Below are positions 1 to 64,000 of a stretch of DNA of 64,000 bases, one piece after another (positions within the stretch are counted from its first letter, which is position 1; the number at the start of each line of letters is the position of its first letter). This stretch comes from an uncultured Patescibacteria group bacterium (GTDB lineage Bacteria; Patescibacteriota; Microgenomatia; UBA1400; PJMF01), in contig CAJQIG010000004.1 of NCBI GenBank assembly GCA_905478415.1, positions 11,523 to 75,522 on the forward strand, read 5' to 3'. Both the position numbers and the translations under genes were made by a program. The notes under the pieces were generated by a model. The model was not told the origin of the DNA, ran no database searches, and saw only the letters and a list, made by a program, of their open reading frames with translations.

Positions 1-586
1 GAGCTGGCTTCTTTGCTTTACTTTCAACAACTTCAGTTCGTTTTGCATGCTTTTCTTGAAGTTCTTTTCTCTTAAGAGCTTCTTCAGCTTCAACATCAGC
101 AATAGACTTGAGCTTAATACCTTTAAGATCTACAATTCTTTGAATTTGTTTTAAGGCTTCGAAAGTAGCATAGACACTTGAAGATTGGTTTTCAGAACCT
201 AAAATTTTACTTGAGATATCACGAACACCAGCAGCTTCAACTACTGAGCGAACTGGACCTCCAGCAATAACTCCAGAACCTTTTGGAGCTGGCTTCAACA
301 TAACTCGACCAGCACCTTTTTTAACAGTAATAGCAAAGGGGATGGTTGTTCCATTGAGTGGAACGGTAATCATCTTCTTCTTTGCTTTTTTAATGCCTTT
401 TTTGATAGCAGAAACAACATCTTTAGCTTTTCCAAGTCCAACCCCAACTTGACCTTTTCTGTCACCAACGACCATCAAAACAGAAAAACCTACATTGTTT
501 CCACCCTTGGTCTTTTTAGAGACACGAGAAATTTGAATAACTTTCTCTTCAAATTCTTTTGGTTCTTGTTGTGCGTTATTTCTCAT
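1..586 (-). CDS. rpsE: 30S ribosomal protein S5 (3' end runs off window start)
   Basis: Minus-strand ORF from ATG at 586; translation MRNNAQQEPKEFEEKVIQISRVSKKTKGGN...GAGRVMLKPAPKGSGVIAGGPVRSVVEAAGVRD matches S5 N- and C-domains; lies downstream of rplR in spc-operon order. Confidence 0.9.
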   Translation of the reverse strand, partial: MRNNAQQEPKEFEEKVIQISRVSKKTKGGNNVGFSVLMVVGDRKGQVGVGLGKAKDVVSAIKKGIKKAKKKMITVPLNGTTIPFAITVKKGAGRVMLKPAPKGSGVIAGGPVRSVVEAAGVRDISSKILGSENQSSSVYATFEALKQIQRIVDLKGIKLKSIADVEAEEALKRKELQEKHAKRTEVVESKAKKPA

Positions 587-591
587 GTAAG

Positions 592-954
592 TTATACCTC
601 AATACCTTTTGCTCTTAGTGTTTCTGCGACACTACTCACTCGACCATGGTATTTATATTCTCCACGATCAAAAATAACAGCAGAAATCTTTTTCTTCTTT
701 AATGCTTTAACAAACTCGACTGTTGCTTGAACAGCTGTCTCTTTCTTCGTTCCTGGTGTAGCATCTTTTCGAATTGCTACATCATTAGCAGAAGCGATTG
801 TTACACCAGCCGCATCATCAATGGCCTGAATGTAAATATTTTTATTCGAACGTTTAATGGTAACTCTTGGACGAGCTGCAGTACCATGTAACTTCTTTCG
901 AACTCTTCGTCTTCGTTTTTCTTGAACTGTTATAGTATGTTTAATTGTTGGCAT
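592..954 (-). CDS. rplR: 50S ribosomal protein L18
   Basis: 120 aa ORF with L18-like sequence; spc-operon position between rplF and rpsE. Confidence 0.9.
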   Translation of the reverse strand: MPTIKHTITVQEKRRRRVRKKLHGTAARPRVTIKRSNKNIYIQAIDDAAGVTIASANDVAIRKDATPGTKKETAVQATVEFVKALKKKKISAVIFDRGEYKYHGRVSSVAETLRAKGIEV

Positions 955-980
955 ATCTCTTATTCCTCAGTGCTCAAGTG

Positions 981-1517
981 CTAAGCAGCAGTCTTACCTT
1001 GTTTTCTTCGTACCACTTCATCTTCGTAACGAATTCCCTTACCTTTATAAGGTTCAGGAGGTCTGACTTTTCTAATCTCAGCTGCGACTTGACCCACTTT
1101 TTGTTTGTCAAAACCAGAAATCTGAATCGTGTCTTGTCCCTCAACTTTGAGCTCAACACCCTCAAGTGGAGTAACATCTACTGGATGAGAATAGCCAACT
1201 GAAAGTTGAATACTTTTTCCTTGAGCTTTAACTCTATATCCTGTTCCGACTAGTTTTAATGTCTTCTTATAACCTTCAGTAACACCAATAATCGAGTTGT
1301 TAATTAAACTTCTCACCAAACCATGCACTGATTTTGTGTGCTTTTCTTCATTTTTACGTGTCACCGTAACAATTTGATCAGCAACAGCAACAGCAATGCC
1401 TGTAGGAATAGCTACAGTGAGTTCTCCCTTACTGCCTTTAATGACCACAGTTTTACCAGTTACTGTAACAGTAACTCCTTGTGGTACTTCAACTGGTGTT
1501 CTTCCGATTCTTGACAT
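981..1517 (-). CDS. rplF: 50S ribosomal protein L6
   Basis: 178 aa, MSRIGRTPVEVPQGVTVTV...; conserved L6 two-domain pattern and operon order. Confidence 0.92.
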   Translation of the reverse strand: MSRIGRTPVEVPQGVTVTVTGKTVVIKGSKGELTVAIPTGIAVAVADQIVTVTRKNEEKHTKSVHGLVRSLINNSIIGVTEGYKKTLKLVGTGYRVKAQGKSIQLSVGYSHPVDVTPLEGVELKVEGQDTIQISGFDKQKVGQVAAEIRKVRPPEPYKGKGIRYEDEVVRRKQGKTAA

Positions 1518-1535
1518 ACTTTTTTTCTATTGCTT

Positions 1536-1925
1536 TTACCAAACTTGACAGAGTAATTCACCACCGACATTTGCTTTACGAGCGTCAGTGTCTGTCATCA
1601 CGCCCTTACTTGTCGAAATAATAGTTAGTCCATAGCCACCTAAAGTCTTTGGAACTGTTCCGGCTGGAGAGTAGACTCTACGACCTGGCTTTGAAAGCCG
1701 TTTCACATCATTAATAGCTGGTTGTCTACCAATATACTTAAGAGTAACTACTAACTTATTAAATGGTTTTTCTTCTTTAACCTCGAATGAAGAGATATAC
1801 CCTTCACTGACTAAGATGTCAGCAATGGACTTCTTCATTCTAGAGAACGGAGCCTCAACGACAGTTTTACGTGCCATGTGAGCGTTCTTGATTCTGATGA
1901 TAAAATCTGCTATTGGATCAGTCAT
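1536..1925 (-). CDS. rpsH: 30S ribosomal protein S8
   Basis: 129 aa, MTDPIADFIIRIKNAHMARK...; canonical S8 N-terminus. Confidence 0.93.
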   Translation of the reverse strand: MTDPIADFIIRIKNAHMARKTVVEAPFSRMKKSIADILVSEGYISSFEVKEEKPFNKLVVTLKYIGRQPAINDVKRLSKPGRRVYSPAGTVPKTLGGYGLTIISTSKGVMTDTDARKANVGGELLCQVW

Positions 1926-1933
1926 AACTCACT

Positions 1934-2164
1934 TTACTTACTGGATTTAACTACTCCAGGTAATTCCCCTTTTAATGCTAATTCTCTAAAGGTAAGACGG
2001 CTCAAACCAAAGAAACGCATAAACGCCTTTGGACGACCGGTCACCTTACAACGGTTGACACCTCGTGTTGAAAACTTGTTTTCTTTCCTAACACCAGCTG
2101 CCTCGTAGGCGTTCCGCTTTGCTAGTAACTTCTTAGATTTTGCAATCTTCGATTTTTTTGCCAT
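1934..2164 (-). CDS. rpsN: 30S ribosomal protein S14
   Basis: 76 aa ending ...[18 protein letters not shown], the typical S14 C-terminus; only one Cys, so not the Zn-ribbon Z-type. Confidence 0.85.
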
Positions 2165-2176
2165 GTAGCAATTCCT

Positions 2177-2737
2177 TTACTTACTTTCTTCTTTTTCGAA
2201 TGGCATTCCGAGTAATTCAAATAATCTGAATGCCTGTTCATCGACTTTTGTTGAGGTTACAAAATTAACCTGCAAACTTCTAATTCGCTCAATGGTATCG
2301 TAATTAATCTCTGGGAAGATTATCTGTTCTTCCAAACCAAGATTGTAGTTCCCTTGTCCATCAAATGCAACTCGAGAAACGCCTCTAAAATCTTTTACAC
2401 GTGGGAGTGCAATGGTAATTAACTTTGTTAAAAAGTCCCACATTCTAGCTCCTCTAAGAGTTACCATAACTCCCATTGGGTCACCTTCTCGTAACTTAAA
2501 GCCTGCAATTGACTTTGTTGCCAAAGTTACTTGAGGTTTTTGTCCAGAAATAATTTCAAACTGAGTTACAATGTTTTCGATTACCTGTTTTCGAGCTCTA
2601 GGATCTTGAGGATCAGAGACACCAATATTTAATACAATTTTTTGAAGCTTAGGAGCTGCAAATGCATTATCTATCTTAAACTCTTTGGTAAGTTTTGGTA
2701 GAATTTCTGCTTGGTAGAATGCTTTCAAATTTGACAT
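2177..2737 (-). CDS. rplE: 50S ribosomal protein L5
   Basis: 186 aa, L5-like; operon order. Confidence 0.92.
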   Translation of the reverse strand: MSNLKAFYQAEILPKLTKEFKIDNAFAAPKLQKIVLNIGVSDPQDPRARKQVIENIVTQFEIISGQKPQVTLATKSIAGFKLREGDPMGVMVTLRGARMWDFLTKLITIALPRVKDFRGVSRVAFDGQGNYNLGLEEQIIFPEINYDTIERIRSLQVNFVTSTKVDEQAFRLFELLGMPFEKEESK

Positions 2738-2746
2738 ATCAATCTC

Positions 2747-3082
2747 TTATTTCTTAGCTTCTGTTTTTGGTTCTGGAATTATTGTCCCAGTTTTCTTAAA
2801 GACACGAGTCTTAGAACCATCTTTAGCTACCTTGTAACCAACTCTATCTACGCTGCCTTTATCATTCACAACTGCAACTTTAGCAGTTGAAAGTGGACGT
2901 TCAACACTAATCTTGTCACCAGCTCGACCACCTTGAGGACGAATGTGCTTTACATACATGTTAGCACCTTCAACCACAACGGTATCTTTTTTAGGAATAA
3001 CTCGTACGATCGTACTAACTTTTCCATTATCTTTTCCGCTGGTTACTTTGACTTTGTCGCCGACTTTAAATTTCATAATCAA
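2747..3082 (-). CDS. rplX: 50S ribosomal protein L24
   Basis: 111 aa, KFKVGDKVKVTSGKDNGK... KOW motif. Confidence 0.9.
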   Translation of the reverse strand: MIMKFKVGDKVKVTSGKDNGKVSTIVRVIPKKDTVVVEGANMYVKHIRPQGGRAGDKISVERPLSTAKVAVVNDKGSVDRVGYKVAKDGSKTRVFKKTGTIIPEPKTEAKK

Positions 3083-3091
3083 TAATTCCGT

Positions 3092-3466
3092 TTATAAGAC
3101 TTCAGGTGCTAAACTAGCAATTTTACTAAAACCTTTATCTTTAATCTCGCGAGCAATAGGTCCGAAGACACGAGTGCCAATAGGCGCATTACTTTTTCTC
3201 GACTCAATTATAACTGCTGCATTGTCATCGAAACGGACATACTCTCCAGTTGGACGACGAGTCTCTTTTCGAGTTCTAACAATAACTGCTTTTACCTTTT
3301 CTCCTTTTTTGACAGTACCATTGGCATCAGCTTGAATAACTGAAGCAGCAACGATATCACCAACGTATCCAAATCTTCGTCGTGATCCACCGTGGACCTG
3401 AATGACGCGAAGTCTTTTGGCACCACTATTATCAGCAACTTGTAACACACTTCTCAGTTGAATCAT
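3092..3466 (-). CDS. rplN: 50S ribosomal protein L14
   Basis: 124 aa, [24 protein letters not shown]... near-canonical L14. Confidence 0.95.
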
Positions 3467-3474
3467 GATGGCTC

Positions 3475-3708
3475 CTACTTCTGTACTTTCGCAATAATTT
3501 TAAATCGTTTGGTTTTACTGATTGGCACACAGCCAACAATCTCTACAGTATCACCTTCAGCTATCTCAATACCCTCATAGTGACAGGCATAGGTTTTGTT
3601 ACTACGTACAGATTTACCATAGAGTGGGTGTTGCCACATACGCTCTACACTAACTTGTGCAGTCTTCTCAGTTTTGACTGATGTAACTATTCCTTGTGTA
3701 CTTTTCAT
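3475..3708 (-). CDS. rpsQ: 30S ribosomal protein S17
   Basis: 77 aa OB-fold S17-like. Confidence 0.9.
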
Positions 3709-3724
3709 TGTATATATACCTCTC

Positions 3725-3928
3725 TTACGCAGTTTCGAGTTCTTTTTTTCTTAGTATAGTTTTGATACGAGCCACATCATCTGCAATTAATACAATATGT
3801 GTGTTAGCTCTTCGGCCAGCTTTTTTCTCGAGCCGAGCTCGAGCTAATTCTTTAGTAAGATCAGTGAGCTGGGCTTGCAACTCAGCAACTGTCTTATCAT
3901 GTAGTGCTCTAATATCATTCTGTTTCAT
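3725..3928 (-). CDS. rpmC: 50S ribosomal protein L29
   Basis: 67 aa helical protein in canonical position between rplP and rpsQ. Confidence 0.88.
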   Translation of the reverse strand: MKQNDIRALHDKTVAELQAQLTDLTKELARARLEKKAGRRANTHIVLIADDVARIKTILRKKELETA

Positions 3929-3932
3929 AGTA

Positions 3933-4337
3933 CTATTTCTTTATAACCGTGGTTTGTACTGACAACTTATGAGCTGCTTTTCGAAATGCTTCTCGTGCCA
4001 CTTCTTCGCTCACACCACCGAGTTCGAAAAGAACCATTCCTGGTCTTACAACTGCTACATGTGAATGCACAGCACCCTTTCCTGAACCCATTTTTACTCC
4101 AACTGGTTTTCCTGTAATCGGCTTGTGTGGAAATACTCTAATCCAATACTTTCCACTTCTTTTTGTCATAAAGGTAATTTTTTTACGAGCTGCTTCGATC
4201 TGTCGAGAATCAACCCATCCTGAAGTCGTTGCCTTTAAACCATAGTCACCAAAAGCCACTTCAGTTCCTCGTGAAGCTACGCCTCGACGTTTACCTCTAA
4301 ACTCTTTTCTGTATTTGCTTTTCTTTGGCTGTAACAT
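3933..4337 (-). CDS. rplP: 50S ribosomal protein L16
   Basis: 134 aa, MLQPKKSKYRKEFRGKRRG... canonical L16 start. Confidence 0.95.
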   Translation of the reverse strand: MLQPKKSKYRKEFRGKRRGVASRGTEVAFGDYGLKATTSGWVDSRQIEAARKKITFMTKRSGKYWIRVFPHKPITGKPVGVKMGSGKGAVHSHVAVVRPGMVLFELGGVSEEVAREAFRKAAHKLSVQTTVIKK

Positions 4338-4363
4338 ACCTTAGTTTCCGTAAGAAAAAGTTC

Positions 4364-5014
4364 TTAAACAACTTCTCCCTTGTTAATCCATACCTTAATT
4401 CCTACATACCCCGAGCGAGTCGCAGCAGGGACTTGGAAGTAATCAATGTTAGCTCGAATAGTCTGAGTAGGAACACTTCCTTCAAAGTACTTTTCGGTTC
4501 TTCCGATTTCAGCTCCACCAATTCTTCCAGAAAGAGCAATTTTTACTCCTTTTGCACCAGCTTGCATTACTTTTTCGAGTGCTTGTTTGACTGCACGTCG
4601 ATGTGGGTAACGCTTCATCAATTGATTGACAATTCTCTCTGCAACCAACTTAGCACTTAAATCTGGCTTTTTAACTTCTTCAACGCGTAAATCAATTTTG
4701 ACTTTGTCTTTCTTCAACTTAGAAACATTGAGAATTCTCTCAACTTTTTTCTTAACTAATTCAAGATTTGATCCACCTTTTCCAATTACAACACCGGGAC
4801 GGGAGACATAGAGGATCACTTTGATGGCTGTTAATGAACGTTCAATATCAATTTGAACGAGTCCTGCACTCTCAAGTTTTCTATTGAGGTACTTGCGCAG
4901 CTTGTGGTCTTCAACAACTCTATCTGAGTAGTCAGCTTTACCTGCAAACCAACGGGATTTCCAGGTGAAGGTACTTCCCAATCTAAAGCCAGTCGGATTT
5001 ACTTTTTGTCCCAT
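4364..5014 (-). CDS. rpsC: 30S ribosomal protein S3
   Basis: 216 aa, MGQKVNPTGFRLG... KH domain. Confidence 0.95.
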   Translation of the reverse strand: MGQKVNPTGFRLGSTFTWKSRWFAGKADYSDRVVEDHKLRKYLNRKLESAGLVQIDIERSLTAIKVILYVSRPGVVIGKGGSNLELVKKKVERILNVSKLKKDKVKIDLRVEEVKKPDLSAKLVAERIVNQLMKRYPHRRAVKQALEKVMQAGAKGVKIALSGRIGGAEIGRTEKYFEGSVPTQTIRANIDYFQVPAATRSGYVGIKVWINKGEVV

Positions 5015-5091
5015 ATCTTATATTTTTCCGTTATTGTTACTGTCGGAAACTAGTATTTTACTACAAATCTCCACTTTTTACTTGACCAATT

Positions 5092-5589
5092 TTACTTTTT
5101 ACTTGCCTTTTTAGCTGTTGCTGTCTTTTTGACAGTGCTTTTCTTTGGGCTTGCTGCTTTTTTACTCACTTTTTCTGTTTTCTTTTCTATAGCTACTTTT
5201 GATTCTGAAGCTGTAGTTTTAGTTTTTTTTGGAGCTGCTTCTTCCTTCTTTGGCTCTGCACCTGCCTCGAGTTCAACCGTGACATGGCACGTACGCTTAA
5301 TGATTCGATGTGCACGACCTCGGCTCACTGCTCTGAATCGTTTGTAGCTTGGACCACCAGTAACCAAAATATTGACTAACTCTAGTTGATCAAAAGTGTA
5401 CCCATGATTATGAGTAGCATTTGCAATAGCTTGTCTAACCACTTTAAGAATCACTAGTGTTGATTTTCTTTCAATAACACTCAATTGCTTAATTGCGTCT
5501 TCAAGCTTCATACCTTTAACGGCATTAGCTACCAAACGCACTTTTCGTGGTGTTTGTCGGCTGTTTGTCTGAGTTGCTGTAATACGCAT
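5092..5589 (-). CDS. rplV: 50S ribosomal protein L22 with ~55-aa Lys/Ala/Thr-rich C-terminal tail
   Basis: 165 aa; L22 core then EAGAEPKKEEAAPKKTKTTASESKVAIEKKTEKVSKKAASPKKSTVKKTATAKKASKK. Confidence 0.9.
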   Translation of the reverse strand: MRITATQTNSRQTPRKVRLVANAVKGMKLEDAIKQLSVIERKSTLVILKVVRQAIANATHNHGYTFDQLELVNILVTGGPSYKRFRAVSRGRAHRIIKRTCHVTVELEAGAEPKKEEAAPKKTKTTASESKVAIEKKTEKVSKKAASPKKSTVKKTATAKKASKK

Positions 5590-5622
5590 ACTAATTGTTT
5601 TTCTACTTTCTCTTCTAATGCT

Positions 5623-5907
5623 TTAGGTCTTAGCCAGAACGCGTTTAACGATCTTACCATGTCCTCTAAAGTTTCTTGTTGGAGCAAACTCACCGAGTTT
5701 GTGACCAACCATAGCTTCAGAAATAAATACTTCTATGAAACTTTTTCCCTGATGAATTAAAAAAGTGTGACCAACAAAATCAGGAGAAACAGTACAAGCT
5801 CTACTCCAGGTTTTAATAGGAGTCTTGTCACCTGATGCTTTTTGAGCCATTACTTTCTTTAAAAGCTTTGGGTCAATAAATGGTCCTTTATTACTTGATC
5901 TAGACAT
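5623..5907 (-). CDS. rpsS: 30S ribosomal protein S19
   Basis: 94 aa, [18 protein letters not shown]... canonical S19. Confidence 0.95.
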
Positions 5908-5963
5908 ATTTTTTTCTTGTTGATTCTATCGATATCGATATATTTTAACAATCCTTTTTACTT

Positions 5964-6797
5964 TTATTTAACTCTTCTATCTCTTACAATCCATTTGTTA
6001 CTGCGATGCTTCTTAGCTCGAGTCTTCTTACCAAGTGCATGCTTACCCCATGGAGTCTTTGGATACTTCATACCAACTCCCGAACGACCTTCACCACCAC
6101 CATGTGGATGTGAGCCTGGATGTTGAGCAGTACCTCTAACTGTAGGCCTAATTCCCATTAAACGCTTACGACCAGCTTTACCAATTTTACGATTCTTCCA
6201 TTCTGCATTTCCAACTTCACCAATAGTAGCTAAACAATCAGCATGAATTAAACGAAGTTCTTTTGAAGGTAGTTGGATAGTAACATACTTACCTTCTTTA
6301 GCTGAAATAACAGCTGATGTGCCAGCTCCACGAGCTAATTGGGCACCTTTGCCAGCTCTCATCTCAATATTATGAACGAACATACCTACTGGAATATTTT
6401 TAAGAGGAAGTGCATTACCAACTTTAGCTTCTGCAGTTTCTCCCGAGAGTAGAATATCTCCTACAGCAATACCTTCAGGAGCAATAATGTATGCTTTATC
6501 ACCATCTGGGTAATACAATAGTGCTAAGTGAGCACTGCGCATTGGATCATACTCTAAACGCTTAACTGTAGCTGGAATACCGAATTTACTTCGCTTCCAA
6601 TCAATAATACGCATTTTTTTCTTAACACCACTACCTCGGTGACGAACAGTAATACGGCCCTTATATCCTCGGCCTTGTCTCTTTTTGTGACCAGAAGCTA
6701 AGAGTGATTTTTCTGGGGCACCAGAATGAAGTTCACTTCTATCAATTACTACTTGATGTCTTCTGGCAGCGCTGGTTGGTTTTCGTTTGATTAACAT
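5964..6797 (-). CDS. rplB: 50S ribosomal protein L2
   Basis: 277 aa with the GRNxxGxITxRHRGGGHKR-like motif (ITVRHRGSG). Confidence 0.95.
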
Positions 6798-6810
6798 TTC
6801 TCTTCAATCC

Positions 6811-7116
6811 TTACTCTGCGGTACTTTCTGAAATATCAAATAAATTGATTTCATCACCTGGTTTAAGAGTGACGAGAGCCTTTTTGACTTTTCCAGCAGA
6901 AGTGAGTAAACGTCGTTTGCCAGTTTTCTTTACTTCTGGTTGATTTGTAACTGTGCGAACTCGAACAACTTTTACTGGGAACAGTTCTTCAATAGCTTCG
7001 CTAATTTGATGCTTATTTGCACTGCGACTTACCTGAAAAGTATACGTATTTTTCTTATTTGCCAATGAAAGTGACTTTTCAGTGATGATTGGTTTAACAA
7101 TTGTATATGCGTTCAT
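6811..7116 (-). CDS. rplW: 50S ribosomal protein L23
   Basis: 101 aa; position between rplD and rplB. Confidence 0.88.
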   Translation of the reverse strand: MNAYTIVKPIITEKSLSLANKKNTYTFQVSRSANKHQISEAIEELFPVKVVRVRTVTNQPEVKKTGKRRLLTSAGKVKKALVTLKPGDEINLFDISESTAE

Positions 7117-7119
7117 ATC

Positions 7120-7836
7120 TTACTCACTCTTCTTTGCTGTCTTAGTTTTCTTAGGAGCAGATTTTTTTGTAGTTGTAGCGGCTTTCTTAACTGGAGCCTT
7201 TACTGCTACTTCTTCTGCAGGTAATAATCGAGCTTCTAGAACCTTTACAGCTCCTGAAGTCATAATTACTTTGTTGACTCCGGCAATGTGATAGGCATTA
7301 ATGAGATCAGCAGTGAGCGTTGAAATATTTTGAATATTAGAGAGTGCTCGTTCCACTTTTTCGTTTCGAGCTTCTAGAACAACTAATACTTTTCTAGAGG
7401 TTGTTAAGACTGACTCTAAAAGAGTAACTGCTTCTTTTGTTTTTCCAGAAAGATCGTGTAATCCGTCAACAATTATAGTGTTTTCTGCTTGTGCACTTAA
7501 TGCTGAAAGGAGTGCCTTTGCTTTCATCTTACGAGAAAGGTTGCGACTCCAGTTTTCAAGTCCGGTTGGACCATGAGCAACACCACCACCTACAAAAATT
7601 GGAGCACTTTTAGCACCGTGACGAGCATTACCCGTACCTTTTTGCTTATACACTTTTCTCTTAGTTAGATTGACTTCTGATCTACCTTTAACTTTACTTG
7701 TTCCTTGACGTTTGTTAGACATGTAGACACGAATTGCCTGAGCCAAAAGAACATCATTAACTTTTGCACTAAACAGACCATCGTGAGCTGTCACAGAACC
7801 AGTTTTCCCAGTAGAAGTTATGCTTGCTAATTTCAT
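7120..7836 (-). CDS. rplD: 50S ribosomal protein L4 with K/A/T-rich C-terminal tail
   Basis: 238 aa; L4 core plus tail ...VKAPVKKAATTTKKSAPKKTKTAKKSE. Confidence 0.9.
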   Translation of the reverse strand: MKLASITSTGKTGSVTAHDGLFSAKVNDVLLAQAIRVYMSNKRQGTSKVKGRSEVNLTKRKVYKQKGTGNARHGAKSAPIFVGGGVAHGPTGLENWSRNLSRKMKAKALLSALSAQAENTIIVDGLHDLSGKTKEAVTLLESVLTTSRKVLVVLEARNEKVERALSNIQNISTLTADLINAYHIAGVNKVIMTSGAVKVLEARLLPAEEVAVKAPVKKAATTTKKSAPKKTKTAKKSE

Positions 7837-7839
7837 ACG

Positions 7840-8601
7840 TTAGGCTTCGCTTTCTGTAGTTTCTTGGGTTGCTTCAGCTTCTACAACTTCTTGTGGAAGA
7901 CTTGAAGCCTCTCTGTCAATTTCAATTTTTTTACTATGACCGGTTTTACTGATCTTAAGATCAGTCATAATTGATCCAGGAACTGGACCACTTAACCAAA
8001 CTTCACCAGTTTTTTCATCAATGTGAATCACAACTAAACCAGTAACTGTCTTAGCAACGTTACCATAATGACCTGGCATCTTTTTTCCTGGCCATACACG
8101 ACCTGGAGTAGTACCAGCACCAATAGAACCAACGGCTCGATGACGGTCAGATTGACCATGAGTCTTTGGACCACCATGGAATCCCCAACGCTTCACAGCA
8201 CCAGCAAATCCACGACCTTTACTAAAGCCTTGAACATTAACAATGTCACCAAGTTCTAAAACTTGATCAATGGTAAGAGTATCACCAATATTGTAATTTT
8301 CTGCATTTTCAAAAACGCGAATACCGCGGATAGTTCGCACACCTTTAGAAAAACCACCTTTCTCTAATCGAGTTTTAAGTGGCTTACTCATGTTTTTTAG
8401 TTTTTTTGTACCAAAACCTACTTCGAGGATAGTACAAGGGAGGGTGTCGCGCTTAGTTGAGTGTTTGTCGAGAACTTTAATTTCAGTCTTACCGACAATT
8501 GCATTAGAACCGACCTTGACTCGAGTTACAGCTAATCGCTTGCCGCTCTTTGTCCAGGCTTGTGTCATTCCGAGTTTGGTCACAAAAATATCTGTCAACA
8601 T
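7840..8601 (-). CDS. rplC: 50S ribosomal protein L3
   Basis: 253 aa, MLTDIFVTKLGMTQAW...; acidic C-terminal extension. Confidence 0.92.
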   Translation of the reverse strand: MLTDIFVTKLGMTQAWTKSGKRLAVTRVKVGSNAIVGKTEIKVLDKHSTKRDTLPCTILEVGFGTKKLKNMSKPLKTRLEKGGFSKGVRTIRGIRVFENAENYNIGDTLTIDQVLELGDIVNVQGFSKGRGFAGAVKRWGFHGGPKTHGQSDRHRAVGSIGAGTTPGRVWPGKKMPGHYGNVAKTVTGLVVIHIDEKTGEVWLSGPVPGSIMTDLKISKTGHSKKIEIDREASSLPQEVVEAEATQETTESEA

Positions 8602-8715
8602 AGCAATATATTTCTAATAATCTTCTTTTTCTAACTAAGTTAGGGCTCTCTTGATGTTTAAACAGAGCATCTCCTTTTTCTGCCTCAATACTTTGAGGCC
8701 AATACTATACCGTCA

Positions 8716-9042
8716 CTACATCTTGATCTGAATTGAAACACCAGCCGGTAATTCAAGATGCATGAGTGAATCGATTGTTTTACTTGTTGGGTTCACAATA
8801 TCGATTAATCTCTTGTGTGTTTTAATGTGATAGTGTTCTTGAGCGTTTTTATCAGAATGGGGAGACACCAGGATTGCGAACTCACGCTTGTGAGTTGGCA
8901 ATGGAACTGGACCAACTACCTTGGCACCTGTTGAAAGAGCAGTTTCAAGTATCTTCCGACTTGCTGTGTCGATGACACGATGATCGTAAGACTTAAGTCT
9001 AACTCTAATCTTATATGTAGCTTGTGTAGTTTGTTTTACCAT
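8716..9042 (-). CDS. rpsJ: 30S ribosomal protein S10
   Basis: 108 aa, ...[24 protein letters not shown]... canonical S10. Confidence 0.95.
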
Positions 9043-9106
9043 ACTGTTAAAGAATTTCTACTTACTAACCTCTATTTTCTTCCATGGGATTTAACCATAG
9101 GTCGAA

Positions 9107-9140
9107 ATTATACAATACTATTCTCAAGAAGTAAACCCCG
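9107..9140 (-). promoter_or_regulatory. Putative sigma70-type promoter for rpsJ (S10 operon): -35 TTTACT, 17-nt spacer, -10 TATAAT
   Basis: Minus strand reads ...TTTACTtcttgagaatagtattgTATAAT about 65 nt upstream of the rpsJ ATG. Confidence 0.5.
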
Positions 9141-9193
9141 CTTTTCGATTCAAAAAGCGGGGTTTACCTCCCATTTCCAAATGGAAATGGGAG
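9133..9193 (-). terminator. Two tandem perfect hairpins (13-bp and 12-bp stems) downstream of tuf; likely tuf terminator/attenuator
   Basis: AAACCCCGCTTTT-cgattca-AAAAGCGGGGTTT then CTCCCATTTCCA-aa-TGGAAATGGGAG; on the minus strand the first is followed by the U-containing stretch ACUUCUUG. Confidence 0.6.
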
Positions 9194-9205
9194 AGTAAAT
9201 TTCAC

Positions 9206-10402
<1,197 letters not shown>

Positions 10403-10482
10403 ATTTTTTCCTCCTAATTTTTTATATATAACTCTTACTAGCGAGTTACTATTCTACTACTTTTTATTCAATACTGCTACTA

Positions 10483-12654
10483 TTATGCTGTTTTTTGCTC
10501 CGCTTTAATTTTTTCCGTAATACTTGTTGGAACAGGCTCATAGTGACTTGGAATCATCACTGATGATGCGCGTCCCTTACTCATACTTCGAAGTATTGTC
10601 ACATATCCCTGCATTTCTGCAAGTGGAGCAAGTGCCTTAATAATAACTACATTATTTCGGTTTACCGAGCCTTGGATTTGTGCTCGACGTGATCCAAGAT
10701 CACCGATAACATCTCCCATATACTCTTCTGGAGTAGTTACTTCCATCTGCATCACTGGCTCAAGCAGAACCATACCTGCTTCAGCTGTTGCATTTCTCAT
10801 AGCCAATGAACCAGCCATCTTAAAAGCAATTTCACTTGAGTCAACATCATGGTATGAACCATCATAGAGAGTAACCTTAACATCAACCATTGGGTATCCA
10901 GCTAAGAAACCACGCTCCATAGCTTCACTAATACCTTTATCTGTTGGTTTAATGAACTCTCTCGGAACAACACCGCCAGTAATAGCATTTTCAAATTCGT
11001 ATCCAGTACCACGCTCTGTTGGTTCAATACGAATATACACGTGACCATACTGTCCACGCCCACCACTTTGTTTGATGTACTTACCTTCAGCTTGGGCTTC
11101 TTTAGTAATCGTTTCACGATAGGCAACTTGAGGAGCACCGATGTTTGCATCGACCTTGAACTCACGCTTCATACGATCAATTAAAATTTCTAAATGTAAC
11201 TCACCCATACCGCCAATAATAGTTTGTCCAGTATCTGGGTTCGATTTAATACTATAGGTAGGATCTTCATCTAAAAACTTTGCAAGCGCCATACCCATTT
11301 TTTCTTGGTCTGACTTTGTCTTTGGTTCAATTGCTAACGAAATCACAGGATCAGCAAAGGTGATACCTTCAAGTATAATTGGGTTTTCTTGTTCACAAAT
11401 TGTGTCACCAGTTTTAGTAGCTTTAAGACCAACGAGTGCAACAATTTCACCAGCTCGAGCTTCCTCAATTTCTTCTCGCTCATTAGCATGCATCAAAAGA
11501 ATACGACCAACACGTTCTTTTTCTCCTCTGACCGAGTTGTAAATATAGCTACCAGCTTTAATCACACCAGAGTACACACGAGTATATGTCAACTTACCAA
11601 CATGTGGATCAGTTTGAATTTTGAAAGAAAGTGCGCTCATTTTTTCTGCTGGAACTAATTGGCGAGTTTCTTCTTCGCCAGTTTTTGGATGTTCACCAGT
11701 AATGTGATCGATGTCTACAGGAGAAGGAAGATACTCAACAACGGCATCAAGCATTGGTTGCACACCTGTATTCTTCAGTGAAGAACCGGCATACATTGGC
11801 ACCAATTTATATCCGATCACAGCTTTACGAAGAGATGCTTTCAAAACATCAATCTCAATTTCCTCACCACTGAAGAATTTTTCAAGTAAGGCATCATCAG
11901 TTTCAGCAATAGCTTCGACTAACTCAGCTCTGAGCTCTTCAGCTCGGGCAGCATATTCTTCAGGAATTTCTCGAACTTCTGGTTCTGTATCAGCAGCATT
12001 GTCTTTCCAGTAGAGAGCTTTTCTCTCAAGCAGCTGAATGACACCTCTAAAGTCATTTTCAGCTCCCATCGGGAGTACCATGACTGCAGGTTTAACACCA
12101 AATTTATCAATGACATCTTGCACTGTTGCAAAAAAGTCAGCACCCAATTTATCCATTTTATTTACAAAAACGATACGAGGCACATTATACTTATCTGCTT
12201 GTCTCCAAACAGTTTCTGACTGAGACTGTACACCTTCACTTGCGTCAAGAACAGTTACTCCTCCGTCAAGAACACGGAGAGAACGCTCCACTTCAGCAGT
12301 GAAATCAACGTGACCAGGAGTATCAATAATATTAAAGCGATATGACTCTTTTGAGAGATGCACATCAAAGTGAGGAGTCCAGAAGGTGGTTGTTGCAGCT
12401 GAAACGATGGTAATTCCACGTTCCTGTTCCTGTTCCATCCAATCCATAGTGGCAGCACCATCATGTACTTCACCAATTTTATAGGTACGTCCAGTGAAAT
12501 ATAAAATACGCTCGGTGGTGGTAGTCTTACCAGCATCAATATGCGCAATAATTCCAATGTTTCGAATTCGCTCTAGAGGGATTTTATTTCTACCCTTATT
12601 TTGATCACTTGCCATAAGTATGTTCCTATTATTTATTTTTTGCTTTAAATCCAA
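10483..12654 (-). CDS. fusA: Elongation factor G (true start probably the internal Met at ~12615, [32 protein letters not shown])
   Basis: 723 aa with [21 protein letters not shown] motifs and EF-G domain IV/V signatures. Confidence 0.97.
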
Positions 12655-12729
12655 GAAAAGCCCGAATCGTAGGACTTTTCTTTTTTGTCTTAACAGACTA
12701 CTACTATATCAGATTTTACCTCTACAGTA

Positions 12730-13206
12730 CTACCATCTAAAGTGAGCAAAAGCCTTGTTGGCTTCGGCCATACGATGTGAGGTATTTCTACGATTAACTG
12801 CTCCACCCTGCTCACTAAGAGCATCTAACATTTCTGCAGCAAGTTTCTCACCAAAGGTGTGATACTGCTTGTTCGGTCGTTTGTTAGCTTCAAGTACCAA
12901 CCATCTGAGGGCCAATGCAAAACCACGACGTGGCTTAACTGGCATTGGAACCTGATATGCTGCACCACCAACACGGCGAGAACGAACTTCCATCTGAGGA
13001 GTAATAACTCGAAGCACTTCTTCGAAAGCTTCAACTGGTTTTTTACCAGTAGCTTCGCCAAGTTTCTCAAGAGCGATATAGACCTGCTTTTGAGCTACTG
13101 TCTTTTTTCCGTCATTCATGACGTAATTTACGAGTTTTGTAACTTTAGTCGATCCATATTTTCCATCTGGATCTGGTTTTCTAATTTGAGCTTTTTTTGT
13201 TCTCAT
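12730..13206 (-). CDS. rpsG: 30S ribosomal protein S7
   Basis: 158 aa, S7-like; str-operon position. Confidence 0.93.
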   Translation of the reverse strand: MRTKKAQIRKPDPDGKYGSTKVTKLVNYVMNDGKKTVAQKQVYIALEKLGEATGKKPVEAFEEVLRVITPQMEVRSRRVGGAAYQVPMPVKPRRGFALALRWLVLEANKRPNKQYHTFGEKLAAEMLDALSEQGGAVNRRNTSHRMAEANKAFAHFRW

Positions 13207-13263
13207 GATACTTTCTTCTCCATTCTAGCGAATGAATACTTTCATGAATATGAAATTAGAATC

Positions 13264-13677
13264 TTATGATTCTTTTTTCACACCATACTTACTTCTACTT
13301 GTTTTTCTGTTTGCAACACCAGCACAATCATACTTACCACGAACGACATGATACTTCACACCAGGTAAATCTTTGACTCTACCACCTCGAACTAACACAA
13401 CACTGTGTTCTGCTAGATTGTGACCTTCACCTTGAATATAAGCAGTTACCTCCATCTTATTAGAAAGACGAACACGAGCTACCTTACGGAGAGCCGAGTT
13501 AGGTTTCTTAGGGGTCATGGTCTTAACGACAGTACAAACACCACGCTTCTGAGGGTTAGTGGTTTTAACTTGCTTTGAGCTATTAGTGTTATAACTTCTG
13601 CGTAAAGCTGCTGCTTTCACACGTTTTTTCTTGTCGGTTCGTCCACCCTTACGGATTAACTGATTAATTGTAGGCAT
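13264..13677 (-). CDS. rpsL: 30S ribosomal protein S12
   Basis: 137 aa, [13 protein letters not shown]...; [10 protein letters not shown] motif. Confidence 0.96.
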
Positions 13678-13720
13678 AGTGTTTCTGGTATCTTCTTACT
13701 TTCTATATTTTTCGTGAGCT

Positions 13721-13735
13721 GTGATTATATCATAG
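13721..13735 (-). promoter_or_regulatory. Perfect -10 element (TATAAT) upstream of rpsL; -35 weak
   Basis: Minus strand ...TTGCCCCAAGCCTATGATATAATCAC... about 45 nt upstream of the rpsL ATG. Confidence 0.35.
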
Positions 13736-13738
13736 GCT

Positions 13739-13777
13739 TGGGGCAAATAAAGTCCTGATTTGCCCCAACCTTTTTTA
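13739..13777. terminator. 11-bp hairpin between rpoC and rpsL; a perfect intrinsic terminator in plus-strand orientation (T6 tail), with an A-tract on the rpoC side
   Basis: TTGGGGCAAAT-aaagtcctg-ATTTGCCCCAA followed by CCTTTTTTAT on plus; no U-run on the minus side, so it may only partly terminate rpoC read-through or block antisense transcription. Confidence 0.45.
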
Positions 13778-13786
13778 TGTGCTTTT

Positions 13787-16700
13787 TTAGACTTCAATTT
13801 CAGCTCTTTCTTTACTGGTTGGAATCAACCGACCAATAATCACGTTTTCTTTGAGTCCCTCGAGATAGTCGACGGCTCCAGAACTTGCAGCATTGGTCAA
13901 GACATTCTTTGTGTGTTGGAATGAAGCAGCTGATAACCAAGAACTGGTAAAGAGTGATGATCGAGTAATACCTAAGAACAAGACTTTAGCAGTTGCAGGT
14001 TCACCACCAGCAGCCATAGCTTCATCGTTGAACTGAATAAACTTAGCTTTTTCAACAACTTCACCTGTTAAGAAGTCAGTATCTCCCGAAGATTCAATTT
14101 GAACTTTGTCACTCATTTTTCTAAGGATAACTTCAAAGTGTTTGTCATGAATTGGAATACCTTGTGACTCATACACCGCCTGTACTTGATCAATCAAGTA
14201 CTGTTGAGTAGTGAGTAATCCAGCAACCTGCATCAGCTCTTTAACATTGATTGAACCAGCAGTGAGTTGAGATCCTGTTCCAACTAAGTCACCATTGGCA
14301 ACTAACAGTGGAGTGTTCTCTGACACAGTATAGACAACTTCTTCTGATGGAGAACCAGTGCTTCTGACTTTGATCTCGACGGCTTCATCTTCTCTTGAGA
14401 GAGAAATTTTACCTGAAATCTCAGAGATAAGTGCTTGAGATTTTGGGTTTCTCACTTCGAGCAGTTCTTCCACACGAGGCAAACCTTGTGTCACGTCACC
14501 TCCGACGATACCACCTTTATGCTTCGTACGCATAGTTAGCTGAGTACCAGGTTCACCGATCGACTGAGCAGCAACGATTCCAACTGGAACACCAATCTCG
14601 ATCTGTTTGCGAGTTGAGAAGTCCCAACCGTAACACTTACGACACATTCCCTTTGGAGCTTCACAAGTGAGTGGTGACCTAACGGCAATCCCATCAAGCT
14701 CAGCTGCATCAATATCAGCAGCTAACTCGGCAGTAATCATTTCGCCAGCAGCAACAAGAACTTTATTGCCTTTTTTGACGTCAAGAGCTGCGAGTCTACC
14801 GGTAATACGATTTGCAAAGACATCTCCTCGTTTGTTTCTGAAGATTTCAATATACTTGTCCGTGCCACACTCGTCCATACGAGTAATCACATCATGAGAT
14901 ACGTCACAGAGTCTTCGAGTCAGATACCCAGCATCAGCAGTTTTAATAGCTGAATCAGTCAATCCTTTTCGAGAACCACGAGCTGAAGTCACATATTCGA
15001 AAATCGATAACCCTTCGCGGAAGTTAGACTTAGTCGGCATTTCCACAATGTTTCCAAGTGGATCAACAACCAGTCCACGCATAGCGGCTAGCTGCTTCAC
15101 CTGATCTTTAGAAGCACGAGTACCACCTGATTCGATGATAACCTTAACGGCATTTTTCTCGTCATATGAGTTCCATGTTTTCTCGGCAATTTCATCAGTG
15201 GTATCAATCCAAACATCAAAAGCTAGACGCTTGCGTTCTTCGCCAGCAATCATACCCTCAAAGTATTGTTCTTGAATCTGCTCCACCTTTTTATTTGCTT
15301 CTTCGATAATTTCATCCTTGTTAGTGATCATTTCACAATCAGGAACTGAAACTGAAAGACCTGAAATCGTTGCAGCTCTGAACCCAAGATCCTTGATAGC
15401 ATCGATCAGTTTGGTGATATTTTCACTGGTATCAACTTTAATAACGTCAGTAACTAAGGTCTTGATCTTCTTGGCTGAAATTGCTTCATTCATGTAGTCA
15501 TACGTTTTTGGCAGTAACTCATTGAACTCAAGTCTCCCGATAGTTGTCTCAACAACTGGACCACTTGGCAAACGAACATCAATTGGCTGTCGCAACTTAA
15601 CGATTCCAACCTGGAAAGCATGGTAAGCTTCATCTCTTGAAGAGAAAACTGCTGGAAATTTCTCAATATCTGTATCAACAACTGTATGATAGTAGACACC
15701 CATAGCCATTTCCTTATTAGGAATGGTAATTGGTTCACCATTAGCTGGCTTCAAAAGATTTTTTGTAGCCATCATCAGCTCTTCAGCTTCTCGACGTGCT
15801 TCCTTAGTCAAAGGAATATGAACAGCCATTTGGTCACCATCAAAGTCAGCATTGTAACCTGAACAAACTGCAGGGTGTAAACGAATAGCATTTCCCTCAA
15901 TTAAAGTCGGGAAAAAGGCCTGCATACCAAGCTTATGGAGCGTTGGTGCACGGTTCAAGATAACAGGATGATTGGCGGTAACCTCTTCGAGAATACCGTA
16001 GACAACTGGTTCGCGTCGATCAATTAAGTGACGAGCACTCTTAACGTTAGGAGCAATGCCCTTAGTAATTAATTCACGAAGTACATATGGCTTAAACATT
16101 TCGAGCGCCATGTCTTTTGGAAGACCACACTCGTTAAGTTTGAGTTCTGGACCAACAACGATAACTGAACGTCCGGAATAGTCAACACGTTTACCCAAAA
16201 GATTTTGACGGAAACGACCTTGCTTACCCTTCAGCATCTCTGAGAGAGATTTAAGAGGACGTCGGTTAGAACGTCGGCGAGATTGTCGGGCACCACTACT
16301 ATCGATCAAAGAATCAACAGCCTCTTGGAGCATACGCTTTTCGTTACGCAAAATGATTTCCGGAGCACCTAAATCAATCAAGTGCTTCAAACGGTTGTTA
16401 CGGTTGATAACTCTTCTGTATAAGTCGTTCAAATCGGAAGTTGCAAAGCGTCCACCCGAAAGTTGTACCATCGGACGTAGATCTGGTGGAATAACGGGAA
16501 GGATTGTTTGGAACATCCATTCTGGTCTAATATCGGCCTTACGAAGTCCCTCAGCAACTCTAAGTCTCTTAGTAGCTTTGAGCCTGCGAGCACCCTTACC
16601 TTCAGCGATCTCTTCACGCAGTCGTGCGACAATTTCATCAAGATCAATTTGTTGAACCATTTCGAGAATTGCTTCCGCACCCATGCCAACACGGAGATGA

Positions 16701-17503
16701 TCAATAGCATCATACTCATCGAGTTTGAGGTATTCATCCTCGGTCAGGATAGTTCCACGGCCAATCTTCTTAACCATAGTTTTAACTTGTTTGAAAATCT
16801 CTGCTGTCTGCTCAAGTTGCACTTCAAGCTGCTGCTTAAGACCTACAAGTTTATTCTTAGCTTTCAAATCTAACTCTGTAATTTTAAGTTGCAGTGTTTC
16901 TTTGTTGGAAACTTTCTCTTTAAGATGAGCGGTGTCAGCTACTAATGTATCCTTAACCTCTTCCATCTGCTTTTTAGCTGTGGCTTTGAGTTCATCTTGC
17001 TGTGCAATTAAATCAACATCAAGTTGTTCCATTACAGCTGTCTTTTCATCAGCTGCAACCTCAAGTACTAAGTACTTTGAAAAGTAGATAATCGAACTCA
17101 AGTTACGAGGTGAAATATCTAAAAGAAGTGATAACTTCGAAGGTGCACCCTTGAAAAACCAAATATGAGCAACAGGAGCTGCAAGTGAAATGTGTCCCAT
17201 ACGTTCACGACGTACTTTAGACTGAGTGACTTCAACACCACATTTGTCACAAATAATTCCTTTATAACGAATTCGCTTGTACTTTCCACAATAACATTCG
17301 TAGTCTTTGATCGGTCCAAAGATCTTCTCATCGAAAAGTCCATCTTTTTCTGCTTTCAAAGAACGATAGTTAATAGTTTCTGGTTTCTTAACTTCTCCAT
17401 GTGACCAAGATTTAATAGTCTCTGGTGAAGCAATTCTGATTTCTAGTGCTGAAAAGTTAGTAATATTTTTCATATGTGTTTCCTTATGCCTCGTCCTCTT
17501 CAT
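13787..17503 (-). CDS. rpoC: DNA-directed RNA polymerase beta' (start may be the second Met at 17473, which avoids overlapping rpoB)
   Basis: 1238 aa; Zn-finger CxxC...CxxC, NADFDGD catalytic motif, trigger loop; ~105-aa coiled-coil insertion at residues ~150-255 relative to E. coli beta'. Confidence 0.98.
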
Positions 17504-20500
17504 CAGTACTTGCTAACTCTGGATCTTCTGAAGCATCTTCATCGTCGTCTAAAAGATCAACATCAGTGTCTTCTTCATCTTCGGAACTTTCTTCTTCTGC
17601 ATCCTCTGCTTCTGAAGTTGCTGCAAGTTCGGCAATTTCTTCTGGGGTGAGAGCTTCTGGTTCTTCGATTATCTCTTCTTCTTCAGATTCATGAGGAACT
17701 ACATCGAGTCCAAGAGAGTTGAGCTCTCGCATCAACACTCTGAAACCTTCTGGGACTGTCGGAGCTGGAATATCCAGACCCTTCACAATTGCTTCAAAGG
17801 CCTTAGCTCTTCCCATAACGTCATCAGATTTAATCGTCAACATTTCTTGCAAGACATGCGCAGCTCTGTGTGCTTCAAGCGCCCAGACTTCCATTTCTCC
17901 CAAACGCTGTCCACCCATTTGAGCTTTTCCACCCAATGGCTGTTGTGTCACGAGAGAGTATGGACCAGTTGAACGAGCATGCATCTTATCTTCAACCATG
18001 TGTGAAAGTTTTAAGATGTAACTGATACCAACTGCGGTCTCTTCACTGAATTTTTCTCCGGTACGACCATCGTAGAGCTGTGCTTTACCATTAACTGGTA
18101 AACCAGCACGTCCGAGTTCATCCCAAATTTGCTGTTCGTCGAATGTTTCGAAAGCAGGAACGGCAATATTATATCCAAGTTTCTGAGCAGCCCATCCAGC
18201 ATGTGCTTCCAAAAGCTGTCCAAGGTTCATACGAGCCAAGACAGAAAGTGGAGAAATAATGATATCAACTGGAGATCCATCCTCTAAGTGAGGCATATCA
18301 GCAGCAGGAACAATTTTAGAAATAACACCTTTGTTACCATGACGTCCGGCCAACTTATCACCAACGGTGATTTTTCTCAGCTGTGCAACTTTGACAGTCA
18401 CCTCTTTTAAGGTTCCTGGATCAAGTTCGTCACCTAAATCGCTATCAAGAACTTGCACATCAATGACAATTCCTTGTTCACCGTGAGGCAAACGAGTTGA
18501 AGTGTCACGAACTTCTCGAGATTTTTCACCAAAGATTGCTCTCAGGAGTCTTTCTTCTGGAGTTAGTTCAGTCTCTCCCTTAGGAGCGATCTTACCAACC
18601 AAGATATCACCTGCACTGACCACGCTACCAACTCGGATAATTCCGTCTGGAGTTAAGTTAGAAAGGTACATTTCAGAAACATTAGGAATATCGTTTGTCA
18701 GCTCTTCTGGACCAAGTTTTGTATCCATAACTTTAGCTTTATGCTCATTAATCTGGATTGAAGATAAAACATCTTGCTTAACCAAGCGATCAGAAATCAC
18801 GATAGCATCTTCGTATCCCAAACCATCAAATGACGCGTACGCAATCAAAAGGTTTGAACCAAGAGCCAATTCTCCATGATCTGAGGCAGGTCCATCAATA
18901 ATGACATCACCGGCTTTAATCTTATCTCCAATTGCGACAATTGGTGACTGAGAGTAACAAGTACTTTGAGAAGTTCTCACAAATTTGTTTATAAAATAAG
19001 TTTCAGTTGAACCTTCAATGATAGAGACATCGTCATCAACAACAACATCCTTCAGCTTGGCAACTTCTTTTTTGTCTAAGGTAATAACAACTTTGTCGCC
19101 ATCAACATAAGAAACTACACCAGTTCTTCTGGCTGCAACCGTTCTACCCATTGAGAGAGCAACCGATTGTTCCATTCCCGTTCCAACAGTAGGAGCTTGA
19201 GGAGTAATAAGAGGAACCGCCTGACACTGCATATGCGTACCCATCAAAGCACGGTTCGCTTCATCATGAGCAATAAAAGGAATAAGTGAGGCTGAAGTTC
19301 CAATCACCTGTCGAGGAACGACATCGATGTACTGCACGTCTTCTGCATTACCTTCAATAAAGGTGTTCATGTGACGCATTGGAATCCATTCGTCTTCAAT
19401 AACACCATTACTATCAATATCGATACTGGCATGAGTAATCTTGTAGTCTTCTTCTTCGTCAGCACTCAGATAAATAACTTCGTTTTGAACAACCATCTTA
19501 CCCTTAACGTTCTTCACAGGACGGTATGGAGCCTCTAAAAAGCCAAAGTGATTTACTTTTGCATAGAGTGAAAGGTAGGTTACCAAACCAATGTTTGGAC
19601 CTTCTGGAGAACGAACAGGGTCAATTCTCGAGTACTGTGAAGCGTTAATATCACGCATTGAGAATGAAGCACGCTCACGAGTCACACCACCAGTACCCAT
19701 CACTGATAAACGTCGAAGGTTATCAATTTCTGAGAGTGGATTTGTTTGATCTAAAATTGTTGAAAGCCGGTTTCGTCTAAAAAATTCTGAAATAGTAGCA
19801 ATTAACGGACGTGCATTCACTAATGCAGCTGGACTCAAAACTTCATCAGTTTTAGTGAGCGACATTTTTTCACGGATTGATCGTTCTAAACGAATAAGAC
19901 CAATGCGGAACGCTGAATCCTGTACTAACTCGCCAATCTGGCGAACCCGTCGGTTACTCAAGTGGTCAATGTCATCTGTTTTACCAATACCATTCTGAAG
20001 TTTAATTAAGTAGAGAACAGTGTTGAGAATATCTTCTTTTGTAAGGATGGTTGTGTCACCATCAACATTTAAGCCGAGACGTCTGTTAAGTTTGTAACGA
20101 CCAACTCGGTCTAAGTTATAGCGTCGAGTATCAAAAAAGAGTTGCTTTAAGTATTCTTGAGCATTATCAAGAACGGCTGGCTCACCAGGACGCATCTTTT
20201 CATAAATTTCAATTAAGGCTTCTTCCTTAGTCTTAGTAGGGTCTTTTTTAATAGTATTTTCAACTAAATCAAATTCATCAACTTCGATAGCAGGTGCTAG
20301 GGCTTCCTTAAGTTCTTCATCGGTACTGTAGCCGATTGCTCTGAGAAGTACTGTGACTGGCATCTTACGACGACGATCAATCTTAACAGTAATAACATCT
20401 CGCTTGCCGACAGTGACTTCAATCCAAGAACCACGTTTTGGACGAAGTTCGGCAGTATAGAGTCTCTTACCAGTAGCAGAATCTGTTTCTCCAGAAAAAG

Positions 20501-20921
20501 AAGCTCCAGGAGCTCGAACTAACTGAGTTACCACTGCACGCTCAATACCATTCACAACAAAAGTACCAATTTGAGTCATTTTAGGCAAATCTCCGAGAAA
20601 AACTTCTTGTTTTTGCTCTTCACCTGTCTTCTTATTAACTAAAGTAGCCTCTACATAGAGAGGCATATCGTACGTAACTCCTTTAGTCTTTGCTTGTTCG
20701 ATTGTGTACTTTGACTTACCAAATCGATACTCACCAAATGAAAGCCTCCAGTTTTTACCAGTATAATCTTCAATTCCATGTTCACCATTAACCTCTAAAA
20801 GAGATCGGGTGATACCATTTTGTAGAAAATCTTCATAACTGTCCAACTGTAACTTAACGAGATTGAGCTCGGGGAGCACCTTATTATCAAATCCCCAATT
20901 CTGGCGAGTAACTTTAGGCAT
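17484..20921 (-). CDS. rpoB: DNA-directed RNA polymerase beta with ~70-aa poly-acidic C-terminal tail
   Basis: 1145 aa; conserved rpoB blocks including the rifampicin cluster region; C-terminus [68 protein letters not shown]. Confidence 0.98.
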
Positions 20922-21061
20922 AGGTCGTCCTTCTCTAAACTATATTTGTTTGTTTTTGATACTTACTGATTCAGTTGTACGCTACTTGTGTACAAAAGCG
21001 AGAAAAATAGAGTGAGGCAAAGAAGGGTGACACGCCTGGAAAATATCCAAATAGTGTGCCA

Positions 21062-21096
21062 CGAAAAAGACAGAGAGACACTTGAGTGTGCTCTCT
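21062..21096 (-). terminator. Rho-independent terminator/attenuator in the mltG-rpoB intergenic region
   Basis: Minus strand: AAGAGAGCACAC-ucaa-GUGUCUCUCU with one bulge, followed by GUCUUUUUCG. Confidence 0.5.
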
Positions 21097-21180
21097 TTTA
21101 ACTTTTTATAACCGAAGTTTCTATGTTGCTTACGGTCAAGAAAAACCCTCGCTCTATATTTTTGTACAACTGAAGAACTG

Positions 21181-21209
21181 ATTATAGCAACAAAAAACCA
21201 CTAACGCAA
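21181..21209 (-). promoter_or_regulatory. Putative promoter with extended -10 (TGcTATAAT) and -35 TTGCGT overlapping the mltG stop codon
   Basis: Minus strand ACTTGCGTtagtggttttttgttgcTATAATcag; would start a ~110-nt transcript ending at the terminator at 21062-21096. Confidence 0.45.
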
Positions 21210-22175
21210 GTATTTGTTTACGTTTTGGTTGTGCTCCTCTATAGTTGTAGCATAATACATGCTACCTGTCACGGGGTCATGAATATAAAACAGGTCATCT
21301 ACCTCAAGAGGATCAGCAGTTGCTCTCAGGGCATCGAGCCCCGGGTTACTGATCGGCCCAGGCGGCAGGCCAGGATTTTGATAGGTATTATAGGCAGAAA
21401 CTAGCTGCTTATCTGCTGAAAGGGGCGTTGGCCACCACTCACTTGGAGTTCCCTTTATATATTGCAACGTAGCATCAACTTGCAAAGCCATCCCAATATC
21501 GATTCTGTTCCAAAGGATACCGGCAACGTGACGCATTTGTTCTGGATCACGAGCTTCTCGCTGCACAATTGAAGCCATAACCAAAATATCCTCAAAATCT
21601 CGATCTGTAGCGGCCAGTTCATCGCTCAGCTTCGAAGTCATACGGGCTTCAAACGTATTCACTAACAAGAGCACTAGTGACTCTGCAGTCATTTCTCGAG
21701 GAATTAAGTAAGTATCTGGATAGAGTGTACCGTCATAGGCAGCCGCAGAATCTATGAATTCTTGAGCATCAAAGGCCGTCAGCTCCTCTTTTTTAGTAAG
21801 ATATGCTGCCATTTCTTCAGCTCGCCAACCCTCGAGCAAGGTAATCCACACATCCTCTGTACCTTGAGTCAGCGCTTGGGCAATCTCAACTGTACTCATG
21901 TTGGGAGAGAGTGAAAAAGAGCCTGCCTGAATTTTGGTACCCAAATCTTGTTGCACCACAACAGCCCTAAAAATAAGTGGATTTTTAATAAGTCCTGCTT
22001 CCGTCAAACGTTCTCCAATAGTGATAACGGCTTGGCCTTTTGGAATGATAAATGTTTGCGCCTGCCTTTCACCAGAAGAAACTGGTAAAAAGAGTGTGCG
22101 AATCCAAATAAAAGCCCCCAACAAGATAAACAAAAACCCAATGACTAGAGAAAAAATAACGTACTTTCTGTTCAT
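21201..22175 (-). CDS. mltG: Endolytic murein transglycosylase MltG (YceG family)
   Basis: 324 aa; N-terminal TM helix then YceG-like domain (…QVDATLQYI…YNTYQNPGLPPGPISNPG…). Confidence 0.85.
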   Translation of the reverse strand: MNRKYVIFSLVIGFLFILLGAFIWIRTLFLPVSSGERQAQTFIIPKGQAVITIGERLTEAGLIKNPLIFRAVVVQQDLGTKIQAGSFSLSPNMSTVEIAQALTQGTEDVWITLLEGWRAEEMAAYLTKKEELTAFDAQEFIDSAAAYDGTLYPDTYLIPREMTAESLVLLLVNTFEARMTSKLSDELAATDRDFEDILVMASIVQREARDPEQMRHVAGILWNRIDIGMALQVDATLQYIKGTPSEWWPTPLSADKQLVSAYNTYQNPGLPPGPISNPGLDALRATADPLEVDDLFYIHDPVTGSMYYATTIEEHNQNVNKYLR

Positions 22176-22642
22176 ATGGTATCACTAGCAACTTTACTTT
22201 GTTTTTTTTCTTGATTAATAAGTGCTTGCAAAAGATGTTCGGCAGAAGATAAATCATCAAATTTTTTCTGTTCTGCAGTCCTTTCTACAAAACCTTGCTG
22301 TCTGAAAGCATCTAGACTTGCAAGAATCTGCTTTCTCTCGTCAAGAAAGTATTGTATCTGTTCAGCAACAGGTCTTTGCTTCGATACACCACTATCACCA
22401 AGTTCACTTTCAAGTACAGCTAAGCGAGCTGCACCTTCTAAACCATCAAGTCCACCCTCGTCAAATAATCGCTCGTAAATTTTACTAATAGAGAGTTGAG
22501 ATTCAAACTGTTTTTGTTCATCAGATTCTGATGAAGGTTCCATACCTTCTGCTCTGAGTGACTCTAGTTCTTTCTGAATCTGGGCAAGTTGCGCTTCAGA
22601 CTGTGCCTGTAATGTCTGTTCAGTTGGACTGAATTCTTTCAT
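22172..22642 (-). CDS. Hypothetical acidic coiled-coil protein
   Basis: 156 aa, E/Q/L-rich heptad-like sequence; no recognised motif; overlaps mltG start by 4 nt. Confidence 0.45.
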   Translation of the reverse strand: MKEFSPTEQTLQAQSEAQLAQIQKELESLRAEGMEPSSESDEQKQFESQLSISKIYERLFDEGGLDGLEGAARLAVLESELGDSGVSKQRPVAEQIQYFLDERKQILASLDAFRQQGFVERTAEQKKFDDLSSAEHLLQALINQEKKQSKVASDTI

Positions 22643-22667
22643 TTTTCTCTTTCACGTAACAAATTAC

Positions 22668-23243
22668 TTAGCTATCATCCCGATTAAAAATTGCTTCAAA
22701 TTGTTCTTCAACAATAGAGTATTTATCCTCAGTGAAAACAATACAGTGGATATCTTTAATTTTGGTTTCCATATTGGCTGGATCAAAAAAATAGCCACCT
22801 AAACTTCGAGCCATAATAGTAGCTGCCTCTTCAATCGGATATCCATGAATTCCAGTAGCTATGACTGGAAAGGTGATGCTCTCAAGATTATACTGATCAG
22901 CCATCCAAAGACAGTTTTTATAGCAAGCTGCAAGTAGTTCTGCCTCAGCTCCATTTTCTTGCCCATAGATTGGACCAACCGTGTGAATAATATAAGGAAC
23001 TTCCAAATCAAAACCTTCAGTTATAATGACTTGAGAAGGCTCCATACTGCCATATTGACTACAGGCTGCTTTCATACCCGGACCAGCAGCCCTGGTAATG
23101 GCTTTATCAACACCTCCTGCCATCTCGAAATTCCGAGTGGTGGTATTGACAATAGCATTTGTTTTCTCTTGCGTAATATCACCTTGTAGTAAAGTGACTG
23201 TCGGTTGGGTTTTTGATTTCTTCCAGTACTCTTTCTTTAGCAT
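22668..23243 (-). CDS. Macro-domain protein (MacroD/YmdB-like ADP-ribose-binding or O-acetyl-ADP-ribose deacetylase-type)
   Basis: 191 aa; NAIVNTTT...GGVDKAITRAAGP, ITEGFDL..YIIHTVGP, ATGIHGYP motifs. Confidence 0.85.
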   Translation of the reverse strand: MLKKEYWKKSKTQPTVTLLQGDITQEKTNAIVNTTTRNFEMAGGVDKAITRAAGPGMKAACSQYGSMEPSQVIITEGFDLEVPYIIHTVGPIYGQENGAEAELLAACYKNCLWMADQYNLESITFPVIATGIHGYPIEEAATIMARSLGGYFFDPANMETKIKDIHCIVFTEDKYSIVEEQFEAIFNRDDS

Positions 23244-23285
23244 TAGACACAGTATGCCACACTCAGATCTTCTTTGCCAAGTGGC

Positions 23286-24833
23286 TTATGTAATATCTTT
23301 CAGAATACGAAATTCTGAGAGATCTTTTGCTAAAAATGTTTCTTCAGTAGAGGTCGTATAACTAGTCCCAACAAGCTCTCCTGTTTCAGTAGTAAAAGAA
23401 GTTGGATCAAATACATGACGGAACTTATCTTTATCTAAAAAGGTAACCAGCGCTTCACCAGCTTGTGCTTGCTTCACTAAAGCGGCAATTGCTGCAAGCA
23501 TCTGAGTATCATCTACCTCTGCATCAGACATATATTTAAAGGTAGATAAAAAAGTTTGCACTGTTGAGTCTGCCAAAACAAAGGAAGCTTTGAATGGAGT
23601 GGTCAATACTATACCTTCGAGTGAGCGAGCGCGTGATAAAGCTACATAGGCTTGCCCATGTGCAAAGGTGCCTCTATCAAAATCGATAATCACATTATCA
23701 AATGTCTTACCTTGACTTTTATGAATGGTAATTGCCCAAGCAAGAGTCAGTGGATACTGTTTAAAAGACCCGGTCACTTCTGTTTGGAGGGTATCTTTTG
23801 CTGGATTGTACTCAACCTTGAACATCTCCCAGGTGTATGGCTCAACTTCAACCCCAGTGCCATCATCAAGGTCAACTAACAAGATATCATCATCTCCAGC
23901 TGTGCCAGCTTTCACACCTACAACTTTACCTAAGCTCCCGTTTACCCATCTGCCTTCACGGTCATTAGCAACCATCATAATCTGGGCACCAACCTTAATT
24001 TCTAACTCTTCGGCAGTCGGTAACATCCGTGTATCAAATTTTCCAGAAGCGTTGCCAGTATACTTAAATCGCTCGTTAAACAAACGATTTAAATGAAAAT
24101 CATTAATCATTTGAGCTTTTTTATTTGTGGTGGTTAAATGAATAAAAAAACGATTACTTGGAGTTTCAAACTGTGGATCAAATCGAGCATTCAAGCGCTC
24201 AACATGCTGCTCATCTAAAGCATTATTCCGGATAGCCTGCAGAATGGTAATAAACGTATCATCTTCCTGTCGGTAAATTTTTTCTAACTCTACAAATTCG
24301 AAATCAAGATCTTCAAACACCCTAGAAGAGAAAAAGTAAGGACTAGCGTACACAGTCGAGAAAATACTTTGTTCCTCACGCCGCACCACAGGTGGCAACT
24401 GCAATAAATCACCGATAAAAACCATCCGAATACCTCCAAAAGGCTGGTTACCATCGGGGCCGTGGAGTCTGAGCATAGCATCAATACAATCGAGCATATC
24501 TGCTCGCACCATAGAAATCTCGTCAATAATGATCATTTCTAATTTTTTAAATAATCCCTTTTTATTTTTATTTCGATAAAAACGCTTAATTTTTTCTACC
24601 GTAATATCTGGTCGAAACCCAAAGAACGAGTGAATTGTCTGACCCTTAACATTCAAAGCAGCGACCCCAGTTGGAGCTAAAATAGCAATCTTTTTCTTGG
24701 TTTCTTGACGGAAAATATCGAGGATTGTTGATTTACCAGTGCCAGCGTTACCCGTTAAGAACATATGACCTGAACCGTTTTCAAGTCTCTCGAGCACTTT
24801 TTGGAGAGGCACATCTAGTTGAGAACTTTTCAT
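23286..24833 (-). CDS. PIF1/RecD-family SF1B DNA helicase
   Basis: 515 aa; Walker A GNAGTGKST, Walker B IIIDEISMV, PIF1-family signature GDLLQLPPV. Confidence 0.85.
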   Translation of the reverse strand: MKSSQLDVPLQKVLERLENGSGHMFLTGNAGTGKSTILDIFRQETKKKIAILAPTGVAALNVKGQTIHSFFGFRPDITVEKIKRFYRNKNKKGLFKKLEMIIIDEISMVRADMLDCIDAMLRLHGPDGNQPFGGIRMVFIGDLLQLPPVVRREEQSIFSTVYASPYFFSSRVFEDLDFEFVELEKIYRQEDDTFITILQAIRNNALDEQHVERLNARFDPQFETPSNRFFIHLTTTNKKAQMINDFHLNRLFNERFKYTGNASGKFDTRMLPTAEELEIKVGAQIMMVANDREGRWVNGSLGKVVGVKAGTAGDDDILLVDLDDGTGVEVEPYTWEMFKVEYNPAKDTLQTEVTGSFKQYPLTLAWAITIHKSQGKTFDNVIIDFDRGTFAHGQAYVALSRARSLEGIVLTTPFKASFVLADSTVQTFLSTFKYMSDAEVDDTQMLAAIAALVKQAQAGEALVTFLDKDKFRHVFDPTSFTTETGELVGTSYTTSTEETFLAKDLSEFRILKDIT

Positions 24834-25228
24834 GCAAACACTTCTTGTTCATCCATCCACGCTTGCAAAAACTCAGCAGCTGCATAGTGATCAATATGAC
24901 CGGTACGTTTTGATTTTTTGGCGGTTATTAGTTTCTCATGCACCGTCTTTGAACTGAGCGTTTCATCAGTAAATACCAGAGGAATCGTAGTTACATCAGC
25001 CAGCTGAGATGCAAAGGCACGAGTTTTTTCAGCCATTTCTTGCTCAGAAATACCAATCACAACGGTATCGATATGTTCCTCTGCAATAATTTCTAACAAC
25101 CGAGTAAAGAGATGTTCGTTATTGGGAACAATTTCAAGTGGATCTGCTAAACTGGCTCGACTCACTGCCAGTCCTACACGGACAGTACCATAATCAATTG
25201 CTAAGCATTTTGGAAATTCTACAGACAT
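24830..25228 (-). CDS. ruvX: Holliday-junction resolvase-like RuvX/YqgF
   Basis: 132 aa; LAIDYGTVRVGLAVS N-terminal motif; 4-nt overlap with the helicase start. Confidence 0.85.
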   Translation of the reverse strand: MSVEFPKCLAIDYGTVRVGLAVSRASLADPLEIVPNNEHLFTRLLEIIAEEHIDTVVIGISEQEMAEKTRAFASQLADVTTIPLVFTDETLSSKTVHEKLITAKKSKRTGHIDHYAAAEFLQAWMDEQEVFA

Positions 25229-25262
25229 GTCGGTATTGTAACCTGTTTTCTAGTTGTTCTCA

Positions 25263-26219
25263 CTATTGAATCAGCTGAGCAGTAATCACCCCACGCCTAA
25301 GGTAGGTGCCTTCTGGAGTACAGGTCACCAACTTGAGTTGTCGAGAATCATACTGTTGCGTCAAAATGTACACATCCTCTGGCTGTACCTCAGTTATTTC
25401 TTGCACTACATAGCGATACTGCACACCATCAAAAGTAACCAAAATTTCCTCACCCTTTTTCATGGTCATAATAGTACTAAAAATCGAGTTATATCTACGA
25501 GGATTCTTTTCACTGGGATTATAAAACTGTCGAAGCACCGAGTGACCAAAAATAACTGGAGCTCCCGGATTTCCAGGTAAAGCAGTTCCCTGATAGGCAA
25601 TCAATGACTTATTCAGGTCAGTTCCACCAATAGCTACCTTAGCGTTGGTAATATCTAAACTAGGAATATCAATAGTATATTCTTTTGGAATGTTGGATCC
25701 CTGAGACTGATTTCCTGCTAATTCGGGTAACGTAGCAGAAGTAAACCAGTTATTTAAGTTAGTGTAATCAAGCTCCTCGTCAATAATAATAGGATCTCTA
25801 TCTTCGAGGGAGTCACTGGTCCCCGCCACTACACCAGTTGTGTCAATAACTAATGGAGTCACGTCCATAACTTCCTCTCTAGGAATCGGAGCAAGGAGTG
25901 TTGCTGTCTGTAAAGACGGTGATGTTGAAACGTAGTACGTTAAAATTGGAAATACTGCGCTGCCAACTAAATAGATTCCCAAACTCAGAAAGCTGACTGG
26001 AACAATAAAAGCCCCCATTCTGACAACTTTGGGAATGCGACGTTTGACCTTTTCTTCCCGCTTCTTCTCAAACTCAGTTTCAACGCGTTGACTGACATCT
26101 ATTCTATCAACTTGGTTCTTAATCTTGTCCTCAAGTTCATCCAAAGAAACGCCCCGAAGTAATGCCTTTCGATACAGTGCAACTAGATCAGACTGAAGGG
26201 CAGATGGGGTATTACTCAT
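25263..26219 (-). CDS. Sortase-family transpeptidase (membrane-anchored)
   Basis: ~318 aa from MSNTPSAL; N-terminal TM helix, active-site His (VIFGHS), Cys in LVTCTP (TLxTC), downstream Arg (RRGVIT); start overlaps stop of upstream gene (ATGAGTAA). Confidence 0.8.
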   Translation of the reverse strand: MSNTPSALQSDLVALYRKALLRGVSLDELEDKIKNQVDRIDVSQRVETEFEKKREEKVKRRIPKVVRMGAFIVPVSFLSLGIYLVGSAVFPILTYYVSTSPSLQTATLLAPIPREEVMDVTPLVIDTTGVVAGTSDSLEDRDPIIIDEELDYTNLNNWFTSATLPELAGNQSQGSNIPKEYTIDIPSLDITNAKVAIGGTDLNKSLIAYQGTALPGNPGAPVIFGHSVLRQFYNPSEKNPRRYNSIFSTIMTMKKGEEILVTFDGVQYRYVVQEITEVQPEDVYILTQQYDSRQLKLVTCTPEGTYLRRGVITAQLIQ

Positions 26220-28527
26220 CCTGAACCACCAAAATTTCAACTCTTTCTTTATCAGCCGGCACTTTAGAAACAAAACTTGGGTTAAATACAACAGTCGCTG
26301 ACTTAATTCCTTCGTAATCTTCTAAGTTTCTCATCGCATCAGAACTACTCTTGCCAAGTACGTATTGGAACAAACTCTCTGTATCAACCACCGGAATTGC
26401 TTCTGAAGACAAATTTGCCAAGATGAGCGTGCCACTAGCACTTGCATCAGTATCACCATTTAATGGCTGAGAAAGAATTGAAGGAGCTTCTTCAGAAAGC
26501 ACATACCCTTCGGGAACTTCAGAAGCTAAAATACGGGTTGCTAGAGGCTGTAAGCTAGCAGCTGTATATGTCAAAGCTTCGACCGTCAACTTGAGTGAGG
26601 CGGTTACTTCATTGGTTTCATCATCAACATCGGAGCTAAAGGTAACTGTTTTTTCAACGGTTTCGAGCTTCGGAAGAATATACTCACCGCTTGCCACTTC
26701 GTCCTCAAGTTCTTGGAGAGCCTGCGTCTCCAACTCAGCTTGTAGCTCCTTGAGAGCTTCTGTCTGATCACTGGCTGACACAACTCTTACTTCTCTACTA
26801 GAGCCACCGGTCAAGTCATCTTCGACAATAACTTCATACGTACTCGTATCGAATGACTCGACAGTCATTTCAGTCTCTTTAGCAAGATTTCCATCGGCAC
26901 CAATATCTGTTGCTGTTACCTGAGCGTCAATTTTTCCATACTTTTTTTCTTCTCCAGAGCTTGTCTCTTTGACTGTTGCAGCAGGGACCGTCACAGCTTC
27001 ATCAAAAGTAAAATCTCTGTCGCCAGCGGAAATAACTGTGCCGGCAGCAAACTCTTTCTCAGCAGTTGTTTTGTTGTAAACCATGACTGTACCTTTTGAA
27101 GTTTCACCCACAACTTTAACTCCTGTAGTCAAAATAGTGTTCTCACCAGAGACAGTTTTTTGAATTTTTTGAGCTGCCAGTACTAAATCTTCCACATTAC
27201 TTTCACTAATTTTGGCACTGACTGAAATTTCAGCTTCTTTGGTCACTGGTTTCGTTGCCAACACAATGCCAATTTTGGCCGTAGAAGTAAACATAAATGC
27301 CCAAGCTGCTACAGCTGTAAGCACGAGCAATCCCAATCCAACTCCAAGACCAATAAAAAGACGAGTATTTTTATGATGACGTTGAAAAAATGATTTTTTT
27401 GATTTATGACGTTCTGGATTAAATGTCTGAGCATCACTTGTTTGAGCAACTGGAGTCGCATCCACAACATCTTTTGTCTTTTCTAAAGATGTTTCTGGTG
27501 TGTGAACTTCTGAAGGAATTGGAATTCCAAAAGAAGTCGGAGTATCAATCGCATATTCTGGTTCTGTTGCTGAGGTTGGTGATGCTTCTTGTTTGGTGAC
27601 TTCGGTAAAACCCAACTCTTCAGCTGAAACTGGGCGAAGATTATCCGTTTGATCTGCAACCATAGGAACCTGATCTTTCAATGGGATTGCCACTTTACTC
27701 TTTGCGACAGCCAATCCCTTAGCATCTGCAACCGCCACACCGGCTTCGGTGACTATGCGAGAAATGTAATCTGACTCTGACAACACCGTCACCGTTGGAG
27801 GTTGTAGAAATTTGATCTTATCTTCAAGTGTAGCACTGAGCAATCGTTGCTGAACCTGTGTAACTACACTTGACTCTTCCTCAATGGAGGTAACAATAAT
27901 TTGTGGTGGTAAATATCCTGCTTTGTCATCACCTGCCTGTGAAAAACGAGCCATTCCTTCAATACAGTCATCAACCACACTTTGAGAGCGTCCAACCACT
28001 TCAATTCCAGAAATAGATGCATGCTCCACTACTACTACTGTTACTGTTTTAGCAGCTATTAAAATAAAAATTCCTGAAAAACGAGCATGCTCCCTGACCG
28101 CATAGTTCACAATAGACTCAGTAGTCTCAACAAAACCTATGGGAGAGAGATCTAACTCATCAGTCATCTTCTTGAGCATTGGCTTCTTTTCAGGACTGAT
28201 ATCGCCAGCAGTAATCCAAGTGTTATCTAAGACAAAAATGACGTCATTGATTGTTTCTGACTCTTTACCAAGTTCTTGCAAGGCTGCATCAGCAACTTCA
28301 ACCGCATTTTTAACTCCAGAATAGTGGGTTGTTTTTGAGGTGCGAAGTAACTCGACACCCCCAGCATGTAATCGCAGTAAAAGGGCTTTAATGATAGTAT
28401 CAGAAATCCAAATACCCAAGACTAACATCTCTGGGGCAGTAGATGAATCCGATTCTGCATGTGTATGAGGTACAAGTGATATCAACGGCATATATGTATT
28501 CTTTTCTCCACAGAAAAACTCCAACAC
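26212..28527 (-). CDS. Bitopic membrane protein: N-terminal degenerate actin/ASKHA-like (FtsA/PilM-like) cytoplasmic domain, single TM, ~365-aa extracytoplasmic domain; function unknown
   Basis: 771 aa (alternative start at 28491, MPLISL); LVLGIWISDTIIKALLL resembles the GxDIGxxxIK phosphate-1 motif; basic stretch KSKKSFFQRHHKNTR then TM helix LFIGLGVGLGLLVLTAVAAWAFMF; acidic T/E/V-rich C-terminal region. Confidence 0.55.
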   Translation of the reverse strand: MLEFFCGEKNTYMPLISLVPHTHAESDSSTAPEMLVLGIWISDTIIKALLLRLHAGGVELLRTSKTTHYSGVKNAVEVADAALQELGKESETINDVIFVLDNTWITAGDISPEKKPMLKKMTDELDLSPIGFVETTESIVNYAVREHARFSGIFILIAAKTVTVVVVEHASISGIEVVGRSQSVVDDCIEGMARFSQAGDDKAGYLPPQIIVTSIEEESSVVTQVQQRLLSATLEDKIKFLQPPTVTVLSESDYISRIVTEAGVAVADAKGLAVAKSKVAIPLKDQVPMVADQTDNLRPVSAEELGFTEVTKQEASPTSATEPEYAIDTPTSFGIPIPSEVHTPETSLEKTKDVVDATPVAQTSDAQTFNPERHKSKKSFFQRHHKNTRLFIGLGVGLGLLVLTAVAAWAFMFTSTAKIGIVLATKPVTKEAEISVSAKISESNVEDLVLAAQKIQKTVSGENTILTTGVKVVGETSKGTVMVYNKTTAEKEFAAGTVISAGDRDFTFDEAVTVPAATVKETSSGEEKKYGKIDAQVTATDIGADGNLAKETEMTVESFDTSTYEVIVEDDLTGGSSREVRVVSASDQTEALKELQAELETQALQELEDEVASGEYILPKLETVEKTVTFSSDVDDETNEVTASLKLTVEALTYTAASLQPLATRILASEVPEGYVLSEEAPSILSQPLNGDTDASASGTLILANLSSEAIPVVDTESLFQYVLGKSSSDAMRNLEDYEGIKSATVVFNPSFVSKVPADKERVEILVVQDE

Positions 28528-28615
28528 ACTGAGTGTTGTATCTCTATTAAAGCAAACTTCAACACCCTTGAGAAGGTGCGAACCGTGCCTCCATAGGCTG
28601 TATAACTTTTATTAT

Positions 28616-28644
28616 TTGTGTTATTATTAATTATGGGATATAAT
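28616..28644 (+). promoter_or_regulatory. Putative promoter (TTGTGT-17-TATAAT) for the divergent secreted-protein gene
   Basis: Plus strand tTTGTGTtattattaattatgggaTATAATt about 110 nt upstream of the GTG start at 28758. Confidence 0.45.
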
Positions 28645-28664
28645 TAAAGTGCTCATTAACATTC

Positions 28665-28719
28665 CTTGGCAAGAGGTATAAGGTGTTTATGTCTTGGACA
28701 GCTTATATCTCTTGCCAAT
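28665..28719 (+). repeat. 10-bp inverted repeat (CTTGGCAAGAG ... CTCTTGCCAA) with 33-nt loop in the predicted 5' UTR of the 28758 gene
   Basis: Read directly from sequence; lies between the putative -10 and the RBS AAAGGAGAG. Confidence 0.5.
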
Positions 28720-28757
28720 AATCTAGTTTTAATCAATGTTTAAAGGAGAGTTTCACA

Positions 28758-29999
28758 GTGTCCTCAGTTGCGAATTATAAAGTATTTCGAGTGGCTATGG
28801 TCATTATTTTGGCTTTAGCGGCACTCACCGCAACACTCCCTGTAAATCAAGTTTTTGCTGATACAGTCACCTGTCAAGATGGATATTACGGTTGGTTCTG
28901 GTCTGATGGCAGTGGTCACTGCACCAGCCTTGGTGCTACCAAAGAGACTAATATCCAGCCTCAGGTAGTGACAACCCCAAATCCAAACGCAGGAAATACC
29001 TATGTAGCTCCTACGGTCTCAAGTTCAAGCTCAACAGTGACTGCAGGCCCTAGCCAAGGCGCATTCGCCTTAGCATCTGCTTGTAATATCACACTTGCTG
29101 AATTTAAGTCGTATAATGGATTGAGTGGACCAAACCCAATCATTGGAGTGGGAACTACATATACATGTAGCCCCTTTGGGGCCCCCCAACAACAATATAA
29201 TACCTATAATCTGCCAACTGCAGAAGGAAGATCTGTTGCTGGAGGAACTGGCTTCACTGTCACAAATGAAGCATCGTGGTCTGACGCCGCCTACAAGTGC
29301 GCAGATGCACGAACAAGTGGTAGTGACATGCAATCACTCAATTATTCATCAGTTGGCTATTTAAATAATGGAGATTTTGTTGTCTGCCCTCTGTTTAACG
29401 ATGCCAGCGATGGATATGTATATGCACCAACTGCTACTGTGATTCCAACAGGCACCCAACAATCATTTTGGGTAGAGCAAATTCAAAAGAATGTAGTGCT
29501 GAGGACTTTAATCCCCATTACTGGTGGATCAGCACTTGCCTTCAGTTATGCTGCCACAGCCGATGTGGCTGCTGTCTTAACAGTTGATGGCATTGTTGTG
29601 GGGTACTTAGCAATAGCTACTCCAGTAACAGGATTTGTAATCTGGCAACTTGCCAGTGCCCGTAGCGCAATCAACATGGACTATGTGATTGCGCAAGCAA
29701 ATGCACAGGCTCAACCACAAGTTGTGCCAACATCTGTTCCTGATACGTTGCAACCACCCATGCCAAACCCCAATGACCCTTGTGGAGCCGCCGAGATCTT
29801 ACTGTCCATTCACTTAGGACAAATGATACCTCTAGGCGGTGGCAACCAGGTTCTATCGGTAATTGGCCGGGCTGACCAAACTATCAGCAATGTTGACCTA
29901 AGTCAGATCCTCCATGTCTTGGAATCATGTGGCTGGGGCGTCAGAAAAATGGATGATCTGCCGAATGGCCAAACAAGGTGGAACGTTTGGCGCAACTAG
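28758..29999 (+). CDS. Secreted or membrane Cys-rich protein of unknown function with GTG start, signal peptide and possible LysM-like segment
   Basis: 413 aa; RBS AAAGGAGAG 8 nt before GTG; signal peptide ...ALAALTATLPVNQVFA/DTV; 8 Cys; CNITLAEFKSYNGLSGPNPIIGVGTTYTC resembles a LysM core; central hydrophobic region. Confidence 0.55.
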   Translation: MSSVANYKVFRVAMVIILALAALTATLPVNQVFADTVTCQDGYYGWFWSDGSGHCTSLGATKETNIQPQVVTTPNPNAGNTYVAPTVSSSSSTVTAGPSQGAFALASACNITLAEFKSYNGLSGPNPIIGVGTTYTCSPFGAPQQQYNTYNLPTAEGRSVAGGTGFTVTNEASWSDAAYKCADARTSGSDMQSLNYSSVGYLNNGDFVVCPLFNDASDGYVYAPTATVIPTGTQQSFWVEQIQKNVVLRTLIPITGGSALAFSYAATADVAAVLTVDGIVVGYLAIATPVTGFVIWQLASARSAINMDYVIAQANAQAQPQVVPTSVPDTLQPPMPNPNDPCGAAEILLSIHLGQMIPLGGGNQVLSVIGRADQTISNVDLSQILHVLESCGWGVRKMDDLPNGQTRWNVWRN

Positions 30000-30081
30000 A
30001 TTAGGAAAGTTAATTTTCTATTAAAGAAAGTCTATTTTTGGCGAGAGACGCTTTCTTTGAAAGAAAATTTTTGAGCTTCAT

Positions 30082-30116
30082 AAAGCCACCTGCACTAAAA
30101 CAGGTGGCTTTTTTTA
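30082..30116. terminator. Bidirectional intrinsic terminator between convergent genes (28758 gene and alaS)
   Basis: AAAGCCACCTG-cactaaaa-CAGGTGGCTTT followed by TTTTTTT on plus; A-tract on the other side. Confidence 0.75.
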
Positions 30117-30137
30117 TCTCTTAGTCAAGAAATGCAG

Positions 30138-32009
30138 TTAGTTTGTAGGTTTTGATCGCAGGTACACCCGACGAACACCAGCTGATGCTGACTGCTCTTT
30201 AAAGAGCTCAATTGGGCTAATTTCTCCTGTAGAATTTACGTGAGGGCCACCACAAAATTCTTTGGAAATCCAGTCAGTTTCAGGATCATTTCCAATTGTG
30301 TAAACTGTCACTTCATCCGGATATTTTTCAATAAAGAAAGCAATAGCACCTGACTTTAAAGCCTCTTCTTTGTCCATAATCTTGACTGTCATTGGCAAAT
30401 CAGCAGCAATCCACTCATTTACTTGTGCTTCTACGGCAGTTTTCTCTTCGGTTGTCAGTGCTGCAGGATGAGAAAAGTCAAATCGCAACCGTTTTTCGGT
30501 AATGTTCGAACCTTTTTGTTGGACATGTTCTCCAAGTATTTTTCGTAACGCCGCATGTAATAAATGAGTAGCCGTGTGATACTGAGTTGTTTTCTCACTA
30601 TGATCTGCCAATCCACCTTTAAATTTAGCGCTCGAGGCTTGGCGTGATGCATCAGCATGAGCTGTTTTGGCTGCTTGGAACGATGCAACCGAAATAGTTA
30701 TTCCTTTCTCAGCCGCGATTTCTTGCGTCAGTTCGAACGGAAAACCGTAGGTTTCATATAAGTAAAAAGCAGTCTCACCGGTAATTTCTGTAACTTTTTC
30801 TATCTCTCGCAAACCGGTTGCCAGCGCTTTCTGGAACTTTTGTTCTTCTGCTTTGAAAGCTGCTTGAATACGAACAAGGTTCTCAGTTACTTGCGGATAC
30901 GCTTCTTCATACATCTGGGCAACTGCTGTTGCCACATCAGCAATAAATGGCTTTTCGATACCAATCATCTTGCCGAATCGAATTGCCCGTCGTAGTAATC
31001 GGCGTGAGAAGTAGCCCTGTTCTTTATTCGAAGGATAGACCCCATCTGTAGCTAACATAGTTGCAGCTTTAATGTGATCAGCAATAACTCTAAACGAACG
31101 ATTTGTCTCACTGTCAGAACCGTATTTTTTACCTGAAAGCGTCTCAATTTGAGAAATAATTGGTGTAAATAAACCTGTTTCAAACACATCTTGTGTGTTA
31201 CCCAAAACCGCCAAAATACGTTCGAATCCTCCACCAAAATCGACATTTTTTTGAGCAAGTTCAGTAAAAGTTCCATCCGGTTGCTTTTGGTACTGCATAA
31301 AAACTGAGTTGCCAATTTCAAGGAACCGGCCACAGTCACAATTTACGTGACAAGGTACATCTTTGAACTCATTGTTTTCGTGGAGTTTTTTTTCAGCTCC
31401 AAAATCATAAAAGACTTCACTGTCTGGACCACCTGGTTCACCTGCGGGCATAGTACTTGGAGCGCCTGCACGTGACCACCAGTTACCGTCACCATAGTAG
31501 AAAATTCGCCCACCTTGTAGACCATTTTTGGCAGCGTCATCAATCACTTCTGCTGAAGTACCAACTGATGCAAATAATTTTTTCCAAATTTCAGGAGTTT
31601 CTGTATCTTTTGGAACTCCAATGGCTTCATTACCTTCATACGCAGTCACGTAAAGCTTTTGAGGATCAATGCCGAGTTCCTCTGTCAGGAAAGCAAAGAA
31701 CCAACCCAGTTGTTCTTCTTTAAAATAATCACCCAGAGACCAATTGCCCAACATTTCAAAAAATGTTGTGTGTCGGTTGTCTCCAACTTCTTCGATATCT
31801 TGTGAGCGAAAACATTTTTGGCTATCGGCAATACGAGTACCCTTTGGATGTTCTTCTCCCAGTAGATACTGGATCATTGGCTGCATACCAGAACCAGTAA
31901 ACAAAGTGGTTGGATCATTCTCTGGAACAAGCGCAGCTGACGGCACAATGGCGTGGCCTTGTTTTTCAAAAAAATCTAAATACTTTTGACGTAGTTGATT
32001 TGGTGTCAT
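30138..32009 (-). CDS. alaS: Alanine--tRNA ligase, short form lacking the C-terminal C-Ala/DHHA1 domain
   Basis: 623 aa from MTPNQLRQKYLDFF (RBS AAAGGA 6 nt upstream); class II catalytic core, editing-domain HxxxH (HTATHLLHAAL) and CGGPHV motifs; ends ~250 aa before canonical bacterial AlaRS would. Confidence 0.9.
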   Translation of the reverse strand: MTPNQLRQKYLDFFEKQGHAIVPSAALVPENDPTTLFTGSGMQPMIQYLLGEEHPKGTRIADSQKCFRSQDIEEVGDNRHTTFFEMLGNWSLGDYFKEEQLGWFFAFLTEELGIDPQKLYVTAYEGNEAIGVPKDTETPEIWKKLFASVGTSAEVIDDAAKNGLQGGRIFYYGDGNWWSRAGAPSTMPAGEPGGPDSEVFYDFGAEKKLHENNEFKDVPCHVNCDCGRFLEIGNSVFMQYQKQPDGTFTELAQKNVDFGGGFERILAVLGNTQDVFETGLFTPIISQIETLSGKKYGSDSETNRSFRVIADHIKAATMLATDGVYPSNKEQGYFSRRLLRRAIRFGKMIGIEKPFIADVATAVAQMYEEAYPQVTENLVRIQAAFKAEEQKFQKALATGLREIEKVTEITGETAFYLYETYGFPFELTQEIAAEKGITISVASFQAAKTAHADASRQASSAKFKGGLADHSEKTTQYHTATHLLHAALRKILGEHVQQKGSNITEKRLRFDFSHPAALTTEEKTAVEAQVNEWIAADLPMTVKIMDKEEALKSGAIAFFIEKYPDEVTVYTIGNDPETDWISKEFCGGPHVNSTGEISPIELFKEQSASAGVRRVYLRSKPTN

Positions 32010-32039
32010 ACTTTTTCCTTTGGGGAGCGGTTTTTTCAT

Positions 32040-32325
32040 AAAAAAACCCGCCTCTTCCCACAACAATTGTTACGGACAAGGACGAGCAAACTCGCGGTAC
32101 CACCTTGCTTTTTTTCTACAGTTACCTCTAGAAAACTCAGCAACTACCTTTCGGTAGTTTCCCCTTTTTACGGTGGGCATCCGGATCTTTTTACTCATCT
32201 TTAGATGATTCAAAGACCAGCTCGCAGGTGGCTCAAGGAAGACGTAGTACTCGGTTCTCAGCATTCCGAATTCTCTGTATCTACAGAATCATTCCTTTAT
32301 TCCTGTTCATCGCTGTTATTCGACT
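32040..32325 (-). promoter_or_regulatory. T-box riboswitch leader of alaS (candidate Ala GCU specifier)
   Basis: Minus strand contains AAGCAAGGTGGTACCGCGAG (T-box core GGTGGTACCGCG) ~70 nt before the alaS RBS, followed by GAGGCGGGTTTTTTT (terminator 3' arm plus U-tract); candidate specifier loop cGGAAUGCUGAGAAccg ~170 nt upstream; AGUA-type motifs present. Confidence 0.7.
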
Positions 32326-32330
32326 GTGGG

Positions 32331-32340
32331 AGTATTGTAT
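32331..32340 (-). promoter_or_regulatory. Extended -10 element (TGaTACAAT) that may start the alaS T-box leader
   Basis: Minus strand ...gtttgtTTTTGATACAATactccc; no clear -35. Confidence 0.35.
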
Positions 32341-32354
32341 CAAAAACAAACAAA

Positions 32355-32705
32355 TTACACACCAGCGAACTTCTTTGGTTTGGACTTTGTGGTTTTACGG
32401 GTAAGTGATGAAGTTGTCTTCTTAGAAGGTCTTTTGCGTTTCTTTGACTGCGTCTCAGCTTCCTCTACAAAATCAGCCATGTTTGTCATCACATGAGAAA
32501 CTATCTCGACAAGAGACATATCTGCCGAAGGTAAGAGTCCTTTTTTGACCAACTCTTCCTTAACAGCACCCAACTCCGACTCTAATTCTTTTTGGACAGC
32601 TGTACCTTCTGCGGATCCTAGAAAGTGAGCAAATGCAGCTCCAGCGGCAGCCCCCAATCCAAAGCCGAGTGTAAATGATCCGCCCTGTTTACTTTGATTT
32701 TCCAT
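32355..32705 (-). CDS. Hypothetical small protein, possibly YtxH-like (Gly-rich hydrophobic N-terminus, basic C-terminus)
   Basis: 116 aa; GFGLGAAAGAAFAHFLGS then a coiled region and K-rich tail. Confidence 0.4.
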   Translation of the reverse strand: MENQSKQGGSFTLGFGLGAAAGAAFAHFLGSAEGTAVQKELESELGAVKEELVKKGLLPSADMSLVEIVSHVMTNMADFVEEAETQSKKRKRPSKKTTSSLTRKTTKSKPKKFAGV

Positions 32706-32961
32706 TTTTCTTTTGCATTATGTTGACAAATACTTCAAGAAACTTTGCACCTGTCTGAAAAGCAGTTGAAGCTGAGGCAATTGACTGCAAGGGAGACACA
32801 AACATCTCAATTCGACGATCTACATCTTCAATGGTCGAGTTTATCTTCTTCAGAGTGGTTCTAAACTCAGCTAGTGTCAAAATAACTTGGACACCAACAA
32901 CTGAAAGTACAATTGCCAGTACAACCAAGACAACGCTAAATGCAACGGGAACGAAATCCAT
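32689..32961 (-). CDS. DUF948-like small membrane protein
   Basis: 90 aa; N-terminal TM helix then a helical region; overlaps the downstream gene by 17 nt. Confidence 0.45.
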   Translation of the reverse strand: MDFVPVAFSVVLVVLAIVLSVVGVQVILTLAEFRTTLKKINSTIEDVDRRIEMFVSPLQSIASASTAFQTGAKFLEVFVNIMQKKNGKSK

Positions 32962-33034
32962 ACTATCCTTTTATGAGACTCAGAGTTCTGAGCCTTCTGT
33001 ATATCTACCTACTACTATCATACGACAGTTTTGC

Positions 33035-33060
33035 CAAAGTCACAAAGTCAAGTCACTTTG
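33035..33060. repeat. Tandem and inverted CAAAGTCA / TGACTTTG motif cluster in the promoter region of the 32961 gene
   Basis: CAAAGTCACAAAGTCAAGTCACTTTG read directly from sequence. Confidence 0.5.
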
Positions 33061-33064
33061 AGAA

Positions 33065-33709
33065 CTAAAAACGAACATAGACTGTTCGCTTTTCCTCGTG
33101 GGCCTTGCCTCTTCTATCAGTTGACTCAATCATGATAGTGCTAATCCCCTCAGTGGCAATAAAAACCTCAGTGGTAAAAGATCCATCTGGTTGCAACGCT
33201 ACTGGTTGGTCATTTACAGTAATAGTGGCATCAGGCTCAGTCTCACCACTAACAACAACTCGAGCTGCAACTTGGGATTGATCTTCTGGAGAAACAATGG
33301 TTAACTCTGGTGGACGAGTCAAACTGTACCACTGGACCCCAACATACCCCAATAAACTAAGAAACGTGCCAGCTAAAAAAAGCATGATTAAAGTAATCGA
33401 ATTGAGCGAAAATTTTTGTTTTAATACCGGGGTTATAAACTCGCGTGGAACCAAAGTACCACGGGCACTTTCCTTATAATCTCGTCGAAGTAGGGCTAAC
33501 AGTGGTTTGTGATCAAAACCAAACAATTGAGCATAGGTTTTAATATACCCCTTCACAAAAGTGGCTGAGGGCAGTACCTCAAACTGATTTGCTTCAAGAG
33601 CCTCAAGATACGCAAGTCGAATACGAGTTTTTTTAGCTAACTCTTCAATTTTGAATCGACGGCCTTCTCGCTCGTCACGAAGTATTTCACCAACAGTCTT
33701 AGTTTTCAT
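33065..33709 (-). CDS. RodZ-like protein (N-terminal XRE-type HTH, TM helix, C-terminal domain)
   Basis: 214 aa; VGEILRDEREGRRFKIEELAKKTRIRLAYLEALEANQFEVLP...GYIKTYAQLFGFD matches the RodZ HTH_25 region; TM helix ITLIMLFLAGTFLSLLGYVGV. Confidence 0.7.
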   Translation of the reverse strand: MKTKTVGEILRDEREGRRFKIEELAKKTRIRLAYLEALEANQFEVLPSATFVKGYIKTYAQLFGFDHKPLLALLRRDYKESARGTLVPREFITPVLKQKFSLNSITLIMLFLAGTFLSLLGYVGVQWYSLTRPPELTIVSPEDQSQVAARVVVSGETEPDATITVNDQPVALQPDGSFTTEVFIATEGISTIMIESTDRRGKAHEEKRTVYVRF

Positions 33710-33751
33710 ACAGTCTTAGTTACAGGTAGTAGGTTGTACAAAGAGCAACAG

Positions 33752-34183
33752 TTATGCAAGAGCACTCTTAACGGCGGCAGAGACTCTATTTCCATCAGCT
33801 TTACCGCTCACCTTAGCCATGACCATTCCCATCAGCTTACCCATGTTTCGCTCTTCGGTCGAAGCCAAGACTTCAGCTACAATGGCTGCAATCGCCTCAT
33901 CTGACATCTGTTCTGGTAAGAACTCTTCTAAAATAGCAATTTTTTGTGTTTCTTCTTCGATAGCATCAGCATTTCCAGCAAGTTTGAAGCTTTCGATACC
34001 TTCTTTCATCTGTTTCACTTGCTTAGCAATCAGTTTTAAAATTCGTTCCTCAGTTAATTCACCTTCATCAATTTCAGTATTTTTGACTTCTGAAAGAAGA
34101 TAGCGCAAAGTACTCACGCGCACCGAATCACGAGCCTTCATAGCTGTCTTCATCTTATCCATTAGTTGTGCTTTAAAATCCAT
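33752..34183 (-). CDS. GatB/YqeY domain protein
   Basis: ~143 aa from MDFKAQLM; typical YqeY helical sequence (…LSEVKN…EILEEFLP…). Confidence 0.75.
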   Translation of the reverse strand: MDFKAQLMDKMKTAMKARDSVRVSTLRYLLSEVKNTEIDEGELTEERILKLIAKQVKQMKEGIESFKLAGNADAIEEETQKIAILEEFLPEQMSDEAIAAIVAEVLASTEERNMGKLMGMVMAKVSGKADGNRVSAAVKSALA

Positions 34184-34268
34184 ATATCCTTTTCTACCTG
34201 TACCGAAATCTCGGCTACTAGGCGTATTGTAACACGTATCTTTCCGATATTCTAAAAAACACAACCTT

Positions 34269-35039
34269 CTATTTTGCCAAGGCACTCAGTCCAACGCGAG
34301 ACACTAGAAAAATTGAAAGTTCATCAACCTTGCCTGTCACCATCGCAACTCCTGCAATTACAATAATTAAGGCTGAAATTTGTGTAATTCGCTTTGTCCA
34401 CGCTGGATGCATTGAAACTGTCTTCATAACTCGATCAAACCCAAGCGCTGCTAACAAAAAAGGAATTCCTAAACCAATGCCATACGAAATAAGCAAGAGT
34501 ATTCCTCGCCACATGTTGGCCTGGCTCGCAGACCAATAGAGAATCACAGCTAAAACAGGACCAATACAAGGCGTCCAAGCAAATCCAAAAGCCACCCCTG
34601 TGAAGACTGCATGCAAATTCGTATTGCCTACAAAAAACTTTTGAATATCGAACCGAACTTCACCGTTTACTAAGCGAAGCTTTTTAAAGGCTCCTAATAA
34701 TAAAAGCCCCATAAATATGAATAAAACGCCTGCAAGCTGAGTAATAACGCCGCGATACTCCGCAAAGAAAACGGCAAACCGTTGCAGAGTAATCCCCATA
34801 ATCACAAACGTTGTTACAAACCCCGTCACAAACAAAAGAGCTGCTTTAAACACGACCCAGCGATGATTTTCTTCTTTCATAGTCGAGAGAGAAACTCCAG
34901 AAATATAAGCCAAATACGTTGGCACCAATGGTAATAAACAAGACGCAAAAAAAGTAATAAATCCGGCTACAAAGGCCACTAAAAAGTTGACATTCGAGCC
35001 ATCGAGTTCTAATCCAAACATAGAAATATCCTCATACAA
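34269..35039 (-). CDS. ccdA: Cytochrome c-type biogenesis / thiol-disulfide transporter CcdA (DsbD family)
   Basis: 256 aa polytopic membrane protein with CLLPLVP and WTPCIGP Cys motifs. Confidence 0.8.
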   Translation of the reverse strand: MYEDISMFGLELDGSNVNFLVAFVAGFITFFASCLLPLVPTYLAYISGVSLSTMKEENHRWVVFKAALLFVTGFVTTFVIMGITLQRFAVFFAEYRGVITQLAGVLFIFMGLLLLGAFKKLRLVNGEVRFDIQKFFVGNTNLHAVFTGVAFGFAWTPCIGPVLAVILYWSASQANMWRGILLLISYGIGLGIPFLLAALGFDRVMKTVSMHPAWTKRITQISALIIVIAGVAMVTGKVDELSIFLVSRVGLSALAK

Positions 35040-35087
35040 ATAAGCTCCACCATTAATAGCACAAAAGCAGTGCTAAAATAAGGGGTA

Positions 35088-35834
35088 ATGAAATCTGCTC
35101 GCACCCTCAACCCCTATGAAGAAACGCAACTGGCACGCCATGGTGGAGATCGTCAAATCCTGCTTGCTTCAAACGCCCCCGTGGAGCACATAACGGGAAA
35201 GGCTGAATTTTGTGGATTGGTATTTTCTGTAACTGAGAATGTCCTGATCCCCCGAATTGAAACAGAAGAACTGGTAGAAAAAGTGGTTGCTGCCTGTCGG
35301 ACCTTCTCGGGACCAGGGGCTGTCCGAATTGTAGATGTAGGGACTGGCTCTGGGGCTATTGCTATTAGTGTGGCATCGAAACTGGCTACTCTTGGACTTG
35401 CACATACCATTACTGCCACGGATATTTCTCGATCTGCTCTTGAGATTGCTGAAGCAAATGCTGCAACACTGCTACCCGATCCCACTACCATCACCTTTCT
35501 GCATTCTGATCTACTCTCTGACGTACCTACCGACCAAGACATTATCGTTGCCAACCTTCCCTACATTCCCACCGCCCGGATTGCTACCCTTGATAAGAGT
35601 GTCTTTGAGCACGAACCTCACTTAGCGCTCGATGGCGGACCAGATGGACTCTACCTGATTCGATTACTCTTAGATCAAGCTACTCAGCTACTGCAACCAG
35701 GAGCACTTGTGCTGCTTGAAGTCGATGACACACACACACTGGAAGTTTGGAGTGAGTTTGAACATGATTGGCAGATTGAAGTTTTTCTCGACAGTTTTGA
35801 AAAGAACCGCTTTGTCCAGTTGTTGAAAAGATAA
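35088..35834 (+). CDS. prmC: Release-factor glutamine N5-methyltransferase PrmC (HemK)
   Basis: 248 aa; VLIPRIETEELV, VDVGTGSGAIA SAM motif, NLPYIP (NPPY) motif. Confidence 0.85.
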   Translation: MKSARTLNPYEETQLARHGGDRQILLASNAPVEHITGKAEFCGLVFSVTENVLIPRIETEELVEKVVAACRTFSGPGAVRIVDVGTGSGAIAISVASKLATLGLAHTITATDISRSALEIAEANAATLLPDPTTITFLHSDLLSDVPTDQDIIVANLPYIPTARIATLDKSVFEHEPHLALDGGPDGLYLIRLLLDQATQLLQPGALVLLEVDDTHTLEVWSEFEHDWQIEVFLDSFEKNRFVQLLKR

Positions 35835-35859
35835 GCCCAACACTGTATTCTCCTTCTAT

Positions 35860-36786
35860 ATGTCTAAGCAAGTTCCCACTACAGTTTTTTCAGGGTTTTT
35901 AGGTTCTGGTAAAACTACTATTATTTCTCACGTTATCGATATTCTTCAAAAAAAAGGTGTCCAGATTGCCTACATCAAAAATGAGATTGGCGAAACTGAT
36001 ATCGATGCCCAACTGATGAAGGGTAAAGATATCGAAACCAAAGAACTGCTCAATGGCTGTATCTGCTGTACCCTGGTTGGACCATTTGAGAATGCAGTAA
36101 CAGAACTGATCGAGAAGTTCTCTCCAGACAGAATTTTTATTGAAGCTTCTGGGGCTGCTGATCCGGCTGCTATTGCACTCATGATTGGCTCTCACCCCAG
36201 CTTGTCACGAGACGGCATTATCTCAGTTATCGACGTGGTTAATTTTAAAGGCTACGAAGATTTAAGCACCACGGCCCAACGCCAAACTCAGTTCACAGAT
36301 CTAATTATTTTTAACAAAGTTGAAGAAGTTGACGTCGACCGAAAACGAGCCGTGGTGGGCTATGTGCGCGAACTTAATACTCACTCACCAATTATTGAAG
36401 CACCAAATGGCAAAGTCAATCCAGACCTTCTCTTTGGCCTCGACCCAGCTAACTTAGATCACTTCTTAAGAGAGCATATTGATGACCATACTAGCCACAA
36501 CCACATCGATGACGATGACTTCTCTGCGTTTACTATTCGAGACCAGAATAAGTATTCTGAAGCAAAGATGCGAGAATTTTTAGAGACGCTGCCAAAGAGT
36601 TTGTTTAGAACTAAGGGTGTGTTCCAAAATGAAGATGGCACCTGGTTTAGCTATAATAGTGTTGGGAAAAAGATTGATATTGTGCCAATTCTCACAGAAC
36701 ACTCGTTTAGTGAGAATATTTTGGTGTTTATTGGGGTGCGGGCGGATGGGTTGAGGGGGGTGGTTGAAGAAAAGCTTCTAAAATAA
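35860..36786 (+). CDS. COG0523 (CobW/YciC/ZigA-type) GTPase metallochaperone
   Basis: 308 aa; Walker A GFLGSGKTT, CICC metal motif, His-rich stretch HIDDHTSHNHIDDDD. Confidence 0.85.
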   Translation: MSKQVPTTVFSGFLGSGKTTIISHVIDILQKKGVQIAYIKNEIGETDIDAQLMKGKDIETKELLNGCICCTLVGPFENAVTELIEKFSPDRIFIEASGAADPAAIALMIGSHPSLSRDGIISVIDVVNFKGYEDLSTTAQRQTQFTDLIIFNKVEEVDVDRKRAVVGYVRELNTHSPIIEAPNGKVNPDLLFGLDPANLDHFLREHIDDHTSHNHIDDDDFSAFTIRDQNKYSEAKMREFLETLPKSLFRTKGVFQNEDGTWFSYNSVGKKIDIVPILTEHSFSENILVFIGVRADGLRGVVEEKLLK

Positions 36787-37452
36787 TCATTTCACTTTTA
36801 TAGAATTTTGTTTTAATACTTTTTCAAAGTTTGATCGTACATCTCTTGTAACCGGAATCTCGCTCCAAACCTTATTGTAACCATCAAATTTACCCTTAAA
36901 TTGTGTATTCAGAGCAAACAGTACATGCCCCATCATCTGGGCAACTACTTGATATAATGCATCAGCACTCCACCTGTCCCCAGTAAATCTTTGATCATCA
37001 AAAACTAAACTCCAATCAAGTGATGCAGCATTTACATGAGAATAAGAATAAGTTAGCTTAACACAAAAATCATAATAATCACGATTTTTAAACCCAATCT
37101 CTTCCATTTTTTTATCTAATCTAACTTGGGTCCAAGAGACCCCAAATCCCTTCTCTCCTAGGTCATCCATATAGTTCTTTAATCTTTCGTCTGAATTACT
37201 GTGCGCTATCCAACGCATATTAAATGAGTGTTCAATCAAGCTGCGTAAAATAATGATTGACTCATCTGTCAAACCAGCTTCACAAAGTACAGTAATTGAA
37301 TCAAGAAGGTTAATAGCTTTATGAGCTGCAGCAATAAAGTAACGATCTAATATAGTGGGATTCTCAATAGAATTTCCCATTAAATCAAAGCCTTGAATTA
37401 TTTCTTTTTTTGCTTTAATAATAAGTGCTTTAGAGGATATTTTACTTGCCAT
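36787..37452 (-). CDS. Hypothetical protein, AT-rich compositional outlier (possible HEPN-like Rx4H motif)
   Basis: 221 aa; markedly lower GC than neighbours; LRSLIEHSF contains Rx4H; no other recognised motif; its start overlaps the stop of the upstream DUF368 gene by 11 nt. Confidence 0.45.
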   Translation of the reverse strand: MASKISSKALIIKAKKEIIQGFDLMGNSIENPTILDRYFIAAAHKAINLLDSITVLCEAGLTDESIIILRSLIEHSFNMRWIAHSNSDERLKNYMDDLGEKGFGVSWTQVRLDKKMEEIGFKNRDYYDFCVKLTYSYSHVNAASLDWSLVFDDQRFTGDRWSADALYQVVAQMMGHVLFALNTQFKGKFDGYNKVWSEIPVTRDVRSNFEKVLKQNSIKVK

Positions 37453-38410
37453 TACCTGAATTTACTTCTTTCCCAGCCCCACCCCTCTCAATCATCATCA
37501 CAACCACAAATGCGACCACAAACAAGCCAACAGCCATCATCACGCTACCATCAAAGGTACGAGGAACAATGTTCCGCTGCACCACCGGCACTAAATCACC
37601 ATGTCGATCCATCACGGACTCCAACGTTTCCTTCCAAGGCCAAATCTTTCTGAGAGATCCAACCATGAAACCGGTCAGAACTGAAATAATAATGTTCTCA
37701 TGATGCTCAAAGAGCCATGATAACAGGCGTGAAAAGAGAGCCAGTCCAACAACAGCTCCAACCATAAAAATACCCAGAGTCACAATGTCTTTGTCGTGGA
37801 CCGCTGCTAAAATTTGTTCGTATTTACCCAAGATAATCAGCAAGAATGAACCCGAAACTCCAGGGAGGATCATGGCGCAAATGGCAATCGCACCACTGAG
37901 TAAAAACGCCAGTGGCGTTGCAGCTGTCTCAGTTGGTACCGCTCCAACAATTAAGTAGGCAGCGATGGCAGCAACTACAGCCGCACCGATTTCTCTAGAA
38001 GACCAAACCGTTACTCGTTTGCTGACTACCTTAATAGATGCCACAACTAAGCCAAAGAAAAAGGACCATAAATAAACTGGATACGTATCAAGCATGTACG
38101 TTAACACAGACGAAAGCAACACTACAGCACCTAAAAGCCCCGTTGCCAATGGCACTAAGAATGAAAAGGGAATAATCTTGAAAGCTTCGGCAATCTTGCC
38201 TTTTAAAACTAGTTTGAGAGCTTCGCCACTGACCAGTTTAATACTCTCGATGAGTTGTTCGTAAATGCCAAAGATAAAGGCCATAGTTCCACCGGAAACT
38301 CCGGGAACAATATCAGAGGCTCCCATCACAAATCCAATACCAAGGTACTTGGCCATCTGAGCCAGGGGAGATTTCTGAGTACTTACTTTTGTAGGGGTAG
38401 TTTTTTTCAT
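37442..38410 (-). CDS. DUF368 family polytopic membrane protein (putative polyprenyl-phosphate transporter family)
   Basis: 322 aa; duplicated VPGVSGG / LPGVSGS motifs typical of DUF368. Confidence 0.7.
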   Translation of the reverse strand: MKKTTPTKVSTQKSPLAQMAKYLGIGFVMGASDIVPGVSGGTMAFIFGIYEQLIESIKLVSGEALKLVLKGKIAEAFKIIPFSFLVPLATGLLGAVVLLSSVLTYMLDTYPVYLWSFFFGLVVASIKVVSKRVTVWSSREIGAAVVAAIAAYLIVGAVPTETAATPLAFLLSGAIAICAMILPGVSGSFLLIILGKYEQILAAVHDKDIVTLGIFMVGAVVGLALFSRLLSWLFEHHENIIISVLTGFMVGSLRKIWPWKETLESVMDRHGDLVPVVQRNIVPRTFDGSVMMAVGLFVVAFVVVMMIERGGAGKEVNSGNGK

Positions 38411-38474
38411 ACAAGAGTAACTATACCCTATGCACTCTATCTACATCAAGATAGTAACCTCGCAGTATCAGCAA

Positions 38475-39257
38475 CTATTTCTTTTTGGAGAGAGTTTGGC
38501 CCATTACGTTGCCAAACCCTTCGATAGCTCGAAGAATTTCCATTGGCAGTGCAAAAATGACTGTGTTTGATTGATCCGAAGAAATATCGTTAATTGAGTT
38601 GAGCGTACGCAGGTGCAAAGCTCCAGGGCTCTTGGACATCATATTCGCAGCTTCAGTTAAGTTCTGTGCAGCCAAGACTTCACCCTGACTATTAATAATA
38701 GTGGCCCGTTTTTCACGCTCTGCTTCAGCCTGTTTAGCCATGGTTCGAACCATACTCTCTGGCAACTCAATATCCTTGAGCTCAACAGCTTCGACATCGA
38801 TACCCCACTGATCAGTGGTGGCATCAACACTGGCTAAAATTTCTTTGGCAATCTTTTCTCTGCTTGAGAGTAGTTCATCCAAAGTAGCTTCACCAGCTAC
38901 ACGACGCATAGTTGTCTGAGCTAATTGAGAAACTGCCCAAAATACGTTTTCGACTTCGTTTATAGCTTTGTTGGCATCAGTAACTTTGTAATAGATAACG
39001 GCATTCATTTTGCACGAAACGTTATCTCGAGTAATAGTCTCTTGTTTTGGCACATCAACCGCTTTGGTACGAATATCAATTTTTACAAAGGTTTGGAAAA
39101 TAGGAAGAATAAATCGCCAACCAGGACCAACTACACCTTGGAATCGTCCCATGGTGTAGACCACGCCACGTTCGTACTGATTGATTTGTTTGAGAGACGC
39201 AAGAAATAAAATAAGGGCAAAGGGAAGAAATCCAAGAAGTGGCATAGTACCTTTCAA
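38475..39257 (-). CDS. SPFH/Band-7 (stomatin/prohibitin-like) membrane protein
   Basis: 260 aa; N-terminal TM helix then SPFH domain (…YERGVVYTMGRFQGVVGPGWRFILP…). Confidence 0.8.
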   Translation of the reverse strand: MKGTMPLLGFLPFALILFLASLKQINQYERGVVYTMGRFQGVVGPGWRFILPIFQTFVKIDIRTKAVDVPKQETITRDNVSCKMNAVIYYKVTDANKAINEVENVFWAVSQLAQTTMRRVAGEATLDELLSSREKIAKEILASVDATTDQWGIDVEAVELKDIELPESMVRTMAKQAEAEREKRATIINSQGEVLAAQNLTEAANMMSKSPGALHLRTLNSINDISSDQSNTVIFALPMEILRAIEGFGNVMGQTLSKKK

Positions 39258-39298
39258 AGGTGCTACTGAGTACTAGCTACTATTTTAGCATAGTTTGG

Positions 39299-40072
39299 CT
39301 ACTTTTGGGTTTTTTGCGTATCGGGTGCATAACTCACCGCTCCATCCGGCAACCGTCGCACCCAATCTCCAGAGCGCTGCTCTTCAACAATGTGCGCAAT
39401 ACTTCCTGCCACTCGAGCCACACCAAATAAGGCATTCCCCGCTAATGGGTCAATCTTCATGGCCATAAGTAATGCTGCTAAAGCCCCATCTATATTAATC
39501 ACCAGTGGTTTCAACAACTCTGCTTCTAATACACTAGCAATCTGCTTAGCGATATTTATGTAGTGAATATCGAGTCCTGCATTTCGAGCTAAAATAAATA
39601 ATTGTTCGGTTCGAGGATCCTTTTTTGTATAGACTGGGTGTCCAAACCCTGGAATACGTTTTTTGTCTGCACGGTAGGTTTTAACCAACCATGTTGCCCC
39701 AGCTTCTGTATCTTCTGAGTACTCATCGACTGCCTTCAACACTTCCATTGCTCCCGTAATGGCTCCACCATGATAAGGACCAAGTGCTAACAAAGATGAG
39801 GCCATACACGTTAACACATCATTTCCAGAAGAGGCTACTACTCGAGGTACAAAACCACTAGCCGGATCAATACCATGGTCAATGGCTCCAACTAGAAGTG
39901 CATTGAGCACTTTTTCTTCGGCTGCTGTTGGCTTTTTGCCGGTTACAGACAAAAAGAGAGTAGAAACAAAGTTTGCTTCGCCAATGAGGGTGGTGAGCGG
40001 AATACCGCGTAATTCGAGGTCGTGCTGACCGTGGCCGCTAACACTGGTTTTGAAATCTAATTTTTGTGACAT
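39299..40072 (-). CDS. Citrate-synthase-family short protein, citryl-CoA lyase (Ccl)-like
   Basis: 257 aa; citrate synthase signature GFGHPVYTKKDPR; lacks the N-terminal half of full-length citrate synthase. Confidence 0.65.
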   Translation of the reverse strand: MSQKLDFKTSVSGHGQHDLELRGIPLTTLIGEANFVSTLFLSVTGKKPTAAEEKVLNALLVGAIDHGIDPASGFVPRVVASSGNDVLTCMASSLLALGPYHGGAITGAMEVLKAVDEYSEDTEAGATWLVKTYRADKKRIPGFGHPVYTKKDPRTEQLFILARNAGLDIHYINIAKQIASVLEAELLKPLVINIDGALAALLMAMKIDPLAGNALFGVARVAGSIAHIVEEQRSGDWVRRLPDGAVSYAPDTQKTQK

Positions 40073-40076
40073 ATAC

Positions 40077-40985
40077 CTATAGTTGTACTACTTTTTTAAG
40101 CTGTTTGACAATCTCTTCTGGATTCTGAGCAAGATGAACTCCTACCGCTGACAATGCATCAATCTTACTTTTTCGAGTTCCAAATTGAGCATCAACAATT
40201 GCGCCTGCATGTCCAAAAGCTATTCCTTTTGGCAATGTCTCGGCAAAAATGCCTGATATGTAAGCAATAACTGGTTTCGTAAAGTGTCGTGATTTAAGAG
40301 CTGTTGCCAAATCTTCTTCGGCACTGCCCCCAATTTCTCCAATAATTACTAAAGCTTTTGTCTGAACGTCTGCTTCTAATTCTGGAAGGACATCAGCAAA
40401 AGTAGTTCCAATGACTCTGTCTCCTCCAATTCCAGCTACGATTGTTTGTGGAATTTGAGCAGCTGTCAGTAAGGACGCTACGGTATTTGCCATCCCACCA
40501 CTTTTTGAAATGAGGGCCACACCTGGGCTATTAGCTTTAGGAAATAAGAAGTTCTCAAACACACCACCACCTAATGACCCAAGCGCGGTCCCCGTCGTTA
40601 CAACCCCAACTGAGCTTGGTCCCAACATTCGAGCATTTTTTTGTTTAACTAACTCTAACAAATCGACACTATCTCGTGTAGGAACTTGTTCGGCAATAAT
40701 ATGGATAAGGGAAATACCAGCTTTTACAGCTTCGGTAGCAGCTACTTTCACAAACTTGGGTGGCACATAGATACTACTGACAGTAGTATCCGGGTGAGCT
40801 TGCAGTGCCTCTGCAACTGAGTCATAGACAGGAACTCCTTCCACAACTTCACCTCCATGTCCTGGAGAGACTCCAGCAAGAACTTGAGCTCCTCCGAGCT
40901 GCATCCATGTAGCAGCACGTCGCCCCTCTTTCCCCGTAATTCCTTGAATCAAGTACTTAGTCTGGATAGAAAGTGAAAACAGCAT
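40077..40985 (-). CDS. Succinyl-CoA synthetase alpha-like subunit (CcsB / ACL small-subunit N-domain-like)
   Basis: 302 aa; CoA-binding GITGKEG, phosphohistidine loop AFGHAGAIVD. Confidence 0.8.
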   Translation of the reverse strand: MLFSLSIQTKYLIQGITGKEGRRAATWMQLGGAQVLAGVSPGHGGEVVEGVPVYDSVAEALQAHPDTTVSSIYVPPKFVKVAATEAVKAGISLIHIIAEQVPTRDSVDLLELVKQKNARMLGPSSVGVVTTGTALGSLGGGVFENFLFPKANSPGVALISKSGGMANTVASLLTAAQIPQTIVAGIGGDRVIGTTFADVLPELEADVQTKALVIIGEIGGSAEEDLATALKSRHFTKPVIAYISGIFAETLPKGIAFGHAGAIVDAQFGTRKSKIDALSAVGVHLAQNPEEIVKQLKKVVQL

Positions 40986-40986
40986 G

Positions 40987-42198
40987 TTATACCCTCTCCT
41001 TTTGAGAGTGCTGTCGCTTTACCAATGCCGTTTTGAGGGCAGGGATAGTATCAAGAATCGGCACTGTTGGACCAAGCAACGTCACTGCAAATCGAGTAGG
41101 GTCGAGCCTGGTTCTCACCATCTCAAAAGCTTCTTCCCACCGTGGTCCTCCACGACGAATAATCACTGGGAACTGCTGTTCCCAATTAGAAGCAAGTAAT
41201 CCATCAACAACACCCGAGAGCGTCTCAAAAATATCCGTAAAACTAGCATTACTGCCCACTACATAGAGGGCTTCAAGTGTTTGGATTGAAAGGACAAGCT
41301 CTGTGAGTTCCCGAACTTTGTCTCTGCTCGGGTTACCCGAATACTCAGTATAGTTTGCTGGCTGTAGTCCGTGTTCCAATAATCCATCCATTGCTAAAGC
41401 CGATGCCCCGCCACCTGAAGCCAATACACCAATGGTCCCACCAGGAAACTCAAAAAAACTTTCTCCTGCTACGCCCCGTTCATCCTGTCTACTTATAGCT
41501 AGTGCTGCTTGCTCTAAGGGGGTGCGTCTCTTTTCACCAGCAGCCCGTACTAAGCGAGATGCATTCCATTCTGGATGCCTAAAGCGGGCAGCATCTTCTA
41601 ACTCAATTTTGGCATCAAGACAAACATACCCAGAAGAAGTAACTCCTACGGGATTAATTTCAAGCAAGAGCGCATCATTTTCAATGAATGCTTGCCATAT
41701 TTTTTTAACTAATGGTAAAAATTTTGGATTCGCCTCGAATACTGTCGGCCCAGTCACTACTGAAAGCGGTATCTCTTGCAGAGTCGAGCCTCGCTCGTCC
41801 ATGCCCGCACCACCTTCTGATGAATACCTACAAATGAGCGAGCGCAAACTGGTGTCATAGCCAAGGCTTATGTACACTTGACTCTCAAACTCACACTTCT
41901 CTTCAATTAAAAGTTCATCTATTGGGTTCCCGTAGGCGTCTGACTTTGCGAAAAGTTGGGCTGCCTTTTCACTCAACTCTTCTGCAGAATCTGCAAACAA
42001 TATCAAACCAGAGAGACCTCGATTGCCATGTAAAACCTGGGCTTTAAGTACTACTGGGTACGAAAAGGGGACTGCCATGCTCGTAGAAAGATCCTCTTTT
42101 GTGAGTAGCACTCCGGCAGGAGTCAATAACGTGTAAGTTTGAAGTATTTTTTTGGCCTCAAATTCGGTCAATAACATAGTCACTATAGTAACATACAA
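40987..42198 (-). CDS. Succinyl-CoA synthetase beta-like ATP-grasp subunit (CcsA / AclA-like); probable real start ATG at 42177
   Basis: 403 aa (ORF begins at TTG); MLLTEFEAKKILQTY and VVLKAQVLHGNRG resemble the SucC N-terminus and ATP-grasp. Confidence 0.75.
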   Translation of the reverse strand: MYVTIVTMLLTEFEAKKILQTYTLLTPAGVLLTKEDLSTSMAVPFSYPVVLKAQVLHGNRGLSGLILFADSAEELSEKAAQLFAKSDAYGNPIDELLIEEKCEFESQVYISLGYDTSLRSLICRYSSEGGAGMDERGSTLQEIPLSVVTGPTVFEANPKFLPLVKKIWQAFIENDALLLEINPVGVTSSGYVCLDAKIELEDAARFRHPEWNASRLVRAAGEKRRTPLEQAALAISRQDERGVAGESFFEFPGGTIGVLASGGGASALAMDGLLEHGLQPANYTEYSGNPSRDKVRELTELVLSIQTLEALYVVGSNASFTDIFETLSGVVDGLLASNWEQQFPVIIRRGGPRWEEAFEMVRTRLDPTRFAVTLLGPTVPILDTIPALKTALVKRQHSQKERV

Positions 42199-42249
42199 CT
42201 CTCTATTCTTTGAGATGAAGGAAAAACTACTTAGTTACAGCTATAGTGG

Positions 42250-42267
42250 CAAAGTATCGATACTTTG
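42250..42267. repeat. Perfect 18-bp palindrome CAAAGTATCGATACTTTG upstream of the ccs/ccl-like operon
   Basis: Read directly; further CAAAGTA(T/C) copies at 42284 and 42307. Confidence 0.6.
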
Positions 42268-42412
42268 GGATATATCCAAAGTATGAACGAACTTGTGAAC
42301 TTTTTGCAAAGTACACGGGCTTTCGTAAAAGCGGAACTTTTTTCATATTTCAACAAGTGTACAAAAATACTTAATTTCATGCAATGCATATGAACTACAC
42401 ACATTCCTTAAG

Positions 42413-42766
42413 TTACTCAAGCTGGGTTTGCAAACTACCTAAGCGTTCTACAAAAATTGAGAAGTACTCAGAATCAAAAATCATGTTAATAATAGGAATG
42501 TAGTTTATCTGGCGCAGTGTCTCAACTAGGATGGTAATCACCACGTAAGCAATAATGGTACCACCCAACACTACTCCAAAACCTTGCACAATCCCATTAA
42601 GAAGTCTGAAGCGCAAAGACATGGCTCTATCAAGTCGTTGATTCACTCGAATAAGACTTTTTTCTAGACGTTGCAATGTTTCAAGCTCAAGTTTTTCAAC
42701 TTTTTCGAGTGACTCTTTTTTTGGCGAAGTACTCTCTTTAGTGATTGGCATACTCTTAGTATACAC
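42413..42766 (-). CDS. Hypothetical small protein with C-terminal TM helix
   Basis: 117 aa; coiled N-terminus and hydrophobic GFGVVLGGTIIAYVVITILV. Confidence 0.4.
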   Translation of the reverse strand: MYTKSMPITKESTSPKKESLEKVEKLELETLQRLEKSLIRVNQRLDRAMSLRFRLLNGIVQGFGVVLGGTIIAYVVITILVETLRQINYIPIINMIFDSEYFSIFVERLGSLQTQLE

Positions 42767-42799
42767 AAGACTAATCAGAGAATGAAGCAGACAAGTAAC

Positions 42800-44788
42800 C
42801 TACCTCTGAGCAACTAAACTAAGCCATGGAGAAACTGATTTTAGATCTCCAAGTTCCTGTAATCCAACATAGAGCATTAATGCATCATGCAACTCTTTTG
42901 ACTGGGCGGTGTCAGCTGCTCCAAATGCCATATACTCACTCGACTCAGACCCAGGCATAAGAATAACTGAAGCTCCAGGTTTTCCACCAGGGCTCATATT
43001 ACCTTTACCCATTGCGTCAAAGTCACTCCACCAGCCTGGAGCTATGAAAATTGGCGCATCTGTTTCTTGGTTTGAAGTGTCAAACTGTGATGAGAACCCT
43101 GAGCCGCGAGAGTGCCCTCCTGCCATAATGCCTGGTTTATAAAGCTCTTGTTGGTACTGTCTAAAGTGACCAAATGATGGCTTCTCACTTGACATATTAT
43201 TACCTAATTTATCGAGTAATAATGCTGTATAGGTTGGTCTATGAAGCATATTTCCAGCTGCACCAAGTGAAATGGCTAAAACCGATTTGTTATGAACAGT
43301 TGGCACCGAAAGACGTTTAGAAAGTTCATGCACCGGATCGAGACCATAACTTGATAATCGATCACCCGAACCAATATCACGTTGCCAAGCAGCCTGCTTT
43401 AGACTTGAGTCTTTCATAAGTAGGAGTAGCTGTTCTTCATAGGGAAGGTGAGCAGCTACAACGTTTTCTAAAACTGAATCTCTGCTACGAGAGCGAGCCG
43501 TTTGTTTATCAACCATGTTTCTCAATATCGCTAAGAAGACGTGAGGATTATCTTTAAGGGTATCTGCTAAGTACCGTTTATATCGTTCGACACCTGCATC
43601 CTTTGATCCAAAACGAACATTCTGTCCAAACTCAACTCTAATTGGCAGTTTTGATTCGATGTCATACCAAACAACATCGCGCAGTGATCCCTCATCAGGT
43701 AAAAATGTTTCTTCTTCTTCAGATATTGTGGGGGATAGTTCTCGTGCAAAACGAACGGTTGGTTTATCCTCAACCTCACTCTGGATCCGTTCTCGAATTT
43801 CATCCGTCATTTGCTGAGATTCTAAGCTGTTGAGCACTTCCATAGCTGTATGGATTACGGCCCCATGCTTATCAGTCATGGTTGGATAGCGAAGTACTCG
43901 ACCATCACTAGCAGAAAAAATTTCTATACTTTGACCACCCTTATCAGCCAGTGGCAATCCTAATTTTTTACCAAATGGATCTTGTGGCAAGTCACCATTA
44001 ACACTTTTAAATGTTCCATTCTGCACTAACACTAATGAAGGATCATCTGATATCACACCCACATGTTTTCTCACCTTTGCTAAGACCGAATCAGGTTGAT
44101 TCTCATTAACAATTCCAGCTCTATGAATATGGGCACTAAATACCGTACCTTCTCTTGTCCCAGCGTCTTGTGCTTGTTGAACCTTTCGCCCAGCATGATT
44201 TGGATCATACTGACTCTTACCTCTGGCACTATGGAATACCTGTACTGGAACAACTTTCCCTGACGCAAACTCAACGTTAATATGCCCACCTTGAGTTACC
44301 AGATTAACATCTAAATCTCGAATAATTTCTTTCCAAGGATCTGCAGTCGATGCATCTTGCACCCAACCATTATGTCCCCAGTAGTCAGTTACCATCCCCA
44401 TCACCCTACCTGCATCTACGAGTGGCTTGAGAACCATGGTTCTGAATAACTCCATTTGTTGCGTGGCTGTACCAACAGTAGAGACAGCGTTTGTCGAAAG
44501 GTACCCTTTTTTTCGCCCCTCAATTTCATCTCCAGTCATGACTACATACACGTCAGGTGTTGACAAAATATATGCTACCAGCTCTTTTACGAGTGTTTGA
44601 TCGGTATTCAGTGATCCAAGGTGTAAATCACCGAGCGAAAATACTTGAATTGGTCTATCATGTTCAATAGCAAAAGAGACACTTGTTGGTGTCTCCGTCT
44701 CCATTATAGCCTCCTGCATAAGGCTGATGGCTGCACTAAGTTTTTCTGCATGCACTTGCTCTCTTCTGTCCCGCTCTTGATGATTCAT
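42800..44788 (-). CDS. Calcineurin-like metallophosphoesterase with ~400-aa C-terminal region of unknown function
   Basis: 662 aa; N-terminal MPP motifs SLGDLHLG (GDxHG) and MTGDEIEG (GDxxD/E); remainder unrecognised. Confidence 0.65.
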   Translation of the reverse strand: MNHQERDRREQVHAEKLSAAISLMQEAIMETETPTSVSFAIEHDRPIQVFSLGDLHLGSLNTDQTLVKELVAYILSTPDVYVVMTGDEIEGRKKGYLSTNAVSTVGTATQQMELFRTMVLKPLVDAGRVMGMVTDYWGHNGWVQDASTADPWKEIIRDLDVNLVTQGGHINVEFASGKVVPVQVFHSARGKSQYDPNHAGRKVQQAQDAGTREGTVFSAHIHRAGIVNENQPDSVLAKVRKHVGVISDDPSLVLVQNGTFKSVNGDLPQDPFGKKLGLPLADKGGQSIEIFSASDGRVLRYPTMTDKHGAVIHTAMEVLNSLESQQMTDEIRERIQSEVEDKPTVRFARELSPTISEEEETFLPDEGSLRDVVWYDIESKLPIRVEFGQNVRFGSKDAGVERYKRYLADTLKDNPHVFLAILRNMVDKQTARSRSRDSVLENVVAAHLPYEEQLLLLMKDSSLKQAAWQRDIGSGDRLSSYGLDPVHELSKRLSVPTVHNKSVLAISLGAAGNMLHRPTYTALLLDKLGNNMSSEKPSFGHFRQYQQELYKPGIMAGGHSRGSGFSSQFDTSNQETDAPIFIAPGWWSDFDAMGKGNMSPGGKPGASVILMPGSESSEYMAFGAADTAQSKELHDALMLYVGLQELGDLKSVSPWLSLVAQR

Positions 44789-44826
44789 GCAACTCCTATA
44801 TCTAGTGGTTTATATATGCTTTAGTC

Positions 44827-44904
44827 ACAATACCTAGCATTACAACCACTGTCAATGAGATCTTATATACACATCTAAGTAGTACTTTGTATCAAAAAAG
44901 TACT
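44827..44904 (-). promoter_or_regulatory. Promoter (TTGACA-17-TATTGT) for the metallophosphoesterase gene with an upstream inverted repeat AGTACTTT-N8-AAAGTACT
   Basis: Minus strand ...AGTACTTTTTTGATACAAAGTACT...TTGACAgtggttgtaatgctaggTATTGT...ATG. Confidence 0.5.
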
Positions 44905-44917
44905 CAATATACGATGT

Positions 44918-46174
44918 TTAGAACCAAAGGTCCAAGAAAAGGAAGGCTACAATGCCGGCAACAACGGACATACTCATTCCCCATGCCAGCAACCAATTAA
45001 ATAGTCTTTTTTGCTGAGCTTTATCTTCGACTGCTGCTAGTGAAAGCGCCCCCAGTGTCGAAAGTGGACTCACATCCACCATATGAGAACCAACGGCTAC
45101 GGCAATGACCATAGGTATAATCTCGCTAATTCCCATCTTAGTAGCAAGACCCGGTACCAACGGTACAAATGCCGGTAATACTACTCCAGAAGAAGAACTG
45201 TATGCCGAAACGGCTCCACTCACAAAAGCCAACACTGCATTAATAAAATCTGGACTGGTTACAGTAGCGATAAAGGTTGTAGCCAAGTCTAGACCACCAG
45301 TTTTTTCCATTAAATTGATCAAGACTGCAATCCCCGTCACCATTTGAATAGTTGACCAAGGTACTGTCTCAATCACTTCTTCTTCTTCAGCAAGACCTAA
45401 GAAGAACATGCCCACCGCTGTTGATACAGCCATAATCACCAGCGGAACTTCCGCAATAATCACACCAGAAATCAAAAGCATAATCGCAATAAGTGAGATC
45501 TTTTGTTTCTTTTTCAACACTGGTTTCTTGGCTTTAATAGTTACGACTTTAGGCTTGTATCTTCTCTTTCTACTTCTAAATAAGAACAGACCATAAGCAA
45601 GTAAAGCTGAAAGTGACTGCAGTACAGCCGAAGCTCCAAAAACAATCCAGATTAATTGTGTATCAAGTTGAATCTGGTGTAGTAATCCCAAGGCCACGAC
45701 ACCTGTTGGAGAAAAAGGAGAAAAAGCACCAGCGTTCGCTCCAGTACATAACATAATCGCAATAATAAGCGGAGAAATCCCATGTTTTTTAGCTAAGTTC
45801 ATCGTCATTGGTGCAAGGAGTGCTACTGCCGCAATATTACCTGGACCGAGAGCCGAAAGTAAAAAGGACAACGCAAATACTAATAGGGGTAGTAACAATG
45901 CTTTTCCTCGAATCAAATTAATAGCATAGTGAGTCACAACATCGAGCGTGCCATTTTTTTGAGCAATGCCAAAAACCATACTCATACTCACCAGTAGAAT
46001 AAATAACTGAGCAGGAAATCCTGCTAAAATTGTGTTTGTTGAAAAATCAGCAAGATACACTCCAATTCCAAGGGCGGCAGCTAATGCTAACAAGCCGGGA
46101 TTAAGCTTTGGTAAAAAGCAACTTAGAATAACTATTACAAGTAACGCAGAAAGCGAAACAATAGCGGTGAACAT
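44918..46174 (-). CDS. Ion-transporter-superfamily permease (ArsB/NhaD/DASS/CitMHS-like), two-repeat topology
   Basis: 418 aa; ~12 TM helices in two halves split by a basic loop RSRKRRYKPK...; hairpin-like GANAGAFSPFSPTG and GSHMVDVSPLSTLG motifs. Confidence 0.5.
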   Translation of the reverse strand: MFTAIVSLSALLVIVILSCFLPKLNPGLLALAAALGIGVYLADFSTNTILAGFPAQLFILLVSMSMVFGIAQKNGTLDVVTHYAINLIRGKALLLPLLVFALSFLLSALGPGNIAAVALLAPMTMNLAKKHGISPLIIAIMLCTGANAGAFSPFSPTGVVALGLLHQIQLDTQLIWIVFGASAVLQSLSALLAYGLFLFRSRKRRYKPKVVTIKAKKPVLKKKQKISLIAIMLLISGVIIAEVPLVIMAVSTAVGMFFLGLAEEEEVIETVPWSTIQMVTGIAVLINLMEKTGGLDLATTFIATVTSPDFINAVLAFVSGAVSAYSSSSGVVLPAFVPLVPGLATKMGISEIIPMVIAVAVGSHMVDVSPLSTLGALSLAAVEDKAQQKRLFNWLLAWGMSMSVVAGIVAFLFLDLWF

Positions 46175-46299
46175 ACACCTTCTCTCTAACTCACCATTGG
46201 TGAGGATAACAAAGTTCTATTATGCTCCTGCTTGACTAAAAAGACAATATTCACCCTTCAAAAGAGGTGGAGAACCTGCCATTTATTTGAAAAAAATAA

Positions 46300-47169
46300 T
46301 TAAAGAATATCACTCTCTTTTGATATTTTGCTTGAAGATTCAGGTAAAATATAGACATCCTGTCGGTAGTCATTCTCACCTACATACTCTGCTTCACCAC
46401 GAAGAATCTTTTCCATGGGTTTACAAGCAAAACACCCATCACCACTTGGACATGTATAATTTTCCAACTTTCGAACAACCTTTATTTTTTTAGCTATAGC
46501 TAAAATTTCTTCATGGGCTGCTTCTAAGTTTGGTAACTCTTTTGGTGATAAATCATCTGAAAGTCTCAAGTACCAATAACTGGCTCCTGAGACCTTTCTT
46601 TTTTGAGTGTTATGAACTAATAAATGGTAAATGGGCAGCTGCAGGGAACTAGTTGACTCTTCCTTTTTACTGGTCTTGAAATCAATGATGTGCACGCTAT
46701 CTGAGTCGGGTAAATACTCTAACCAATCGATCTTTCCACACAAAATAATTTCGTCTTCTTCTGAAAGCCAGTAGTGAGGTAAATCTTGTCTAATCTTGAC
46801 AGAAAGACGAGCCAATGGACCAGGATTTTTGATAATCCTTCTGAGCATTGTTCTTCCCTGCTCTTTATATGATTCCTCTTCGTCTCGAGAGTGAAAGCCA
46901 CCTTTTTTGCCACTCACCTTTTTCCAAGCAAGCTCATACTTCTGTAGTAAAGAATCTTTAAACCGAGCTTTGGTTGGAATAGTCGAAAGTGACTCAACCA
47001 CTTCATGTACTACTGAACCCAGTGCTAATGCAGGAGCCATCAGCTGGACCTTGTGCCCAGTTTTTGGATCTTTATACACATTCTTTAAAAAATAAGATCG
47101 AGGACATTTTAAAAAATCACTCATGGAAGTATGGGAAACCCACACTGCTTTATATTTATCTCCAGGCAT
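46300..47169 (-). CDS. PD-(D/E)xK nuclease, Cas4/RecB-like with four-Cys Fe-S cluster signature
   Basis: 289 aa; N-terminal C-P-R-x-Y (KCPRSYF), motif II GKIDWLEY, motif III IIDFKTS, QxxxY (QLPIYHL), C-terminal CPSGDGCFAC. Confidence 0.7.
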   Translation of the reverse strand: MPGDKYKAVWVSHTSMSDFLKCPRSYFLKNVYKDPKTGHKVQLMAPALALGSVVHEVVESLSTIPTKARFKDSLLQKYELAWKKVSGKKGGFHSRDEEESYKEQGRTMLRRIIKNPGPLARLSVKIRQDLPHYWLSEEDEIILCGKIDWLEYLPDSDSVHIIDFKTSKKEESTSSLQLPIYHLLVHNTQKRKVSGASYWYLRLSDDLSPKELPNLEAAHEEILAIAKKIKVVRKLENYTCPSGDGCFACKPMEKILRGEAEYVGENDYRQDVYILPESSSKISKESDIL

Positions 47170-47246
47170 GAACGAGAACCTTTCTACAAGTTGTGTTTAG
47201 CAAGAAATCTCATACTATCACGATTTTCTGACACCGTCTGTAAGAA

Positions 47247-47993
47247 TTACTCTTCAACCTGATCAGTAGGAGCAATCTTAATAAGTGAGACAAACGGGTT
47301 TCTTAAGTCGCCAGATAACAGGTAATACTCTGCTGTATCAGCAGCCATAGTAAATGGCACAAATACTTTCATCGTCTGCCCTGGCATAGTTGTTAACTCT
47401 AGCCAGTCGGCTCTCTCAAAGTCTTCTTGTCCTATTCGTATAGCTAGATACGTATCTGCATTCAAATCTAAGACTGGTCCCGTTAATCGGGTGTCAACAG
47501 CTGCTACTTCAGCTACTACCACTCGTTGCTTGAGATACTGTTCGGGAACATCAACTGAAGAAGTAGCCTCAATCACACCCAAGTCATACACAGCAGATAA
47601 CGTAAACGCTATCCCACGATCTTGCCACTCTAAATCAAACGGATAGTGTGTTGTTTCCAGTTGGGTCAAAAAGTTCCCCGAGAGCACTGCATCTAAGAAT
47701 GTTTGCACTTGCACATGAGAAGACTCACTCGCAACCTCATCTACAGTTTCTTCCACCATTGGAACCTCTACTATTGGTGGCATCTTTCTTCTGGTACTAA
47801 AAAGGAACGCAACTATAAAAACACCAAGTCCTAAAATAAGTAACCCGAATCCGAAAACGTACTTCAAAGCAAAAGGTGACTTACTCTCTGCTGCATGACT
47901 CTGAGCAACTGCTGCCAACTCTTCAGCTGATGGTTGTGAAGCAATTCCTCCAGTCTGAGGTATCACTAGTTCTTCTTCAGGTACATCCGTCAT
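47247..47993 (-). CDS. Hypothetical membrane-anchored protein
   Basis: 248 aa; N-terminal acidic region, single TM (FGFGLLILGLGVFIVAFLF), extracytoplasmic domain. Confidence 0.4.
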   Translation of the reverse strand: MTDVPEEELVIPQTGGIASQPSAEELAAVAQSHAAESKSPFALKYVFGFGLLILGLGVFIVAFLFSTRRKMPPIVEVPMVEETVDEVASESSHVQVQTFLDAVLSGNFLTQLETTHYPFDLEWQDRGIAFTLSAVYDLGVIEATSSVDVPEQYLKQRVVVAEVAAVDTRLTGPVLDLNADTYLAIRIGQEDFERADWLELTTMPGQTMKVFVPFTMAADTAEYYLLSGDLRNPFVSLIKIAPTDQVEE

Positions 47994-48007
47994 AGGTCCC
48001 TTTACCC

Positions 48008-48421
48008 TTATTTTTTATCAAAATAATTCTTCCGCTTTTTTTCAAGCATTTGCTCATACTGTGTTTTTTTATCTTTAAACTTTACCAGTAACTCTTCCAA
48101 TTCCTTTTCTGAAAGATTCTCAATATCGAGCATCTTCATACTACTGCCCTTGAGTCCCTTCAGTAGTTCATCAAGCTTGAGATGAATAGCTTTTGAGTCT
48201 CGGTTCTGAGTATTCTGAATAAGAAACACCATCAAAAATGTCACAATTGTGGTAGTAGTATTAATAAAAAGCTGCCAAGTTTGTGAGTATCCAAACAGTG
48301 AGCCAGAGCTCGCCCAGATAATCACAATGGAACAAGCGGTCAAAAATGCCCAAACCGATCCACTTATTTTAGAAATTTTCGAGGCGATACGTCCAAATAC
48401 TTCATTCATATGTTCCTTCAT
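48008..48421 (-). CDS. Small membrane protein, DUF1003 / low-affinity iron-permease-like family
   Basis: ~137 aa from the Met at 48421; two TM helices (…FINTTTTIVTFLMVFLIQNTQNRD…); start overlaps the upstream P-type ATPase stop as ATGA. Confidence 0.45.
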   Translation of the reverse strand: MKEHMNEVFGRIASKISKISGSVWAFLTACSIVIIWASSGSLFGYSQTWQLFINTTTTIVTFLMVFLIQNTQNRDSKAIHLKLDELLKGLKGSSMKMLDIENLSEKELEELLVKFKDKKTQYEQMLEKKRKNYFDKK

Positions 48422-51015
48422 CTGACTACTTTCCTGTCTTCGACAAAAAAATGATTGTATATATACTTTATCATTTCGATGATAAAAGTCACTCCTAACG
48501 AAAAGGCTCCAATAATCTGCCAATGTACAAGTCCTAATGGAGCAAAATTAAAGAACGACTGTAGCGGGTCAAAGTAGATAGGAATAATGGTGGCCGCAAA
48601 TGAAACCACTACAGCTAAAAGTAGCCATGGATTCCTTGCTAATGATTCTTCCCATATATTCTTTGTAATCGTTCGACACGAAAAAACATACACTAATGAA
48701 TCAATTGCAAGCAATGCAAAACTGAGTGTCCGAGCTACTTCTAGTCCGAACCGAGGTAAGCTCCAAGTATAGACCAGTAATGTTGAGATTCCTGTAACAA
48801 AGGAAATCACTCCAATCAGTAAAAGCAACTCACCAGTGAGTATTTTTTCATGCGCTCTGATTGGTTTCTCTTGTAAGAGACCGTCATCCTTTGGATCAAT
48901 CGTCAATGCCAGATTAGGAAAAACATCGTTTACTATATTAATCCATAGAATCTGAGCTGCCGTAATGGCTAAAGGCAATCCTAAGAATAAACTGCCCATC
49001 ACTAAAATAACCTCGCTAAAAGTATCACTCAATAGAAAAAGTAAAATTTTACGTAAGTTGGCAAAAATTCCTCTACCTTCTTCAACAGCCGATAAGATGG
49101 TTGAAAAATTTGAATCAAGCAACACAATATCTGCTGATTCTCGAGCAATGTCACTTGCATCTCCAACCACCAATCCAATCTCTGCGGCTGCAATTGCAGG
49201 CGCATCATTAACCCCATCTCCCATCATGGCCACAACTTCCTTCTTTTTTTGGAGTGCACGAACAATGCGAAGTTTTTGCGACGGTTTTGTCCGAGCAAAA
49301 AGCTGAACTGATGAAACCATAGCTTCCAGTTTCTCGTCACTCATTTTTTCAAGCTCAATGCCATCAATTATTTGAGAATCGTGTACCTTAATACCAATCT
49401 CCTCCATAACTGCCTTGGCTGTTTCTCTATAGTCACCAGTAATAACTGTCACAGCAATACCTGCAGCTCGAGCGCGCTCAAATGCTTTCTTGACACCCTT
49501 CCTAACCGGATCCGTAAAACCAAACAAGCCAACCCACTTAACCGAAACTCGAGCTTTGTTAGCGCCTTTGAGAGCTACAAAAAGACGTTTTGCTTCCGAC
49601 ACACTAGTACACTTTCGATACCCCATCCCAATCACTCGTTTACCACCTTGCGCCCAAGTTTTTACCTGAGCTTGAACTTTGTGAGCAGATGAACTCGATA
49701 CTGTTGAGTATCCCAACACTGTCTCAGGAGCTCCAACAATAAAGATTTCATTTTTAGCTCTAACTGCCAAAAAACGACGCTCACTCGAAAACGGGATCCG
49801 TTCATCAATTTTTACAGACTCTTGGAGCATTTCTGGACTCACCCCCTTCTGTTGACCATTTGAGTATTCTTGTGCCCATTTCCAACGAGCAAACTCGAGT
49901 GGATCTCGCAATTCATTCGCAATCACGGCTGTTCGATACGCTAGATTTGTATCTGTAAATGAAGTATCCGTTACTTTTAGCTTTCCTTCAGTTAGAGTGC
50001 CTGTCTTATCAACACACACTCGAGTCACTGTTCCCAGTGTCTCTGTGGCTACCAAGTTCCTCACTAGGGCTTTCTTCTTAAGAATTCGATTCATACCAAT
50101 AGCCAAAATAGCAGTTAAAGCCACTACTAGTCCCTCCGGAATAGCCGAGACTGCCAAAGCAACAGAGATAATTAACATCTCGGAAAAACTTTGACCAGTT
50201 ACTACTCCAAAGAAAAAGGTAATTCCAGCCAAAATAACAACTACAATAGTAATTAATTGAGCCAAATAGTTGAGCCGCTTTTCAAGAGGAGTTTCTTTAT
50301 GCGTTTGTTCATCAATAGTAATAGCAATATGTCCCATCTCGGTATCCATACCAACGGCTGTTACCACCATCTTAGCCACACCCGTAACCATTGTTGTGCC
50401 CAAGTAGGCAGTTACTGTTCTTTGCGACTTGGCCACTTTCTTAAGCTGCACTGCTACTTCACTAAAGGTACCATAGGATACTTTCTGAGAAAGCACTTCT
50501 TTTGAAACGGGAATACTTTCACCCGTGAGCACTGCTTCATTGACAATACTATCTGACGCCTCCAAAAACACCCCATCAGCAGGAATCTTATCACCCTCAT
50601 AGAGTAGAACCACATCACCAACAACAATTTCTTCTGCAGGAATTCTTAATCGGTCACCATCTCGAATAACCCAAGCTTCCTCGGTAATAACATCCTTTAA
50701 AGCTTGCATTGATTTAAAAGCTTTACGTTCCTGATAAAACCCAAGCAAAGCATTTACCAAAACAGCAAATGAAATCACCATTGTATCAACACTATCCCCA
50801 AGCACTGCGGTAATAATAGCTGCCACCAAAAGTACTAAAACTAGAGGACTTTTAAATTGAGCTACAAAAAATTGAATATCAGAAGGAATTGGCTTACTAG
50901 CAATGGTATTTTTTTGACCATGTTTCTGGGCCCTAATTACCTGCTGTTGAGTCAGACCAACAAGTAAATATGCTTCGACAATTTTTTTAAACGAAGACTG
51001 GGCAGCTTGTGACAT
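48418..51015 (-). CDS. P-type cation-transporting ATPase (type II, Ca2+/Mg2+-like)
   Basis: 865 aa; DKTGTLT phosphorylation motif, PEGL, MGDGVNDAPA hinge, 10 TM helices. Confidence 0.92.
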   Translation of the reverse strand: MSQAAQSSFKKIVEAYLLVGLTQQQVIRAQKHGQKNTIASKPIPSDIQFFVAQFKSPLVLVLLVAAIITAVLGDSVDTMVISFAVLVNALLGFYQERKAFKSMQALKDVITEEAWVIRDGDRLRIPAEEIVVGDVVLLYEGDKIPADGVFLEASDSIVNEAVLTGESIPVSKEVLSQKVSYGTFSEVAVQLKKVAKSQRTVTAYLGTTMVTGVAKMVVTAVGMDTEMGHIAITIDEQTHKETPLEKRLNYLAQLITIVVVILAGITFFFGVVTGQSFSEMLIISVALAVSAIPEGLVVALTAILAIGMNRILKKKALVRNLVATETLGTVTRVCVDKTGTLTEGKLKVTDTSFTDTNLAYRTAVIANELRDPLEFARWKWAQEYSNGQQKGVSPEMLQESVKIDERIPFSSERRFLAVRAKNEIFIVGAPETVLGYSTVSSSSAHKVQAQVKTWAQGGKRVIGMGYRKCTSVSEAKRLFVALKGANKARVSVKWVGLFGFTDPVRKGVKKAFERARAAGIAVTVITGDYRETAKAVMEEIGIKVHDSQIIDGIELEKMSDEKLEAMVSSVQLFARTKPSQKLRIVRALQKKKEVVAMMGDGVNDAPAIAAAEIGLVVGDASDIARESADIVLLDSNFSTILSAVEEGRGIFANLRKILLFLLSDTFSEVILVMGSLFLGLPLAITAAQILWINIVNDVFPNLALTIDPKDDGLLQEKPIRAHEKILTGELLLLIGVISFVTGISTLLVYTWSLPRFGLEVARTLSFALLAIDSLVYVFSCRTITKNIWEESLARNPWLLLAVVVSFAATIIPIYFDPLQSFFNFAPLGLVHWQIIGAFSLGVTFIIEMIKYIYNHFFVEDRKVVR

Positions 51016-51033
51016 ACTAAAAACTTTATACTA

Positions 51034-51924
51034 TTACCTCATACCAGCAGTAAACTGAGAGACATCATACTGTTGAACTTCCTGAGTGAGCTCTGTTGGA
51101 ATATCTTTTCTAACCGCATCCCGAGACATAAAGGGCACTGAGTGAGGATCTTGAAAAATAATGCCCGTAGCAATCTTTTCATCGACATCTTCAGCGGCAG
51201 CGAGTGCTGCTGCTCGATCACTCGGATCATACCCTTCAGTCGCAACATTATAGACTCGTTGTTGATACCACTCGTGCGGTGTTGTCTTGTTATATGAAGG
51301 ACAATTTTGAAGTACCTCAACAAAACTAAAGCCCGGATGCTTCATAGCAGCTTGAAATATAGTATTCATTCCCCTGATGTCACCAGAAAAAACTCGTGCT
51401 GAAAAACTTACACCCAGTGATAACACAAAACGTTGTGCATGCACCGGGTCCGAAGTCACTCCATCTGGAGAAGAGTTCATCGGAATATCTTTTCTGGTCG
51501 TAGCCGAAGCCTGCCCCTTTGTTAAACCATAGTTTTCATTATTGTGACAAATAAAAGTTATATTAAAGTTAGCACGGACCGCGTGAGCTAGGTGATTAAT
51601 ACCTTCACCGAAGGTTGCCCCATCTCCAGCCTCCATCACTACCGTAAGATTTTTATTTGCACAAGCTATGCCAGCAGCAAGCGGAATCACCCGACCATGA
51701 AGTCCATGAAATCGGTATCCACCAATCTTATCAGAACCATTACCATTACACCCAATATCGTAACAAAGCATAGCCTGGTGTGGAGTAACGCCTAAGGCCA
51801 CTAATGCTTGTTTGAGAGCAACTTGAATACCGAAGTTTCCACAGCCAGGACACCAAGTCAGAGCATTTGGTGAAGCATAGTCTGCCAAAGTTGTCGTTTT
51901 TGTAGAGCAAGTAGTACATGACAT
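51034..51924 (-). CDS. 2-oxoacid:ferredoxin oxidoreductase beta subunit (TPP-binding)
   Basis: 296 aa; CPGCG motif, GDG TPP-binding, typical KorB/PorB length. Confidence 0.88.
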   Translation of the reverse strand: MSCTTCSTKTTTLADYASPNALTWCPGCGNFGIQVALKQALVALGVTPHQAMLCYDIGCNGNGSDKIGGYRFHGLHGRVIPLAAGIACANKNLTVVMEAGDGATFGEGINHLAHAVRANFNITFICHNNENYGLTKGQASATTRKDIPMNSSPDGVTSDPVHAQRFVLSLGVSFSARVFSGDIRGMNTIFQAAMKHPGFSFVEVLQNCPSYNKTTPHEWYQQRVYNVATEGYDPSDRAAALAAAEDVDEKIATGIIFQDPHSVPFMSRDAVRKDIPTELTQEVQQYDVSQFTAGMR

Positions 51925-51926
51925 AT

Positions 51927-53678
51927 CTAATTCTCTTCCCGTTGTATTTCTGAAAGTATCTCGTTAACGAAGAATGGTCTGCCCTCGTTTTTAAGTACGA
52001 TATGATCTGGCGTAAAACCAGATTCCATACGGACAAGTTTGGCCAGCTGACCAGTTCCATTATTCTCCACAAAAACAACTTTTTGAGCTGTCTGAGCGAG
52101 CGCCTCCAAACGTTCAGTCTTGAGTGGAAACAGGTATTCGTAATGGAGATACGAGCATTTTTTAGAACCACCAGTTTGTTGATACAGTTGTATGGCATCA
52201 AGAACGGTAAGCTTCACACTTCCCCAACCAACATATAAAACATCACAGGCTTCTTCACCAAAAAGTTCTGGTTCTGGTAGCGCTGCAGCGATAGTATCGT
52301 GCTTTCGCATTCGTCGCTCAAAAATTTCTTTAGATGGTCCAGAATCCTCAGTCAAAGAACCATCACCCAAATGTTCATCACTATTAGCATCAAAAGTAGG
52401 AGCACACTGTCCTGGCAACCAACGTGGGGTCACACCAGATTCAGTATTCTTATACCGATCCATGTTTGAAAGTGAACCAAGTTCGCTTTCAGGTACTAGT
52501 CCACGAGAAATCTCTATTGAAGCCGGAAGATCTTTAAGATGAAAGTGGGACTCGGCAATCTGCTTTTCAGTTAACAAAATAACTGGAATTTGATATTCTT
52601 CCGAGAGATTAAGTGCTACCTGAGTTAAGGTAAAACAAGAACTTGGATCACTTGCAGCCAAAACCACCTTTGGATACTCACCATGACCAGAGAAAACTGC
52701 AAGTAATAAATCAGCAGCATTTGTCCAAGTAGGCAAACCGGTTGCTGGACCTGGACGTTGAGCAACTACACAAACAAATGGTGTTTCAGTCATACCAGCT
52801 AGAGAAACCGTTTCAGTCATCAAGTCAAAGCCACCGCCAGACGTTCCACACATGGCTCGAGTGCCTGCAAACGAAGAACCAACGGTCATCTGGGCAACCG
52901 AAATTTCATCTTCAATTTGCTTAACCAGCATTCCAGTTTGGTGAGAAATACTCGCCAAGTAACTCAAAATAGAACTTGAAGGTGTCATTGGATAGGCATA
53001 GTAAGCCCTAACACCACCCGCTACAGCACCGAGGGCTATGGCTTGATTTCCTCCGATAATAATGTCATCAACTAAATCTGAGTTTAAAGTAAAAGGTAAC
53101 TCAACTGGGATAAGACCAGCATCCTCAAATGCTTTACCAGCTTCGATCATGGCAATATTTGGTTCGATAACATCAGGTTTTTTCTCAAACTGTTTTCGGA
53201 CTACTTGTAGTAGTGGCTCTGAAGGAAGACCTAAAAGCTTCCACAGTACTCCCAATAAAAATGTATTGGCCATCAAAGGGTGTCCACCCGCTTCTTTTAC
53301 CAATTGTTGTGCAGGGACAAAAATCAAGGAAATATTTTTTTCGGTCAAAATTGCTTGTTGTTGCTCACTCACTTGCAATCCAATAACAGAGTGAATAACA
53401 GTACCGTTAGGTGCTACAGAGGGCAAATAAGCGGTGAAAGCACTGACACTCAGAACCAAAAGAATGTCACAGTGTTCTGCTGCCGAGTTGAGCAGCTGAT
53501 CAGAAAAATCAACTTGAAATGATGCGAATCCTCCCTTTATAAGAGATGGATATTCTCGATAGCCAAAACTGTAGAGACCAGACTCTTTGAGGGACTTGGA
53601 AATAGTATCCCCAACGGAATTAATACCCTGTCCAGATGCACCGGACACTTTAACGACAAATCGATTGTGAATATGCAT
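51927..53678 (-). CDS. 2-oxoacid:ferredoxin oxidoreductase alpha subunit with fused N-terminal gamma domain
   Basis: 583 aa; N-terminal gamma-like GASGQG region then the alpha pyrimidine-binding domain; two-subunit OFOR architecture. Confidence 0.85.
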   Translation of the reverse strand: MHIHNRFVVKVSGASGQGINSVGDTISKSLKESGLYSFGYREYPSLIKGGFASFQVDFSDQLLNSAAEHCDILLVLSVSAFTAYLPSVAPNGTVIHSVIGLQVSEQQQAILTEKNISLIFVPAQQLVKEAGGHPLMANTFLLGVLWKLLGLPSEPLLQVVRKQFEKKPDVIEPNIAMIEAGKAFEDAGLIPVELPFTLNSDLVDDIIIGGNQAIALGAVAGGVRAYYAYPMTPSSSILSYLASISHQTGMLVKQIEDEISVAQMTVGSSFAGTRAMCGTSGGGFDLMTETVSLAGMTETPFVCVVAQRPGPATGLPTWTNAADLLLAVFSGHGEYPKVVLAASDPSSCFTLTQVALNLSEEYQIPVILLTEKQIAESHFHLKDLPASIEISRGLVPESELGSLSNMDRYKNTESGVTPRWLPGQCAPTFDANSDEHLGDGSLTEDSGPSKEIFERRMRKHDTIAAALPEPELFGEEACDVLYVGWGSVKLTVLDAIQLYQQTGGSKKCSYLHYEYLFPLKTERLEALAQTAQKVVFVENNGTGQLAKLVRMESGFTPDHIVLKNEGRPFFVNEILSEIQREEN

Positions 53679-53714
53679 GTCTACACTGTATCAAAAAAAT
53701 CTGATATATGAAAA

Positions 53715-55925
53715 CTAAAATTCTGAGAGAATAACCTTACCATCAACAGCATACGCTTCATCTTTGGTAACAATCACTGGATTAATCTCTATTTCAGCAA
53801 AGAAAGGTAGCTTCGTAACCAAATCGGTGAGTTGAGCCATCAGGTGATACAAACGTTCAAGAGCTAATGATTGCCCACCTCGATACCCCGTTAACAGCGC
53901 ATACGCTTTTGACTCCTCGACCAACTTTTTAATATCTCTAGCAGTTACTGGTAACACATGGATGTTATGATCAGAAATGAGCTCAACCAAAGTGCCGCCA
54001 GCTCCAAACATCAGCACATTCCCAAACTGTGGAGTTCGTTTAATACCGACAATAACTTCGACCCCATTCTCAATTTGAGACTGCATCTGCAGTTGAGTTG
54101 TTTTCCTAATACCCACTGGCAAATCAGTCATCCGTCCAATCAGTTGTTGTGAAGCAGCCTCAAGTTGTTTCTTACCCCTAATACCAGTGATTACACCACT
54201 GACTTCTGTCTTGTGAAGTAACTCAGGAGCACTGAGTTTTAAAACCACAGGGTACCCATGAATCCCAGCGAATCGTTTTGCTTGCTCCAGGTTAGCAACT
54301 ACCGTACTTGGAGGAGTCGCAATATCCCAATCGTCAAACAGCTCCTGAATTTTACTGCTTTCTAGATACCGTTCTCCTGCAACTAATCTACTTCGAATGT
54401 ATTCAAGGTGATGATGCTGAGCTGAGGGCACAACGGGGGCTACTTCAAGCGGTGTCTGTTTCTTGGCTGCCTCTTTCTGCCACTCTTTCCACCACCACAT
54501 TTTTCCAAGTGCACCGATTGCTCTTTCTGGATAGCTGAAAAAAGGAATTTTGTATTTGCTTAAAACTTTCTCACCACTACTAATTAATTGGCCTCCCATA
54601 AAGGAGCAAAAAATTGGTTTTCGATACTTTTGAGAAAGTCTGCCAATTACTAACGCTGTCTTTTCAATCTCGGTCATAACTTGGGGAGTTAAAATAACCA
54701 TAATTGCATCAACTTTATCTTCCTCTAAAAGCAACCTCAAAGCTTTTTCGTATCGATCAGAAAGTGCATCACCCAACACATCAACTGGATTCACGATACT
54801 TGCAGCCCGCGGTAAATGGCGAGTAAGTAGCTCTTTCGTTTCTTTTGAAAGCGGTGCCATTTCAAGTCCTGCTTCTATAACTGCATCACTACTCACCACC
54901 GCTGGTCCACCTGCATTTGATAAAATAGCAATCCGCTTGCCTTCAGGAGCATCACTCCAAGAGAAAGCTTTGGCTAAATCAAACATGTCTTCGATAGTGT
55001 GACAACGAATAACTCCTGCTTGTGTAAATGCTTGAGAGAGCACAACATCATCACCAGCAATCGCTCCGGTATGAGACTGCATGGCTTTTTGAGCAGCACT
55101 CGATTTTCCTGGTTTTAAAATGAATAGTGGATTATTCTTGGCCACTTGTGTAGCAAGTTCAATAAACCTGGATCCATCAGTAAGTGACTCCAAATACATT
55201 CCAATGGGATGATATGAAGAACTATCTAGCCTCTGTGCATCCCGAACCTTTTCTGCTGGATTTTCGAGCCAATACTCCAAAAAATCATTTTCTGTGAGTA
55301 CCGCTTTATTACCAAGGGTAATAAAATCTAGAAACCCAAGCTCATGATGCTCCGCCCAATCAAAAATACTTGTGGCGATCGCTCCAGACTGAGAAATAAA
55401 GTGCATTCGTCCAGCCCGTGAAATACCCTGTCCAAAAGTTGCGTTCAACTTTTTAGGTGTGTACACATGTCCTAAGCAATTTGGTCCTAAAATACTCAGA
55501 CCAAATTCTTTGGCTACAGCCACTAGCTCTGCCTCAAGAAGAGCACCTTCTCGACCAGTTTCTTTAAATCCAGCTGAAATAATAACTACGGCTTTCGTAC
55601 CTTTCTGTCCAATTTCTCTGACGACATCAAGCACAAACTGGGCTGGAATAGCGATAATTGCTAAATCTGGAATTTGAGGAATCTGAGCATAGTGTGAATA
55701 CACTGGCAACCCAGCAATGGTAGTTTCATGTCCATTAACTGGATAGACAACACCCTTATACCCACCTTCAATAATGTTTTTTAGTAAAATAGCTCCAAGC
55801 TTGTGAGAATTGCTGGATGCCCCAACGACTGCAATGGAACGTGGTGCTAGTAGTTTGTTGATTTCTGTATTCATGGGCAGAATTAAAATGAGCTCCTCTA
55901 TACCTTTCAGTATAAAGGAGCCCAA
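53715..55925 (-). CDS. Acetyl-CoA synthetase (ADP-forming), fused alpha/beta (ACD); start probably the Met at 55874
   Basis: 736 aa; N-terminal CoA-binding (SIAVVGAS), succinyl-CoA-synthetase-like ligase-CoA region, C-terminal ATP-grasp. Confidence 0.85.
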   Translation of the reverse strand: MGSFILKGIEELILILPMNTEINKLLAPRSIAVVGASSNSHKLGAILLKNIIEGGYKGVVYPVNGHETTIAGLPVYSHYAQIPQIPDLAIIAIPAQFVLDVVREIGQKGTKAVVIISAGFKETGREGALLEAELVAVAKEFGLSILGPNCLGHVYTPKKLNATFGQGISRAGRMHFISQSGAIATSIFDWAEHHELGFLDFITLGNKAVLTENDFLEYWLENPAEKVRDAQRLDSSSYHPIGMYLESLTDGSRFIELATQVAKNNPLFILKPGKSSAAQKAMQSHTGAIAGDDVVLSQAFTQAGVIRCHTIEDMFDLAKAFSWSDAPEGKRIAILSNAGGPAVVSSDAVIEAGLEMAPLSKETKELLTRHLPRAASIVNPVDVLGDALSDRYEKALRLLLEEDKVDAIMVILTPQVMTEIEKTALVIGRLSQKYRKPIFCSFMGGQLISSGEKVLSKYKIPFFSYPERAIGALGKMWWWKEWQKEAAKKQTPLEVAPVVPSAQHHHLEYIRSRLVAGERYLESSKIQELFDDWDIATPPSTVVANLEQAKRFAGIHGYPVVLKLSAPELLHKTEVSGVITGIRGKKQLEAASQQLIGRMTDLPVGIRKTTQLQMQSQIENGVEVIVGIKRTPQFGNVLMFGAGGTLVELISDHNIHVLPVTARDIKKLVEESKAYALLTGYRGGQSLALERLYHLMAQLTDLVTKLPFFAEIEINPVIVTKDEAYAVDGKVILSEF

Positions 55926-55966
55926 GAGTAACTGTAAAGCTCAATAGCACTCAAAATTACTCATTT

Positions 55967-56398
55967 TTATTGTGCAGTTTGTACTAGTCCGATCATCATT
56001 GTCTCTAAAAATCCTTGGGCTTTCTCCGAGTGAGGACCAGAACCATTTGGTCGATCAAAAAATGCTTCAGTTACTTCAGTTCCACAATTTTGGGCAATGA
56101 CATCACCACCTGGGTGTTTTTGAGCAGTGACATACTCAGAAACATCGTACACGGAGTCATTAACAACCAACCAACAATCTTCAGCAGTTTTATGAGTGGA
56201 AACTTCTTCTAAAGAATAGCGAGCCATCATAGCTTCAGGCTGAGTTGCAGACTCTTCAGCCCCCATAGCCTCAACCTCAGTTGTTTGGGACTCTTCCATC
56301 ATGGCTTCATCTTGAGAAGTCTCTTGTTTTTCTCCTAAAGTGCATCCTGCTAAAACTATGCTGCATACACCAACTACAGCCAACTGTTTGATATTCAT
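55967..56398 (-). CDS. Cytochrome b5-like haem-binding domain lipoprotein
   Basis: ~143 aa from MNIKQL; lipobox LAGC; b5 motifs HKTAEDCWLVVNDSVYDVSEYVTAQKHPGG. Confidence 0.65.
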   Translation of the reverse strand: MNIKQLAVVGVCSIVLAGCTLGEKQETSQDEAMMEESQTTEVEAMGAEESATQPEAMMARYSLEEVSTHKTAEDCWLVVNDSVYDVSEYVTAQKHPGGDVIAQNCGTEVTEAFFDRPNGSGPHSEKAQGFLETMMIGLVQTAQ

Positions 56399-56543
56399 AG
56401 GAACCTTTCTCCAAGAACAAATCTTGTATTTATACAATCAGGGTGCTGAAAGTGTAGCAGACTTTACATTATTGAACAATAAAACATGCCTAATAGGCTC
56501 CAGCTTGACAGCTATGCCCCTTTCCATTCAGAATGAAGATACT

Positions 56544-57461
56544 ATGAAAAACTCAAACAAGATTGCCATTATTGGTTGTGGAAATGTCGGTATGACAGCC
56601 GCCTACTCGATTTTACATAAAGGTAATGTTGACGAGCTGGTCCTCTTTGGCCGACATAAAGAAGCACTCATCGGAGAAAAACTTGACCTCGAACATGGCC
56701 TCAGTTTTTTATCTACAGCCAAGATTATTGCCTCGGACGACTATGCTGATTTGGCAGGTAGTGACGTTATTGTGTATACGGCTGGTGCAGCGCAAAAACC
56801 TGGGGAGACAAGACTTGACCTGACCAACAAGAATGTAGCTATTATAGAAAGCATCATCCCGCAAGTTGTCAAACATGCACCAGATGCAGTCGTCCTGGTT
56901 GTCGCCAACCCCGTTGATATCCTCACCTATAAAGCCTACTTAGCTGCTGGTTTACCAAAAGGTCGTATCTTTGGATCTGGTACGACTCTTGATACTGCCC
57001 GTTTTAGATTTCATTTATCAGAATTTATGAATGTCCATCCACGCAGTATTCATGCCTATGTACTTGGTGAACATGGTGACCACTCATTTCCATCACTTTC
57101 AAGTGCAAATATTGGCGGACAAAACCTCAAAGACTTTCCAAACTTTACTGAAGAGAAAGCTTTAAAAGCCTATCAAAAAGCTCGAGCTGCTGCTTATAAA
57201 ATCATTGAATCTAAGGGAGCAACCTACTACGCTATTGGTGCTGATATTTCCAGCATTGTCTCAACTATCCTCAAGGATAAGCGATCTGTCTTGGCTGTCT
57301 CAATCCCACTGCACAACTACTATGGACAAAGCGGCATTGCTTTAAGTGTGCCATGTATTGTCGGTAGAAATGGAGTCGAACATGTACTTAAAGCCAATCT
57401 TTCGAAACATGAGCAAAAACTACTCGAAAGAGCTGCTACTGCACTCAAAAGCTTTCTCTAA
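56544..57461 (+). CDS. ldh: L-lactate dehydrogenase
   Basis: ~305 aa from MKNSNKIAIIGCGNVG (Rossmann GxGxxG); substrate-loop Gln (AGAAQKPGETRLDL); catalytic His in GEHGDHSFP. Confidence 0.88.
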   Translation: MKNSNKIAIIGCGNVGMTAAYSILHKGNVDELVLFGRHKEALIGEKLDLEHGLSFLSTAKIIASDDYADLAGSDVIVYTAGAAQKPGETRLDLTNKNVAIIESIIPQVVKHAPDAVVLVVANPVDILTYKAYLAAGLPKGRIFGSGTTLDTARFRFHLSEFMNVHPRSIHAYVLGEHGDHSFPSLSSANIGGQNLKDFPNFTEEKALKAYQKARAAAYKIIESKGATYYAIGADISSIVSTILKDKRSVLAVSIPLHNYYGQSGIALSVPCIVGRNGVEHVLKANLSKHEQKLLERAATALKSFL

Positions 57462-57479
57462 TACAAAAATACAAAGAGA

Positions 57480-58067
57480 TTATTCAATCACAGGGATATC
57501 ACCATTCAAAAAATTTGATTGGATAAGTTCTTCACAATCCATCAGTAAATTATCTAGTGAACCAGTATTTTCTATTGTGTAATCAACCATTTCTAGGCAG
57601 GCCCCAACTTGCTGTCCATTCTCATCCTCACCGATGCCTTTTTCTCTTTGATTGGCACGGTAGAATGCTGCCTTGGTCATTCCGTCTTCACCTCGTTCTT
57701 GAGCTCGCTTAATGTATCGTTCGAGACGAACATACTGAGGAGCCACCACGCCTACAATAAAAGCTTGAGCGTGCTCACGCAGATACTCAATTTCTTCGGG
57801 ATTGCGAATACCGTCAATAATTACTAGCTTATCATCTTGAGCTGCCTCAAGCGTTTTTTGTGCTAAAACAGAACCAGAGTGTTGTTCCCTCAGCTGGTTA
57901 CCAACGTTCTGCAAGTTCACTCTCGTAATTTCAAGTCCTTTTTTTTCACATTCACGGCGAATAGCATCTGACAATTTATAATACTTAAAATCTCGATCAA
58001 TAAAATGTTCGGAAACAGTACTTTTTCCACTGGCAATGTACCCAACTAAACCAACAACTTGCTGCAT
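57480..58067 (-). CDS. P-loop nucleotide kinase-like protein (dephospho-CoA-kinase / NMP-kinase fold)
   Basis: 195 aa; Walker A GYIASGKST, Walker B-like LVIIDGIR. Confidence 0.6.
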   Translation of the reverse strand: MQQVVGLVGYIASGKSTVSEHFIDRDFKYYKLSDAIRRECEKKGLEITRVNLQNVGNQLREQHSGSVLAQKTLEAAQDDKLVIIDGIRNPEEIEYLREHAQAFIVGVVAPQYVRLERYIKRAQERGEDGMTKAAFYRANQREKGIGEDENGQQVGACLEMVDYTIENTGSLDNLLMDCEELIQSNFLNGDIPVIE

Positions 58068-58151
58068 ATAAAAAGCTTTCTAAGATCTCTTTTGATAGAG
58101 AGTGAGCAAGAATGTTTATACACGTTCTGAAGTGTGGTGAGTAGAGTGAAT

Positions 58152-59168
58152 TTATTCTGCTTGAATTTTCTTGAATAGAAATTCCGTGAGAACACCAAGC
58201 TCTCTTTGAGAAAAAAGTGATTTCTGAACAGAAATTCTTTTTGATTCGGATAGTTCATATGCCATAGCATGGATAGTCACAGGCTGAGTACTTTTACCAG
58301 CAACCATAGTCCTATCTCGATAATTCTGCTTAGTCAAACGCTCAGCTTCTTCATAAGTAATACCCGACGCAGAAACTTCTCTATTTCTAGGAACAAATAA
58401 TTGAATTTTAAAGTCATCGGCAATAGAAAGGTTTTGACAGACTGCTTCTAATTCAGGCAACTTTTTTTGCTTAAACCAGGTTGCATCTTTATTTTTTAAA
58501 ACATGCAACACTTCTTTCAGTTGATTTTGGATACCAGTACTCTTCAATTGCTCATACGCACGAGCATCTAAACTTCCTGCTTTGACTTCTCCAACTGATT
58601 TAATAACAACTTTTCCTTCATCATTTATTTCAAAAAAAGCTGCATCAGGATTGCGCCAGTTTACATCGATACCAAACTTTTCTGGATACTGCCAAACTCT
58701 CATCAACTCTCGAGCTAACCTTAACTGTGTAATAAAGGCATCTTTTTTTTCTGGATCATTCTGCACTCTAGCGAACTCATTCATTTTAAACTCAGTGCGA
58801 ACAAGTTCTTCAAAAACTTCACCAGCAAGTACACCTGTCTTTTCTTTATCAGAAAACTTAAATTTTTCAGCAGCTTGACGATCATGCCGAGCAAGAAACT
58901 GTTTTTGTCTTCTTTCAGAATGATGTAAGTGAACTGTAAGCGACTTAAGCAAATTTTTAGGTAAAGAAAGACAAACCTTAAACTGTTCAAGTCTGTTTAC
59001 ATTTGATTGGGTATCTGCTGCCTCAACCAAAGTAACAAAAAGATCATAACTCAATGGGTTTTCAGTACGACAACTTTCAAGAATATCAGGGCTAATACCT
59101 TCCACCTTTATTAAAGGTGGTAACGAACCTACTGACTCAGCTTCTGAAACGGGCACTTCTCCTATCAT
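58152..59168 (-). CDS. Hypothetical protein (338 aa), no recognised domain
   Basis: Long ORF with good coding character; possible weak PD...E-x-K arrangement (PDAAFFEINDEGKVVIKSVGEVK), not convincing. Confidence 0.45.
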   Translation of the reverse strand: MIGEVPVSEAESVGSLPPLIKVEGISPDILESCRTENPLSYDLFVTLVEAADTQSNVNRLEQFKVCLSLPKNLLKSLTVHLHHSERRQKQFLARHDRQAAEKFKFSDKEKTGVLAGEVFEELVRTEFKMNEFARVQNDPEKKDAFITQLRLARELMRVWQYPEKFGIDVNWRNPDAAFFEINDEGKVVIKSVGEVKAGSLDARAYEQLKSTGIQNQLKEVLHVLKNKDATWFKQKKLPELEAVCQNLSIADDFKIQLFVPRNREVSASGITYEEAERLTKQNYRDRTMVAGKSTQPVTIHAMAYELSESKRISVQKSLFSQRELGVLTEFLFKKIQAE

Positions 59169-59244
59169 ATTCTTCTACTATACCTCGAACCTTATCAAAA
59201 AAGCTACTTATGGTTTTGCTCAAATTTGCTATGCTATACCAACT

Positions 59245-59505
59245 ATGCAACGAGGAATTATCACTTTTTCTACAGAAGAACAAACGGTACTTGTCGCTCT
59301 TTTAGAAGGGACAACCATGGCTTCATCTCTGGTTTTTTCTCGACTTCAGGCAACTGGCACATCCCAAAATGCTGAGGAAAAGATAGAACTCAGTCGAGAA
59401 GAAGCAGAATCAATACTGGATCAGCTACCCATCCCTTCCGCACAAGAACCCGAGTCTGTGACTGAAAGCAGGCAAAAATTGAGTGATTTTATCCAAAATC
59501 TTTGA
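59245..59505 (+). CDS. Hypothetical small protein (86 aa)
   Basis: ORF upstream of, and co-oriented with, the dsbA-like gene; no motif. Confidence 0.3.
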   Translation: MQRGIITFSTEEQTVLVALLEGTTMASSLVFSRLQATGTSQNAEEKIELSREEAESILDQLPIPSAQEPESVTESRQKLSDFIQNL

Positions 59506-59580
59506 CTACCATTCTCATAGTTTCTATGCTTTAATGGCTCTTACGAATCAGTAGTATATATTTTTGTAAGGAGTTTACAC

Positions 59581-60363
59581 ATGGCACAACAAGACAGTCC
59601 CTACTCACTCAAATCATTGTTTGAGTTTATTAACACTAACTTTGTCCTCATCTTACTCGTCCTCTTCTTTTTTGCAGGCGGATTTGTAGTCGGATCTCTC
59701 TGGACAGAGAACCAAATTATGAAAACCGGTGGTACTGGCGTAGCTGCCGCTCCAACTGGAGCTGGTACCCCAACCCAACCAACTGAACCAACAGGGCCAA
59801 CTGCTGACCAGCTAGAAGGTGTTCCTGAAATTACTAACGATGACCACCTTCGTGGCAACAAGAATGCTAAAGTTATCTTGGTTGAGTATTCAGACTACGA
59901 ATGTCCTTTCTGTCAAAGATTTCATGACACCATGAATGATGTACAAGCTGAGTATGGAGATGACGTAGCTTGGGTTTTTAGACACTACCCACTTCCATTC
60001 CATGCTAATGCACAAAAAGCTGCCGAAGCTGCAGAGTGTGTGGCTGATATTGCTGGAAATGATAAATTCTGGGAATTCAGTGACCTTTACTTTGCAACTA
60101 CAGATGGATCTGGCACTGGTGTAGCTATCGAAGAAATGGGTGCACTCGCTGGTAAAGTCGGTGTAGATGCAACTGCTGTGCAAACTTGTGTTGATAGTGG
60201 CAAAATGGCCAGTATCGTCAAAGAACAAATGGATGCTGGATCAGCTGTGGGTGTTTCTGGAACACCAGGAACCTTCATTGTTACTAAAGATGGTGCCCAA
60301 GAACTTATTCCTGGAGCACTACCTCTAGAACAGGTCAAAGCTTCTATCGAACAGTATCTGTAG
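59581..60363 (+). CDS. DsbA-like thioredoxin-fold thiol:disulfide oxidoreductase, membrane-anchored
   Basis: 260 aa; N-terminal TM helix, Pro/Thr-rich linker, CPFC active site (VEYSDYECPFCQRF), DsbA-like helical insert. Confidence 0.8.
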   Translation: MAQQDSPYSLKSLFEFINTNFVLILLVLFFFAGGFVVGSLWTENQIMKTGGTGVAAAPTGAGTPTQPTEPTGPTADQLEGVPEITNDDHLRGNKNAKVILVEYSDYECPFCQRFHDTMNDVQAEYGDDVAWVFRHYPLPFHANAQKAAEAAECVADIAGNDKFWEFSDLYFATTDGSGTGVAIEEMGALAGKVGVDATAVQTCVDSGKMASIVKEQMDAGSAVGVSGTPGTFIVTKDGAQELIPGALPLEQVKASIEQYL

Positions 60364-60386
60364 ATGATACTTGAAAAATAAAATAA

Positions 60387-60422
60387 GCGCGGCGCTTGGA
60401 AAACCAGGCGTCGCATTTTTTT
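60387..60422. terminator. Bidirectional intrinsic terminator between the dsbA-like gene and the convergent 60444 gene
   Basis: GCGCGGCGCTTGG-aaaa-CCAGGCGTCGC then ATTTTTTT on plus; T-rich on the minus side also. Confidence 0.7.
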
Positions 60423-60443
60423 ATATAAAACAAGGGAATATCC

Positions 60444-60836
60444 TCAGATAATATCTTCATAGTGAGCTGCTAGCTCATGGTACTTTTCTCTCAATTCCTT
60501 TAGGTATTCTTCATACTCTTTATTTGGGGTTGCATCTTTCATCCAACCAATATCTAAAATTTCTAGTAATAATGAGTGGAGTTTACTCTGTCTTTTTGCA
60601 AAAGCTCCATGGGTGAATTTTTTCAATTTTTGATCCGTATAAAGCCTACCCACTAAAATTTCGGGTCTTTGTAAATTTCCAGATAAAAAATCATTTATTA
60701 CAGTCAGAGCGAAAACAATTATTTTATGTTCATTTACATTTTTATATAAATCAAATTTGTTACTATAAAAATCCCATAGTACTTTAGGATTATTGCTTAT
60801 TTTAGAATTGGTAGATTCTGTAATTTTTTTACTCAT
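60444..60836 (-). CDS. Hypothetical protein, strongly AT-rich compositional outlier
   Basis: 130 aa; far lower GC than flanking genes; no recognised domain. Confidence 0.4.
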   Translation of the reverse strand: MSKKITESTNSKISNNPKVLWDFYSNKFDLYKNVNEHKIIVFALTVINDFLSGNLQRPEILVGRLYTDQKLKKFTHGAFAKRQSKLHSLLLEILDIGWMKDATPNKEYEEYLKELREKYHELAAHYEDII

Positions 60837-60851
60837 TTGTAGTAATTATAC

Positions 60852-61091
60852 CTATTGAACCTTAATCACATCTACTGGGCAGGCATCCGCAGCAGCTTGG
60901 TTTTCTTCAGCATCCTCATACCCAACTTTTCGATGCTCAAGCTGTTTTCCCTTTTGGGAGCCTTTTAAATCTGATTTACCATCCTCTGGATTCATACTCC
61001 AGTACTTTGGACACAGTAGGGCACACATGCCACAACCAATACAGTTATCTCGATCGTGGGTGACTGTTACGTCTTTAAATGAATCAGCCAT
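60852..61091 (-). CDS. 4Fe-4S ferredoxin
   Basis: 79 aa; CIGCGMCALLCP cluster motif plus distal ACP. Confidence 0.85.
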   Translation of the reverse strand: MADSFKDVTVTHDRDNCIGCGMCALLCPKYWSMNPEDGKSDLKGSQKGKQLEHRKVGYEDAEENQAAADACPVDVIKVQ

Positions 61092-61093
61092 AC

Positions 61094-62359
61094 TTACTTT
61101 GCTTCAGTTTCTACCACCTTATACAGACGATCACCTTTTCTGACCCTATCTGAAACAACAAACGTAACTGTCTCACCTTTTTGGGCTATCTCAACTTCCT
61201 TAGTAGCTACAATAAGCTGTGGCTTTTCACCTCGAAGTGCTCCTGTAGTTTTCCCGGTAAAGACATATTCATCATCAGTAGAAAAAGTATTTTCTCTAAC
61301 GGCAACTTCTGCAACTTTTATTTTTGGATAATAATGAGTAACGGTTCCTACCAGCTCTCTGCGCTTGGTAGCTTTGTTACCATAAGCTCCACTCCACTCT
61401 ACAAACGGTTTTCCAAGATAAAAACCGGCACTCAGTCCCCGATTATATACGGTACCCAAGCGAGTGTTCCACTCCGTGATTTTTTCTGATGAATAGGTAC
61501 CTTCATTCAAAGAGTCCAAAGCTTCGCGGTACACTCTAACAATAGTATCAACATAGTCGGCACTCCGACCTCGTCCTTCAAGCTTCAAGACAGTGATTCC
61601 TGTTCCAACCAATTCATCAAGGAGGCCAACAGTACATAAATCCTCTGGACTCATTACGTAATCATTTTCTACTTTAAGTTGAGTTTTTGTCTCTTCATCA
61701 ATAATTTTATAGCTTCTGCGACAGTTTTGGCGACACGCTCCTCTATTAGCCGAAGAATTATCTGTCAGCAAACTCATACTGCACCGACCAGAAATAGCTA
61801 CGCACATGGCCCCATGACCAAAGACTTCAATCTCAAGTGGCTGGCCATTTTTTCCTCGAATATCTTCGGCCTTTATTTGATCGCAGATATTTTTCATCAT
61901 CGGCATGGTCAATTCACGAGCCAAAACAATCATGTCTGAAAACTGAGCATAAAATCGGACCGATTCAATATTTGAAACTGAAAGTTGCGTTGAAATATGT
62001 ACTTCAACACCCACTTTATTTGCATACATAATTGCAGCCATATCGGCCACAATAACGGCGTCGATACCAGCTTCTTTCACTGCATCAATAATTTTATATG
62101 AAAGCTTTAAGTCGTGGTCATAGAGAAGTGTATTGAGGGTTAAGTACGTCCTGACGTTACTTTTTTGAGCAATTTTGGCAATTTTTTTGAGATCTTCAAA
62201 TCCAAAATTACTTGCAGCTCGTGCACGCATATTGAGCTGAGTAATACCAAAAAAAACTGAGTCACAGCCAGCGTTAATAGCTGCTTGCAAGCTCTCAAAT
62301 GATCCCACGGGGGCCATAAGCTCAACTGAATGTGATGTTTTTTTGCCGATAGTTCCCAT
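61094..62359 (-). CDS. Peptidase U32 family protein (collagenase-like; RNA-hydroxylation-type Fe-S U32)
   Basis: 421 aa; LMAPVGSFESLQAAINAGCDSVFFG N-terminus, Cys cluster CVAISGRCS...CRQNC. Confidence 0.85.
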   Translation of the reverse strand: MGTIGKKTSHSVELMAPVGSFESLQAAINAGCDSVFFGITQLNMRARAASNFGFEDLKKIAKIAQKSNVRTYLTLNTLLYDHDLKLSYKIIDAVKEAGIDAVIVADMAAIMYANKVGVEVHISTQLSVSNIESVRFYAQFSDMIVLARELTMPMMKNICDQIKAEDIRGKNGQPLEIEVFGHGAMCVAISGRCSMSLLTDNSSANRGACRQNCRRSYKIIDEETKTQLKVENDYVMSPEDLCTVGLLDELVGTGITVLKLEGRGRSADYVDTIVRVYREALDSLNEGTYSSEKITEWNTRLGTVYNRGLSAGFYLGKPFVEWSGAYGNKATKRRELVGTVTHYYPKIKVAEVAVRENTFSTDDEYVFTGKTTGALRGEKPQLIVATKEVEIAQKGETVTFVVSDRVRKGDRLYKVVETEAK

Positions 62360-62421
62360 ATATTCCCTTGTTTTAAAAGTTTCTTTGGTAGGAATGAATT
62401 ATACCAGATGAATTTTTTCAT

Positions 62422-62462
62422 TTAGAAACAAAAAGAGCGCGGGCCACTTGCCCGCGCTCTTT
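62422..62462 (-). terminator. Intrinsic terminator of the 62519-63073 gene
   Basis: Perfect 13-bp stem AAAGAGCGCGGGC / GCCCGCGCTCTTT followed on the minus strand by UUUUGUUUCU. Confidence 0.7.
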
Positions 62463-62518
62463 CGTTTGCTTCAAAAATGTCTGACCGACATTCTGTTAGC
62501 ACTGTACGTGATAAAACT

Positions 62519-63073
62519 TTACAGATTGTTCTGTGACTGACGACCTATGCCTGTGCCATCTCTGTCACCCAACGCTCCTTCAGCTCTACCCATACCATGG
62601 CCTTGTCGACCCTTTCCAGGACCTAGTTCCCGGAGAAGAGTGGTGTCAATGCCTTGCTCTTCTGCCCAAGCTTCCATTTCATCGTGGTTAGCTTGCGCAT
62701 ATGCTTTTCTTTCTTCTGGAGATGCATTCAGAAGAGCCTCGTGGTCTGCCCGCATTTCTTCATGCTTTTGTGTAATAGCATCAGCTTGTTCCTGGGTAAG
62801 ACTACCCGCAGCAACCAACTCAGCTAGCTTCTCTTCGAATTGAGCTTGCATCTCAACTTGATGCTCAACACGATACTGTGTGAAGACTTCTTCAACTTCA
62901 CTTTGATTTAAACCAAATCGCTCAGCGATTCGTTGAATCAGAGGAAGCCCTTGTTCTCCTTCCATAGCTCGCACGCTGTCCACTCCAAGAGAGGACACAG
63001 CGATTACTCCAGCCAAAGCCAAAGCGGGAAGGATCATTCTTTTGCTGTTTTTCATATATATTCCTTTCAGCAA
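62519..63073 (-). CDS. Secreted LTXXQ-motif protein (Spy/CpxP-like periplasmic chaperone family candidate)
   Basis: 184 aa; signal peptide; two LTxxQ-type motifs (LNQSEVEEV, LTQEQADAI); Gly/Arg-rich C-terminus. Confidence 0.5.
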   Translation of the reverse strand: MLKGIYMKNSKRMILPALALAGVIAVSSLGVDSVRAMEGEQGLPLIQRIAERFGLNQSEVEEVFTQYRVEHQVEMQAQFEEKLAELVAAGSLTQEQADAITQKHEEMRADHEALLNASPEERKAYAQANHDEMEAWAEEQGIDTTLLRELGPGKGRQGHGMGRAEGALGDRDGTGIGRQSQNNL

Positions 63074-63151
63074 AGTTACTTACTACTAAAAGGAGAATAC
63101 CAATTGAAACTGAGAAAGGGCTTAAAGTTTGAGAGCAAAAATGAGGAAAGC

Positions 63152-64000
63152 TTAGTGCTGTTTAAGTGGCAGAGTAACCGTAAATACAGATCCTCGACCA
63201 ACCTTGCTATCGAGCTGAATTGAACCTTGATGCATATCCACAATTTCTTTGGCAACAGCTAACCCTAATCCAAAACCATGCGTACCTGAGTAAGTCCTAG
63301 ACTGATCAGCCCGGTAAAAACGCTTAAAAACACATGCTTGGTCTTTTTTTGAAATTCCAGTACCAGTATCACGGACTGCCAAAGTCAAGTATTTTTTCGA
63401 TGTTGTTACTGCAACTGAAACTTGACCTTCTTGAGTATATTTAACTGCATTCTCAAGTAAAATGGTCAATAATTCATGAATTTTTTCCTTATCTGCTTGA
63501 ATCTCGCCAGCCTCACCAACCACCTGTAATGTCAGACCTTTCTCCAGAGCGAGCGGTACTATTGTTTTGGTACTTTTCTTCACAAGCTTATCTATACTAA
63601 ACGTACTCATAGTTACTTGCCGTCTGGATCCTTGGTAAAGCGTCAGACGCAGTAATTTATCTACTAAATACTGTAAACTTTCGACCTCAACTAAACTTCC
63701 AGAAACAAGTGTTCTCGCTTCTTTAATAGTCTGTTTTTTCTGTAAAAGAAATACTTCTAATGAAGTTTTTAGAGCAGTAATAGGGGTTCTGAGTTCATGT
63801 GAGGCATCAGCAATAAATTGACGCTGATCTTCGTGCACCTTTTCAATTGGTCTGAGTGTTTTCCCAGCTAAGAGCCATCCTGTTGAGACTGCTAGCAAAA
63901 ACAAAATGCCATTGATCGAAAGAAGTTGCCAGACCAGTGCACTCTGTGCTGCTTCTAAATCTTCTAGTAATAGTTGACTGCGTTGTACGTGCTTGAAACG
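63152..64000 (-). CDS. Sensor histidine kinase (5' end beyond window; frame stays open to 64000)
   Basis: H-box ADASHELRTPITAL, N-box LLENAVKYT, G1 VRDTGTGI, G2 GTHGFGLGLAVAKEI. Confidence 0.85.
   Translation of the reverse strand, partial: RFKHVQRSQLLLEDLEAAQSALVWQLLSINGILFLLAVSTGWLLAGKTLRPIEKVHEDQRQFIADASHELRTPITALKTSLEVFLLQKKQTIKEARTLVSGSLVEVESLQYLVDKLLRLTLYQGSRRQVTMSTFSIDKLVKKSTKTIVPLALEKGLTLQVVGEAGEIQADKEKIHELLTILLENAVKYTQEGQVSVAVTTSKKYLTLAVRDTGTGISKKDQACVFKRFYRADQSRTYSGTHGFGLGLAVAKEIVDMHQGSIQLDSKVGRGSVFTVTLPLKQH

Follow-up and report, generated by a model that had tools for sequence, protein, structure and literature searches.

A large membrane protein of Microgenomates-type CPR bacteria combines an FtsA-like actin fold, predicted to lie in the cytoplasm, with a Baseplate-J-like domain predicted to lie outside, and its gene is paired with a sortase gene far beyond chance. 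The window analyzed here, a stretch of 64,000 nucleotides from an uncultured Patescibacteria bacterium, contains one such pair on its minus strand, in which the sortase is translationally coupled to the large gene. We tentatively propose, as a reading with a reasonable prospect of being right, that the pair constitutes a conserved two-gene envelope module in which the large protein is a scaffold that holds or gates the coupled sortase.

Two overlapping genes had been recognized on the minus strand in the initial annotation, and both open reading frames are present where it had placed them (Table 1). The large gene ends with a TAA codon at 26212-26214, and the sortase ATG at 26217-26219 overlaps this end by 8 nt (ATGAGTAA). 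The junction reads ...CAG GAT GAG TAA in the frame of the large gene and ATG AGT AAT in the other frame. The large protein had been described as 771 aa long, and an ORF of this size does exist from a GTG codon at 28527. However, the starts of all homologues coincide with the ATG at 28491 (MPL or MDL; here MPLISL...), which makes the GTG start less likely, and a length of 759 aa is therefore the most likely one.

Table 1. Features of the large gene and the coupled sortase gene, with positions in the window and the basis of each assignment
Feature	Residues	Position	Strand	Basis
Large bitopic membrane protein, 759 aa (most likely length)		26212..28491	minus	ORF list, homologue starts
Cytoplasmic minimal ASKHA (actin-fold) domain, predicted	~20-260	27712..28434	minus	predicted structure
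Acidic, poorly conserved cytoplasmic linker	~261-375	27367..27711	minus	alignment, composition, charge
ELGF motif in linker (weaker)	292-295	27607-27618	minus	
Linear motif PTSFGIPI	318-325	27517..27540	minus	alignment of 30 sequences
Single TM helix, predicted	~378-401	27289..27360	minus	hydropathy, flanking charge, modelled as helix
Extracytoplasmic domain of Baseplate J / phage wedge (gp47-type) architecture	~402-759	26215..27288	minus	
Beta-barrel core of ectodomain	~437-572	26776-27183	minus	
Sortase, 318 aa		25263..26219	minus	ORF list, Pfam PF04203
Cytoplasmic N-terminal extension of sortase	1-66	26022..26219	minus	alignment of 66 orthologues
TM helix of sortase, predicted	~67-95	25935-26021	minus	charge-based topology
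Extracytoplasmic sortase catalytic domain	183-316	25272..25673	minus	Pfam match, conservation

Structure prediction bore out the suspected actin/ASKHA fold of the N-terminal domain, with FtsA and PilM as the closest folds. In the model, two beta-beta-beta-alpha-beta-alpha-beta-alpha (RNase-H-like) subdomains form an interdomain cleft. The 1C (SHS2) subdomain of FtsA is absent, with no insertion between beta3 and alpha1 or after beta4, and 2B is reduced. An hhalign comparison with an intact FtsA-like protein from another locus, L086 (probability 95.6%), set LIAAKTVT against DVGGGTTD at phosphate-2 and TS-- against CGGGS at the adenosine motif, and left about 90 residues of that relative unmatched in the window protein. 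The second nucleotide-binding motif is thus degraded, as had been noted before, and the adenosine motif is degenerate too. A phosphate-1 region of the FtsA/PilM type had also been suggested; its columns, assigned by eye (LGIWISDT against LDVGTEF), are not conserved in the family. Indeed, none of the ASKHA nucleotide-binding motifs (phosphate-1 DxG, phosphate-2 DxGGGTT, adenosine GG) is conserved among the 30 family members, whose alignment is variable in these columns and contains no invariant Asp or Gly there. The large protein is probably a non-enzymatic scaffold. FtsA HMMs (TIGR01174, PF14450, SHS2_FTSA) gave no match at E<=1 to the window protein or its 30 relatives, and the PilM_2 and GspL HMMs did not match the window protein. 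A C-terminal amphipathic helix of the FtsA type is also absent, and the N-domain instead runs on into the linker and TM helix. No second FtsA-like gene was found in the window by tblastn with an FtsA-like query, and a general Pfam scan, as distinct from a dedicated search, showed no ftsZ among the window ORFs.

The linker terminates in the basic patch KSKKSFFQRHHKNTR. Across the 30 aligned sequences, F321 and G322 of the PTSFGIPI motif are invariant and S320 is near-invariant, and distant members carry FGF motifs in the corresponding region. A net charge of +6 before and +2 after the TM helix predicts an N-in/C-out orientation. All parts of the order described initially, a basic patch followed by one TM helix and an acidic ectodomain rich in Thr, Val and Glu, were recovered, with an ectodomain of ~355 aa. 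This domain has the Baseplate J / gp47 fold over ~350 aligned columns, and its barrel shows detectable sequence similarity to Baseplate J / wedge proteins, with Pfam, PHROG and structure matches. The window protein itself obtained no family assignment from Pfam, NCBIfam or PHROGs and did not match PF04865 at E<=1; twelve of the 30 relatives do match this model (best E 8.1e-6), and three of ten relatives scanned one by one pass its gathering score of 21.1 bits. The ectodomain is orthologous to that of protein P0218 (hhalign probability 99.8%, E 2.6e-30). It contains a VGEKAKG motif with invariant or near-invariant Lys and Gly. A profile search of PDB sequences gave nothing but a TM match to VAMP2, which was dismissed as spurious.

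The second gene encodes a membrane-anchored sortase that falls outside the established classes; its catalytic domain, like the ectodomain of the large protein, is predicted to lie outside the cell. It matches PF04203 (E 1.8e-19), and the catalytic residues are His226, Cys300 and Arg308/309 by our own count. The catalytic contexts named initially, GHS, TCTP and RR(G), fall in columns that are at least 95% conserved among 66 orthologues. None of the NCBIfam models for sortase classes A-F reaches its cut-off; the best of them, class C, gives 41.6 bits where 160 are required, and the only model whose cut-off the protein passes is the generic TIGR01076. Among solved structures, SrtA 3rcc is the nearest (E 8e-7). 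A conserved LDYTNLxNWF segment (residues ~150-159) precedes the catalytic domain. The cytoplasmic extension (~65 aa) carries a conserved LxxLYRxALxxGVxLxxLExK pattern and a charge of +5 inside; it occurs in most of the clade and is missing in the deepest-branching relatives. Because it is absent from these pairs, there is no universal single cytoplasmic interface, and docking of the extension on the actin fold was downgraded. Sortases are near-ubiquitous in Microgenomates (PMC6744442).

The lack of a nearby LPXTG-type substrate, pointed out initially for the surroundings of the pair, extends further: strict and loose scans found no C-terminal sorting signal of this type in the ORFs of the window (64 kb) or of related loci amounting to ~0.97 Mb, and yielded only polytopic transporters. 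The ORF at 37442-38410, with its hydrophobic C-terminal tail, was considered as a substrate and rejected as a VCA0040-like polytopic translocase. The partner protein had likewise been said to lack a sorting signal, and this is true of its C-terminus (...ERVEILVVQDE) and of every family member.

The two genes are consistently found together. Among GTDB species-representative loci of Microgenomates that extend past the large gene, the sortase lies directly downstream in 78/78, and the order alaS, large gene, sortase, ruvX, mltG is kept in all of them. The most divergent homologues (20-28% identity) also have an adjoining sortase, and within the Microgenomates orthologues of the large protein are always accompanied by one, down to the deepest relatives. 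Stop and start codons overlap or lie no more than 20 nt apart in 62 of 72 loci, and synteny is kept even where the large gene has been divided into two parts. A word search found 30 homologues of the large protein; a profile search found 11,671 cluster representatives at E<=1e-3, 3,494 of them at E<=1e-30. Neighbouring genes encode RodZ-like HTH_25, YtxH, MltG and FtsK proteins, and the neighbourhoods inspected contain no tail, baseplate, secretion or pilus genes. A scan for promoters and terminators was no more informative than shuffled controls, except for one strong hairpin 3' of alaS. The co-operonic genes alaS, ruvX and mltG have no obvious common role, and a place in one operon is in itself no proof that genes act together.

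Word-indexed profile searches with alignments of the N- and C-terminal domains returned few proteins, many of them apparently partial, and gave the unfused relatives of the large protein. In a second (sister) clade and on one contig of 71.5% GC, a separate FtsA-like gene occupies the slot of the large gene in the operon. It is followed by a gene for a TM/Baseplate-J protein, ruvX and mltG (~80 loci). Both complete unfused FtsA-like copies that were read have intact ATP motifs. The one at L086 matches TIGR01174 with E 2e-32, a score below the cut-off, and PF14450 with 4e-13, and the FtsA-like partner of this clade terminates in an amphipathic helix. As the unfused pair sits in the same operon slot, the window protein is a fusion of an FtsA-like protein and its TM/Baseplate-J partner that has lost the ATPase motifs and has a sortase alongside. 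No sortase was found near the pair in the ~80 second-clade loci. These loci, with homologous genes between alaS and ruvX-mltG, contradict the initial suggestion of an intrinsic sortase module, and they show that the core function of the scaffold does not need a sortase. The accompanying idea of a scaffold that positions the sortase could therefore hold only for an addition made in this lineage to a module for the envelope or division that is older.

Under the module hypothesis, the first gene would encode an FtsA-family protein fused to its operon partner, which is itself bitopic and carries a Baseplate-J-like domain outside the cell. After the fusion, the actin fold would have retained only its 1A/2A core, with the ATP-binding motifs lost, and the flexible acidic linker with its conserved FG motif would tie it to the TM helix and outer domain. 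The scaffold may assemble with the wall-growth or division machinery; its gene lies in the alaS-ruvX-mltG operon, with rodZ-like and ftsK genes close by. Co-produced with the sortase, it would hold or gate the enzyme where new wall and secreted substrates emerge, through contacts in the membrane or outside rather than through the actin fold. The anatomy, folds, homologies, motif loss, predicted topology, gene coupling and synteny are observed, whereas oligomerization, localization and the functional link to the sortase are inferred. In a broader version, which we regard as unlikely though worth stating, the FtsA-like protein and the bitopic protein with the Baseplate-J-like domain would form a system, not described before, that spans the envelope and is encoded alongside ruvX and mltG; its inheritance would be vertical in CPR and possibly in some other Terrabacteria of high GC content. 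The Microgenomates would have fused the two, turned the actin fold into a pseudo-ATPase and recruited a dedicated sortase. Covalent attachment of surface proteins or wall would then be organized by an outer assembly that resembles a phage wedge and is linked to the division apparatus in the cytoplasm, and such a machine might even replace a canonical FtsA tether.

The same sister-clade loci also suit a different explanation, in which the large protein is an FtsA-derived tether for division or wall growth that works independently of the sortase, itself a housekeeping gene co-expressed from a constitutive operon. Both scaffold genes occur there in the same slot with no sortase, the FtsA-like partner has TIGR01174 similarity and a terminal amphipathic helix, and alaS and ruvX are examples of unrelated housekeeping genes in the operon. 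We consider this a serious possibility, somewhat doubtful in view of the sortase adjacency, which is invariant across 28-59% sequence divergence, with stop/start overlaps in many lineages, and survives even the splitting of the large gene; the coupling is tighter than operon hitch-hiking usually gives. If the ectodomain were instead the catalytic partner of the sortase, either as a Lys acceptor or as a substrate cross-linked to the wall, it would form a covalent trans-envelope anchor. The outward position of both domains, the conserved Lys and Gly of VGEKAKG and the lack of any other substrate encoded nearby are consistent with this. We nevertheless think it improbable: the protein has neither a C-terminal sorting signal nor an LPXTG-like motif with a membrane anchor, and the VGEKA(K/T)G motif is not sortase-specific, being kept in the sortase-less clade also.

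An alignment protein of the PilM-PilN/PilO or GspL type, serving a T4P/T2S-like machine with the sortase as a chance neighbour, is less probable still. A PilM-PilN/O-like scaffold had been offered in the initial annotation, and it is disfavoured by the failure of the PilM_2 and GspL models to match, by the absence of pilN, pilO or gsp neighbours and by the different outer domain. The Baseplate-J-like region matches phage baseplate wedge proteins in Pfam, PHROG and structure comparisons and might be left over from a prophage or contractile injection system, with no cellular role for the pair. Against this stand the vertical conservation of the gene, always in one housekeeping position, across 78 species-level genomes and thousands of clusters, the presence of an FtsA-like domain and a TM helix in the same protein, and the lack of any other tail gene nearby; a true phage-context Baseplate_J protein (P0225) differs strongly in context. 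The synteny effectively refutes this reading, to which we give almost no credence.

The CPR/Patescibacteria account for much of bacterial diversity, yet very little is known of how they divide and build their envelope. Literature searches on CPR/Patescibacteria sortases, baseplate J and FtsA-like proteins turned up no account of the pair. The family comprises thousands of sequence clusters in a fixed housekeeping position and has no curated model of its own, with only borderline Baseplate_J matches from Pfam and NCBIfam. It newly connects an FtsA-family fold, a sortase and a phage wedge fold outside the cell membrane. Should the functional link prove true, sortases could be positioned in a way not seen before, by a trans-envelope protein of a new FtsA-associated class, and a baseplate fold would have a place in core cell biology. 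The unfused pair would offer an experimental route if the second clade includes cultivable relatives.

Compared with FtsA (TIGR01174 / PF14450), the window protein lacks the 1C (SHS2) subdomain, has a reduced 2B and does not conserve the phosphate-1, phosphate-2 and adenosine motifs. FtsA anchors by a C-terminal amphipathic helix, whereas the window protein does so by covalent fusion to a TM protein; no ftsZ was seen beside its gene in the general Pfam scan, and no FtsA HMM matches it. GspL and PilM-PilN similarly link an actin-like cytoplasmic domain across the membrane to an outer domain. That domain is small and ferredoxin-like in GspL and PilM-PilN/PilO, in contrast to the ~355-aa Baseplate J fold here, and the window locus has neither secretion or pilus genes nor a match to the HMMs of these families. 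With Baseplate J / gp47 proteins (PF04865), the ectodomain shares the fold over ~350 columns and detectable sequence similarity in the barrel, but it is anchored in the cell membrane, outside the cytoplasm, fused to an FtsA-like domain and encoded in a housekeeping operon. The sortase shares the His, Cys and Arg contexts of sortases A-F, yet it reaches no class cut-off and, like most of its clade, carries a conserved cytoplasmic extension of ~65 aa. A genetically linked membrane partner of a sortase has precedent in accessory factors such as SafA of Actinomyces; a two-sided partner of 759 aa is unlike any of those described.

The large gene and the sortase gene 3' of it meet at the junction CAG GAT GAG TAA, which reads ATG AGT AAT in the other frame, so that the ATGAGTAA overlap of stop and start described in the initial annotation was confirmed. 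A 771-aa ORF is present, as that annotation had stated, and starts from a GTG, but a length of 759 aa is more likely, because the homologues without exception begin where the ATG at 28491 lies (MPLISL...). Hydropathy analysis revealed one strong segment per protein, taken as membrane-spanning; weaker hydrophobic stretches of the large protein (residues 21-41 and 136-160) are located in beta-strands of the actin-fold model. Net charges across the TM are +6/+2 for the large protein and +5/0 for the sortase, and the C-terminal domains of both are therefore predicted to face outwards, in agreement with the single TM and extracytoplasmic domain proposed earlier for the large protein. The window has a GC content of ~41%, and the genomes nearest to it are of Pacebacteria/Woesebacteria type, within the Microgenomates group.

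Coordinates of the gene pair and of other features in the window
Feature	Position	Strand	Remarks
Large gene ORF	26212-28527	minus	771 aa from a GTG
Sortase gene	in-frame ATG at 26219, end 25263	minus	318 aa
PIF1-family helicase + Macro-domain protein	22668-24833	minus	between ruvX and mltG
413-aa ORF	28758-29999	plus	N-terminal signal or TM segment, weak LysM match
Hairpin	30082-30111		strong, bidirectional terminator-like; 3' of 413-aa ORF and alaS
VCA0040-like (DUF368) undecaprenyl-phosphate translocase + SPFH/Band 7 protein	37442-38410, 38475-39257	minus	
ATP-citrate-lyase-like genes	39299-42198 and 44918-46174	minus	three adjacent ORFs jointly carry domains
662-aa ORF	42800-44788	minus	between citrate-lyase-like genes and transporter

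The N-terminal domain of the large protein matched no Pfam or NCBIfam model. A confident AlphaFold2 model of residues 1-268 (20-sequence alignment; pLDDT 86, pTM 0.81) contains the beta-beta-beta-alpha-beta-alpha-beta-alpha unit of the ASKHA/actin core twice, which bears out the suggested actin fold; ~210 residues are alignable, and the domain is modelled as a minimal 1A+2A core. None of the residues invariant in the family (W92, L113, L115, G119, F120, P195, Q215, F228 and P232) is nucleotide-binding. A variable acidic segment joins this domain to the ectodomain and carries the motif PTSFGIPI (residues 318-325), with F-G invariant in the family alignment, and a weaker second motif, ELGF; distant members show FGF motifs in the same region.

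Residues 378-759 were also modelled confidently (pLDDT 87.7). High rmsd values reflect differing domain orientations. With Foldseek against viral models, Baseplate J proteins aligned over ~350 columns with probability 1.0. Pfam Baseplate_J was matched by 12 of 30 family members (best 8.1e-6, profile positions 20-113), its gathering score was passed by three of the ten scanned individually, and one member matched PHROG 6, 'baseplate wedge subunit', at 2.5e-8. The outer part thus has a Baseplate J fold rather than the PilN/O-like one initially suggested, since no PilN, PilO or GspL structure was among the 60 best matches.

The sortase matched PF04203 (1.8e-19) and reached none of the NCBIfam class A-F cut-offs; the nearest solved structure was a class A enzyme (E 8e-7). 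The catalytic contexts noted initially held up, with VIFGHSV, LVTCTP and YLRRG kept across 66 orthologues, as are an LDYTNLxNWF segment upstream of the catalytic domain and the cytoplasmic motif LxxLYRxALxxGVxLxxLExK. The cytoplasmic extension is not universal, because in the deepest-branching pairs the sortase is short and bears a basic tail alone. No C-terminal sorting signal was found in any window ORF or in ~0.97 Mb of related loci, extending the earlier remark that LPXTG-type substrates are absent nearby; the targets must presumably be encoded elsewhere in the genome.

Searching 1.84 billion representatives with the large-protein profile returned 11,671 proteins at E<=1e-3, of which 3,494 reached E<=1e-30. 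In the 80 species-level genome loci retained from the scan, the genes run alaS – large gene – sortase – ruvX – mltG; the sortase directly follows the large gene in all 78 that extend far enough, the other two terminating just past the large gene. The co-occurrence set as a test in the initial annotation was therefore observed throughout these loci. Adjacency persists in homologues at 20-28% identity and even where two genes stand in place of the large one. Of 72 loci, 25 have a stop that overlaps the start, and a spacing of 1-20 nt was seen in a further 37. A RodZ-like HTH_25 protein and YtxH typically lie upstream, with FtsK and rpoB near the pair. In the P0181 lineage (a JGI contig), genes for 376 aa (actin fold and linker) and 374 aa (TM and ectodomain) precede the sortase, which may reflect a genuine split or a frameshift in the assembly. 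The full set of genes also occurs, at 30% identity, in CP011212.1, a complete genome of 853 kb that bears the label 'candidate division TM6'; this may be a mislabelling, or members of the family may occur beyond Microgenomates.

Outside this envelope-gene neighbourhood, window ORFs scanned with Pfam were metabolic, transport or translation genes. None of 85 related loci has an equivalent of the 413-aa ORF, which is inserted divergently between the large gene and alaS. Among loci whose gene lists were inspected, the helicase/Macro insert was confined to the closest relative (L001/L002); in the others, ruvX and mltG either nearly adjoin or have different genes between them. The translocase adjoining the SPFH/Band 7 gene adds envelope-related genes ~10 kb from the pair. 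The citrate-lyase-like ORFs carry ATP-grasp_2 and Citrate_bind, CoA_binding and Ligase_CoA, and a citrate synthase C-domain, and are located near a citrate or dicarboxylate transporter of the CitMHS/MatC type; such a set is uncommon in a small CPR genome. The 662-aa ORF had no Pfam match at E<=0.001.

An ectodomain-only search retrieved shorter proteins (about 500-610 aa) without the actin fold. Two of their loci, L086 and L089, read alaS – FtsA-like gene (420-424 aa) – TM/Baseplate-J gene – ruvX – mltG; the genes overlap or abut, and neither locus has a sortase. A metagenome scan added 80 unfused loci (GC 37-57%, contigs up to 845 kb), with the same order in all that were long enough and a sortase in none. 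A soil contig at 71.5% GC shares the arrangement, which may therefore extend beyond CPR. Within this second clade (L086, at 4737-7680, L089 and L091-L170), the FtsA-like gene is 74-90% identical versus 41-63% for its partner, which carries a small cytoplasmic N-terminal domain of its own (MNKDVIYIDVDDD...), conserved but without a Pfam match.

The FtsA-like protein retains LDVGTE, DVGGGTTD and CGGGS, ends in an amphipathic helix and matches TIGR01174 ftsA at 2e-32, under the cut-off. By hhalign it aligned with the N-domain family of the window (prob 95.6%, E 1e-8), DVGGGTTD facing LIAAKTVT and the adenosine-motif GGG facing a gap, as the proposed motif degeneracy implied. Orthology of the fused and unfused ectodomains is clear (prob 99.8%, E 2.6e-30). 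Given these links and the unfused operon, the window protein is a fusion of an FtsA-family protein and its operon partner, in which the 1C subdomain, the membrane-targeting helix and the ATP-binding motifs were lost. At the site of 'DVG', fused members on deep branches have 'EVG', consistent with gradual decay.

An anatomy of a two-sided, non-enzymatic scaffold made together with an outward-facing sortase is well supported. FtsA ancestry and the operon suggest that the scaffold is an envelope or division-associated protein. It might further position or control the sortase, since their adjacency in Microgenomates is invariant and often translationally coupled. A strong alternative is that the scaffold functions independently and the sortase is merely co-expressed: the sister clade has the scaffold genes without a sortase, which shows the basic role of the scaffold to be independent of it. 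That the large protein is an acceptor or substrate of the sortase, serves a pilus or secretion, or is a prophage remnant is in each case disfavoured, being countered by specific tests.

Sortases have been described as a near-ubiquitous family in Microgenomates (PMC6744442) and noted in one genome (PMC7143001); CPR papers that mention them note their presence and nothing more. The partner protein is not described in the literature searched, and neither are its FtsA ancestry and Baseplate J ectodomain. The component fold families are known, and it is their combination and conserved housekeeping context that are new. FtsA and PilM carry a 1C insertion, whereas the model of the window N-domain leaves no space for one.

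Follow-up and report, generated by a model that had tools for sequence, protein, structure and literature searches.

The DNA analysed here, called the window below, is a stretch of 64 kb with a GC content of 39-43% across its length. Its minus strand carries alaS, the gene for alanyl-tRNA synthetase (AlaRS). The encoded protein matches PF01411 (tRNA-synt_2c, 4e-125) and PF07973 (tRNA_SAD, 1e-13), and consists of the class II core and the editing/SAD domain without the C-terminal C-Ala domain. The same gene call was found on the source contig. The alaS ATG (32009) is preceded at about 8 nt by the Shine-Dalgarno sequence AAGGA (about 32020..32016), and a gap of 345 nt on the minus strand separates it from the stop codon (32355) of a small YtxH-like ORF. 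Among the large ORFs of the window we found no other synthetase gene without a T-box that could serve as an internal control. All features described below are collected in Table 1.

The extended -10 element that the first-pass annotation had placed near 32335 was located at the upstream end of the gap. The -35 region of the window is poor (GTGTGT), and transcription would probably start near 32327. In 10/10 related leaders a -10-like TAnAnT precedes the start of the T-box model by 18-27 nt, and four of them also have a TTGACA -35. The upstream gene ends 13 nt before the -10 with no terminator between, and therefore some transcripts may originate upstream.

Table 1. Positions of the promoter, the leader elements and the regulated gene in the window.
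Feature	Position	Strand	Basis or remark
Extended -10 TGATACAAT (TG + TACAAT)	32334..32342	minus	sequence reading
T-box leader	32075..32319	minus	RF00230, model positions 1-219
Stem I	32220..32313	minus	Rfam alignment
AG bulge AGAGA	32278..32271	minus	aligns to RF00230 consensus; kept in relatives
Distal loop hairpin	32270..32250	minus	predicted platform for tRNA elbow
Stem I distal loop cGGAAUGCUGAGAAccg	32252..32268	minus	aligns to RF00230 distal-loop positions
Specifier GCC (Ala), then conserved purine A32229	32232..32230	minus	Rfam alignment
Stem II, GAAU/GAGUAA internal loop (S-turn-like)	32184..32218	minus	Rfam alignment
Stem IIA (CGG/CCG) and IIB pseudoknot	32161..32184	minus	loop CCC pairs with GGG(G) downstream
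Extra hairpin AACUACC-GAAA-GGUAGUU, between pseudoknot and Stem III	32142..32159	minus	insertion relative to Rfam consensus
Stem III	32112..32136	minus	Rfam alignment
Antiterminator	32076..32108	minus	T-box sequence and 7-nt bulge UGGUACC
Intrinsic terminator	32040..32087	minus	hairpin 32087..32046, then U-run 32046..32040
Pyrimidine-rich segment complementary to purine-rich terminator 3′ arm	32021..32036	minus	directly after U-run
alaS, regulated gene, 623 aa	30138..32009	minus	PF01411, PF07973

Identification of the T-Box Leader

The Rfam T-box family RF00230 matched the gap with 99.9 bits (E 8.1e-21; Rfam release 15, 64 kb), against a curated gathering score of 93 bits. The match covered model positions 1-219 with no truncation. 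At the curated threshold the T-box was the sole Rfam match in the 64-kb window, and a permissive Rfam scan of the whole window (E<=0.01) gave no further match. The score in the window exceeds the gathering score by only 7 bits.

On the minus strand, AAGCAAGGTGGTACCGCGAG was found at 32110..32091, and within it the core GGTGGTACCGCG, which occurs once in the window (32104..32093). According to the first-pass annotation this core agreed with the T-box consensus at 11 of 11 positions; the core is present where it was reported, with one difference from the consensus AGGGUGGNACCGCG, namely A for G at the second base. With at most one mismatch allowed, 0.18 chance occurrences of the core 12-mer are expected in the window, and 16 of 100 shuffles contained at least one match. 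At this chance expectation the T-box motif alone is weak evidence, and the full covariance model (E 8e-21) is decisive.

Thus, the T-box leader on alaS is real and all canonical parts are present. The T-box control of alaS suggested by the first-pass annotation is borne out by the full-length match above the gathering score in front of a gene for AlaRS. Of the checks that it had proposed, the Rfam scan and the folding gave respectively 99.9 bits against 93, and a consistent Stem I with mutually exclusive antiterminator and terminator folds. Judging from the sequence, the leader, complete in its parts, is very probably a functional class I (transcription-attenuating) T-box, by which alaS expression would be tied to the charging of tRNA-Ala.

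Structure of the Leader

Read upward from its base, Stem I contains a K-turn (GCGAUGAA / CGAGC), helix P1 (CAGG/CCUG), the Specifier Loop, the AG bulge and the distal loop hairpin. The K-turn strands GCGAUGAA...CGAGC align with the consensus gCgaUGAa...GAGc, and the NGA/NGA and GC/GC elements are kept in 10/10 leaders. Helix P1 is entirely paired in 10/10 leaders, which have eight different sequences there, and covariation was seen in the helices of Stem I.

Which codon serves as the specifier? The canonical place is in the 3′ strand of the internal loop directly above the K-turn helix, and there the window reads GA-GCC-A-CCUG. GCC with a purine after it is found without exception in 10/10 related leaders, while the preceding bases differ (UUGA, UUGG, UUAA, UUUG, UUAG, UCUG). 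The canonical position and the invariant GCC-purine amid varying flanks identify GCC as the specifier. It is an alanine codon, in agreement with the regulated gene alaS, and belongs to the NNC type, the commonest among T-box specifiers (57.6%; TBDB preprint). Compared with the Rfam consensus, the Specifier Loop lacks about 5 nt, with three deletions on the 5′ side and two on the 3′ side, and for this reason the canonical S-turn may be altered.

Compensatory changes were found at 6/7 pairs of Stem II and at 7/7 pairs of Stem III. The AGUA-type motifs pointed out earlier do occur; GAGUAA in Stem II is one of them. The IIA/B pseudoknot lies outside the nested RF00230 model, and its partners covary in relatives as CCC/GGG, UUC/GGA, UUC/GAA, UUCA/UGAA, UCA/UGA and CAGCA/UGCUG. 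The extra hairpin that follows the pseudoknot occurs with unrelated sequence at the equivalent place in 8/11 CPR leaders.

The T-box sequence AAGGUGGUACCGCG occupies 32106..32093 on the minus strand. Folded alone, the antiterminator reaches -10.9 kcal/mol with the canonical UGGUACC bulge, and related leaders give the same fold. In its 3′ strand CCUU stands in place of the consensus CCCU, which compensates the A-for-G difference at the second T-box base. By analogy with known T-boxes, the tRNA 3′ end ACCA would be the partner of UGGU (32102..32099), whose final U would pair with the discriminator base. As an established identity rule, tRNA-Ala carries the discriminator A73, and the N of the UGGN bulge, here U, fits it.

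The terminator hairpin has a folding energy of -17.4 kcal/mol (z -2.7), stronger than the antiterminator (-10.9 kcal/mol), and is followed by U7. As the first-pass annotation had read it, a terminator 3′ arm with seven U stands ahead of the alaS ribosome binding site (RBS): GAGGCGGG (32054..32047) forms the base of the arm and the seven U occupy 32046..32040. The U-run ends 31 nt ahead of the alaS start codon, and the ATG lies 95 nt downstream of the T-box core. The strand CUCGUCCUU is common to the 3′ side of the antiterminator and the 5′ arm of the terminator, and hence the two structures are mutually exclusive. Such an antiterminator/terminator pair with U6-8 is present in 12/12 related leaders.

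Related Leaders and Covariation

Relatives came from an AlaRS scan with one genome per GTDB species, which returned 80 loci. A T-box core was present upstream of alaS in 11 CPR loci (L001-4, 6, 7, 9, 10, 17, 20, 23) and in the Chloroflexi locus L058. Nine of the CPR leaders had Rfam scores of 72-99 bits with E from 1e-13 to 1e-20: L001 (98.9 bits), L017 (97.5), L023 (87.4), L009 (80.8), L020 (78.2), L004 (78.1), L003 (76.9), L002 (73.8) and L006 (72.3). The scores of L058 and L010 against RF00230 were 36.6 and 31.7 bits, and L007 had no Rfam match because of an insertion of about 55 nt in the antiterminator loop. Most of the related leaders are true T-boxes despite scores under 93 bits. With scores of 72-87 bits against the gathering score of 93, most of them would be missed by routine pipelines.

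In MAFFT alignments the register of the middle Stem I helices was lost, and they were therefore replaced by an alignment from cmscan. The resulting alignment of 10 leaders (219 columns) is in the register of the model and was transcribed from the cmscan alignments; the covariance model had thus imposed the structure on it beforehand, and the covariation values are to be read with this in mind. Of the cells at RF00230 consensus pairs in the 10 leaders 91.1% can pair, a share that drops to 37-43% after the partners have been shifted by 1-3 columns. Compensatory changes on both sides were found at 31/47 pairs. The covariation score was 0.61 against 0.20 in shuffles, and none of 500 shuffles reached the observed values. 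Nearly all pairs covary in the helix next to the K-turn and in Stems II and III; helix A1 and Stem IIA do not vary across the aligned leaders.

Proposed Mechanism and Alternative Explanations

What we observed directly are the sequence and structure elements, helices that exclude one another, the nature of the gene downstream, and conservation with covariation. From analogy with known T-boxes we infer that the leader binds tRNA, tells charged from uncharged tRNA and regulates alaS accordingly. Transcription would begin at the extended -10 promoter. In the nascent leader, Stem I would present GCC in the Specifier Loop, with the AG bulge and the distal loop as a platform stacking on the tRNA elbow. 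A tRNA-Ala, most simply the GGC isoacceptor, would dock by pairing of its anticodon with the specifier, and Stem II and the IIA/B pseudoknot would support the docking. If the tRNA is uncharged, its free A73-C-C-A would pair with UGGU, the weaker antiterminator would be stabilised, and read-through into alaS would follow. If it is charged, this pairing would be blocked, the terminator hairpin with its U7 would form from the CUCGUCCUU strand, and transcription would stop before alaS.

ARAGORN found no tRNA gene in the 64-kb window and none in about 20 kb added as flank from the source contigs (about 10 kb beyond either end of the window), and the genomic tRNA-Ala(GGC) with A73 is therefore an assumption. 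In 60 of the 80 related alaS loci (L001-L060), scanned with ARAGORN, there was likewise no tRNA-Ala among the tRNAs found.

Does the T-box act on translation, mainly or in addition? In class II translational T-boxes, known from actinobacterial ileS, Stem I is truncated, the specifier is in the terminal loop and the Shine-Dalgarno sequence is sequestered (TBDB preprint). They have in common with the leader described here the sensing of tRNA by specifier and T-box bulge. In our locus the stretch behind the U-run has complementarity to the terminator 3′ arm and borders on the Shine-Dalgarno sequence from the upstream side, and together with that arm it might control access to the alaS RBS. Its fold (-14.1 kcal/mol) could form a hairpin in the read-through mRNA. 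The complementarity beats shuffles in six relatives, but it is absent in 6/13 leaders, and in the window the fold is not significant alone (shuffle value 0.12). Moreover, the Shine-Dalgarno sequence lies in neither alternative helix, the strong hairpin with U7 is typical of intrinsic termination, and Stem I is full length, unlike the truncated form of translational T-boxes. Control at the level of translation thus seems unlikely, and we prefer transcription attenuation.

That the leader is the decaying remnant of a T-box acquired by horizontal transfer, with the regulation of alaS already lost, is less probable still. The distribution is patchy: four crown-clade members lost or never had the T-box with synteny kept, and this absence indicates that the element is dispensable. 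However, the functional elements of the leader are all intact, and compensatory changes maintain the helices though the AlaRS proteins are only 64-73% identical. Specifier, T-box bulge and U-run are invariant, which is the pattern of purifying selection and not of decay. The covariation, that of the IIA/B pseudoknot included, likewise argues that the structure is kept by selection and is not a relic.

We give hardly any credit to the explanation that the contig is mis-assigned and really belongs to Firmicutes or Chloroflexi, where a T-box would be expected. The data are metagenomic, and several related records have implausible names such as 'Pseudomonadales'. The best AlaRS relatives, however, are 73-59% identical, and the 64 best of them, the Chloroflexi locus L058 apart, are from Patescibacteria-type MAGs with identity from 73% downward, several named Candidatus Pacebacteria, Paceibacterota or Patescibacteria group. 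Beyond CPR, the identity is about 40% for Elusimicrobia and 41% for one Chloroflexi MAG. The absence of the C-Ala domain is shared with the Patescibacteria-type relatives, and 11 independent CPR MAGs have the same leader in the syntenically equivalent position. Metagenome scaffolds of marine appearance (ENA SOLA22-1), reaching 584 kb in length, have an identical alaS gene and AlaRS. By its AlaRS relatives, then, the genome is of Patescibacteria/CPR, close to "Pacebacteria". NCBI places these organisms in phylum Minisyncoccota, kingdom Bacillati. A reduced, low-GC genome, as the first-pass annotation put it, is a fair description; its hint of a Firmicutes-related lineage was misleading in view of the AlaRS relatives and the taxonomy.

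The remaining alternative, the earlier reading of GCU in the loop cGGAAUGCUGAGAAccg as the specifier, can practically be dismissed: GCU is an alanine codon within a hairpin loop that does exist, but Rfam aligns this loop to the Stem I distal loop, and relatives have GGU or AGU in place of GCU there while GCC-purine is invariant at the canonical site in the Specifier Loop.

Comparison with Known T-Boxes

The class I T-boxes of Bacillota (B. subtilis tyrS and glyQS, Firmicutes alaS) and our leader have in common the K-turn, the Specifier Loop codon followed by a purine, the AG bulge, the distal loop, Stem II, the IIA/B pseudoknot, Stem III, the 14-nt T-box sequence with its UGGN bulge, the alternative of antiterminator and intrinsic terminator, and a synthetase gene that matches the specifier. 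One difference lies in the host, which here belongs to Patescibacteria/CPR. The specifier of B. subtilis alaS is GCU, and here it is GCC. Relative to the RF00230 family consensus, the leader has the shorter Specifier Loop and the extra hairpin before Stem III, and helix A1 is A-U where the consensus has G-C. Neither the shorter loop, nor the extra hairpin, nor the complement behind the U-run, which occurs in about half of the leaders, removes a defining T-box feature. The difference from class II lies in the full-length Stem I, the terminator with U7 and the Shine-Dalgarno sequence outside the alternative helices.

The Chloroflexota alaS T-box (L058, an Oscillochloris sp. MAG) precedes the same gene; its aligned specifier is GCC, its bulge reads UGGU, and it has a terminator with U-run. 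It differs in its very GC-rich leader, its low score (36.6 bits), an AlaRS only 41% identical and the absence of the CPR-type extra hairpin. Between L058 and the CPR leaders no specific sequence relationship was shown. Chloroflexota is one phylum in which T-boxes count as ancestral (TBDB preprint), and it shares the NCBI kingdom Bacillati with CPR.

Distribution and Origin

In the neighbour-joining AlaRS tree, which left out L020 and L023 (partial matches), all ten T-box CPR loci included lie within one crown clade. Four T-box-free members (L011, L008 and L005 with L012) are interspersed in this clade, and the deeper CPR branches of the tree are all without T-box. A sensitive Rfam scan of nine close T-box-free relatives was negative. 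L005 and L011 retain the gene order, with alaS following the upstream gene after only about 35-70 nt. The other 66 loci, among them those of other CPR classes and of Elusimicrobia, have no credible UGGNACC-containing core within 700 nt of alaS at up to three mismatches; a single 3-mismatch core match in the Elusimicrobia locus L071 was judged to be due to chance.

The simplest history suggested by these sequences is one origin at the base of the subclade followed by a few losses. Horizontal gain and retention from an older ancestor are both compatible with such an origin. The first-pass annotation had expected the T-box to be useful for taxonomy, but in CPR it is limited to one small clade and is therefore no useful marker of the phylum.

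T-boxes are distributed in Firmicutes, Actinobacteria, Chloroflexi and Deinococcus-Thermus, with sporadic transfer elsewhere (TBDB preprint). Our literature search found no paper linking T-boxes to Patescibacteria, CPR, Saccharibacteria or Parcubacteria. The leaders described here could quite possibly be the first T-boxes described from Patescibacteria/CPR, a proposal that we make tentatively: they would be confined to one Pacebacteria-like subclade, gained there horizontally once or kept from a Bacillati ancestor and lost several times, and they would have a clade-specific extra hairpin, a compact Specifier Loop and a complement after the terminator. Rfam-based annotation flags the few leaders above 93 bits, so that such database matches likely exist already. 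The leader is a new member of a well-known family, and the picture at the level of the clade seems undescribed.

Few riboswitch mechanisms are understood as well as that of the T-box, and its working model is therefore unchanged by this leader, the value of which lies in the distribution. The T-box was gained or lost in this clade while gene order remained fixed, which offers a clean system for the study of presence and absence. The extra hairpin, the shortened Specifier Loop and the 55-nt antiterminator insertion in L007 are natural variants for structural studies of T-boxes. If the proposal made above is true, the family would be an RNA character bearing on the position of CPR relative to Chloroflexota and Bacillota, and some ultra-small host-dependent bacteria would still monitor tRNA-Ala charging directly. 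At least some symbionts with reduced genomes appear to keep direct tRNA-charging control of a synthetase.

Leader architecture

Between the terminator and alaS, the T-box leader of the window carries a segment, AAAAAACCGCUCCCCA, which could pair with the terminator itself (Table). Analogous complementarity, in other sequences, beats shuffles in six leaders of related CPR loci (L001, L017, L023, L009, L004 and L006), but does no better than shuffles in those leaders whose alaS is preceded by a long spacer. The AUG that immediately follows the U-run is probably not used as a start codon, because it has no Shine-Dalgarno sequence and is not conserved in the relatives.

Upstream, an additional hairpin lies outside the Rfam consensus. 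It was also picked up by a simple terminator scan, without an adjoining U-run, and a hairpin of unrelated sequence occupies the equivalent position in 8 of the 11 CPR leaders.

The T-box of the L007 locus, with its enlarged antiterminator loop, has no Rfam match at all. In L002, L003, L020 and L007 the distance from T-box to alaS is 190-350 nt, and in L003 this spacer contains a repeated CUUUCGGACCCGACCU motif.

Features of the leader, alaS and the carbon-metabolism genes (window positions, except the L007 leader)
Feature	Position	Strand	Description
AlaRS, 623 aa	30138..32009	-	catalytic core and editing/SAD domain; without C-terminal C-Ala domain
Segment AAAAAACCGCUCCCCA	32021..32036	-	just 3' of terminator U-run; complementary to terminator 3' arm and U-run
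AUG	32037..32039	-	immediately 3' of U-run; in frame with alaS; would prepend MKKPLPKGKS
Extra hairpin	32142..32159	-	7 bp, GAAA loop; between IIA/B pseudoknot and Stem III
L007 leader	L007 1887..2010		~55-nt insertion within antiterminator loop; very strong terminator
Three adjacent genes	39299..42198	-	Pfam ATP-grasp_2/Citrate_bind; CoA_binding/Succ_CoA_lig/Ligase_CoA; Citrate_synt
Further carbon-metabolism regions	44918..46174; 51927..55925; 56340..57461		near citrate genes

AlaRS and its relatives

The short form of AlaRS seems to be typical of the CPR group, since the matches span the same ~615-620 residues in all CPR relatives. Many of the Patescibacteria MAG records (L001, L002, L004-L007, L009, L010 and others) carry "Pseudomonadales bacterium", "Gammaproteobacteria" or "Bdellovibrionales" as their title. 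These titles look like taxonomic mislabels in public records; the Patescibacteria identity of the oddly titled MAGs is clear from AlaRS similarity together with the isolate name (for example, HK-STAS-PATE-16).

Genomic surroundings

No tRNA or tmRNA genes were found in ~84 kb of the genome (window 1..64000 plus the flanking loci L081, L082 and L084), a stretch which nonetheless holds rpoBC and the ribosomal-protein operons str, S10, spc and alpha. Elsewhere in the window, three adjacent genes resemble, in their Pfam domains, either an ATP-citrate lyase or a citryl-CoA synthetase together with a lyase. Near them lie genes for a citrate/dicarboxylate transporter, pyruvate:ferredoxin oxidoreductase, ADP-forming acetyl-CoA synthetase and malate/lactate dehydrogenase. 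The central carbon module of the window is richer than is usually expected for a CPR genome.

Follow-up and report, generated by a model that had tools for sequence, protein, structure and literature searches.

A three-gene operon of a Pacebacteria-like CPR bacterium probably encodes a CcsAB/Ccl-type system for citrate cleavage

The 64-kb stretch of DNA analyzed here (the window) comes from a Pacebacteria-like CPR bacterium. Its minus strand carries three tightly packed open reading frames, listed below together with the sole sizeable gap around them:

39299..40072, minus strand: Ccl-like lyase gene, 257 aa
40077..40985, minus strand: small-subunit gene (CcsB / N-terminal AclA-like), 302 aa
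40987..42177, minus strand: large-subunit gene (CcsA/AclB-like), 396 aa from the ATG at 42177
42178..42412, minus strand: upstream non-coding DNA, ~235 bp

An ORF check placed the three genes exactly at the coordinates of the original prediction, which had described them as following one another tightly; the spacing is 1 nt between the large- and small-subunit genes and 4 nt between the small-subunit and lyase genes. The mechanical ORF of the large subunit spans 40987-42198 (403 aa from a TTG), and public gene calls start at the ATG at 42177. A Shine-Dalgarno sequence, AAGGAG, is located within the 3' end of the large-subunit gene. The upstream gap is probably the promoter or leader of the operon; a promoter scan of this region gave sites no more numerous than in shuffled sequence and yielded no specific promoter. 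The motifs quoted for the encoded proteins were all recovered, QGITGKEG and AFGHAGAI in the small subunit and GFGHPVYTKKDPR in the lyase.

Relatives of these proteins are often publicly annotated as 'succinyl-CoA synthetase beta subunit', in keeping with a reading of the trio as an ordinary SucCD pair with a degenerate citrate synthase fragment, the remnant of a lost TCA cycle. The domain content of the large subunit argues against this. As predicted, it is an ATP-grasp protein (Pfam ATP-grasp_2, 1.3e-21). Where SucC has Ligase_CoA, for which no Pfam match was obtained in this subunit, it contains the ACL-type Citrate_bind domain (PF16114; 1.9e-19, 70.3 bits, cutoff 26.8); this is the arrangement that distinguishes the CCS/ACL synthetases. 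E-values of this size are not plausibly due to chance. The E. coli SucC control showed the opposite, matching Ligase_CoA with 114 bits and giving no Citrate_bind match, while CcsA of Thermocrinis (Aquificae) matched Citrate_bind with 56.8 bits, below the 70 bits of the large subunit. The NCBIfam SucC equivalog scored 137 bits against a cutoff of 375. The top PDB matches were C. limicola AclB (6hxj_A, 5.3e-31) and H. thermophilus CcsA (6hxq_B, 4.2e-28), with SucC behind them, and the identity to CcsA is ~30-38%. The signatures SGGGAS, ANYTEYSGNP, ASFT, and RRGGP align with G281-283, S308/G309, N346-T348, and R379 of human ACLY, where roles have been described for the catalytic and citrate-site signature residues (PMC11365397) and for R379 (PMC10593830). 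By homology to ACLY, the predicted citrate site comprises Gly255-257, Ser280/Gly281, Ser312-Phe313-Thr314, and Arg342. The citrate-binding residues of ACL, which the original prediction had singled out for checking, are thereby kept with the exception of Asn346, which is replaced by Ser312, the sole such change among 18 CPR-clade sequences sampled.

The small subunit had been described as a SucD-alpha-like protein with CoA-binding and phosphohistidine motifs, and both motifs are present in a protein that matches the Pfam domains CoA_binding and Ligase_CoA and combines a CoA-binding Rossmann domain with a phosphohistidine loop. Raw scores put it nearer to SucD than to CcsB (219 vs 172 bits), and its top PDB matches are SucD chains, which favors the SucCD reading. 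However, the NCBIfam SucD equivalog reached 252 bits against a cutoff of 336, and the signatures SKSGGMA, GIGGDR, and AFGHAGAI stand where SucD has SGT, GGDP, and RMGHAGAI. Glu99, Ser162-Gly163-Gly164, and His259 correspond to ACLY E599, S663-G665, and H760; across both subunits, all tested residues of the ACLY citryl-CoA-synthesis center and citrate site are conserved except N346. The ~60-aa C-terminal extension present in H. thermophilus CcsB is missing from the small subunit.

The lyase was expected to be a truncated citrate synthase homolog of 257 aa, and its match to Pfam Citrate_synt indeed covers only the C-terminal part of the profile (positions 152-355 of 357), with the first ~150 positions missing. 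The NCBIfam citryl-CoA lyase model NF004869 scored 209.5 bits, 2.5 bits short of its cutoff of 212, and four further CCL models matched, each under its cutoff, whereas the citrate synthase models gave at most 110 bits against cutoffs above 330. The top PDB match was H. thermophilus CCL (6hxp_A, 1.5e-40); the next non-CCL match had an E-value of 2.6e-20, and citrate and methylcitrate synthase structures reached only ~1e-20. By direct comparison, the lyase scored 143 bits against CCL and 73 bits against ACL lyase modules. His66, His101, His145, Arg154, Asp195, and Arg220 are all present and conserved across the clade, His145 and Asp195 corresponding to H491 and D543 of AclA, the catalytic residues of its lyase module (PMC13147460).

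In distance-based neighbor-joining trees (100 bootstraps) built with few references (2 SucC, 4 SucD, and few ACL sequences), the large subunit joined the CCS/ACL sequences and was separated from the SucC of E. coli and Thermus (bootstrap 100); the small subunit fell inside a 57-member CcsB/AclA/ACLY clade, apart from the four SucD (bootstrap 89); and the lyase clustered with the CCL proteins and the lyase modules of ACL, to the exclusion of GltA, PrpC, and CitA (bootstrap 97). A placement among SucCD and citrate synthases, the outcome that the original prediction had named as speaking against it, was thus found for none of the three. In these trees, a deep split divides the CPR clade from the characterized Aquificae enzymes. 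A SucCD identity was rejected on the two equivalog scores, the lack of a beta-type Ligase_CoA domain, and the replaced SGT, GGDP, and RMGH signatures. The short lyase, likewise, is intact, retains every catalytic residue, and belongs to a conserved clade, with an operon order kept in CPR, DPANN, and Chloroflexi, and a decayed SucCD and citrate synthase locus is therefore extremely unlikely. Family models, solved structures, motifs, and trees agree on the match to ACL and CcsAB plus Ccl, and confirm at the sequence level that all three proteins belong with CcsAB/Ccl and ATP-citrate lyase, outside SucCD and citrate synthase. The same evidence establishes the identity of the genes, their family placement, and the conservation of their catalytic residues.

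We consider it probable that the three genes form a single operon for two-enzyme, ATP-dependent citrate cleavage of the CcsAB plus Ccl type. By homology to ACLY and CCS, the large subunit would bind ATP in its ATP-grasp domain and use it to phosphorylate His259 of the small subunit, and the phosphoryl group would move to citrate held in the large subunit's citrate-binding domain. CoA bound on the small subunit would then attack citryl-phosphate to give citryl-CoA, which the lyase would split, using His145 and Asp195, into acetyl-CoA and oxaloacetate. The proposed citrate conversion through a citryl-CoA intermediate is supported by family placement and catalytic residues, with cleavage as the presumed direction; the citrate specificity and direction of the CPR-clade enzymes are predicted from homology, and from this we infer the substrate, direction, and metabolic fate given below.

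The surroundings of the operon were inspected in the window and in ~8 kb past its right end, the rest of the genome amounting to at least 584 kb. The following features are relevant to citrate metabolism:

44918..46174, minus strand: CitMHS/MatC-family anion permease, 418 aa (Pfam MatC_N 2e-37, CitMHS 1.5e-28)
51034..53678, minus strand: 2-oxoacid:ferredoxin oxidoreductase (beta 51034-51924, alpha 51927-53678)
53715..55925, minus strand: fused ADP-forming acetyl-CoA synthetase (Pfam CoA_binding_2, Succ_CoA_lig, Ligase_CoA_2, ATP-grasp_5)
56547..57461, plus strand: L-lactate dehydrogenase (NCBIfam L-LDH TIGR01771, 351 bits against a cutoff of 304)
60852-61103: small ferredoxin-like ORF

The permease, located 2.7 kb upstream of the trio on the same strand, is a tentative candidate for a citrate or dicarboxylate importer serving it. 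The MatC model outscores CitMHS, and the linkage is kept only in four close syntenic relatives and absent from distant trio loci. The higher score on a dicarboxylate carrier model would fit a trio that is a CCS/CCL paralog of new specificity, acting on another substrate such as malate, citramalate, 2-methylcitrate, or isocitrate; the Asn346 to Ser change in the citrate-binding loop, unique among the sampled CPR-clade sequences, the lyase score slightly under its NCBIfam cutoff, and the deep split of the CPR clade from the characterized Aquificae enzymes point the same way. However, the remaining citrate-site residues (GGG, EYSG, Phe-Thr, and Arg-Arg) are identical to those of ACL, the other sampled CPR-clade members retain Asn, and Ser also occupies this position in the CCS of Leptospirillia, which is taken to be a reductive TCA (rTCA) enzyme. 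The lyase, too, retains its citrate-synthase-type residues for oxaloacetate and citryl-CoA, and we regard a different substrate as unlikely.

The two-subunit 2-oxoacid:ferredoxin oxidoreductase (NCBIfam OAFO_sf, 538 bits against a cutoff of 483; Pfam POR, POR_N, TPP_enzyme_C, and PFO_beta_C) and the ferredoxin-like ORF had been noted previously and were both located as listed above. Their proposed link to the trio stands as a plausible context, but the linkage is not conserved. Since CCS/CCL is taken to mark the Aquificae-type rTCA cycle, these neighbors might suggest that the operon provides the citrate-cleaving step of a complete cycle in a CO2-fixing CPR bacterium. The oxidoreductase, however, adjoins an acetate-forming acetyl-CoA synthetase and a lactate dehydrogenase, a fermentative arrangement, and the Leptospirillia trio has an embedded isocitrate dehydrogenase (IDH) gene with no counterpart in CPR loci. 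The original prediction had called for a search for malate dehydrogenase (MDH), fumarase, and an aconitase/IDH set; the ORFs that were scanned in the window and in the 8 kb to its right included none of these, nor a 2-oxoglutarate synthase, a fumarate reductase, or a true SucCD pair. The dehydrogenase at 56547..57461 was considered as an MDH and rejected, having Gln rather than Arg at the LDH/MDH specificity position (sequence TAGAAQKPGETR). CPR genomes are not known to carry a TCA cycle, and we consider a complete rTCA cycle highly improbable here. Because no other TCA-cycle gene is seen in the window, an rTCA role is unlikely, and the system most likely serves the use of scavenged citrate in a heterotroph rather than CO2 fixation.

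In such a heterotroph, the acetyl-CoA released from citrate would be converted to acetate and ATP by the nearby ADP-forming acetyl-CoA synthetase (NCBIfam AcCoA-syn-alpha, 495 bits, under the cutoff of 567), a putative downstream consumer outside the operon, which would repay the ATP spent in cleavage; alternatively, acetyl-CoA could be used for acetylation and biosynthesis. Oxaloacetate could be decarboxylated to pyruvate, which would be passed to lactate dehydrogenase or the 2-oxoacid:ferredoxin oxidoreductase, or could be transaminated to aspartate; the window yielded no enzyme that consumes oxaloacetate.

Run in the reverse direction, the enzymes would convert acetyl-CoA and oxaloacetate via citryl-CoA to citrate and ATP, with the citrate leaving the cell or feeding glutamate synthesis. 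For the ATP-citrate lyase of Desulfobacter postgatei, such a role as an ATP-conserving 'citrate synthase' was reportedly proposed by Moller et al. in 1987. Cleavage is mildly exergonic, at about -8 kJ/mol (Table 1, PMC13147460), and being near equilibrium the reaction is reversible in principle; substrate-level phosphorylation would be valuable to a fermenter, and a carboxylate permease lies nearby. However, the ADP-forming acetyl-CoA synthetase already yields ATP from acetyl-CoA without spending oxaloacetate, the window showed neither an enzyme that forms oxaloacetate nor an aconitase or IDH, and export of a C6 acid would waste carbon. Citrate formation thus appears quite unlikely.

Many CPR and DPANN genomes carry the trio, which sits, there and in Chloroflexi, in diverse genomic contexts. 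The order large subunit, small subunit, lyase was found in every CPR, DPANN, and Chloroflexi locus examined in which all three genes were recovered, and the small subunit and lyase are unfused in all of the CPR and DPANN loci examined. CCS/CCL homologs in CPR and DPANN, misannotated as SCS or CS, were already noted in a 2022 preprint. To call the trio unexpected, as had been done originally, is therefore an overstatement; the operon is another case of a known system type rather than a new kind of system. Its value is that it helps to annotate such genes correctly and raises a physiological question open to testing. CCS/CCL and ACL genes serve as markers of autotrophy through the rTCA cycle, and here an intact, conserved citrate-cleavage operon occurs in an organism from which that cycle is almost certainly missing. 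For this reason, marker-based calls of 'rTCA potential' in CPR/DPANN bins are likely misleading, as are annotations as a 'SucCD/citrate synthase remnant'. Citrate may also be a currency between ultrasmall episymbionts and their hosts, and an unfused ACL-like enzyme is useful for testing the evolution of ATP-citrate lyase and citrate synthase.

Among known systems, the CCS/CCL of Aquificae likewise consists of three separate polypeptides with the same domain content, and its H. thermophilus CCL is the best solved structure for the lyase. Citrate_bind and the GGG and RR(x)GP motifs of the large subunit and SGG and FGHAGA of the small subunit are shared with CCS/CCL, and all three proteins share a super-clade with it in the trees. 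In contrast to the contiguous trio described here, Aquificaceae loci have no lyase gene within 5 kb and often have ccsB at another site, and in Leptospirillia the IDH-like gene lies between the small-subunit and lyase genes. The Aquificae CCS has DIGG and ANNT where the CPR large subunit has the ACL-type EYSG and (A/S)(N/S)FT, and CcsB carries the C-terminal extension of ~60 residues. The hosts of these CCS/CCL systems are rTCA autotrophs, unlike the presumably non-autotrophic CPR bacterium.

The order of modules (ATP-grasp/citrate-binding, CoA-binding/phosphohistidine, lyase) is that of AclBA (EC 2.3.3.8; Chlorobium limicola, PDB 6HXJ) and of the single-chain eukaryotic ACLY. AclB is the best PDB match of the large subunit, the ACL motifs ANY(T/A)EYSG, (A/S)(N/S)FT, and RRGGP recur here (as ANYTEYSGNP and ASFT for the first two), and the lyase keeps its catalytic His and Asp. 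The fusion that defines ACL is absent, since a stop codon and 4 nt separate the small subunit from the lyase; the latter keeps the citrate synthase/CCL-type YHGGA rather than RFGGA, lacks the 'NPDxR' insertion of ACL, and scores lower against ACL modules than against CCL.

SucCD and GltA/PrpC have homologous folds, with the ATP-grasp domain, CoA-binding domain, GHAGA loop, and catalytic Glu in common, and the lyase corresponds to the half of citrate synthase that is C-terminal and catalytic. They differ from the trio in the Ligase_CoA domain and signatures of SucCD, in the N-terminal region of GltA/PrpC, and in their separate clades. The CitDEF lyase of fermentative bacteria would be a functional analog, with the same ATP-neutral net conversion of citrate to acetate and oxaloacetate if the trio is coupled to the ADP-forming acetyl-CoA synthetase; its proteins are unrelated, and the trio has no acyl-carrier subunit, using free CoA and ATP. 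The trio amounts to an ATP-citrate lyase with the lyase module retained as its own polypeptide. More tentatively, the conserved operon could be a dedicated module with which TCA-less, host-dependent CPR bacteria and DPANN archaea tap citrate from the host or community; paired with the synthetase, it would be ATP-neutral, and it would then be their main route to acetyl-CoA and C4 compounds. Its mosaic of ACL-type citrate-binding motifs and an unfused CCL-type lyase could also make it the extant form nearest to the ancestor of the fused ACL.

[quoted passage not shown] ORFs were found at exactly the positions it gave, and every motif that it quoted was found in the translated ORFs:

40987-42198, minus strand: large-subunit gene (ORF; the public start, ATG at 42177, gives 396 aa)
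40077-40985, minus strand: small-subunit gene (ORF)
39299-40072, minus strand: lyase gene (ORF)

The ATG at 42177 is the start in public calls for the identical large subunit and aligns with the SucC-type N-terminus. The genes are spaced by 1 nt (large/small) and 4 nt (small/lyase), the ribosome-binding site of the small-subunit gene (AAGGAG) sits within the 3' end of the large-subunit gene, and ~235 bp of non-coding DNA lies upstream of the latter. Scanning the surroundings of the operon for promoters and terminators gave no sites in excess of shuffled sequence.

The Pfam domains are ATP-grasp_2 and Citrate_bind in the large subunit, CoA_binding and Ligase_CoA in the small subunit, and Citrate_synt, matched over the C-terminal two thirds of the profile only, in the lyase. 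As a control, E. coli SucC matched Ligase_CoA (114 bits) without a match to Citrate_bind, a domain that scored 70 bits in the window large subunit, 57 in bona fide Aquificae CcsA and 52 in Nitrospira CcsA. The NCBIfam equivalog models for SucC (137 against a cutoff of 375) and SucD (252 against 336) were both far from being reached. The top NCBIfam models for the lyase are named citryl-CoA lyase (NF004869, 209.5 bits against a cutoff of 212), and on the citrate synthase models it scored at most 110 bits against cutoffs above 330. Among solved structures, the large subunit matched C. limicola AclB (5.3e-31) and H. thermophilus CcsA (4.2e-28), with SucC behind both, while the lyase matched H. 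thermophilus citryl-CoA lyase (1.5e-40) best by a wide margin, compared to ~1e-20 for the (methyl)citrate synthases and ACL lyase modules. The raw score of the small subunit was highest for SucD (219 bits), followed by CcsB (172) and AclA (138), as would suit a SucCD pair accompanied by a citrate synthase remnant, a reading that we rate lower than ATP-dependent citrate cleavage.

Neighbor-joining (NJ) trees with 100 bootstraps bear on the same alternative. They were built from CcsA/CcsB, CCL and relatives at 80 genome loci listed by the peptide scan described below, the H. thermophilus genome not being among them, with the E. coli SucC, SucD, GltA and PrpC sequences as references; C. limicola AclB/AclA, human ACLY, Thermus and A. 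pernix SucC/SucD, H. thermophilus CCL and M. tuberculosis CitA were copied from PDB alignments. The large subunit groups with CCS/ACL, separate from SucC, with 100% support. The small subunit belongs to a clade of 57 members that includes CcsB, AclA and ACLY, separate from the four SucD (89%), and the lyase groups with CCL and the ACL lyase modules, separate from the citrate synthases (97%). Phylogeny was the check named with the original prediction, and placement within SucCD and citrate synthases would have counted against it; since the trees set all three proteins apart from SucC, SucD and the citrate synthases, the prediction stands. Inside the big clade, Aquificae and Leptospirillia CCS form one group with 100% support, and bootstraps for the branching among CPR, DPANN, Chloroflexi, Acidobacteria and ACL are below 50%, too low to choose between ACL and Aquificae CCS as the sister of the CPR clade. 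Five trios in MAGs labeled as uncultured Gammaproteobacteria or Candidatus Udaeobacter (loci L076, L077, L082, L088 and L092) are nested in a CPR clade with high support, L092 for instance pairing with the Parcubacteria locus L079 (bootstrap 98-100), which suggests mis-binning, mislabeling or recent transfer.

The citryl-CoA-synthesis center of human ACLY comprises G281-283, S308, E599, S663-G665 and H760 (PMC11365397). By alignment, from which the ACLY numbering was taken, these residues correspond to Gly255-257 and Ser280 of the large subunit and to Glu99, Ser162-Gly164 and His259 of the small subunit. The small subunit carries the signatures of CCS/ACL and not those of SucD: SGG instead of SGT, GGD followed by a non-Pro residue instead of GGDP, and FGHAGA instead of RMGHAGA around the phosphohistidine. 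In the lyase, His145 and Asp195 correspond to AclA H491 and D543, cited as catalytic residues (PMC13147460), and the CS/CCL active-site residues His66, His101, Arg154 and Arg220 are also kept. In the citrate domain, Arg342 of the large subunit is equivalent to ACLY Arg379, and R379A serves as a citrate-binding mutant of ACLY (PMC10593830). The ACLY loop N346-F347-T348 reads Ser312-Phe-Thr in the window protein (Ser312 codon, 41242-41244), with Asn kept in the other 17 of 18 CPR-clade sequences sampled. This substitution might be taken to mean that the trio acts on another carboxylate, which we rate lower than action on citrate; Leptospirillia CCS likewise has Ser at this position. In their motifs (EYSG, ANFT), the large subunits of CPR resemble ACL and not the Aquificae enzymes (DIGG, ANNT), whereas the motif of the lyase is CCL-like (YHGGA, not RFGGA as in ACL); judged by these motifs, the trio is therefore mosaic in character, in effect an ACL with a separate lyase. 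Family models, solved structures, residues and NJ trees all agree with the original interpretation at the enzyme-family level.

The identical large subunit is present on 17 public contigs, one of 584 kb, and its closest named relatives (60% identity) belong to Candidatus Pacebacteria and the Patescibacteria group. These relatives, together with the genes for ribosomal proteins, EF-Tu/EF-G and rpoBC encoded in the window, identify it as chromosomal CPR DNA. The large-subunit family is not rare. The best 120 matches all share its Pfam architecture, and an exhaustive search gave 106 clusters (50% identity) at E ≤ 1e-30, a number that rises to 1469 at E ≤ 1e-10. A peptide scan with the ACL/CCS-specific pattern [PIA]AN[YF][TA][ED][YI][SG]G[ND], using one genome per GTDB species, returned at least 600 matches, and 590 among those listed were confirmed as relatives. 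In the representative library, the first 374 residues of a 1023-aa protein (P0203) match the whole large subunit, which makes a single-chain, ACL-like fusion possible for this protein.

The large-small-lyase order on one strand was found in 7 of 7 CPR genomes looked up directly, with differing surroundings, and at every scan locus of CPR, Nanohaloarchaea, Micrarchaeota, Nanoarchaeia and Anaerolineae from which all three genes were recovered. Aquificaceae loci are without a lyase gene nearby. No recurrent insert that would reveal the function of the trio was found, all inserts being lineage-specific: HAD-like genes in Nanohaloarchaea, IDH-like genes in Leptospirillia, GNAT genes at one CPR locus and small ORFs at two others.

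L066, L071, L074, L078, L080, L081, L087 and L089 (eight Nanohaloarchaea or unclassified archaeal loci): conserved HAD-like gene of ~210 aa between the large- and small-subunit genes
L050 7388-9640, L052 5883-8138 and L054 5670-7982 (Leptospirillia/Nitrospira loci): monomeric-IDH-like gene

In Leptospirillia the gene order is kept, with the IDH-like gene (~750 aa) between the small-subunit and lyase genes, which is consistent with an rTCA role in Leptospirillia/Nitrospira, unlike the CPR loci. At the CPR locus L008, the trio is interspersed with two genes for GNAT acetyltransferases (12060-12638 and 13327-13917), of which one separates the small-subunit gene from the lyase gene and the other follows the lyase gene, a hint that acetyl-CoA from the trio may feed acetylation. 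In the Anaerolineae locus L065 (7942-10081), a second, highly divergent large/small-like pair directly follows the trio; it carries IGGSIS, LRVPGLG and ILGHRGVV, has the signature motifs of neither CCS/ACL nor SucCD, and is perhaps a further paralogue among the acyl-CoA synthetases.

Genes within 3-15 kb of the window trio encode a CitMHS/MatC permease, a P-type ATPase, a two-subunit 2-oxoacid:ferredoxin oxidoreductase, a fused ADP-forming acetyl-CoA synthetase, a cytochrome-b5-like protein, L-lactate dehydrogenase (L-LDH) and a small ferredoxin. All of these are neighbors of the trio in close syntenic relatives alone and serve here as context.

44918-46174, minus strand: CitMHS/MatC-family anion permease, 2.7 kb upstream of the trio on the shared strand, a candidate importer of citrate or dicarboxylate
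42800-44788, minus strand: 662-aa ORF between the permease and DUF5665 genes, with a metallophosphatase-like N-terminus (GDLHLG ... GDEIEG)
42413-42766, minus strand: DUF5665 small membrane protein, directly upstream of the trio
51034-57461: fermentation-style cluster of oxidoreductase beta and alpha, fused ADP-forming acetyl-CoA synthetase, cytochrome-b5-like protein and L-LDH (divergent orientation)
55967-56437: cytochrome-b5-like haem-binding protein within this cluster
32075-32319, minus strand: T-box leader (Rfam RF00230, 99.9 bits against a gathering score of 93) ahead of the gene for alanine-tRNA ligase (30138-32066)

The cytochrome-b5 domain is an odd companion for a presumed fermenter. 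The 662-aa ORF has no match in Pfam or NCBIfam; its slot is filled in relatives by an unannotated ORF of 1094 aa (L003/L004) or 390 aa (L005), to which phmmer found no similarity. The DUF5665 gene keeps its position in the closely related, syntenic loci L001-L006 and was not found at distant trio loci. Conserved linkage of the trio to the permease, oxidoreductase, acetyl-CoA synthetase, Band_7, DUF5665 and 662-aa ORF genes was considered and rejected; being confined to L001-L006 and absent from distant loci, it is not independent evidence. A malate dehydrogenase (MDH) as oxaloacetate sink was also rejected: the Ldh-family gene at 56340-57461 passes an MDH subfamily cutoff, but it also passes the L-LDH equivalog model, and its specificity position is occupied by Gln.

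The finding is real, and the trio clade has already been flagged in the literature. A 2022 bioRxiv preprint noted that sequences of Nanohaloarchaea, other DPANN and CPR with SCS or CS annotations form monophyletic groups with CCS or CCL, and speculated on an rTCA cycle shared between host and symbiont (10.1101/2022.10.25.513756). In a 2025 groundwater study, aclAB is listed among the genes enriched in MAGs of Saccharimonadia, and a 2026 Nanobdellota preprint still scores "succinyl-CoA synthetase alpha" as present in genomes for which its citrate synthase count is zero, which may reflect the same SCS/CCS misannotation. Our literature search for CPR CCS/CCL returned passing mentions only, and no study of the biochemistry or physiology of the CPR enzymes. 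As for the role of the trio in TCA-less episymbionts, a place in the rTCA cycle is rated lower than heterotrophic citrate use; neither the scanned window ORFs nor the 8 kb past its right end include an aconitase, IDH, fumarase, MDH, fumarate reductase or true SucCD.

Homology, intact catalytic machinery and operon structure are established for the trio. By analogy with ACLY/CCS, His259 would be phosphorylated by ATP, the phosphoryl group would move to citrate to give citryl-phosphate, CoA would attack this intermediate to form citryl-CoA, and the lyase would split citryl-CoA into acetyl-CoA and oxaloacetate. Overall, cleavage is the mildly exergonic direction, at ~-8 kJ/mol (PMC13147460); ATP-yielding citrate synthesis, the opposite direction, is rated lower. 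With no TCA cycle visible, and with genes present for an acetate-forming acetyl-CoA synthetase, the oxidoreductase and LDH, heterotrophic use of citrate is the most economical interpretation. Under heterotrophic citrate use, cleavage to acetyl-CoA and oxaloacetate would spend one ATP, and conversion of acetyl-CoA to acetate would regain one. Oxaloacetate would yield pyruvate and then lactate, or acetyl-CoA and then acetate with one more ATP; alternatively, the pathway could supply acetyl-CoA and aspartate precursors. Some features are distinctive of the trio: its contiguous operon, the pairing of a CCL-type, unfused lyase with citrate-site motifs of ACL type, the SucD-length small subunit and the Ser at the Asn346-equivalent position.
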